Shown: positions 1 through 32,000, counted from the first letter of the stretch. The stretch is 32,000 nucleotides of DNA from Geobacter sulfurreducens PCA (GCF_000007985.2 NC_002939.5:3750001-3782000); one strand, 5' to 3'. Program-made: numbers and translations. Notes: generated from the sequence alone by a model not told the origin.

Positions 1-2
1 GC

Positions 3-896
3 GACACCTTTGAAACCGACTGCGAGGTGTTCTTCGTCTTCAACGGCACGGCGGCCAACTCACTGGCCCTGGCATCCCTCTGCCAGTCGTACCACAGCAT
101 CATCTGCCACGAGACATCCCATATCGAAACCGACGAATGCGGGGCCGCCGAATTTTTTTCCAACGGCACAAAAATACTTCTGGTTCCCGGCCCCCACGGC
201 AAGGTCGACCCGGACGCAGTTGAGCACACGGTCAAACGGCGCCTCGACATTCATTACCCCAAGCCCAAGGTCCTCAGCATCACCCAGGCAACGGAATTGG
301 GGACCCTCTATTCGGTGGATGAACTGCGCGAGCTGGGCCATCTTGCTCGACGCCTGGATCTACGCGTCCACATGGACGGGGCCCGTTTTGCAAATGCCGT
401 TGCCGCCCTCGGTGTCCACCCGAGCGAGATCACCTGGAAGGCCGGGGTCGACGTGCTCTGTTTCGGCGGGACCAAGAACGGCATGGCCGTAGGTGAAGCA
501 GTCGTGTTTTTCAACCGGGAGCTTGCCCGCGAGTTCGACTACCGCTGCAAGCAGGCAGGACAGCTTGCCTCGAAGATGCGCTTTCTGGCCGCTCCCTGGA
601 TCGGCATGCTGGAAAGCGGTGCCTGGTTGACCCGCTCAGCCCATGCGAATGCCTGCGCAGCCAGACTTGAAGCCCGGCTTCGCGATATTCCCGGCGTCGG
701 CATCCGCTTTCCCCGCCAGGCAAACTCGGTCTTTGCCGATCTCCCGCCGGGGGTCGTCGACGCCCTCCATGGGCTTGGTTGGCATTTCTACACCTTCATC
801 GGCTCCGGCGGAGCGCGCTTCATGTGCTCCTGGGAGACGAGCGATCAGGACATCGACCTACTGGCGACTGACATAGCAGGTTGCTGTAATAGGTAA
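3..896 (+). CDS. Low-specificity L-threonine aldolase / beta-eliminating-lyase family PLP enzyme, 5' end cut by the window
   Basis: Reading frame is open from the window edge (frame 3; listed ORF 27..896). Motifs HIETDECGA, HMDGARFANA and CFGGTKNG (PLP-lysine region) match Pseudomonas-type threonine aldolases. Stop TAA at 894-896. Confidence 0.85.
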   Translation, partial: DTFETDCEVFFVFNGTAANSLALASLCQSYHSIICHETSHIETDECGAAEFFSNGTKILLVPGPHGKVDPDAVEHTVKRRLDIHYPKPKVLSITQATELGTLYSVDELRELGHLARRLDLRVHMDGARFANAVAALGVHPSEITWKAGVDVLCFGGTKNGMAVGEAVVFFNRELAREFDYRCKQAGQLASKMRFLAAPWIGMLESGAWLTRSAHANACAARLEARLRDIPGVGIRFPRQANSVFADLPPGVVDALHGLGWHFYTFIGSGGARFMCSWETSDQDIDLLATDIAGCCNR

Positions 897-1114
897 CAAA
901 GAGGGCGGGAGATAAGGCAACACCCAAGGCATATCAGTAAGATAAGCAGGGGGCTGAGCACCACGCGACGGAGCAAATGTGCTCCGCAGTAGTATTTCAT
1001 CCGGCTGACAGAGGCGGCCTGCTGAGGCCGCCAATCTTCATACATGAGATGTATGTAATTTAAATGCACCCCGGCCGCACGCAGCATCTCAACGTTTTCA
1101 GCATGTTACAATCA

Positions 1115-1165
1115 CCCCCCTTTCAATCGCCCGCTCCCTCCCCTCTTTTTCTGTATACCCACCCC
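1115..1165. other. C-run tract on + strand (G-run on - strand), potential i-motif/G-quadruplex
   Basis: Six runs of 3-6 C: 1115-1120, 1130-1132, 1136-1138, 1140-1143, 1158-1160, 1162-1165. Only 9 G in the 90 nt 1121-1210, counted by eye. Confidence 0.4.
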
Positions 1166-1231
1166 ATACAATAGCGACTCCACGCCTGCCTCGACGCTCT
1201 CTCCTCAAAAAATTAAAGCCTTTTATTTCTG

Positions 1232-1242
1232 CGTGTTACACG
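1232..1242. promoter_or_regulatory. Perfect 5+1+5 palindrome CGTGT-T-ACACG, possible protein-binding site just upstream of the -24 element
   Basis: Read directly. TGTTACA also occurs at 1104-1110. An AT-rich tract at 1205-1230 precedes it. Confidence 0.25.
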
Positions 1243-1266
1243 TTTCTTTTACCTTGTTTTCCACTG

Positions 1267-1282
1267 TGGCACGGTCACTGCT
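1267..1282 (+). promoter_or_regulatory. Sigma-54 (RpoN) -24/-12 promoter
   Basis: TGGCAC-GGTCA-CTGCT versus consensus TGGCAC-N5-TTGCW. GG and GC have exact spacing, with one mismatch in the specified positions. The -12 GC lies 55 nt upstream of ATG 1336. Confidence 0.6.
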
Positions 1283-1335
1283 ATATAAAAGACAAAACCA
1301 ACCGGTCACCACCGGCGGACAATGAGGAGGGAGTC

Positions 1336-1560
1336 ATGAAAACCACAGCCATCGCACTTATCGCCACGATCGCAACCGCAACCACCGCCTTTGGTGCCAG
1401 TGGCGCCGCAATTGACGAAGGCGGGTTCCTCGCTCCTCTTTTCCTCGCTTTCGGAGCCGCCATTGTCGCCTTCCAGACCGTTCCCGCCATCATGCTGATG
1501 GGATCGATGCTGAAGGGGCTTTTCTCGCCGAAGGTGGAAGAAGGAGCCACGACTCACTGA
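1336..1560 (+). CDS. Small (74 aa) protein with signal peptide plus a single TM helix, unknown family; paralog of the next gene
   Basis: Strong SD GAGGAGGGA (1324-1332) before the ATG. N-terminal hydrophobic signal ending AFG/AS, then FLAPLFLAFGAAIVAFQTVPAIMLMGSMLKG. Confidence 0.7.
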   Translation: MKTTAIALIATIATATTAFGASGAAIDEGGFLAPLFLAFGAAIVAFQTVPAIMLMGSMLKGLFSPKVEEGATTH

Positions 1561-1625
1561 CAGACACCGACGAAGGGGCGGCCCGCCGGGCCGGTACCGT
1601 AGAGGGATACGGAAAGGAGACAGCC

Positions 1626-1856
1626 ATGAAAGCGAACGTTGCAGCCAGCACACTGGCAATGGTTCTTGGGAGCGTAACATCGGCCCTGGCGGCGTCGGGG
1701 GCACGGGAAGACAATAGTGGAGTGCTGGTATGGATCTTCCTCGGCTTCTGCGCACTGATCATCGTGGCACAACTGGCCCCCGCGGTTCTTACCATGATCG
1801 GAATGGCCAAAGGCGTTGCCGACAGCGTAGGCCGCAAGGCGGAGGCGAAGAACTAG
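1626..1856 (+). CDS. Small (76 aa) protein with signal peptide plus a single TM helix, unknown family; paralog of the previous gene
   Basis: SD GGAAAGGAGA before the ATG. Shares ASGA..D..G.L..FL.F.A.I...Q..PA...M..M.KG with the upstream ORF. Basic C-terminal tail. Confidence 0.7.
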   Translation: MKANVAASTLAMVLGSVTSALAASGAREDNSGVLVWIFLGFCALIIVAQLAPAVLTMIGMAKGVADSVGRKAEAKN

Positions 1857-1915
1857 GGACAGCCCCGCAGAAAGGAGGACTCACGAGAAAACATGACCAT
1901 GAACAGTACTGAATG

Positions 1916-1952
1916 AAAAGGCCGCCCCTCCGGCAGGAGAGACGGCCTTTTT
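1916..1952. terminator. Bidirectional intrinsic terminator between the convergent small-protein operon and the helicase gene
   Basis: AAAAGGCCG (1916-1924) pairs with CGGCCTTTT (1943-1951). Inner CTCC/GGAG pairing. A-run on one side and T-run on the other. Confidence 0.75.
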
Positions 1953-2104
1953 GCTTGCCCGGGATCCCGGGAGGGACGTCCGGGGTGGTGTGGTCGCGGC
2001 CAGGGCTCGGGCAAGACCGGCAGAGCGGGTCCTAACCAGACGGGGCAACACCTGCGGCAGCCAGAAGAACCAAATTTACGAGTAAAAATCAACTAATCCG
2101 GATG

Positions 2105-4324
2105 CTAGACCCTCTCCAGACCGGCAAAGCGGACCAGAAGCTTCTTCGGCCCCACCGAGTTGAACCAGACGATCACCTTCTGCTCATCCCCCTGCCCTTC
2201 AATCTTCCGGATGGTGCCGACACCGAACTTTCCGTGCCGTACCTTCATGCCGAGCCAGACGCCGCTTTCTTCGGGTTCGACGGGGACGATCTCCACGTCG
2301 GCGAAATCCGGCTCGATCTCGGTTTCGAGGATGGAGGCCAGGTTGTGACGCGCGGGCTCCCGCCCCCGCCCGGCGGTGTCGGGCGCGACGGAGCCGAGGG
2401 CGGGTTGCTGCCATTCATCCTCCAGGTCCAGGAGGTTCCGGGGGATGTCGGCGATGAAGCGGGAGGGCATGTTCACCTGGTCCTGGCCGAAGATCCGCCG
2501 GCGCCGGGCATTGGTGAGGCAGAGCCGCTCCCGTGCCCGGGTCATCCCCACGTAGCAGAGCCGGCGCTCCTCCTCCATGGCCTCGGGGTCGTCCAGGGAG
2601 CGGACATGGGGAAAGAGCTTCTCCTCCATGCCGATCATGAAAACCATGGGAAACTCGAGCCCCTTTGCCGCGTGCAGGGTCATAAGCGTTGCCGACTCGC
2701 GGCCCGTGCCGCTACGCTCCAGATCCGAGACGAGGGCCACCTGTTCCAGGAACGGAGCAAGTCCCCGCTCATCGCTGGTCCGCTCGAACTCTTCCATGGC
2801 AGCCACGAGTTCCTGAAGGTTGGCGAGCCGGTCCGCGGCCTCGTCGGTCCGCTCCTGCCGAAGCCGGTCCGCGTAGCCTGACTCTTCGATGATGCGGGTG
2901 GTGAGTTCTGCCAGGGGGAGTTGATCGCGCAGGGCGAAAAACCTCTCCATGACTGCTGCAAAGGCAGCCACCTTACCCCGGGGTGCCGAGGAGAGGAGTC
3001 CGCCCGTGGCCGCCTCACCCAGGGCGTCGAGGACGGTGATCCCCCGGCGGACGGCCAGCTCGGAAATCTTGTCCACGGTGCCGGGACCGATCCCCCGAGC
3101 GGGAACGTTGATGATCCGCTTGAGCGAAACCTCGTCAGCCGGGTTCGCCAGGACCCGCAGATAGGCAAGGACGTCTTTTACCTCCATACGCTCATAGAAC
3201 CGCATGCCGCCCACCATGTGGTAGGGGATGCCGTCGGCCACCAGAGCGTCTTCCACCACCCGGGACTGGGCATTGGTGCGGTAGAAGACCGCCACGTCCC
3301 GGAGGTCGCCGCCACGGCGTACGTAGCGCTCGATCTCACGGCAGACGAAGCGGGCCTCATCCCGCTCGTCGGCCAGACGGCGGTAAACGATAGGGTCGCC
3401 CGGCGGGTTCTCGCTCCAGAGGGTCTTGGCCTTGCGACCCCGGTTGCGTGCCACCACGGCTCCCGCCGCCGCAAGGATGTTCCGGGTGGAGCGGTAGTTC
3501 TGCTCGAGCTTGATGGTGGTGACGCCGGGGAAGTCCTTCTCGAAGTCGAGGATGTTACGGATGTCGGCCCCGCGCCAGCGATAGATGGATTGGTCATCGT
3601 CACCCACCACGCAGAGGTTGCGGTGCTCACCGGCCAATAGGCGCACGAGCCGGTACTGGATCGGGTTGGTATCCTGGTATTCGTCCACCAGGATCCAGCG
3701 CCACTGGTCCCGGTAGCGCTCAAGCACCACGGGGTGCTCCTCGAAGAGGCGGACGGTCAGCATGATGAGGTCGCCGAAGTCGAGGGCGTTGCACTTCTTC
3801 AACCGCTCCTGGTAGGCGGCGTAGACGCGGCCCACCACCTCGCCGGTGAAGGTGTCGGCTGGCAGGTCCTCCGGCGCAAGCCCCCGGTTCTTGCAGTCGT
3901 CGATGGCCGAGGCAAGCGAGGTCGCAGGGAAACGCTTCTCGTCGAGACCGAGACCGGCCATCACTTCCTTGAGGAGCTTGCCGGAGTCCTTGTCATCATA
4001 GATGGCAAAAGAGGAATCGTAGCCCAGGTGGTGAATCTCCCGGCGAAGGATCCGCGCGCAGGTGGAGTGAAAGGTGGCGATCAGGGGAACCTCACCCCCC
4101 ACGAGCTTTTCCACCCGTTCGCGCATCTCGCCGGCGGCCTTGTTGGTGAAGGTCACGGCAAGAATCTGCCGGGCGGGGACACCCCGCTCGCGGATCAGGT
4201 GAGCGATCCGGTGGACGATGACCCTGGTCTTGCCGGAACCGGCACCGGCCAGGACCAGGAGCGGTCCTTCGCCGTGAAGAACCGCGGCCCGCTGGGGAGG
4301 GTTAAGATTATCGAGCAATTTCAT
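2105..4324 (-). CDS. pcrA: ATP-dependent DNA helicase, UvrD/PcrA/Rep superfamily 1
   Basis: 739 aa. Walker A AGAGSGKT, DEYQDTN (motif II), and the C-terminal UvrD-type Tudor-like tail GKFGVGTIRKIEG..VWF. I cannot distinguish PcrA from UvrD by eye. Confidence 0.93.
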   Translation of the reverse strand: MKLLDNLNPPQRAAVLHGEGPLLVLAGAGSGKTRVIVHRIAHLIRERGVPARQILAVTFTNKAAGEMRERVEKLVGGEVPLIATFHSTCARILRREIHHLGYDSSFAIYDDKDSGKLLKEVMAGLGLDEKRFPATSLASAIDDCKNRGLAPEDLPADTFTGEVVGRVYAAYQERLKKCNALDFGDLIMLTVRLFEEHPVVLERYRDQWRWILVDEYQDTNPIQYRLVRLLAGEHRNLCVVGDDDQSIYRWRGADIRNILDFEKDFPGVTTIKLEQNYRSTRNILAAAGAVVARNRGRKAKTLWSENPPGDPIVYRRLADERDEARFVCREIERYVRRGGDLRDVAVFYRTNAQSRVVEDALVADGIPYHMVGGMRFYERMEVKDVLAYLRVLANPADEVSLKRIINVPARGIGPGTVDKISELAVRRGITVLDALGEAATGGLLSSAPRGKVAAFAAVMERFFALRDQLPLAELTTRIIEESGYADRLRQERTDEAADRLANLQELVAAMEEFERTSDERGLAPFLEQVALVSDLERSGTGRESATLMTLHAAKGLEFPMVFMIGMEEKLFPHVRSLDDPEAMEEERRLCYVGMTRARERLCLTNARRRRIFGQDQVNMPSRFIADIPRNLLDLEDEWQQPALGSVAPDTAGRGREPARHNLASILETEIEPDFADVEIVPVEPEESGVWLGMKVRHGKFGVGTIRKIEGQGDEQKVIVWFNSVGPKKLLVRFAGLERV

Positions 4325-4448
4325 GGGCGCCTTCGGGAGGTCGAATTCGCCACCGCCGGAAGGGAAAGGATGGCTGACCGGGGTGACAGTCGACTATACC
4401 GAAAACGGCTCACCCCCTTCAACCGCAAAGAACGCGTGCGCCGCCTCT

Positions 4449-4474
4449 CCCCGCACCCGATCTCGGTTGCGGGG
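4449..4474. promoter_or_regulatory. 26-nt near-palindrome CCCCGCACCCGA-TC-TCGGTTGCGGGG upstream of the helicase gene
   Basis: 11 of 13 symmetric positions pair. Lies about 125-150 nt upstream of the pcrA start at 4324. Confidence 0.2.
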
Positions 4475-4482
4475 TTACAATA

Positions 4483-4515
4483 CGGCCCGTATCCGTCACC
4501 ACGGCATACGGGCCG
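4483..4515 (-). terminator. Hairpin (10-bp perfect stem CGGCCCGTAT/ATACGGGCCG), possible terminator of the lipoprotein gene
   Basis: Perfect 10-bp stem with an inner CCGT/ACGG pairing. On the - strand it is followed by TATTGTAA, which is only a weak U-tract. Confidence 0.3.
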
Positions 4516-4573
4516 CCCACTTCTCATCCACGTAATTCGGCCGTCCAGGCTCAGCACAAGGCCCCGGCTCACC

Positions 4574-5170
4574 TCACTCGGAATGCCGTCCGGCCCGCGG
4601 CATAACGTTCGGCCCCAATGCCGCCGCGGCTTCCGCGTAGCCGCCCGGAATTTCGAATTGTCCCGACGGAATCGGCGCCGGGACAACCTGTTCCCAGGAA
4701 ACGACCGCGCCACGTTTATCCTCCCACCGGAGCGGGACCGGCAACGGCGGGACCGCCTCCCAGAGGTACCCCCGGAAGGTGGTGCCGTTCTGGGTTATTT
4801 CCGCAGCGTATTTCATGGTATCACGGCCGTCCAGCAGCTCCTTCCCCAACTCGGTCCGGTTGACCCGCAGGGCGGGGTCGAAGAACAGGGGAACGTCCCG
4901 GCGCAGATCGGCAAGGGAAATCTCCCGGTACACGGCCATAGTGGGGGCCAGCAGCCATGCCACACCCCTGTCGTAGCGAAGGATCGACACCGATGTCTTG
5001 CGCTGGCTGCTGAATTCCATCCGCACCCGGTCACCGGACGCTGAAACCCGGGCGGTCCCCGTTACCCCTTCGACCGTGGCATGGTACACACCCGTCCACG
5101 ACGAGGATGATGCACATCCCCCCAGTGCGAGGACTATGAGCACTGCAATGGCACCAACCTGGCACCTCAT
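4574..5170 (-). CDS. Lipoprotein, LolA-like/DUF4412-like fold suspected; function unknown
   Basis: Signal peptide with lipobox LALGG-C. SD GGAGAGAG before the ATG. The fold assignment is a guess from beta-rich composition. Confidence 0.75.
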   Translation of the reverse strand: MRCQVGAIAVLIVLALGGCASSSSWTGVYHATVEGVTGTARVSASGDRVRMEFSSQRKTSVSILRYDRGVAWLLAPTMAVYREISLADLRRDVPLFFDPALRVNRTELGKELLDGRDTMKYAAEITQNGTTFRGYLWEAVPPLPVPLRWEDKRGAVVSWEQVVPAPIPSGQFEIPGGYAEAAAALGPNVMPRAGRHSE

Positions 5171-5234
5171 GATCTCTCTCCGGGAAGGAGCACCCGCTCA
5201 AATGTCCCGCGGGTGCCCCTTCGTGCAGGATTGA

Positions 5235-6878
5235 CTACTTCTTGACCACGGTCGAGGCGGTCTTCAGGTTGTTGGCGCCGTTGATATCCTTCTCGTTGGT
5301 CACCTTTGCTTCCCACTTGACCGTTGTCCCGTAGGAGGGGGCGGTCCAGACGAAGCTGTAGGTAACGGCGCTGTTGTCAGCAGGAGTCGCAACGGTCTGG
5401 GAGAAGTTGCCGACAACCACGCCCGAGCTGTTCTTGCCCACCAGGGTCAGGCTGCCGGATGCAACTCCCGCCTGCAGATTGTCCACCGTAACCTTGAGGG
5501 TTTGGACCGAGCTTTTGCTCGCACTGGTCGGAATGGCAACGGAGGTGACGGCAAGATCGATCGTCGGCACCGCTACGCCGTCGGGATCTTCGTAGGTTAC
5601 CAGCAGTTGGGCGCTGCGGACAACCGTTGGCTTGCCCACTTCGCCCTTGACGTAGAGCATCAGGTCCAGATCACGGGTGAGGGGACAGTCTTCCATGGAG
5701 TACCCGTCAAACGGATCGTAGTTACCGAAAATGTCGGTGTGCTCGTCCAGGAAATTATTCCAGTTTTTCGAGTCTGCCAGGACCGGCAGACCGGTGACGG
5801 GGTCCTTGATCGTCAGCAGGTCGATAGTGGTCGTTGTGGGGGTACCCACCACGTACTGGGGAATCTCTACACCCGGCAGGTCCTGGCCATATTTGCTCGA
5901 CTTGAGCCGAAAACGGGGATTGAGCCCGCCGAAGGGGTCCCGGTCCAGGGTCGTGTACCAGGCATTGGTGTACTCGAAGAGCCCGGTGGCCGGATTGAGC
6001 GCTTTCAGCACAGTGCCGGCAGGCAGCAGTTCAAGGTCGCCCCCCTCCTGGGAGTCAACCGCGGACACCCATGTCCCGGCCGGGAGCCCGGAGCAGGCCG
6101 CCGGCGCCAGAGCCGGCGCGGTGGGGCAGACAGTGTACTGGGGCAGGATACCGGTGGCATTCTCGTTCTCGAAGTCCTCGGGGCGGATCTGGTCGTTGGG
6201 ACTGTTGCTGATGTCGTGATCAACGACGAGCTTGGCCGACGTAACCTTGTAGCTGGCCCCGGCAACCTTCCACTTGTCCGGCAGCGGCAATGCGGTGTAG
6301 ATGTAGACAGGGGTCGGCTCCTGGTTGTAGTTGCCCCAGAAGTACAAGTATTTGCCATCGTCTTTCATTCGCTTATTGTAGTCGATCCCTTCCTGGAGGG
6401 GATTCGGATCGGCAGGGTCGCGCATGAGATGGTCCATGACCACGTACTTCTCGGTAGCAGCCTTGGCCTTGAGGGCGCCGAGCCCCTTGGCCCACTCGCC
6501 ACCGATGGGGCCCGTCTTCCAGTTGCCGGTTTCATTGTTCTGAACCTTCACGCCGATGACGTTGCCGGAGCCGTCAAGAATATCGGCTACGCGACCATCG
6601 TCGTACACGCCGTCACGGGGCTTGGGCTGGAGCGCCGACGAGTCGAAGTTCTTCACATACCAGCCGTAGACCGAGTCGATGCCATAGTAGGTGAGACTGC
6701 CTTCAACCACGGGATTGCCGAGGCAGGTGGAACCGATAATGCCTCGGCCGCACTGGATGTCTTCCTTTTTGAATACATGGGTGGTGGTGTAGTTGACGGA
6801 CACGGCGTGAGCAACACCGGCGGTGAGCAGCATGCCGAGGGTCATGGCGGATATCTGTGCGATGTTCTTGTGTTTCAT
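5235..6878 (-). CDS. Secreted protein of unknown function with a C-terminal CARDB-like domain
   Basis: I place the start at MKHKNIAQISAMTLGMLLTAGVAHA (ATG 6878, SD GGAGGAG 8 nt upstream) rather than the ORF-track start at 6950. The C-terminal ~100 aa (DLAVTSVAIP...LKVTVDNLQAG...VTYSFVWTAP) follow a CARDB pattern. I recognise no family for the N-terminal ~420 aa. Confidence 0.8.
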   Translation of the reverse strand: MKHKNIAQISAMTLGMLLTAGVAHAVSVNYTTTHVFKKEDIQCGRGIIGSTCLGNPVVEGSLTYYGIDSVYGWYVKNFDSSALQPKPRDGVYDDGRVADILDGSGNVIGVKVQNNETGNWKTGPIGGEWAKGLGALKAKAATEKYVVMDHLMRDPADPNPLQEGIDYNKRMKDDGKYLYFWGNYNQEPTPVYIYTALPLPDKWKVAGASYKVTSAKLVVDHDISNSPNDQIRPEDFENENATGILPQYTVCPTAPALAPAACSGLPAGTWVSAVDSQEGGDLELLPAGTVLKALNPATGLFEYTNAWYTTLDRDPFGGLNPRFRLKSSKYGQDLPGVEIPQYVVGTPTTTTIDLLTIKDPVTGLPVLADSKNWNNFLDEHTDIFGNYDPFDGYSMEDCPLTRDLDLMLYVKGEVGKPTVVRSAQLLVTYEDPDGVAVPTIDLAVTSVAIPTSASKSSVQTLKVTVDNLQAGVASGSLTLVGKNSSGVVVGNFSQTVATPADNSAVTYSFVWTAPSYGTTVKWEAKVTNEKDINGANNLKTASTVVKK

Positions 6879-7114
6879 TCCCTTTCTCCTCCAGTTAAGT
6901 TTGCTTAGTTTCTGTTCAAACGCTTCCGGAACACACCGGAACGACAACATGCCCGCGGTAATGCGGAACGGGCATCCCTCTCCTTCCCACCGGGTAGCCG
7001 ACGCCTCATGTGGGCTGTTCGCCTCCCTCTTTCACAACACAACGGATTACGCTACGACCAAGACACGCGCACATGCACATCGCTACATTAAGCACCTTGC
7101 GTTCCAAGTCGAGC

Positions 7115-7290
7115 AAAAATTATCATATTTACATAAATTTAATTTAATTGTTTAAAAATATTAATTTATTTATAAACAATAATTGCATTATCTTGTGATG
7201 TCGAACTATGAATAACTACGCCATATAGCTACATCCATTGACCGCACACGAGTAGCAAAGATTATTTTAATAATTAATTACAAATACTTG
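7115..7290. other. AT-rich island in the divergent intergenic region, with AT-only palindromes
   Basis: 8 G/C in the 60 nt 7141-7200, counted by eye. 12/13 inverted repeat ATTGTTTAAAAAT (7147-7159) / ATTTATAAACAAT (7168-7180). Second AT core at 7256-7290 (TAATAATTAATTA). Confidence 0.8.
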
Positions 7291-7378
7291 AACAGCTACC
7301 GCCCTATGACCATCCCTTCCGTCTTTTTAAGACGGGCATTGACGGCGAATTCTCTCCCCATCCTGCTAAGGAGAACAG

Positions 7379-7407
7379 TTGACAGAGGCATGACCGCTCT
7401 CTACTCT
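7379..7407 (+). promoter_or_regulatory. Sigma-70-like promoter candidate for the radical SAM operon
   Basis: TTGACA (7379-7384), 17-nt spacer, TACTCT (7402-7407). The -10 is weak (3/6). Confidence 0.3.
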
Positions 7408-7460
7408 TGAAGGGATATGGCAGTAACCTGACCGGCGCCGACCGGCGCCCCGAGGACCAC

Positions 7461-8879
7461 GTGCGCATCCTCTTCGTTCACCCCCACGGCAGCAACTGGA
7501 TGGGTGCCGGCAACGACATCACCGCCATCTTCAACCTCATGCCCCCCCTGGGGATGTTGAGCATCGCCGCGTTTCTGGAGGCGCGGGGCATGGAGGTGGA
7601 AATCATCGACTGCTACGGTACCGGCCGACGGGGACGGGACCTGGTGGATGAGATCGTCCGCCGGCGACCCGACGCAGTCGGGTTTTCCTGCACCACCTCG
7701 TCGTTTCTCGAAGGGTACGCCCTGGCCGAGGGACTCAAGGAGTTGCTCCCGGACATCCCGGTGATCTTCGGCGGCGCCCACGCCTGTTCGGTGGGGGTGA
7801 GCCTTCTGGACCGGTTCCCGGCCATCGACTACCTGGTTCTGGGCGAAGGGGAACAGACCCTGTACGAACTTGCTGCCGCGAGCTTTCGCAATGTGGAGAA
7901 AATTCCCGGCGTCGGCTACCGCCGTGACGGCGTCGGCACCCTCTCTGCGGCCCGGGAGCTCATCGCCGACCTGGACACCCTTCCCTTTCCGGCCTACCAC
8001 CGGCTTCCCGACTTCCCCCGGCGCTACACCCTGCCCCTGTTCAGCTACCCCAAGGCTCCCAACACCAGTGTCATTTCGAGCCGCGGATGTCCCTACCAGT
8101 GCTCCTACTGTGACCGGTCGGTCTTCAGCCGGGGCTTCCGCTTCAACTCGTCCGAGTACATTGTGGAGCACCTGGCCTACCTCAACCGGGACTTCGGCAT
8201 CCGCCACGTCTTTTTCTACGACGATCTTTTCACCGCCGACCGGGGCCGCGTGGCCCGCTTCTGCCAGTTGAAGGAGGCACGACGACTGCCGGTGACCTAC
8301 AACTGCATCGCCCGCCTCGAACATGTGGATGCCGAGTTGTTGGCGCTGCTGAAGCGTTCGGGCTGCTGGCAGGTGAATTTCGGCATTGAGTCCGGCGATC
8401 CGGAGGTGATCAAAAAGCACCGGAAGTACTACGGACTCGACGAGGTGCAGACCAAGCTGGCCATGGTCCGCCGGGCTGGGATGCGGGTGAAGGGGCTGTT
8501 CATGCTGGGGCTGCCGGGAGAGTCGGCGGAATCCATCCGCCGGACCATCGATTATGCCCTGATGCTGCCCCTGGACGAGATCAACGTGACCAAGTTTACC
8601 CCCTTCCCCGGCGCGCCCATCTACGGGGGCATCAGGGAACAGGGGGAGTTCGACGAGAACTGGCCTCTCATGAACTGTATGAATTTCGTCTTCGTGCCCA
8701 CGGGGATGAGCCGGGACCAACTGGAGGAGCTCTACAACGAGTTCATCCGGCGCTTCTACCGCCGGACCCGCATCCACTGGGGATACACGCAGATGCTCTG
8801 GAAGTCGCCCGACAGCATCCTCAGATTCCTGCGCCACCTGCCGGAGATTCTGGCCTTCGAGATGAAGCAGAAGTGGTAA
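7461..8879 (+). CDS. B12-binding-domain radical SAM protein (class B rSAM)
   Basis: CPYQCSYC (CxxxCxxC) cluster after an N-terminal B12-binding-like domain that begins (V/M)RILFVHPHG. I prefer GTG 7461 (SD GAGGA 4 nt upstream); the alternative is TTG 7407 as in the ORF track. Confidence 0.9.
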   Translation: MRILFVHPHGSNWMGAGNDITAIFNLMPPLGMLSIAAFLEARGMEVEIIDCYGTGRRGRDLVDEIVRRRPDAVGFSCTTSSFLEGYALAEGLKELLPDIPVIFGGAHACSVGVSLLDRFPAIDYLVLGEGEQTLYELAAASFRNVEKIPGVGYRRDGVGTLSAARELIADLDTLPFPAYHRLPDFPRRYTLPLFSYPKAPNTSVISSRGCPYQCSYCDRSVFSRGFRFNSSEYIVEHLAYLNRDFGIRHVFFYDDLFTADRGRVARFCQLKEARRLPVTYNCIARLEHVDAELLALLKRSGCWQVNFGIESGDPEVIKKHRKYYGLDEVQTKLAMVRRAGMRVKGLFMLGLPGESAESIRRTIDYALMLPLDEINVTKFTPFPGAPIYGGIREQGEFDENWPLMNCMNFVFVPTGMSRDQLEELYNEFIRRFYRRTRIHWGYTQMLWKSPDSILRFLRHLPEILAFEMKQKW

Positions 8880-8911
8880 AGGTGATGCGGCAAGGCATCA
8901 GCGAGGTGTCC

Positions 8912-9502
8912 ATGAAACGTTACGCTATGATCCTGCTCCTGGTGGCAGGCCAGTTGCTCTCGGCAGGCGCCGGACATGGAGAAGAGCCGGCCGTGCGGAC
9001 CGCATCCGGCGAGTTCGCCATCCTGGGGGGCTATGGCATCACCCACCGGGGGTTCGGCGCCACCCGCACCCAGGTGGAAACGGTGGATGCCATCCTGCGC
9101 TACGGGCACTTCCTCTCGGGAGAGCTGGGCACCGGCCGCTGGTTCCAGGGGCGCCACGAACTGCTGGTGGAAGTGCCGCTCCACCTGACCCTGGACCCGC
9201 GCGTGCGGACCATGACCGGCGGCTACCTCCTGGGCAGCTGGAAATTCACCTCCCTTGAGGGGCTGGCCCCCTATGTCTTCGCCGGCGGCGGCATCCTCTA
9301 CAACGACCTGGGACTCGACACCCAGGGGACGCGGCTCAATTTTTCCTACCAGGGGGGGACGGGGCTCCAGTGGTTCGTGCGGCCGGACACGGCCCTGGGA
9401 ATCGAGTACCGCTATCACCACGTCTCCAACGCCGGCACCGCCGAACCCAACGAGCCTCTGAATTCGAGCAAGTTTCTGCTGGGGGTATCGGTCTACCGGT
9501 AG
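8912..9502 (+). CDS. PagL-like acyloxyacyl hydrolase / lipid A 3-O-deacylase family outer-membrane beta-barrel
   Basis: Signal peptide MKRYAMILLLVAGQLLSAGA. Alternating beta-strand pattern. C-terminal YRYHHVSNAG...E (His-x-Ser-Asn catalytic-type motif), ending LLGVSVYR. Start chosen at ATG 8912, not 8873. Confidence 0.75.
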   Translation: MKRYAMILLLVAGQLLSAGAGHGEEPAVRTASGEFAILGGYGITHRGFGATRTQVETVDAILRYGHFLSGELGTGRWFQGRHELLVEVPLHLTLDPRVRTMTGGYLLGSWKFTSLEGLAPYVFAGGGILYNDLGLDTQGTRLNFSYQGGTGLQWFVRPDTALGIEYRYHHVSNAGTAEPNEPLNSSKFLLGVSVYR

Positions 9503-9509
9503 GTACGCC

Positions 9510-11039
9510 ATGAACAGAAGGGACTTCCTTAAAACCGCCGGACTGACCGGCATCGCCCTGGGGCTCCCCGGCTGCGCCCGGAGCCTCCCCTTCGGCCGGG
9601 ACGTCTTTCCCGACTTCGGTGACGATGCCCGCCCCTACCTGGGGCTTGCCACGTCGCTGCGGGAGGAGCACGACTACGAGGCCCGGGTGGAAGGAACCAT
9701 CCCCGCGGGGCTGCGCGGCACCCTCTACCGCAACGGCCCGGCCCTCTTCGATCGGGGTGGGATGCGCAAGCGGACCCTCCTGGACGGGGACGGCATGGTG
9801 CAGGCGTTCCGTTTCGGCGACCGTGGGATCAGATATGCGAACCGCTTCGTGCGGACCCGGAAATTCGTGGAAGAAGAGGCTGCCGGCCGCTTCCTCCATC
9901 CCACCTGGAGCACCCAGGCCCCCGGCGGAATCTGGACCAACGTCTGGCCCACGGAGCGGCTCCTGAGCCAGGCGGGGATTACGGTCTTCCCGTGGCGGGG
10001 ACGGCTTTACGCCTTCGACGAATCATCTTTCCCCTACGAACTGGACCCGGATACCCTGGCAACCGTGGGCGAAACCACCTTTGGCCTGCCGCGCGACCTC
10101 ACCACTTACTCGGCCCATGGCAAGTTCGACCCGGTCACGGGAGAATGGCTCCACTTCGGCATCCGCTACGGCCCCCGAACCTTTGTCCACCTGACCACCT
10201 TCAATGCGGACGGCACCCTCCGCCGCCACCGGGCCCTGGAGCTTCCCCGCGCGATCTACATGCACGACTGGTTCGTAACCGAGCGCCACGTGGTGTTCCA
10301 CCTCCACCCGGTGGAAATCGCCTACTGGCCCTTCCTGCTCGGCATCCGGAGCATGGCCGAATCCCTCCGCTGGCGCCCCGAACGGGGAACGATCCTCATG
10401 GTGGCGGAGCGGGACGGCGAGGCGCCGCCACGCCTGGTGGAAACCGAGGCATGCTATCTCTGGCACACCTTCAACGCGTGGGAAGAACGAGGGAAAATCA
10501 CTGCCGACTTCGTGGGGTACCGCAACCCGGACCATTTCATCAGCGACGATCCGGTCATAACCGCGGTCATGCTGGGACGGCGGGGAACCTATTCCTATCC
10601 CGGCGAGGTCATGCGCTACCGGATCGATCCGGCCAGGGGAACGGCCGCCCGCGAGGTGCTCCATCAGGGGAGCTGCGAGTGGCCCCGCATCGACGAGCGG
10701 CTCCGTTGCCGCCCACACCGCACGGGGTACATGCTCCGCTGCCTTCCCGGCGAATTCTTTTGGTCAATCGTCATGGGGCTCGACCCGGTTACCGGCCGCA
10801 CCGACGAGTACAGCTTCGGCCGGGGCGTCTACTGCACCGAGCCGGTCTTCGCGCCGCGGCCCGACACCCTCGCCGGCGGCCCCGGCTGGCTCCTGGTCGA
10901 ACTCTATGACAGCCGCACCCGCACCAGTTCACTGGCCATCCTCGACGCCGACAGGATCGCCGATGGCCCCCTGGCCCTCGTTCGACTCACCCACCACGTC
11001 CCCTTCAGTTACCACGGCTGGTGGCAGCCTGCTTCTTAG
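9510..11039 (+). CDS. Carotenoid oxygenase (RPE65/CCD/lignostilbene dioxygenase) family enzyme with a Tat signal, possibly a lipoprotein
   Basis: Twin-arginine motif NRRDFLK followed by LPGC. Four His contexts typical of the family: SAHGKFDP, MHDWFVTE, WHTFNAWEE, YHGWW. Confidence 0.9.
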   Translation: MNRRDFLKTAGLTGIALGLPGCARSLPFGRDVFPDFGDDARPYLGLATSLREEHDYEARVEGTIPAGLRGTLYRNGPALFDRGGMRKRTLLDGDGMVQAFRFGDRGIRYANRFVRTRKFVEEEAAGRFLHPTWSTQAPGGIWTNVWPTERLLSQAGITVFPWRGRLYAFDESSFPYELDPDTLATVGETTFGLPRDLTTYSAHGKFDPVTGEWLHFGIRYGPRTFVHLTTFNADGTLRRHRALELPRAIYMHDWFVTERHVVFHLHPVEIAYWPFLLGIRSMAESLRWRPERGTILMVAERDGEAPPRLVETEACYLWHTFNAWEERGKITADFVGYRNPDHFISDDPVITAVMLGRRGTYSYPGEVMRYRIDPARGTAAREVLHQGSCEWPRIDERLRCRPHRTGYMLRCLPGEFFWSIVMGLDPVTGRTDEYSFGRGVYCTEPVFAPRPDTLAGGPGWLLVELYDSRTRTSSLAILDADRIADGPLALVRLTHHVPFSYHGWWQPAS

Positions 11040-11053
11040 CACCTGCTGACGGT

Positions 11054-12526
11054 TCAATGGGCAGGAAAGAACTGCAGCACCCGCTCCAGCCCACTCCCTA
11101 CGGCACGTGCGGGGGGAGCGGGAGTGGCATCGGGGAACTGCTTCAGCCGCTTGGCAAGCGCCTGCCGGGTTATGCCGAGCATGGCCGCCGCCAGGGTCTG
11201 ATTGCCCCGGGCGCGCCGGACCGCCTCCATGACCAGCCTGTGCCCTCCCTCTTCAAGGGTCGGCAGCCGCTCGGGGAAAATGATCTCCGCATCGGGCGCC
11301 GGGGACGGCAGGTCCGTGCTGTAACCGATCTTCTCCTTGAAGCTGTCCAAGGACAGGACATGGGAGCGATGGCGGCTCACCGCATCGTAGATCATGGCCC
11401 GCAATTCGCGGATGTTCCCCGGAAAAGAGTAGATGGACAGGAGCGTTGCCAGCTCCCGGGGTGGGGTGGGGCGACGTTTACCCAGGGTATCAGCGGCTTC
11501 CGAGAGGAAATGGTCGATGAGCAGCGGCAGGTCCTCGAACCGCTCCCGCAGGGGAGGAATCTGGACCTGGTGAGCGTTGAGACGGAAGTAGAGGTCCTTG
11601 CGGAACCCGTTGGAACCGTTCTTGCCGCTCAGGTCGTGGTTGGTGGCGAACACGAGCCTGGCCCGGAGCTTGCGGGGAGTGTCCGAACCGATGGGGAAAA
11701 ATTCCCCCTCCTGGAGGAGCCGGAGCAGCTTCACCTGGGAGGCATGGCTCAGGTCCCCTATTTCGTCCAGAAAGAGGGTACCGCCGGCGGCCTCTTCGAT
11801 CATGCCGCGCCGCTCGCGCTCGGCGCCGGTAAACGCGCCGCGGGCGTGCCCGAACAGAGTGTCTGCAAAGATGGTATCGTCGAGCCCCGCCGCGTTTACC
11901 GCCACCCAGGGACCGCCGGGGCAGCGGATGCGGTGGACGGCGCGGGCGATGAGCTCCTTGCCGACTCCGCTTTCACCGGTGATCAGGATCGGTTCGCTGC
12001 TCTGGGCCACGGCCTCGCAGTACTGGAAGACCGCCCGCATCTTCTTGCTGGCGGTCATGATTTCCGCAAAAGCCTCCGGATGAGCCAGGTGGTCTTCCAG
12101 GAACCGCGCCTTGAGGCTGCGATTTTCGTTGCGCATCTCCTGCATGGAGAACGCCCGCTGGATGCCGGTGATGAGGCGCTCCTTCTCCACGGTCTTCACG
12201 TAGTAATCGAAGGCTCCCAACTGCATGCAGCGCACAGCCGTTTCCACCTGGTTCAGTCCGCTCAGGACGATCACCGGAATGTCCGGATATTCTTGGCCGA
12301 TCATCTGCAGCAGGTCTGTGCCGGAGAAGTAGGGCATGGTCAGGTCGAGCAGAATCAGGCTCACCTCGGTCTCGCGCAGAATATCCATCACCTGCCTGCT
12401 ATCGGAGCATTTGATGATATTATCAATGCCGGTGGCTTCCCGTAGCGTGAGCGACAGGCTGCGCAACCACGCAGCCTCATCGTCAACCAGCAGGATGGGC
12501 TTGGGGGGGTACTTTTCCGGGCTCAT
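11054..12526 (-). CDS. Sigma-54-dependent response regulator (NtrC family: REC + AAA+ + Fis-type HTH)
   Basis: Receiver LILLDLTMP, Walker A GESGVGKE, GAFTGA loop, C-terminal HTH LGITRQALAKRLKQ. The ATG overlaps the kinase stop (ATGA). Confidence 0.95.
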   Translation of the reverse strand: MSPEKYPPKPILLVDDEAAWLRSLSLTLREATGIDNIIKCSDSRQVMDILRETEVSLILLDLTMPYFSGTDLLQMIGQEYPDIPVIVLSGLNQVETAVRCMQLGAFDYYVKTVEKERLITGIQRAFSMQEMRNENRSLKARFLEDHLAHPEAFAEIMTASKKMRAVFQYCEAVAQSSEPILITGESGVGKELIARAVHRIRCPGGPWVAVNAAGLDDTIFADTLFGHARGAFTGAERERRGMIEEAAGGTLFLDEIGDLSHASQVKLLRLLQEGEFFPIGSDTPRKLRARLVFATNHDLSGKNGSNGFRKDLYFRLNAHQVQIPPLRERFEDLPLLIDHFLSEAADTLGKRRPTPPRELATLLSIYSFPGNIRELRAMIYDAVSRHRSHVLSLDSFKEKIGYSTDLPSPAPDAEIIFPERLPTLEEGGHRLVMEAVRRARGNQTLAAAMLGITRQALAKRLKQFPDATPAPPARAVGSGLERVLQFFPAH

Positions 12527-14847
12527 GCGGCAATAACCTCCTTTTCGGCCGGCAGGGACAGGGTAGCCGTTGTCCCGGCTCCCGGGACGGACTGGAATTC
12601 GAGTGTGCCGCCATAACTTCTGACGATGCGCATGCAGATCGACAGACCGAGACCCGTGCCGCCGGTTTCGCGCTTTGTGGTGAAGAACGGATCGGTGATG
12701 CGGGGAAGGACCTCCGGGGGAATCCCCTGCCCCTCGTCGCGCACCTGAATCGTGTAGACCCCATGGATAAGGTCGTAGCCGGTGCTGACGGTGATCCCTT
12801 TCGTTTTGTCCTGGAGGGACTGGCAGGCGTTCATGATCAGGTTGACCACTACCTGCTCGATCCGTTGGATGCTTCCCTCGAAGGAAGGGAGGCCAGGGGC
12901 CAGCTCCAGCGCGAAATGGTCGGTGGCATTTTTAATGGCATTGCCCACCAAGCGGACCGAGGCCCGGACCGCCTCGTTCAGGTCCACAGGCTCGCACTGG
13001 TCGGCGCCGTCGCCGCGGGCGAAGTCCTTGAGGTCATCCACGATCCGCTTGATGCGGCCGGCGCCCTCTTCCATCTCCGTCAGCAGGAGTGGCAGCTCCT
13101 CGCTCATTTCCGACCAGGGGATCCCCCCGATCGCCAACTCGCTCTGCCGGTCAACGCGATCCAGCAGCAGGGGGATTGCTTCCCGGCACACCTTTTTGAC
13201 CAGGTCCACGTTAAGCAGGATCACCGCATTGGGGTTGTTGATCTCGTGAGCCACGCCGGCTGCCAGCTCACCCAGCGATGCGAGCCGGCTCGTCCTGACC
13301 GTTTCCTCCAGAAGACGGACTTTGTCGGAGATGTCGCTGGCCAGCATGATGACGTGGCTCACCGTCTCCGACCCCTCCCTGACCGGGAATGCCTTCACCT
13401 CAAGGGTCCTGCCGTCGGGCGTGGTAATGGTGGATTCCTCGTTCTCGCCCGACTCGAAAGCCCTCACCGCCGGACAGTTATCACAGAGAGTGGTGCGGTT
13501 GTAGAGCATCTCGCAACAGTATTCGCCGGGCACGGTCCGCAACGGCGCCCCAAAGGGATCACCGGCCACCTTGTTGGACCAGACCACCTTCATGTCGTGG
13601 GAAATGAGGGTGAGACTGTCGGGGATGCCGTCCAGAATGATCCCGAACTGCCGGGAAAGCTGCCGGTAGTTCTGCTCGCTCTGGCGCAGTCTGAGCTCGG
13701 CCCGGCGGCGGAGCAGGATGCTCCAGGTGAGCAGCAGGGTGATGCTCAGGGAGCCGAGCAGAATCGCGACAGACCAGAGAAACTGGGACTTGCTCAGGTT
13801 GTAGAACGGCTTGGGTCCGTTGACCAGAATGTGCTTTGGCGGCAGGTGCCGGGGAGATATCCCGAGTCGCTGCAGTTCCTCGTAGTCAAAGGTCGGTACG
13901 GTGATGACCGATTGCTCCACCGGAATATCGGCCACCGGCTCCCCATGAAGCACTCGCAGTGCCGTCCGCGCGGCAATTCGCCCCTGCTCGTGCACATCCA
14001 CGAACGGCCCCCCCACGATCCCCTCGCCGAGAAAAACGTTCCAGAAGCTGTAGAGGGGAAGCCCCCCCTGCCGCAGCAGGCCTGTCTGCTCGTGGAACGA
14101 GAGAAGATTCCCCGAACGGTCGCGAATCGACCCGTTGATGAGGATTACGGCCCCGCGGACAGGGGACTGGAGTCGTGCGATGATCTCCTCGGCCGACAGG
14201 TCATTCCAGTAATCGAACGTTACCCGCCCCGCGAATGCCTGGCTTGCCGCCATGAGTCGCTGGGTATTAAGGCGATCCGTCAGCTCACGGGTGCCGCCGA
14301 TGACGATCATTCTGGTCGTGCCGGGATGAAGCGCCAGAGCCTGCCTGATGACTCCCGTAAAATCGGGATCGGCCCTGACGCCCGTATGCCAGGCCGAGGC
14401 GGTGGGGAGCGGATCGGGGCCGACGGTTGCGCAGGATACGATAGGTGCACCGCGGAACAGGTCACGACGATTGGCGAGAGCGTAGTCGAGCGCCTCGTTA
14501 CCGGATGCGATCACCAGATTGAATGACCGTTGCCGCAGCTTGTGGTGCAACACCGCGTCGAACATGCGGGAAACCTGGGCGGACTGCCGGTGGCGCTTCA
14601 CATCGAGATATTCCACGTCCATGTGAATCCGTTCGAAGGAATTCGACAGCACATCCTGGATTCCCGCCATGACCTGGTCGGTCCACGGATACCCGGGGTG
14701 ATAGGAATGGAGCACCAGGATGTGGTTGGCCGCCCGCGCCTCGTAGTCGGCGCTTGCCGGAACGGAATACACCCCAACGAGCATAATGACCGGCCACAGG
14801 CGCGACAATACACAAACGAAACAGCGCAATCCCACCAATCGAAACAT
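12523..14847 (-). CDS. Sensor histidine kinase with a periplasmic ABC-substrate-binding-like domain, TM, PAS, HisKA and HATPase
   Basis: N-terminal TM, then ILVLHSYHPGYPWTD (typical of ABC_sub_bind sensor domains), a second TM, a PAS region, H-box VAHEINNP, G-boxes DEGQGIP and GGTGLGLSI. Confidence 0.92.
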   Translation of the reverse strand: MFRLVGLRCFVCVLSRLWPVIMLVGVYSVPASADYEARAANHILVLHSYHPGYPWTDQVMAGIQDVLSNSFERIHMDVEYLDVKRHRQSAQVSRMFDAVLHHKLRQRSFNLVIASGNEALDYALANRRDLFRGAPIVSCATVGPDPLPTASAWHTGVRADPDFTGVIRQALALHPGTTRMIVIGGTRELTDRLNTQRLMAASQAFAGRVTFDYWNDLSAEEIIARLQSPVRGAVILINGSIRDRSGNLLSFHEQTGLLRQGGLPLYSFWNVFLGEGIVGGPFVDVHEQGRIAARTALRVLHGEPVADIPVEQSVITVPTFDYEELQRLGISPRHLPPKHILVNGPKPFYNLSKSQFLWSVAILLGSLSITLLLTWSILLRRRAELRLRQSEQNYRQLSRQFGIILDGIPDSLTLISHDMKVVWSNKVAGDPFGAPLRTVPGEYCCEMLYNRTTLCDNCPAVRAFESGENEESTITTPDGRTLEVKAFPVREGSETVSHVIMLASDISDKVRLLEETVRTSRLASLGELAAGVAHEINNPNAVILLNVDLVKKVCREAIPLLLDRVDRQSELAIGGIPWSEMSEELPLLLTEMEEGAGRIKRIVDDLKDFARGDGADQCEPVDLNEAVRASVRLVGNAIKNATDHFALELAPGLPSFEGSIQRIEQVVVNLIMNACQSLQDKTKGITVSTGYDLIHGVYTIQVRDEGQGIPPEVLPRITDPFFTTKRETGGTGLGLSICMRIVRSYGGTLEFQSVPGAGTTATLSLPAEKEVIAA

Positions 14848-14912
14848 AGAGCTCTCTCAGTAGCAACAATATCGCTAAATCAATGTATACAATCTAATCA
14901 GAAGACTTTATT

Positions 14913-14928
14913 AGCACTTTTTATTCCA
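14913..14928 (-). promoter_or_regulatory. Weak sigma-54-like -24/-12 candidate upstream of the kinase gene
   Basis: Minus strand reads TGGAAT-AAAAA-GTGCT. GG and GC are at the correct spacing, about 65 nt upstream of ATG 14847. Other positions are poor. Confidence 0.25.
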
Positions 14929-15212
14929 CAGAGCGTTCGGCCTCTTCGTTTATTCCTCCCATAAACACACCTATCAATCAATATAAGCGTTTTCCCCTCT
15001 CCACCGTTACCCGGCGGGATTCCCCCCGCAGAACGGAAAAACGCCAAATAACGGCACGAAATACCGCTACTGGCTCCAAATCTTTTTAATTTCATAATGT
15101 TAGCTATTTTACGTTTTTTAACGCACACTAATGCTATTTCACAACAAAGGACAGCCCTGGGGCCGCATGATTTTGGTTGGTCCCGGGAGAGGGGTATGGT
15201 ATGAGATAGGCC

Positions 15213-16136
15213 GTGGACACGTCTCTTTCTTTACGCAAACGTCTCAAGTGGCACCTGGGCGTCTTCGCGGCCATCGTCGCGACCCTGCCGGTGCTGCTGC
15301 TTCCCGCGCCGGTCGCCGTAGCCCTCGGGGGGGCAGCCGGCTCTCTCGCCTTCCGGCTCCTGGGCAAGGTGCGCCGGAACACCGTCACGAACATCAGGAA
15401 CGCGCTCCCCGCGCTCCAATCCATGGAAGGGTGGGATCCGGCAGCGGGCACGCCGGAGGAGATCGCCCGGCGCACCTTCGTCAACCTGGGGCGGACCGCC
15501 GTGGAGATCATCAAGCTCTGCTACGGACAGGGACAGGGGCTGGTGGAGGGGACGGAACTGCGGGGAATGGAGCACTACCTGCGGGCAAAGGAGCGGGGCA
15601 AGGGGGTCATTTTCATCACGGGGCACTGCGATAACTGGGAGATCGTGGCCCACGCCTTCGGCACCCATTCCGACGGCATGGCCGTGGTGGCCCGCCGCCA
15701 GAAGTACGAGCCGCTGACAAGGCTGCTTGAGCGGCTGCGCAACCGGCACGGCAACAGCGTCATCTACGCCGACGGCGCGGCACGACAGATCTTTTTCCGC
15801 TTGAGGAAGAACGGCGCCATCGGCCTGCTCATGGACCAGGCAGTCCATCCCAGCGAGGGAGAGCTGGTGGAATTTCTGGGGAAAAAGGCATGGACCACCA
15901 CCATGCCGGCCCTGTTGGCGGCCAAGACCGGCGCGGCCCTAGTCCCCGGATTCGGGAGGCGGGAGGGGAATCGTCACGTGCTGGAATTCTTCCCCGAGAT
16001 AGCACCCGACCCCGCCGGCGACCCCATCGCCACCACCAGGCTCCTCAACCGCGCCATCGAAGCCTACATCGTCCGCCACCCGGACCAGTGGCTCTGGGTC
16101 TATAACCGCTGGAAGCGAGTACCGGCGGAGCAGTAG
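15213..16136 (+). CDS. Lipid A biosynthesis (Kdo2-lipid IVA) late acyltransferase, LpxL/HtrB family
   Basis: N-terminal TM segment and HCDNWE (HX4D/E acyltransferase motif). Family-typical length of 307 aa. GTG start immediately after an in-frame TAG. Confidence 0.85.
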   Translation: MDTSLSLRKRLKWHLGVFAAIVATLPVLLLPAPVAVALGGAAGSLAFRLLGKVRRNTVTNIRNALPALQSMEGWDPAAGTPEEIARRTFVNLGRTAVEIIKLCYGQGQGLVEGTELRGMEHYLRAKERGKGVIFITGHCDNWEIVAHAFGTHSDGMAVVARRQKYEPLTRLLERLRNRHGNSVIYADGAARQIFFRLRKNGAIGLLMDQAVHPSEGELVEFLGKKAWTTTMPALLAAKTGAALVPGFGRREGNRHVLEFFPEIAPDPAGDPIATTRLLNRAIEAYIVRHPDQWLWVYNRWKRVPAEQ

Positions 16137-16155
16137 CCGCCCCGTATCCCCTGCG

Positions 16156-16184
16156 GCGATCCCGCGAGGTTGTCAACGGATCGC
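16156..16184. terminator. Hairpin GCGATCC-N15-GGATCGC between convergent genes, nested inside a longer imperfect inverted repeat
   Basis: 7-bp perfect stem. Outer imperfect GCCGCC...GGCGGC arms at about 16136-16203. No U-tract on either strand. Confidence 0.25.
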
Positions 16185-16208
16185 ACAACAGGGATGCGGC
16201 GGCGCAGG

Positions 16209-16901
16209 TCAGGCCGGGCGCCTCCCGGCAGCGGCCTTCAGTTTTTCCATGTCGAAGATCACCACGCGGCTCCCGTCCACCTCGATGAGCCCCTCCTCCT
16301 TCAGCTTGCGGAACGAACGGGACAGGGTCTCGCTCACCGTGCCCAGGCGTGACGCCAGTTCCCCCTTTTTCATATCCAGATCCAGGTAGGTCGTTCCCTG
16401 GAACGAGGTGGACTTGCGCTCGGCCAACTCTACCAGGTGGGCGGCCAGGCGCGCCGGCACCTCCGCGAAGGTGAGTTCCTCGATCTGCCGGGCAAAGCGG
16501 CGAAGCATCAGTGACAGCGACACGATCAGGTTCAGGGAGAAGCGCGGATTGCGCTCAAGCAGACCCATGAAGCCCTCGCGCGGGAAGAAGATCGCCTCCC
16601 CCTTCTCCACGGCCCGGGCCTCGGCGGGGTACTTGCCGTCGCCGAAGAAAGCAGCCTCGGCAAAGGTTTCGCCGGGATGAACAAAGTGGAGGACCTTCTC
16701 CTTGCCGTCGGGCGAGACCTTGCAGAGCTTCATGCTCCCCTGGGCCAGGAGGTAAAAGCCGTTTGCCGGCTCCCCTTCGGCAAAGACGGTTTCTCCCCGG
16801 GCAAAGGGGCGGCGGGCGGCAATGGCCGCCACTTCGGCCAGGTGGTTCTCGTCCAGGCCGGAAAAGAGAAGCGATTTCCTGAGGATGTCCCTGATGTCCA
16901 T
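16209..16901 (-). CDS. Crp/Fnr-family transcriptional regulator (cNMP-binding domain + HTH)
   Basis: 230 aa starting at MDIRDILRKSLLF (ATG 16901). The 424-aa ORF-track version is an artefactual extension through the upstream gene. HTH ELASRLGTVSETLSRSFRKL. No FNR-type N-terminal Cys cluster. Confidence 0.9.
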   Translation of the reverse strand: MDIRDILRKSLLFSGLDENHLAEVAAIAARRPFARGETVFAEGEPANGFYLLAQGSMKLCKVSPDGKEKVLHFVHPGETFAEAAFFGDGKYPAEARAVEKGEAIFFPREGFMGLLERNPRFSLNLIVSLSLMLRRFARQIEELTFAEVPARLAAHLVELAERKSTSFQGTTYLDLDMKKGELASRLGTVSETLSRSFRKLKEEGLIEVDGSRVVIFDMEKLKAAAGRRPA

Positions 16902-16912
16902 GAAAAGTCCTT

Positions 16913-17521
16913 TCAGTCCCGGTCGACCGCGCATCCCCGGGCACCGAGGGTCTGTCTCACCATGAGGCGGAACAGGTGCTCCATGCCCGACTGGACGTCG
17001 GGTGATTCGATGATGCCCAGGGCCCGGGCGATTGCCTCGAAAGTGGCCAGCCCCTGGGGATGATTCTCTCGCCGAACGCCCCACTCGGTGGGAGGGCCCG
17101 GCGGGAGCCGGACCATCTCGGCGCGGGCAAGACCGGGCAACCGCCGGCCCATGCGGGACGCCTGGCGCCAGGTGCCGTCGGGCACCACCAGTGTGACGGG
17201 CCGTCCGTCCCGTTCCAGCAGTTCCCGGTCCAAGACGGGGACGTCGTCGCCGGGATAGAGCAGAAGGATGCGCCGCGCCGGGGTGTCCAGATCGCTCAGA
17301 TTCAGGGAACGGCCCGGCTCCCCGTGGATGCGCAGTTCGCTGTTGGGGAGTATCTCCAGGGCCAGGGGGCCCGTAGCCGTGGTTTTCGGGTATTCCCGGT
17401 GATGCATGACCAGGACCACCCGGGTCGCAAGGGAATACCGCGGCATAGCCGGGCAGACGCACCGGTGGATATGCAAGCGGCACCGCGCACAGCGCTCGCT
17501 CCGTTTCGATCTGGTACCCAC
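16913..17521 (-). CDS. DTW-domain protein (tRNA-uridine aminocarboxypropyltransferase, TapT/YfiP-like)
   Basis: N-terminal Cys cluster CARCRLHIHRCVC and the PDGTWRQA (DxTW) motif. GTG start 6 nt after the tkt stop. Confidence 0.85.
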   Translation of the reverse strand: MGTRSKRSERCARCRLHIHRCVCPAMPRYSLATRVVLVMHHREYPKTTATGPLALEILPNSELRIHGEPGRSLNLSDLDTPARRILLLYPGDDVPVLDRELLERDGRPVTLVVPDGTWRQASRMGRRLPGLARAEMVRLPPGPPTEWGVRRENHPQGLATFEAIARALGIIESPDVQSGMEHLFRLMVRQTLGARGCAVDRD

Positions 17522-17527
17522 GGTGTC

Positions 17528-19534
17528 TCAGCGCTCCACGAACTCGGCCACACGCCGGGCAACCAGCTCAGGGGTGAAACCGTACTGCTCGGCCAGTACC
17601 TTTTCCGGGGCCGAAGCGCCGAAGGTCTCCAGGCCAATGAACAGGCCAGCCGGACCCAGGAGCCGCCACCAGAGGCCGCCGTGCCCCGCCTCCACCGCAA
17701 CTCGTGGGACACGTCCCGGCAGACAGCGGCGCCGGTAGCTTTCCGGCTGGGCCAGGAATGCCTCCATACAGGGGATAGATACCACGCGAGCCGCAACCCC
17801 GTTACCGGCCATAATCTCTGCCGCGGCCAGAGCCAGTCCTACCTCGGACCCGCTCGCCATGAGAACCACGGCCGGGGCCGCCCCGCCGGAACGGACCACG
17901 TAGCCCCCCTTGGCAAAGGTTCTGGGGTCAAGGGTCTCCTCCCGGGCGATGGCCGGCACTTTCTGGCGGGTCAGGACAAGGGCCGTGGGGCCGTCCGTGC
18001 GCCGCAGAGCCGCAGCCCAGGCCAAGGCCGTTTCGGGGCCGTCCGCTGGCCGGATCACCCGGAGGTTAGGGATGAGCCGCAGTGACGAGAGCTGCTCCAC
18101 GGGCTGGTGGGTGGGACCGTCCTCACCCACGAAGAGGGAATCGTGGGTGAACACGTACACCGCCTGCTGCTTCATGAGCGCCGCCAACCGGATAGCCGGC
18201 CGGCAGTAGTCGGCAAAGACCAGGAAGGTGGCGCCGTAGGGGATGAACCCGCCGTGGCGGGCCATGCCGTTCATGATTGCGGCCATGGCATGCTCGCGCA
18301 CGCCGAAGTGAAGATTGCGCCCCCCGTAGCTACCGGGGAGCACGGAGGAGGAATCCTTGATCCGGGTGTTGGTGGAGGGCTCGAGGTCCGCCGAGCCCCC
18401 GACCAGGGAGGGCACTACGGCGGCGGCCGCCTGGAGGACCTTGCCCGCAAGGGAGCGCGTGGCGCCGGCTTCGGCTCCCACCGCCGCCAGCAGCCGGGAC
18501 TCCAGATCCCTGGGCACCCCCTTTTCCGCCATCAGATCCCAGAGCCGTCCCTTGTCGGAATTGCGGCGGCGCCAGCGGCGGAGCTCATCCTGCCAGGCGG
18601 CGCGCGCCTCGGCGAGCGCTTCCCGCCTCTGTTCGCAGAGCTCCCGAATCCGCTCCGGCACGTGAAACAACTCATCGGGCCACCCCAGGCTCCTGCGCGT
18701 GGCTGCGGCCTCCTCGGCACCCAGGGGCGAGCCGTGGGCGGCGGCGGAGTCGTGCTTGCCGGGCGAGCCCTGGGCGATATGGGTCCGGGCGATGATGAGG
18801 GAGGGCCGCTCCCGTTCCACCCGGGCCCGCCAGAGGGCCTCGTCCACCTGGCGGACATCGTGGCCGTCAACGGCCTGCACGTGCCAGCCAAGAGCCGCGA
18901 AGCGCCCCGCCGTGTCTTCGGAAAAGGCGAGGTCCGTGGAACCCTCGATGGTGATCCGGTTGTCGTCGTACAGGTAGACCAGGTTGCCGAGCTTCAGGTG
19001 ACCGGCCAGGGATGCCGCCTCCTGGCTGACTCCCTCCATGAGGTCGCCGTCGCTCACCAAGGCGTAGATGTGGTGGGCGCAGGGATCAAACCGCTCGTCG
19101 GCAAAGCGGGCCGAGCCCATGCGCGCCGCCAGGGCCATGCCGACCCCCATGGCGAACCCCTGCCCCAGGGGACCGGTGGTCACCTCCACGCCGGGGGTAT
19201 GGCCGTATTCCGGATGGCCCGGGGTGCGGCTCCCCCACTGGCGGAACCGCTTCAGTTCATCCAGGGGAAGATCGAAGCCGAAGAGGTGGAGCAGACCGTA
19301 GAGAAGCATGGAACCATGCCCCGCCGAGAGGATGAACCGGTCCCTCCCCGGCCACTCCGGGTCGGCGGGGTCGAAGCGGAGGTGGGAGTGCCAGAGGAGA
19401 AAGGCGTAGTCGGCGGCCCCCATGGGCAGCCCCGGGTGACCGGAGGCGGCGGCTTCAACCGCGTCCACCGCCAGCATCCTGAGGGTATCGGCGCCCAGGC
19501 GGGCATCTTCGTTGGTAAGGCTTACCGCGGCCAT
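17528..19534 (-). CDS. tkt: Transketolase
   Basis: [21 protein letters not shown] and the TPP/pyrimidine-binding regions. I place the start at ATG 19534 ([18 protein letters not shown]) rather than 19627, which would overlap the divergent gene. Confidence 0.95.
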
Positions 19535-19612
19535 GAATCCTCCTTGTTGCCATAACGTACTTCTCAAACGCACGCATTCGGGTACACTGTCAGAACCAGG
19601 GAGAACCATGCC

Positions 19613-21019
19613 ATGTCCGACAAACACGACCTCATCATCCTCGGCTCAGGCTCCACCGCCTTCGCTGCCGCGCTCCGCGCCCACTCCAGGGGCGCCCGGG
19701 TCCTCATGGTCGAGAAGAGCGTCCTCGGCGGCACCTGCATCAACTGGGGGTGCGTGCCGAGCAAGACCCTGATCCACGGGGCGCTATTCTATCAGGAGGG
19801 ACGGCTCGGGGCAAGGCTCGGCCTCGGAGAGTGCGGAAACGCCGTGGACCTGGCCCCCCTCATGACCCGCAAGGAAGAGGTGGTAAAGCACCTGCGCACC
19901 ACCAGGTACCTGGATATACTCCGGAACACGCCGGGGCTGGAACTGGCCAAGGGGACCGGCCGATTCCTGGGATCCGGCCGGCTGGAGGTGGTGGACCAGG
20001 TCTACCGCTGCGACCGCTACCTCGTGGCCGTCGGCGGCACCCCCCGCATCCCGAAGATACCGGGCCTGGAGTCCACCCCGTTCCTCACCAGCCGGGGCGC
20101 GCTCCTGCTGAAACGCTTTCCGGCATCCCTCATCATCATCGGCGGCGGGGTCATAGCCGTGGAACTGGGGCAGATGTTCCAGCGCTTGGGCACCCGGGTG
20201 ACCATCCTCGAACACGGCCCGCGCATCCTCGCCCCCATAGAGCCGGAACCCGCCCTGGCGATACGGAACGTCCTCAGGGACGAGGGGATGGAGATCATCT
20301 GCCACTCTCCGGTCTGCGCGGTGTCGGGAGACGGCTCCGCGGTGAGCGTGGAGGTCGAGCGCGAGGACGGACGCCGGACCTATACGGCGGAAAAGCTCCT
20401 TCTGGCCGTGGGCACCACGCCGGCCACCCGCGGCATCGGCCTGGAGCTGGCCGGCGTGGAGACCGACGGCAGGGGATTCGTCACGGTGGACGAACGGATG
20501 AGGACCACGGCTCCGGGCATCTGGGCCGCCGGCGACTGCACCGGCGGTATGATGATCGCCACGGTGGGGGCGCGGGAGGGAATCATCGCCGTGGACGACA
20601 TGTTCGCCACCGGCTGCGGCTGCGCCATGGATCACCTGAGTGTCCCCATGGCCATCTTTACCGACCCCGAGGTGGGGGCCGTCGGTTACACCGAACAGGG
20701 CGCCCGGGACGCCGGACTCGACCCGATCGTGAGCATTCTCCCCGTGTCAGCCATTCCCAAGGCCCATGTGACCGGGCATACGGCAGGCGTCATCAAACTG
20801 GTGGCGGAGCGGGCCACGGGACGGCTGCTGGGGGCTCACCTGGCCTGCCACCGGGGAGCCGAGCTCATCAACGAGGCAGCCCTGGCCATTCGGCTGAAGG
20901 CTACGTTCGAGGATCTGGCAAACGCCTTGCACGTCTACCCTTCAATAGGAGAGGGGCTGCGGCTCTGCGCCCAGGGATTCACGAGGGATGTCAGCAAGTT
21001 GTCGTGCTGTGCGGAGTGA
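19613..21019 (+). CDS. Pyridine nucleotide-disulfide oxidoreductase with MerA (mercuric reductase) core signatures, no N-terminal metal-binding domain
   Basis: FAD fold [12 protein letters not shown]. Redox-active [13 protein letters not shown]. The C-terminus ends KLSCCAE (vicinal Cys pair as in MerA ...CCAG). 468 aa. Confidence 0.8.
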
Positions 21020-21025
21020 TGGACC

Positions 21026-21829
21026 ATGGAACCGGCCGGCGTCTACGCAAAAAATGTTCAGATTGACCGGGAATTGTCACAGCGGCTGCACGGGGCGCTC
21101 ACCTGTGGCAAGGAGGAGCTCTTCCAGGTCGTGGCCGACCCCGCCCCTGACGTGATCCGGGCGGCCCTGCGCAACCCGGCCATGGACGAAAACCATCTAC
21201 TGGTACTGCTTGGGCGGCGGGACCTGGGCGAGGATCTCGTTGCGGCCATCGGCCGCCACGATGCGGTGGCCGAGAGCCACAAGCTGAAAGCGGCCCTGGT
21301 ACGCAACCCCGCCACCCCAGCCCAGCTGGTCATGTCGCTGCTGCCCCACCTCTATCTGTTCGAGCTGGTGGACCTCTGCCTTCTCGCCGGCGTGACCCCG
21401 GACCAGCGGGTCGCCGCCGAGCGCGCCGTCATCCAGCGTCTCTCCACTACCCCCCTGGGCAACAAGATCACCTTGGCCCGGCGCGCCACGGCATCGATTC
21501 TGGACGCCCTGCTCAAGGAGAGCGATGTGCGGGTGGTAGAATCGTGCCTCACGAACCCCCGCCTCAAGGAGGGATCTGTTTTTCAACTAGTTTCAAGCTC
21601 CCGCGCCACCGGTGACGTCATCGCTGCCGTGGCACGCCACCAGTGCTGGAGCAACCGTCCCAACCTGAAGGCAGCCATGCTCAAAAACCCCAACACCCCC
21701 ACCTCCCTCTTCAGCACCCTCCTCGCCTCGGCCCCCACCATGGAGGTGAGGAACCTGGCCGCCTCGGGACGCCTGGGGACCGAACGCAAGCGCCTGGCAG
21801 CCCAGGAGCTCAAGCGGCGGGGCTGCTGA
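21026..21829 (+). CDS. Alpha-helical repeat protein (leucine-rich-repeat-variant / HEAT-like), unknown function
   Basis: Recurring unit [RKT]NP-x(1-2)-[TM]-x(4-6)-L-x2-LL (RNPAMDENHLLVLL, RNPATPAQLVMSLL, TNPRLKEGSVFQLV, KNPNTPTSLFSTLL). Starts 6 nt after the upstream stop. Confidence 0.65.
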   Translation: MEPAGVYAKNVQIDRELSQRLHGALTCGKEELFQVVADPAPDVIRAALRNPAMDENHLLVLLGRRDLGEDLVAAIGRHDAVAESHKLKAALVRNPATPAQLVMSLLPHLYLFELVDLCLLAGVTPDQRVAAERAVIQRLSTTPLGNKITLARRATASILDALLKESDVRVVESCLTNPRLKEGSVFQLVSSSRATGDVIAAVARHQCWSNRPNLKAAMLKNPNTPTSLFSTLLASAPTMEVRNLAASGRLGTERKRLAAQELKRRGC

Positions 21830-21834
21830 CCGCC

Positions 21835-22734
21835 CTATTCGTACCACCGCCGGACGACAAAAGTCTTCTCCCCCTGCCCGTACGCGTCCCTGAACCGGTC
21901 CGACGGCGTTCGCCCCGTCATTAGCTCCGCCAGCACCTCCCCCAAGGGCCGGACCACCACGCCGTCCCGCACCCCCGGCACCGGGCCGAGGCGGCTCTCG
22001 ATGGTCCGTTCCCGGTCCAGCACGATGATCACGTGCCCCTTCCAGGCGATCAGGTCCAGGGGCTCCAGTCGACGGCGGATGGCCTCGACAGAAAGGCCGG
22101 CAATGGGGACGCCCCGGCCGAAGCCGGTGAGCTCACTCGTGTTCCGGGGAGTGACGCCGTTGGTTGCCTCGTAAAGAAGCCCCGAGCAGTCGAGCCCCTG
22201 GAGCCGCCAGCGGCGGTTCGTTTCGGCGGGGAGCCTGCCCGGTGGATGAAAGAAATCCACCATTGCCGACACCCCGGCGCGCACATTGCCCCCCCAGACG
22301 TAACGGCTTCCCCTGGCAGCCAGAAGGCGGATGATGATCTCGTCGCGGGAAGGGAGCGTCCGGGACCGCGGCGGCGGTTCCTCATCCGTCAGCCGGACGA
22401 AACGGTCATCCACGAAATAACCCGTGGCCGATGGATAGGGATAGTCGTCGGTGGTCACCCGGTGGACCACTGATGAGCCGTTTCGGACTGTCTCGTGAAC
22501 CACGAACACCGTCCCCGGCAGGGCGATGAATTCCAGCTCCCGGATCTGGCCCTGTCGGTCGGTACGCAGGGCCGAGCCGTCCCTGCCGCCGAAGATGCCG
22601 GGGAAATCGGGAGTATTGAGGACCGGTGCCGGCAGCACCGCCACGGCGTAGCGCTTCGCGTCGCCCGCCCGGGTGACGGAGGTCATCATCAGAACGAAAA
22701 CGGCCGCGGCTGCGGCCAGAAAGTATCTCTTCAC
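21835..22734 (-). CDS. NlpC/P60-family cell-wall peptidase with an N-terminal SH3-like region, secreted
   Basis: YVWGG...GLDCSGLLY catalytic Cys context and a downstream His (KGHVIIV). Start preferred at GTG 22734 (SD GAAGGGAGA; gives signal peptide KRYFLAAAAAVFVLMM). Alternative ATG at 22773. Confidence 0.85.
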   Translation of the reverse strand: MKRYFLAAAAAVFVLMMTSVTRAGDAKRYAVAVLPAPVLNTPDFPGIFGGRDGSALRTDRQGQIRELEFIALPGTVFVVHETVRNGSSVVHRVTTDDYPYPSATGYFVDDRFVRLTDEEPPPRSRTLPSRDEIIIRLLAARGSRYVWGGNVRAGVSAMVDFFHPPGRLPAETNRRWRLQGLDCSGLLYEATNGVTPRNTSELTGFGRGVPIAGLSVEAIRRRLEPLDLIAWKGHVIIVLDRERTIESRLGPVPGVRDGVVVRPLGEVLAELMTGRTPSDRFRDAYGQGEKTFVVRRWYE

Positions 22735-22774
22735 ACATCTCCCTTCTTCGAAAAATACACACAGATAACGCATT

Positions 22775-22795
22775 AGCCACAGAGAGCTCAGAGGA
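22775..22795. repeat. Direct repeat copy 1: AGCCACAGAGAGCTCAGAGGA
   Basis: 18/21 identical to 23054-23074. Internally it is a tandem CAGAG motif. Confidence 0.6.
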
Positions 22796-22827
22796 ACAGG
22801 GGGAGGATCAACAATTGTTGCTATCAG

Positions 22828-22843
22828 TGCTGTCAGTGCGCCA
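22828..22843 (-). promoter_or_regulatory. Sigma-54-like -24/-12 candidate for the NlpC/P60 gene
   Basis: Minus strand reads TGGCGC-ACTGA-CAGCA with correct GG/GC spacing. The predicted start site falls inside the perfect palindrome CAACAATTGTTG (22809-22820). Confidence 0.3.
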
Positions 22844-22863
22844 CCCTCACCACCGCAGCTCCC

Positions 22864-22881
22864 CGTGAGGGGGCGGGGCTC
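22864..22881. repeat. Left arm of a long-range inverted repeat
   Basis: CGTGAGGGGGCGGG (22864-22877) is the exact reverse complement of 23005-23018. Pairing extends to 18 bp with one G-T. Confidence 0.7.
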
Positions 22882-23000
22882 ACGCGGAGAAAAGAGTCCC
22901 GCAGAAAAGCACCGGAGAAACTCCCGGAGGGAAAGCGGCAGGCCCGGCAGTTCAGGTCATGTGAAAACCGACCGGTGACGCTTGACTGTTTTCGGAGCGG

Positions 23001-23018
23001 GAGTCCCGCCCCCTCACG
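23001..23018. repeat. Right arm of a long-range inverted repeat
   Basis: CCCGCCCCCTCACG (23005-23018). The arms enclose 119 nt that are rich in GGAGAAA-type motifs. Confidence 0.7.
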
Positions 23019-23053
23019 CAACCACAGCCCCCCTGACACACAAAAAAGCAGTC

Positions 23054-23074
23054 AGCCACAGAGTTCACAGAGGA
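23054..23074. repeat. Direct repeat copy 2: AGCCACAGAGTTCACAGAGGA
   Basis: See copy 1. Together the two copies bracket the inverted repeat. Confidence 0.6.
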
Positions 23075-23188
23075 CTCCGAGGAAAAGCACTACGTTGCAC
23101 AACCAAGGGCGTCGCCCGGCGGACCTCTGCAATTATTGCGCAACCGTCTGACTTATCGGCGATATCCGTGGAAATGCCGGTTATGGAT

Positions 23189-23521
23189 TCACTTGAGAAA
23201 ATACTGATGCACCGCCGCCCCGGCCAGCCACACGCCGAAACTGGCCGCCAGAACAACCGGCAGGGGGAGGTGCCGGCGGAAGAGAACATACGCCACCACA
23301 AAGAAGAGGATGGTGGGGATGATCCCCCAGAGGACTCCCCTGGTGTACCCTTCCATGAGCCGGTAGTCCCCCGGCGACTCGGACCAGAGCCAGAGGAGCA
23401 CCAGCAGGCTCGTGAGGGGCATGGTGGCGATGAGGCCGCCAAGGGTCGGGAATCGCTTGCCGATCCTGGCGCAGGCAATGATGATGGTAAGGCTGATGAG
23501 GGCTTTTACGAAGGTTTGCAC
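23189..23521 (-). CDS. Small integral membrane protein (DUF3147-like), 110 aa
   Basis: Four predicted hydrophobic helices. GTG start 9 nt after the upstream stop. The family name is from memory of similar ~110-aa proteins. Confidence 0.7.
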   Translation of the reverse strand: MQTFVKALISLTIIIACARIGKRFPTLGGLIATMPLTSLLVLLWLWSESPGDYRLMEGYTRGVLWGIIPTILFFVVAYVLFRRHLPLPVVLAASFGVWLAGAAVHQYFLK

Positions 23522-23530
23522 CGTTGCCCC

Positions 23531-24094
23531 CTACTCCTCCACCACCACGCTCACGATCCCTCGCAGGTCTCCCGCCGCGAATCCGGTGGCCCGGTCGCCG
23601 GGGTAGCACGCCTGCAGATGCGTCTTCACCTCGGGAGGGATCGAGTCTTCGGCACCGTGGCAGACGAGGCAGCCGGGCTGCACGAGGATCGGCTTCACGT
23701 AGCGCAGGACCTGCTTGCCCCCCACCCGGGCCGGCACGATCATCTCCCCCGGCAGGCTCCCCTGCTCCTTCATGGCGGCCAACCGCTCAAGGGCACTGCG
23801 CTCGAAGGGGTCGGGACTGTTGGCCGGGTTTCTGATCTTGAGCGATGTTCGCCGGATGGACAGATGTTCGGTCCGCGCCAGTTCCGCCGTCAGTTTCTGG
23901 GCCTCAGCGAAGCAGACCTTCACCGCCTCTGCCGGTCCTTTCTCCTTCATCACGATCATGACCCGCTCCCGCAGGGTGGCGGAAAGTCGGTCAGCGGCCA
24001 TCCGGGCACGGGGGACCGCGTCGCCTTCGGCACCAAAGGCCGGGAGCGTACCGAACAGCGTCGCAAACAGGCAGGTGGCGAGCATGCGTCTCAT
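23531..24094 (-). CDS. Periplasmic c-type heme protein, DUF3365 (Tll0287-like) family
   Basis: Start chosen at ATG 24094 (SD GGGAGG; signal peptide MRRMLATCLFATLFGTLPAFGA). Single CLVCH heme-c motif near the C-terminus, then PGD...GDLRG as in DUF3365. Confidence 0.8.
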   Translation of the reverse strand: MRRMLATCLFATLFGTLPAFGAEGDAVPRARMAADRLSATLRERVMIVMKEKGPAEAVKVCFAEAQKLTAELARTEHLSIRRTSLKIRNPANSPDPFERSALERLAAMKEQGSLPGEMIVPARVGGKQVLRYVKPILVQPGCLVCHGAEDSIPPEVKTHLQACYPGDRATGFAAGDLRGIVSVVVEE

Positions 24095-24117
24095 CTGGTT
24101 CCTCCCGAACACGTGGC

Positions 24118-25518
24118 TCAGGCCTTGAGGATCGCCTCAACCAAGTCGAACAAAGGACCGGGCCAGACGCCGAGAGCCAGGATGGCGACGGTCACGGCGC
24201 CGAGGCATACCGCCTCCGCCGGGGTGGGGAGCGGACCCGGGGCAGCCTCCTCAGCCGGTTTCATGTAGAGGTTCACCACCACCCGCAGGTAGTAGTAGGC
24301 CGACGCCGCTGCCGTGAGGATGCCGATGATCGCCAGGGGCGTCTCTCCTGCCCTGAGGGCCGCGAAAAAGATGGCGAATTTCCCCGCAAAACCCACGGTG
24401 GGGGGAATTCCCGCCAGGGCAAACATGGCCACCGCCAGTACCACCCCCTGGAACGGCCGCCGGTAGCCGATCCCCCGGAGCTCATCCACCTGCTCCAGCG
24501 GTCTTTCCTGTTCCAGGGAGGCAAGGGCACCGAAGGCCGCCAGGCTCATGACCCCATAGGCAACGGCATAGAAGGCCGCGGCCTCGTAGCCCCGTCCACC
24601 AGAGAGGAGCGCCAGGGCCACGTACCCCATCTGGGCCACGGAGGAGTAGGCGAGCATCCGCTTCACATTGGGCTGGAGCAGCGCCGCCAGGTTCCCCACG
24701 GCCATGGAGAGGAGCGCCAGCCCCCAGAGGGGCGCCCGCAGGGGACCGATTTCCCCCAGGGGGGGCAGGATCAGCAGGAACAGGGCGATGGCCGCTCCCT
24801 TGGAACCGGCGGCCAGGAAGGCGGTCACCGGCGTCGGCCCCCCCTGGTAGACATCCGGGGTCCAGAGGTGGGCCGGGGCCAGCGACACCTTGAAGGCGAG
24901 CCCCGCCAGGAGGAGCCCCCATCCCGCCAGGGCGATCCCGCCGCCCGCTGCCGAGGCGGCAACGGCCCGCCCGATCTCCAGGGAGCCGGTGGCACCATAG
25001 AGGAGCGCGATGCCGAAGGCCACGAATGCCGCGGACACGGCACCCATGAGGAGATACTTGAGTCCCGCTTCCCCCGATGCCGGCCGGTTGCGATCATAGG
25101 CCACCAGGATGTAGAATGCGAAGGTCAGGGCCTCCAGCCCCAGAAAGAGGGTCAGGAAGTTGGCCGCGCTCGCCACCACCCCCATGCCGAATGCGCCGAA
25201 CAGGATCGTGGCCGGATACTCCTCTCCCTCCAATCCCTGCCGGTCGGCGTGGTCATGGGCAAGGAGCAGGGACAGGAGCGCGGTCACCGCGAAAAGCACC
25301 AAAAACGACCGGGCGAACGGCGTGAACGCCACCCCCAGGGTCGGCGCCAGGGGCCGGGGGGGGGTCTGCAGAGCCCAGAGGGCCGCACCGGCGCAGACCG
25401 CCACTCCGATGGCAGTCCCGTACCGGCCAGGCACGATCGCACCCAGGATAAGCACGAGGACGCTCCCGCAGGCGAGGAGCAGAAGCGGCATGATGGTCCA
25501 GAGATCGGCGATGGTCAC
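24118..25518 (-). CDS. nuoN: NADH-quinone oxidoreductase subunit N
   Basis: HLWTPDVYQGGPTPVTAFL motif, about 14 TM segments. GTG start overlaps the nuoM stop (GTGA). Confidence 0.95.
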   Translation of the reverse strand: MTIADLWTIMPLLLLACGSVLVLILGAIVPGRYGTAIGVAVCAGAALWALQTPPRPLAPTLGVAFTPFARSFLVLFAVTALLSLLLAHDHADRQGLEGEEYPATILFGAFGMGVVASAANFLTLFLGLEALTFAFYILVAYDRNRPASGEAGLKYLLMGAVSAAFVAFGIALLYGATGSLEIGRAVAASAAGGGIALAGWGLLLAGLAFKVSLAPAHLWTPDVYQGGPTPVTAFLAAGSKGAAIALFLLILPPLGEIGPLRAPLWGLALLSMAVGNLAALLQPNVKRMLAYSSVAQMGYVALALLSGGRGYEAAAFYAVAYGVMSLAAFGALASLEQERPLEQVDELRGIGYRRPFQGVVLAVAMFALAGIPPTVGFAGKFAIFFAALRAGETPLAIIGILTAAASAYYYLRVVVNLYMKPAEEAAPGPLPTPAEAVCLGAVTVAILALGVWPGPLFDLVEAILKA

Positions 25519-27005
25519 GGTGCCACCCCCGTCAGCAGCGCCACCGGCACCTTGAGGATATCCAGGAGCGGTTTCGGATGGACCCCGATGTAGAGATCGA
25601 TCACGGCCAGTACGGCCAGCACCGCCCCCTCACGCAGGGTCAGGTCGGGCAGGCGCAGTGGCCGCCGTTCCGTCTGGAAGAGAACCTCCTGCACGAGTCG
25701 CACGGTGTAGATAAGCGGCAGCACGATACCGAGGAAGGCGATTGCCCCGGCTGCTGGCGTGATCCGGAAGACCCCCACCAGGATCAGGAACTCTCCCACG
25801 AAGTTGTTGAGCCCCGGCAGCCCCGCCGAAGCCATGGCGAAGAAGAGAAAGAAAAAGGAGAAGGCCGGCATGGTTCCCCAGAGTCCGCCGAACGCCGACA
25901 CCTCCCGGGTGTGGGCGCGCTCGTCCAGCATCCCCACCAGGGCGAAGAGAGCGGCGGTGGTGAAGCCGTGGTTCACCATCTGGAGAATGGAGCCCGACAG
26001 GGCCACCGGCCCCCAGGAGGCGATCCCGAGGGCGACGAACCCCATGTGCCCAACGCTGGAGTAGGCCACCATCCGTTTCATGTCCTCCTGGGCGTAGGCG
26101 ATCCACGAGGCATAGAGGATGCCGATGATTGCCAGCACGTAGAGGAGCGGCGTGAATCCTTTGGCCGCCTCGGGAAAGAGCGGGTAGCCGAAGCGGACCA
26201 GACCGTAGGCCCCGGTCTTCAGGAGCAGCGCCGCCAGGATCACGCTGCCGGCCGTGGGGGCGTCGGTGTGGGCGTCCGGGAGCCAGGTGTGGACCGGAAA
26301 CAGCGGAAACTTGATGGCGAAGGCCAGCAGAAACGCCCCGAAAAGCCACGGAGCCGCGGCATGGGCAATGGGTGACTTGGCCAGGAGCGGCAGGGCAAAG
26401 GTGAAGGTGCCGGTGGCATCGCCATGAATGAGGTAGACCCCGATGATGGCCAGCAGCATCAGGAGCGAGCCCACCAGGGTATAAAGGAAGAACTTAACTG
26501 CCGAGTAGATGCGTCGGCCGTGGCCCCAGATGCCGATCAAGAAGAACATGGGGATCAGCATCACTTCCCAGAAGAGGTAGAAGAGGACCAGGTCAAGGGA
26601 AAGGAACACTCCCATGATCCCGCTCTCCATGAGAAGGATCAGGAAGTAGTGGAGCGTGGCCCGCTCGGTGATGCCGCGCCACGAAACGAGCATCGCCACC
26701 ACCGTGGTGAAGGCGGTGAGGGCCACCATGAGGAGGCTGATCCCGTCCATCCCCAGCAGGTACCGGATGCCGAACCGCTCGATCCAGGCGGCATCTTCCC
26801 AGAGAAAATACCCTGCTGCGGCACCCGGCGCCGGCGGCATTCCCGGCGCGGCGACGAGGACCCAGCCGGCCAGGGCCAGTTCCGCCACGGCAATCCCCAG
26901 GGCGAGGGGGCGGGCCCACTCCGGACGGTTCCAGACCGGCGCCAGGCAGAAGCACCCCGCCAGGGGGAGGAGGATCAAGATGGTGAGGATGGAGTAGGAA
27001 GTCAT
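25515..27005 (-). CDS. nuoM: NADH-quinone oxidoreductase subunit M
   Basis: WLPDAHTDAPTAGSVILA motif. Start placed at ATG 27005 (MTSYSILTIL, SD GGGGAGGA), overlapping the nuoL stop by 1 nt. The ORF-track start at 27089 is an extension. Confidence 0.95.
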   Translation of the reverse strand: MTSYSILTILILLPLAGCFCLAPVWNRPEWARPLALGIAVAELALAGWVLVAAPGMPPAPGAAAGYFLWEDAAWIERFGIRYLLGMDGISLLMVALTAFTTVVAMLVSWRGITERATLHYFLILLMESGIMGVFLSLDLVLFYLFWEVMLIPMFFLIGIWGHGRRIYSAVKFFLYTLVGSLLMLLAIIGVYLIHGDATGTFTFALPLLAKSPIAHAAAPWLFGAFLLAFAIKFPLFPVHTWLPDAHTDAPTAGSVILAALLLKTGAYGLVRFGYPLFPEAAKGFTPLLYVLAIIGILYASWIAYAQEDMKRMVAYSSVGHMGFVALGIASWGPVALSGSILQMVNHGFTTAALFALVGMLDERAHTREVSAFGGLWGTMPAFSFFFLFFAMASAGLPGLNNFVGEFLILVGVFRITPAAGAIAFLGIVLPLIYTVRLVQEVLFQTERRPLRLPDLTLREGAVLAVLAVIDLYIGVHPKPLLDILKVPVALLTGVAP

Positions 27006-28879
27006 CAGATCCTCCCCCATGCGAGCCACCCCAGAACCAGCGCCAGCCCCGCCGCGAAGCTGAGGAGATAAACCGACACCCGTCCGCAACTCCAGCGGCC
27101 CAGCCCTTGTCCGGCCGTACCGATGCCGTCGGCCAGGCGGTCGAGAGAGACGTCGATCACCCCTTCGTCCACCCGGCGCCAGAGGAAGGAGGCGATGGCC
27201 TCGTAGGGGCGGATGAAGAGGGCGCGGTAGAGATGGTCCGCGTACCAGCCGTTCAGGAGGAAAGCGGTGATCCCCCTGGGCTCGGCTGCGGCTGCTTCGA
27301 TCCGGGCCGCGCGGCGGATGCCGCCGTAGCGGTAGTGGGCGATTGCGAGTCCGGTCAGGGCCACGAGGGCGGCGATTGCCTCCACGGCCATCTCTTCCCC
27401 GTGGGAAAGATGGGCAGCCCCTTCGGTGAGGGTCGTGGCCAGGAAGCGGCCGAGCCAGCCGTCGGCCAGGAACGCGGGGAGGTGGATAAACCCACCGATG
27501 AGCCCCAGGATCGCCAGGGGAAGGAGCATCAGGTCCATGATCCGCGGATTACGGTGAACCTCCGTTGCCCCCTCGCCGCCGAAGACGAGGTAGACCATTC
27601 GGAAGGTGTAGAAGGAGGTGAGGAGCGCCGCCATGAGCCCCAAACCGAAGAGCCCGCCGTAGAGCGCGCCCCCCTTGGCCCAGACCGCGGCCAGGATTGC
27701 GTCCTTGCTGAAGAAGCCGCCGGTGGGGGGAAGTCCCGCCAGGCAGGCGGCACCGGCCATGAAGGCCCAGAAGGTGACCGGCATCTTCCGGCGCAGGCCC
27801 CCCATCCTGAAGAGGTCCTGCTCGTGATGGAGGGCCGCGATGACGCAGCCGGCCCCGAGGAACAGAAGCGCCTTGAAGAAGGCATGCACCAGCAGGTGGA
27901 AGGTGGCGGCAGTGACGGCGCCGGCCCCGACGCCGAGCATCATGTAGCCGATCTGGCTGATGGTGGAGTAGGCCAGCACCCGCTTGAAGTCCCGCTGGAC
28001 CAAGGCGCAGGTGGCGCCGTAGAAGGCGGTGACGGCACCGGTTATGGCCACGGCGGCCATGACCACGGGGGCCGCGCTGAAGAGGGGCGACATCCGGGCC
28101 ATGAGGTAGACCCCGGCGGTGACCATAGTGGCGGCGTGGATCAGTGCCGAGACCGGCGTTGGGCCGGCCATGGCGTCGGGGAGCCAGACCATGAGGGGTA
28201 CCTGGGCCGACTTCCCCATGGCCCCGGCCAGAAACAAAAGCCCCAGCGCCGTGACGACCCCCACGGGCATCAGAAATCCCATCTGGTTGATCTGGCTGAT
28301 GGATTCGGTCTGGAAAAGCTGGAAGCACCAGACAATGCCGATGCCGAAGGCCGTATCGCCGATTCGGGTGGTGATGAAGGCCTTGCGGCCGGCAGTGGCG
28401 TTTTTCGGGTCGGAATACCAGAAACCGATGAGGGCGTAGGAGCAGAAGCCGACCCCTTCCCACCCCAGGTAGAGAAGCGGCAGGTTCTCCGCCAGGATCA
28501 GGACCAGCATGGCAAAGACGAAGAGATTCAGCAGCGCGAAGAACCGGGCCGGGCTCCCCTCCCCCGCCATATATCCCACGGCGTAGAGGTGGATCAGGCC
28601 GCAGACGAAGGTGATCATCACCGTCATCACTAGGGAGAGGGGATCCAGGTAGAGGGCGATGGGGGCGGTGAAGTCGAAGTCCGCCAGCCAAGTGGCCAGC
28701 AGCACGGTCTCCGGCGCTTCATAGGCCGCGAAGGCCAGGGCCGCGCAGACGAAGGCCCCCCAGACCGCGGCACAGGCCAGCGCCTCGCACAGGCGGCGCG
28801 GGAGCTTCCGCCCCACCAGCGCGTTGAGGGTGCCGCCCAGCAGCGGCAGCAGGAGTATGAGGGCGAGATAGAGCTTCAT
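27005..28879 (-). CDS. nuoL: NADH-quinone oxidoreductase subunit L
   Basis: 624 aa. SALIHAATMVTAGVYL motif and a long C-terminal lateral-helix region. The ATG overlaps the nuoK stop (ATGA). Confidence 0.95.
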   Translation of the reverse strand: MKLYLALILLLPLLGGTLNALVGRKLPRRLCEALACAAVWGAFVCAALAFAAYEAPETVLLATWLADFDFTAPIALYLDPLSLVMTVMITFVCGLIHLYAVGYMAGEGSPARFFALLNLFVFAMLVLILAENLPLLYLGWEGVGFCSYALIGFWYSDPKNATAGRKAFITTRIGDTAFGIGIVWCFQLFQTESISQINQMGFLMPVGVVTALGLLFLAGAMGKSAQVPLMVWLPDAMAGPTPVSALIHAATMVTAGVYLMARMSPLFSAAPVVMAAVAITGAVTAFYGATCALVQRDFKRVLAYSTISQIGYMMLGVGAGAVTAATFHLLVHAFFKALLFLGAGCVIAALHHEQDLFRMGGLRRKMPVTFWAFMAGAACLAGLPPTGGFFSKDAILAAVWAKGGALYGGLFGLGLMAALLTSFYTFRMVYLVFGGEGATEVHRNPRIMDLMLLPLAILGLIGGFIHLPAFLADGWLGRFLATTLTEGAAHLSHGEEMAVEAIAALVALTGLAIAHYRYGGIRRAARIEAAAAEPRGITAFLLNGWYADHLYRALFIRPYEAIASFLWRRVDEGVIDVSLDRLADGIGTAGQGLGRWSCGRVSVYLLSFAAGLALVLGWLAWGRI

Positions 28880-29184
28880 CCCTGCAGCTCCCTGAACTCA
28901 TCCGCATCAACCGTCTTCTTCCGCCGGTGGAGGTAGACCACCATGGCCAGGGCCAGGGACACCTCGGCCGAGGTGAGGGCCATGATGATGAGGGAGAAGA
29001 CCTGTCCGTCCGCCATTCCCCAGCGGGCCGCGCCCCCCACGAAGGCGAGCATGGCGGCGTTGAGCATCACTTCGATACCGATGAGGAGCATGATCAGGTT
29101 CATCCGCCAGACCAGGACGCAAACAAGCCCCAGGGCGAAGAGAAGGCCGGCAAGGATCAGAACGTGCTCGAAGGGGACGATCAC
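28876..29184 (-). CDS. nuoK: NADH-quinone oxidoreductase subunit K
   Basis: 102 aa, three TM segments, LLIGIEVMLNA motif. GTG start overlaps the nuoJ stop. Confidence 0.95.
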   Translation of the reverse strand: MIVPFEHVLILAGLLFALGLVCVLVWRMNLIMLLIGIEVMLNAAMLAFVGGAARWGMADGQVFSLIIMALTSAEVSLALAMVVYLHRRKKTVDADEFRELQG

Positions 29185-29672
29185 CGCTCCCTCCTTTTGG
29201 CCAGGTAGAGCGCCCCCACCAGTGCAAAGAGAAGCTGCATGGAGATCACCTCAACTGCTACCCCGTATTTCCCGAAGAGCGTCAGGGCGAATTCCTTCAC
29301 GCCGATGGCCCGGCCCGCCGCCGATGCCGCCTGGGCGCGAGAGATCAGAAGCGTCAGGGCCGACGCCAGGGTTACGGCGCCGAGGGCCAGGGCGGGCCAC
29401 CAGTCGCGGATGCCGGGACGCCTGGCCCGCTCCGGGTGCCCCAGGTCCAACATCATGATCACGAACAGGAAGAGGACCATGATAGCGCCGGCATAGATGA
29501 TCACCTCGAACACCGCCACTACCGGCGCGCCGAGCGTGAAGAAGATCACCGCCAGGGCGAAAAAGGAGGTCACGAGGTAGACGATGGCGTGCACCGCGTG
29601 CTTCTCGGTGATGGCAAGAACCGTGGCGATGACGGTCACGGCGGCAAGGATGTAGAAAAGAGCCTGTTCCAT
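29181..29672 (-). CDS. nuoJ: NADH-quinone oxidoreductase subunit J
   Basis: 163 aa. Typical NuoJ N-terminus (FYILAAVTVIATVLAI), with position and size as expected. Confidence 0.9.
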   Translation of the reverse strand: MEQALFYILAAVTVIATVLAITEKHAVHAIVYLVTSFFALAVIFFTLGAPVVAVFEVIIYAGAIMVLFLFVIMMLDLGHPERARRPGIRDWWPALALGAVTLASALTLLISRAQAASAAGRAIGVKEFALTLFGKYGVAVEVISMQLLFALVGALYLAKRRER

Positions 29673-29676
29673 ACCG

Positions 29677-30207
29677 TTAGGGCATCAGTCCCCGCACGTC
29701 CACCGGCTCTTCCTCGCATTCGCCAGCCCCGCGGGGCTGGGCGACGCCGATGCCGGCGTGACGGTAGAAGTTGTACCCGGCATCCTTGCCGCAGCCATCG
29801 ATGAGGAGGTCCTCCTTCTCGTAGACCAGTTCCATGATGTCCCGTTCGCAGATCTCGTAGTCGGGGGTCATCTGGATGGCCAGGGTCGGACAGGCCTCGG
29901 CGCAGAGGCCGCAGAAGATGCAGCGGGAGAAGTTGATCCGGAACCACCGGGCGTAGCGGCGGCCCTCCTCCCCTTCGGCCGCTTCCATGGAGATGCAGTC
30001 AACGGGACAGGCCGCGGAGCAGAGGTAGCAGGCCACGCAGCGCTCTCCGCCGTCCGGGTCGCGGGTGAGAACGATCCGCGCCCGGTAGCGGGGCGCCGGC
30101 GTCCGCTTCACCTCCGGGTACTCCACGGTCACCGGCCTGCGGAAGATATGCTTCCAGGTCACGAAAAGCCCGGTGGCGATGGCTTTGAAATCGGTCAGTA
30201 TCGGCAT
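29677..30207 (-). CDS. nuoI: NADH-quinone oxidoreductase subunit I (2x[4Fe-4S] ferredoxin-type)
   Basis: CVACYLCSAACP and CIFCGLCAEACP. Closely E. coli-like context (IVLTRDPDGGERC, FRINFSRCIFCG, VYEKEDLLI). Confidence 0.95.
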   Translation of the reverse strand: MPILTDFKAIATGLFVTWKHIFRRPVTVEYPEVKRTPAPRYRARIVLTRDPDGGERCVACYLCSAACPVDCISMEAAEGEEGRRYARWFRINFSRCIFCGLCAEACPTLAIQMTPDYEICERDIMELVYEKEDLLIDGCGKDAGYNFYRHAGIGVAQPRGAGECEEEPVDVRGLMP

Positions 30208-30218
30208 GGTTCACGGGA

Positions 30219-30248
30219 GTGGAGGGGCTCCGGCCAGAGCCCCTCCAC
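30219..30248 (-). other. Perfect 12-bp stem hairpin in the ank-nuoI spacer, flanked by GGTTCACG direct repeats
   Basis: GTGGAGGGGCTC (30219-30230), CGGCCA loop, GAGCCCCTCCAC (30237-30248). GGTTCACG occurs at 30208-30215 and 30250-30257. No U-tract. Confidence 0.7.
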
Positions 30249-30263
30249 CGGTTCACGCGGCGG

Positions 30264-30689
30264 TCAGGCGGTGCCCGACTTGGCCCGTTGCGCCTTTTTG
30301 ATCAGGTCCAGAGTGTCAGGGTGTCCGTTCGCTTCCGCATAGGTCAGGGCCGTATTGCCCAGCTTCATCTTGGCCAGGGGGTCGGCGCCGGCCGTCAGCA
30401 GGTCTTCCACGCATTCGTTGCATCCGTAATTCGCAGCCAGCATGAGGGGGGTGTGCCATTCGAGATCCCGCGGGTCCACCTGCGCGCCCGCCTCAAGCAG
30501 CGCCCGGATGGCTGCAGCCTGACCGTTGGCCGCCGCGTAGTGGAGGGCGGTCTTGCCCTTCTCGCTTTTGGCCTCCAGGTCGGCGCCACGGCCGATGAGA
30601 TCCCTGATCGCATCCACATCCCCTGCCTTCGCCGCGTCGATGAGCGGCGTATGCCCGTGCTTGTCCTTGGTATTCACGTTCTCAACCAT
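30264..30689 (-). CDS. Ankyrin-repeat protein (4 ANK repeats), no signal peptide
   Basis: Repeats of G.TPL..AA..G......LL..GA (HGHTPLIDAAKAGDVDAIRDLIGRGADL, GKTALHYAAANGQAAAIRALLEAGAQV, WHTPLMLAANYG, GNTALTYAEANGH). SD AAGGAGG before ATG 30689. Confidence 0.9.
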   Translation of the reverse strand: MVENVNTKDKHGHTPLIDAAKAGDVDAIRDLIGRGADLEAKSEKGKTALHYAAANGQAAAIRALLEAGAQVDPRDLEWHTPLMLAANYGCNECVEDLLTAGADPLAKMKLGNTALTYAEANGHPDTLDLIKKAQRAKSGTA

Positions 30690-30830
30690 GACACGTCCTC
30701 CTTTGCTTCGTTGCGTGTTGGATTCTCTTCTGCGGAACGATGACCAGTGTGCGTGTGTCAGACCGTGATGCGGTTGTGCGTGGTGCGAACGTTCTCTCCC
30801 CCCTTTCTCTCGATGGTGTTTGTCTCTCCG

Positions 30831-31820
30831 TTACACGAACATCAGTACCCATCCGGTGATCAGGATGTTGAGCAGTGCCAGCGGCGTCAGCACCTTCCAT
30901 CCCAGGTGCATGAGCTGATCGTAGCGCAACCGCGGCAGGGTTCCCCGCATCCAGATGAAAAAGAAGGCGAAGGCGAGAGTCTTCACCGAAAACCAGACGA
31001 AGGGAGGCAGCAGCGGCCCCTGCCAGCCGCCCAGAAAGAAGGTGGTTGCCAAACCGCCGAGGACGATGATGTTGATGTACTCGCCCACGAAAAAGAGGCC
31101 GAAACGCATCCCCGAGTACTCGGTGTGGAACCCCGCCACCAGCTCTCCCTCCGCCTCGGGGATGTCAAAGGGTATCCGCTTGCATTCGGCCGCGATGCTG
31201 ATGAGAAAGATCAGAAAGGCCACGGGCTGGTAGGCGATGAACCAGACCCCCTCCTGGGCCGCCACGATGTCCGACAGCCGGAGCGACCCGGCCAGCATCA
31301 CCGTGGGCACCAGGGACAGCCCCATGGAGAGCTCGTAGGAGATGAGCTGGGCCAGCCCCCGGATGGAGCCCAGGAGCGCGTACTTGGAGTTGGACGCCCA
31401 TCCCCCCAGGGCCACACCATACACCGCAATGGAGGAGAGTGCCAAGAAGAAGAGGAGCCCCACGTTCAGATCCGCCACCTGAAGCGGGATCTCACGGCCG
31501 AGAATCGTGACCGGCGCCCCGAAGGGGATCACCGCAAAGGTGAGGATCGCCGGGACGGCAGCCATGGCCGGGGCCAGATAGAAGAGCCACTTGTCGGCGC
31601 CGGCGGGGCGGAAATCCTCCTTGGTCAGGAGTTTGATGAGATCCGCCAGGGGCTGCAGCAGGCCGAAGGGGCCCACCCGGTTCGGCCCCTTGCGGTCCTG
31701 GATCCAGGCCAGGAGCCGCCGCTCGGCGAAGACCAGGTAGGCCGCCAGGGTGAGCACCACGAAGAAGATCAGGGCGATCTTGGCCCCGTGGATGGCTATG
31801 TCGAGAGCAACTCCGTTCAT
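30831..31820 (-). CDS. nuoH: NADH-quinone oxidoreductase subunit H
   Basis: 329 aa. [22 protein letters not shown] motif, 8 TM segments. The ATG overlaps the stop of the upstream kinase gene. Confidence 0.95.
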
Positions 31821-32000
31821 GACTCCCCGCCGGGTTCCGGCAACGTGAAGTAAAACGTGGCGCCGGCGCCGGGCGTTCCCTCCGCCCAGATGCGCCCTCC
31901 ATGGCGGTCGATGATCCGCTTGACCGTGGCAAGGCCGATGCCGGTCCCCTCGAACGCGCGCGCGTCGTGGAGGCGCTCGAAGGGCTGAAAAAGCTTGTCC
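31817..32000 (-). CDS. Sensor histidine kinase, C-terminal HATPase_c end only (rest lies outside the window)
   Basis: Not in the ORF track because there is no start in the window. The minus-strand frame from 31999 translates [60 protein letters not shown]-stop (G2 box GTGIGLA, GATFxFTLP). TGA at 31819-31817. Confidence 0.85.

Follow-up and report, generated by a model that had tools for sequence, protein, structure and literature searches.

A radical SAM and PagL-like gene pair of Geobacteraceae, occasionally joined by a carotenoid cleavage oxygenase, with a possible role in envelope-lipid tailoring

Introduction

PagL, known from Pseudomonas aeruginosa (PDB entry 2ERV) and Salmonella, is a small 8-stranded outer-membrane barrel of Pfam family PF09411, encoded by a stand-alone gene under PhoPQ-type control. 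Its catalytic triad is reported to be His126-Ser128-Glu140 (P. aeruginosa numbering; Rutten et al. 2006). The class-B (cobalamin-dependent) radical SAM (rSAM) enzymes of lipid pathways, including HpnJ, HpnR/HpnP, BchE and the TIGR04072 family, combine an N-terminal cobalamin domain with a CxxxCxxC core. Synechocystis apocarotenoid oxygenase (ACO/Diox1, 2BIW), and the bacterial lignostilbene dioxygenases (LSD, NOV1) belong to the carotenoid cleavage oxygenase (CCO) family, whose members share a seven-bladed propeller and four iron-ligand histidines; the characterised ACO/LSD-type enzymes are cytosolic.

The locus described here encodes a member of each of these three families. Its setting in relatives recalls the rSAM-containing FASII clusters reported to be common to Geobacter, anammox bacteria and Desulfotalea, in which neither a PagL-like barrel, nor this rSAM subfamily, nor a CCO was named as a member (Rattray et al. 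2009, PMC2649909). A search of the literature found no paper mentioning the three genes.

The genes lie in a 32,000-nt stretch of Geobacter sulfurreducens PCA DNA, which we call the window. An earlier note, made from the same DNA, had proposed that they form an operon acting on an envelope lipid or isoprenoid.

Results

Three ORFs on the + strand are arranged head to tail, with spacers of 32 nt and then 7 nt, exactly as in the layout given in the earlier note. The first (7461-8879, 472 aa, GTG start) encodes the rSAM enzyme, the second (8912-9502, 196 aa) a PagL-family outer-membrane 8-stranded beta-barrel with a Sec signal peptide, and the third (9510-11039, 509 aa) a CCO-family non-haem iron dioxygenase with a Tat signal and a lipobox cysteine, Cys22. 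Upstream of the rSAM gene is a putative sigma-70-like promoter (7379-7407, + strand; TTGACA, 17-nt spacer, TACTCT), and this block, which we infer to be the operon promoter, is kept in G. pickeringii (L169) and in a related Geobacter MAG locus (L011). The rSAM frame is also open from a TTG at 7407; because the promoter overlaps this codon, the GTG at 7461, preceded by GAGGA, is favoured as the true start. A search between the three genes found no convincing terminator. The earlier view that the rSAM, PagL-like and CCO genes are likely to constitute one operon holds.

The rSAM protein matches the Pfam profiles for B12-binding (PF02310, 79 bits, residues 25-137) and Radical_SAM (PF04055, 86 bits, residues 204-365), and its translation contains CPYQCSYC, a CxxxCxxC motif. 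These features identify it as a predicted class-B rSAM enzyme. Orthologs across the Geobacteraceae are 72-84% identical and share its length of 472 aa. No NCBIfam equivalog cut-off was reached; the top matches were ApyD (192 bits), HpnJ (177) and BchE (166). HpnJ, which is of equal length, is the best full-length sub-threshold match, aligning over 394 of the 472 residues. Compared with the respective cut-offs, the scores for HpnJ (177 against 578), HpnR (109 against 650), BchE (166 against 481) and TIGR04072 (107 against 360) are 3- to 6-fold too low, so the protein is an ortholog of none of them and, on these scores, belongs to an orphan subfamily.

The barrel exceeds the PF09411 gathering cut-off of 23 by a wide margin (74.5 bits). 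Its AF2 model is a barrel of 8 long strands (pLDDT 76), and a Foldseek search of the PDB with this model returned PagL 2ERV as the second match (E = 7e-5, TM 0.59 on the target). Profile and predicted fold therefore both place it in the PagL family. Within the C-terminal H-x-S-N-A-G...P-N segment, which aligns with the catalytic His126/Ser128 and with Asn136 of PagL, the stretch H170-V-S172-N173 matches His126/Ser128/Asn129 of 2ERV, and His170, Ser172 and Asn180 are kept among orthologs. In other respects the barrel differs from PagL. It is only ~14% identical and ~45 residues longer, and its N-terminal half, although outside the Pfam match, is highly conserved. The position of the catalytic Glu140 is occupied by an invariant Asn184, whilst an invariant glutamate, Glu181, lies three residues earlier and aligns with Asp137. 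These differences indicate a distinct subfamily of the PagL family, judged from the alignments. Databases label the barrel 'lipid A 3-O-deacylase / acyloxyacyl hydrolase'.

The third protein matches the RPE65 profile (PF03055) at 395 bits, over model positions 4-469 of 469. Four histidines (H203, H252, H319 and H502) coincide with the iron ligands in an alignment to Synechocystis ACO, and none of them varies among 19 orthologs. The earlier note had likewise reported four histidine ligands, and the protein is assigned to the CCO family by profile and motif. ACO was the nearest PDB match, at 234 bits, with the LSDs at ~133 bits. Unlike ACO and the LSDs, the protein falls below every NCBIfam equivalog cut-off (LSD, 177 against 800; carotenoid dioxygenase, 162 against 675; a further model, 154 against 650) and carries both a Tat signal and a lipobox. 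The TAT_signal profile scored 21 bits, just below the Pfam cut-off of 22.7, whilst TIGR01409 was passed (20.9 against 16.7). The leader reads RRDFLK...LGLPGC, with Cys22 invariant, which upholds the earlier assignment of a twin-arginine signal and strengthens that of a possible lipobox. A motif search, for which 70 CCO loci were suitable, found the RR motif in 56 of them and, in 47, a lipobox-like L-x-G-C as well. Both elements are kept throughout a CCO clade of at least ~55% identity that includes Holophagales and Thermoanaerobaculia. Given the Tat signal and lipobox, the CCO is predicted to be a Tat-exported lipoprotein facing the periplasm. Its hosts are anaerobes or microaerophiles, in contrast to those of ACO and the LSDs, and no carotenoid genes were seen nearby. 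The enzyme needs O2, and the host organisms are mostly anaerobes.

Profile HMM searches and motifs thus confirmed the three family assignments made previously, and the sequence features bear out the predicted distribution of the products between cytoplasm, outer membrane and, for the Tat-exported lipoprotein, periplasm.

Comparison across genomes showed that the conserved unit is the rSAM and PagL-like pair and not the trio. Of 42 informative loci, 34 had an rSAM ortholog directly upstream of the PagL-like gene, in the same orientation and no more than 3.6 kb away. Orthologs were told from paralogs by score (200 or more, against no more than 162), and the loci were PagL-centred metagenome loci with enough flank, which are not taxonomically independent. 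In G. daltonii (L086), Geobacter sp. DSM 9736 (L170) and 'Geotalea uraniireducens' AP027151 (L171) the reading frames of the pair overlap or all but meet, and many rSAM and PagL-like matches share contigs of 2-6 kb.

The complete trio was found again in no fewer than five further lineages: G. pickeringii, AP027151, DSM 9736 and two MAGs (L006 and L011). About five more have partial arrangements. The three-gene combination noted earlier is therefore found outside this genome, so that the absence which the earlier note named as a refutation did not occur; the combination is, however, patchily kept. The CCO gene was near the pair or the cluster described below in about 5/72 CCO loci and away from both in the remaining 67, and 37 of the 38 pair loci with enough downstream sequence had no CCO beside the pair. 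Where linkage exists it can be intimate: in L040, L139, L026 and L170 the CCO gene has the pair on one side and the MMPL cluster on the other, and in L016 it stands beside the whole cluster. In a CCO tree the linked enzymes occupy no fewer than five distinct branches. The CCO thus joins the pair and cluster only now and then.

In relatives the pair is found next to a lipid cluster of the TIGR04072 ('ladderane-like') type. Reading cluster content within 10 kb flanks, we found that the pair abuts this cluster in 12/30 loci, and two cultured organisms, G. daltonii and DSM 9736, show the arrangement too. The cluster genes, convergent with and downstream of the pair, encode MMPL, LolB/LolA-like, FabZ-like, KS, KS, KR, B12-rSAM and MAT proteins. 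The rSAM of the pair has several paralogous B12-rSAMs as neighbours, one of them a true TIGR04072 member (405 against a cut-off of 360). The LolA-like protein has flexirubin LolA2 as its top match, the MMPL pump resembles HpnN at 177 bits (cut-off 752), and the KS proteins show only generic FabF-like similarity. At other loci, genes for an LPLAT, a B12-rSAM, an rSAM/SPASM protein, a GT2 and a polysaccharide deacetylase lie upstream of the pair. The fuller inventory comprises KS, a KS-like partner, KR, a FabZ-like dehydratase, MAT, a thioesterase, several B12-rSAMs, LPLATs, GT2 and the deacetylase, together with a dedicated set for export to the envelope, in which an HAE3/MMPL pump is accompanied by LolA- and LolB-like proteins.

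This content is shared with the 'ladderane-like' clusters of anammox bacteria, Desulfotalea and Geobacter (PMC2649909) and with aryl-polyene/flexirubin clusters, which likewise contain divergent KS pairs, KR, DH, MAT and B12-rSAMs together with GT, polysaccharide-deacetylase-like, LPLAT, MMPL-type and LolA/LolB-like proteins. What the relatives carry is the 'ladderane-like' FASII cluster that was recorded from Geobacter in 2009 (PMC2649909). As far as the cluster was visible, it showed no genes for an aryl starter (ammonia lyase, adenylation enzyme). Across the Geobacteraceae, the pair would then be a peripheral part of a large FASII/polyketide-like lipid cluster, the main KS/MMPL portion of which does not lie within this window.

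An LpxL/lysophospholipid-acyltransferase family gene (15213-16136, + strand; PF03279, 164 bits, under all NCBIfam cut-offs) lies 4.2 kb downstream of the CCO gene. The intervening DNA holds a sigma-54 response regulator (11054-12526) and a PAS histidine kinase (12523-14847), both identified with Pfam and both on the - strand; the regulator's stop is 14 nt from that of the convergent CCO gene. Whilst the distances in the earlier note were correct, the LpxL-like gene is more than the distant neighbour that it had seemed. Its ortholog directly follows the CCO gene on the same strand in L006, L011, L169 and L171, with the order rSAM-PagL-CCO-LpxL-like forming an operon in three relatives, and this synteny makes it the likely fourth member of the ancestral unit. 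The sigma-54 pair is missing from the syntenic loci of G. pickeringii, AP027151, L006 and L011, which identifies it as a lineage-specific insertion between the CCO and LpxL-like genes. On the other side, between UvrD and the operon, two hypothetical proteins (4574-6950, - strand; a 198 aa putative lipoprotein and a protein of 547/571 aa) had no match in Pfam or NCBIfam. They are absent from between UvrD and rSAM in L169, L171 and L011, and on this comparison are likewise an insertion, outside the unit.

Discussion

We propose that the three genes form one transcription unit that serves the tailoring or turnover of an envelope lipid together with the cluster, and that they are not an autonomous three-enzyme pathway; we give this reading a probability of about one half. 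The envelope-lipid theme of the earlier note gains from the physical attachment of the pair to a lipid synthesis and export cluster in many relatives. From the families, motifs, gene order and co-occurrence counts we infer a substrate, an order of steps and a part for the CCO. The substrate would be an exported outer-membrane lipid, probably unsaturated, as suggested by analogy and because the cluster, as far as it was visible, seems to have no enoyl reductase. Such a specialised acyl lipid would be built and radically modified in the cytoplasm, where the operon's rSAM may carry out one modification step, either C-methylation or an HpnJ-like rearrangement. The LpxL-type acyltransferase would esterify the product and the MMPL/LolA/LolB-like set would carry it to the outer membrane, where the PagL-like protein, as a putative Ser-His esterase, could deacylate or trans-acylate it. 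The Tat-exported, membrane-anchored CCO would be an accessory, placed beside the module by several lineages, and in the presence of O2 might oxidatively cleave a C=C bond of the lipid or of a released chain. Several observations weigh against this reading: the CCO and the pair are seldom neighbours, the main cluster does not lie in this window, the acid residue of the PagL triad is not kept at its aligned position, and a CCO needs O2 whereas its hosts are mostly anaerobes.

It is possible, though we think it somewhat unlikely, that the CCO has a function of its own. It would then be a lipoprotein dioxygenase of the periplasm that attacks an external or unrelated substrate (a stilbenoid/lignin fragment, an apocarotenoid or another alkene) or serves in O2- or iron-related stress, and its position would be neutral. 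Its separation from the pair and cluster at most loci is consistent with this, as is the reach of its clade, whose members in Holophagales, Thermoanaerobaculia and Nitrospirota also have the Tat-lipoprotein leader. Elsewhere it most often neighbours a histidine kinase or sigma-54 regulator (11 loci) or small OmpW-like barrels, and in G. metallireducens it lies beside redoxin/DsbD and Fur/FeoB genes. Against independence, the gene is embedded in or abuts the pair and lipid cluster in at least nine loci, which show five different arrangements and represent no fewer than five branches of the tree, with gaps from 7 nt in the window to ~50 nt in relatives. This linkage is far above the ~0.5% per genome that, by our estimate, would be expected if the gene came to lie within 10 kb by chance, given a genome of 4 Mb.

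We consider it unlikely that the PagL-like and LpxL-like proteins are an ordinary lipid A 3-O-deacylase and an ordinary late acyltransferase, with the rSAM and CCO unrelated neighbours by inherited synteny in one Geobacter sub-lineage. The PagL-like protein does pass the Pfam PagL threshold, keeps His/Ser/Asn and bears the database name of a deacylase; the LpxL-family gene is syntenic, and most CCO orthologs lie elsewhere. Unlike PagL, however, the barrel gene is coupled to rSAM at most loci, often with overlapping reading frames, and to a lipid export cluster, whose MMPL/Lol/KS genes it accompanies even where the rSAM is missing (L157, L161, L165). The subfamily is distinct, with its conserved N-terminal half and an Asn at the Glu140 position, and further lpx genes were not seen around it.

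The hopanoid, quinone or other isoprenoid substrate first suggested for the trio is highly improbable: although HpnJ is the closest full-length relative of the rSAM among the sub-threshold families, the cluster pump resembles HpnN and CCOs classically cleave isoprenoid polyenes, the scores are far under the HpnJ, HpnR, HpnN and, for the rSAM, BchE cut-offs, none of the ~170 loci showed hpn, shc, crt or quinone genes, and the linked KS/KR/DH/MAT genes indicate acyl-chain chemistry of the FASII/polyketide-like kind.

Within the proposed role in envelope-lipid tailoring, a bolder version, which we hold to be improbable and offer as speculation, would make the CCO a dedicated periplasmic cleavage enzyme for a polyunsaturated product of the TIGR04072 'ladderane-like' cluster, with the PagL-like barrel releasing or presenting the chain and the CCO cutting it on exposure to O2. 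If true, nominal anaerobes would possess a pathway, set off by O2, for remodelling outer-membrane lipid or for signalling with it, and the cleavage fragments would offer a handle on the product of an orphan cluster.

The gene order also suggests a local history. In the lineage of G. sulfurreducens, G. pickeringii and AP027151, the rSAM-PagL-CCO-LPLAT genes sit between uvrD and crp, away from the main cluster. Later, G. sulfurreducens would have gained both the two hypothetical genes and the sigma-54 two-component pair as insertions.

A conserved pair within an orphan lipid system

Our comparative analysis shows that the conserved unit at this locus is a two-gene pair, a class-B, B12-binding radical SAM enzyme (rSAM) followed by a PagL-like outer-membrane barrel, and that this pair belongs to an orphan system of lipid synthesis and export. 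The earlier note had grouped both genes with a carotenoid-cleavage-oxygenase family Tat lipoprotein (CCO) into a single operon that would tailor an envelope lipid or isoprenoid. The envelope-lipid reading was broadly right, but neither the unit nor the chemistry is as proposed there. Profile HMM searches confirmed the three family assignments, and all of the quoted motifs were present: CxxxCxxC in the rSAM, H-x-S-N in the barrel, and four His residues, RRDFLK and LPGC in the CCO.

Searches with the rSAM and the barrel returned many matches on the same 2–6 kb contigs. When metagenomes were scanned with the barrel alignment, 80 loci were recovered; at 34 of the 42 with enough flanking sequence, the barrel gene was directly preceded by an rSAM ortholog in the same orientation. 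A set of MMPL, Lol and KS genes lay downstream of the pair in 12 of 30 loci, and the barrel stayed beside this set at three loci where the rSAM was absent (L157, L161 and L165). A CCO was found within 6 kb of the barrel at 1 of 38 loci, and also at L092, on a short contig.

The cluster genes were named by Pfam and NCBIfam searches of representatives. They encode an HAE3/HpnN-like MMPL pump, LolB-like and LolA-like proteins (the best match of the latter being flexirubin LolA2, sub-threshold), a FabZ-like hotdog protein, two KS proteins (one matched in the N-terminal domain only, the other FabF-like), a FabG-like KR, a MAT and a B12-rSAM scoring above the TIGR04072 cut-off (405 vs 360). The same inventory was given for 'ladderane-like' FASII clusters by Rattray et al. 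2009 (PMC2649909), who noted similar clusters in Geobacter. Such rSAM-rich FASII clusters, common to Geobacter, Desulfotalea and anammox bacteria, have been orphans since 2009. The orphan B12-rSAM and the predicted PagL-like outer-membrane esterase constitute a conserved, previously unremarked peripheral module of that system. The cluster also has its own putative route to the outer membrane.

The mechanism that we favour, drawn from family chemistry and gene context, would begin with a radical modification in the cytoplasm, followed by acylation of the modified product and its export via the MMPL/LolA/LolB-like set. The barrel would then hydrolyse or transfer an ester in the outer membrane, and the CCO would carry out an O2-dependent cleavage. 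A new outer-membrane lipid could emerge from such a pathway, in a bacterium whose extracellular electron transfer depends on its outer surface. Three of the species are available in culture (G. sulfurreducens, G. daltonii and G. pickeringii), the first of them being also amenable to genetics.

Association of the oxygenase with the pair

The alternative that survives best is that the CCO is independent of the pair. For the CCO survey, 19 orthologs were aligned and one genome per GTDB species was scanned, giving 80 loci whose six-frame ORFs were searched with the proteins of the window. The pair or its associated cluster lay within about 10 kb of the CCO at only 5 of the 72 informative loci. Two of these (L006 and L011) had all three genes, with an LpxL-like gene immediately after them; L026 carried rSAM-CCO and then MMPL, L040 carried PagL-CCO and then MMPL-LolB-LolA-DH-KS-KS-KR-rSAM, and at L016 the whole cluster was followed by PagL, a sigma-54 regulator and CCO.

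Single-ortholog look-ups revealed the full trio in three further cultured genomes. In G. pickeringii and 'Geotalea uraniireducens' AP027151 the order is uvrD(-)/rSAM-PagL-CCO-LpxL-like(+)/crp(-), and in Geobacter sp. DSM 9736 the trio lies immediately beside LolB-LolA-KS-KS-KR-B12-rSAM-thioesterase-MAT-B12-rSAM. The CCO stands alone in G. metallireducens and G. hydrogenophilus. The trio proposed in the earlier note recurs in other genomes, but it is not the usual setting of the oxygenase. On a neighbour-joining tree the pair- or cluster-linked CCOs occupy five or more distinct branches, and the CCO has either been placed beside the pair repeatedly or been retained there only in some lineages. 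A predicted periplasmic alkene-cleaving dioxygenase is also attached to the system in some lineages, and this would be the first functional context for a clade of Tat-lipoprotein oxygenases of the carotenoid-cleavage family in anaerobes.

The nearest relative of the CCO with a solved structure is the Synechocystis apocarotenoid oxygenase, although by NCBIfam it is an equivalog of no named enzyme. The Tat-plus-lipobox leader is kept throughout the clade defined by about 55% identity or more, to which Holophagales, Thermoanaerobaculia and Nitrospirota MAGs also belong, and is mostly lost in homologs at 45% identity or below. No conserved partner of the CCO was identified; its neighbours were heterogeneous, and only kinases/regulators and small barrels recurred. 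In about 11 other genomes the CCO has kinases or sigma-54 regulators beside it that are not orthologous to those of the window, a hint that the clade is often under two-component control. At five loci (L010, L016, L017, L018 and L031) an OmpW/OMP_b-brl outer-membrane barrel of about 208 aa is encoded about 1.5 kb downstream of the CCO. It has no relation to the PagL-like barrel, and the CCO may be paired more generally with small barrels of the outer membrane.

The PagL-like barrel

Were the rival explanations true, the locus would be an ordinary lipid A deacylase beside unrelated genes. The structure model of the barrel has 8 strands with OmpA and PagL as PDB fold matches, and profile alignment to PagL (2ERV) matched His126, Ser128, Asn129 and Asn136. 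The position of PagL Glu140 is taken by an Asn that does not vary, and an equally invariant Glu lies three residues earlier. The subfamily motif is EYRYHH[IV]SNAGTAxPNEPLNSSK, and the N-terminal half (GYGITHRGFGATRTQVQT...) is strongly conserved yet outside the Pfam match. A single-sequence search of the barrel against PDB gave no meaningful match, 2ERV being reached by profile search only. Barrel identity across the Geobacteraceae matches was 63–88%, and the recurrent placement beside the rSAM and the lipid cluster is more consistent with our favoured pathway.

The radical SAM enzyme

By NCBIfam the rSAM is a member of no curated equivalog, its best matches being ApyD (partial), HpnJ (near full length, 177 vs 578) and BchE; its best solved relatives are AprD4, Trp C2-methyltransferase and TokK. 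A second recurrent gene set, upstream of the pair, encodes an LPLAT (PF03279), another B12-rSAM, an rSAM/SPASM protein, a GT2 and a polysaccharide deacetylase. We take the GT2, deacetylase and B12-rSAM to resemble the HpnI/HpnK/HpnJ logic of hopanoid head-group synthesis, as a lead for reaction type only. A hopanoid or quinone role, raised in the earlier note, is the weakest alternative, and the hopanoid hypothesis was rejected because no hpn genes were seen at any of about 170 loci and scores were sub-threshold.

The rSAM is 72–84% identical across the Geobacteraceae matches. Orthologs 72–75% identical to the Geobacter protein occur in a Steroidobacteraceae bin (L088, GCA_014380135.1) and a Desulfurivibrionaceae bin (P0177), and L026, whose label is 'Nitrospirae bacterium GWC2_56_14', has rSAM, CCO and MMPL genes resembling those of Geobacter; all three look like mis-binned Geobacteraceae contigs rather than a sign of wide distribution. 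At six metagenome loci (L093, L110, L114, L116, L117 and L125) a paralogous second B12-rSAM, with HpnJ as its best sub-threshold match (123 bits), lies between rSAM and barrel; at four others a BrkB/YihY-family membrane protein takes its place.

Operon structure and neighbouring features

The ORF list reproduced the coordinates and spacings of the earlier note: rSAM (7461–8879, + strand), the PagL-like gene (8912–9502, +) after 32 nt and CCO (9510–11039, +) after a further 7 nt, with the convergent sigma-54 regulator ending 14 nt past the CCO stop. An identical CCO protein and gene order were found in GCA_024205665.1 (CP072789.1), and the next-best protein cluster, at 96% identity, carries the name Geobacter sulfurreducens, in keeping with a chromosome of G. 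sulfurreducens type. The trio may correspond to GSU3415–3417, an assignment supported only by GSU3419 being called a sensor histidine kinase.

The 510 nt region at 6951–7460 is AT-rich for this genome, has visible long A/T runs and holds divergent promoters; the 7001–8000 bin has the lowest GC of the window (0.55). A TTGACA-17-TACTCT block at 7379–7407, overlooked by our generic promoter scan, has conserved counterparts in front of the orthologous operons of G. pickeringii and MAG locus L011; transcription is predicted to start near 7414. Because this block overlaps an alternative TTG start, we assign the rSAM start to GTG 7461, preceded by GAGGA, in agreement with the 472-aa length of all rSAM orthologs. 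The generic scan found no intergenic terminator within the operon.

An RNA element such as a riboswitch ahead of the B12 enzyme was rejected, as the leader had no Rfam match at gathering thresholds; 6900–7520 gave nothing even at E ≤ 1, and no Rfam family matched window-wide. Similarly, no + strand sigma-54 site that could tie the operon to the adjacent regulator was found upstream of it, and sigma-54-like matches numbered 11 in the window vs 12.4 expected by chance. One such sequence, TGGAAC-N5-GTGCT (7091–7106, - strand), lies upstream of a 547/571-aa gene, at a frequency in the window no more than chance.

Literature searches found nothing on a Geobacter carotenoid oxygenase, on Geobacter PagL with radical SAM, on GSU3414–3418, on the LolA, MMPL, radical SAM and ketoacyl combination, or on periplasmic twin-arginine carotenoid-cleavage enzymes. 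Searches on aryl-polyene in Geobacter and on ladderane/arylpolyene returned only unrelated or generic genome-mining papers, and the supplements of one RNA-seq paper listed none of the trio genes.

The ancestral unit in the lineage of the window is four genes, with the LpxL-type acyltransferase (15213–16136) last, and both the sigma-54 pair and two upstream hypothetical genes are insertions in this lineage. The sigma-54 response regulator and PAS kinase (11054–14847, - strand) separate CCO from the LpxL-like gene in this lineage only. The other two genes (4574–6950, - strand), encoding a 198-aa putative lipoprotein and the 547/571-aa protein, separate uvrD from the operon and have no Pfam or NCBIfam match. 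G. pickeringii, AP027151 and L011 lack them at this position, and they therefore look like a lineage-specific insertion. Our guess is that they are GSU3409/GSU3410. Two papers report strong regulation of GSU3409/GSU3410 in biofilm mutants.

Elsewhere in the window, AT skew is strongly positive (0.20–0.30) at 24001–29000, because of three consecutive minus-strand Proton_antipo_M membrane-subunit genes (NuoL/M/N-like).
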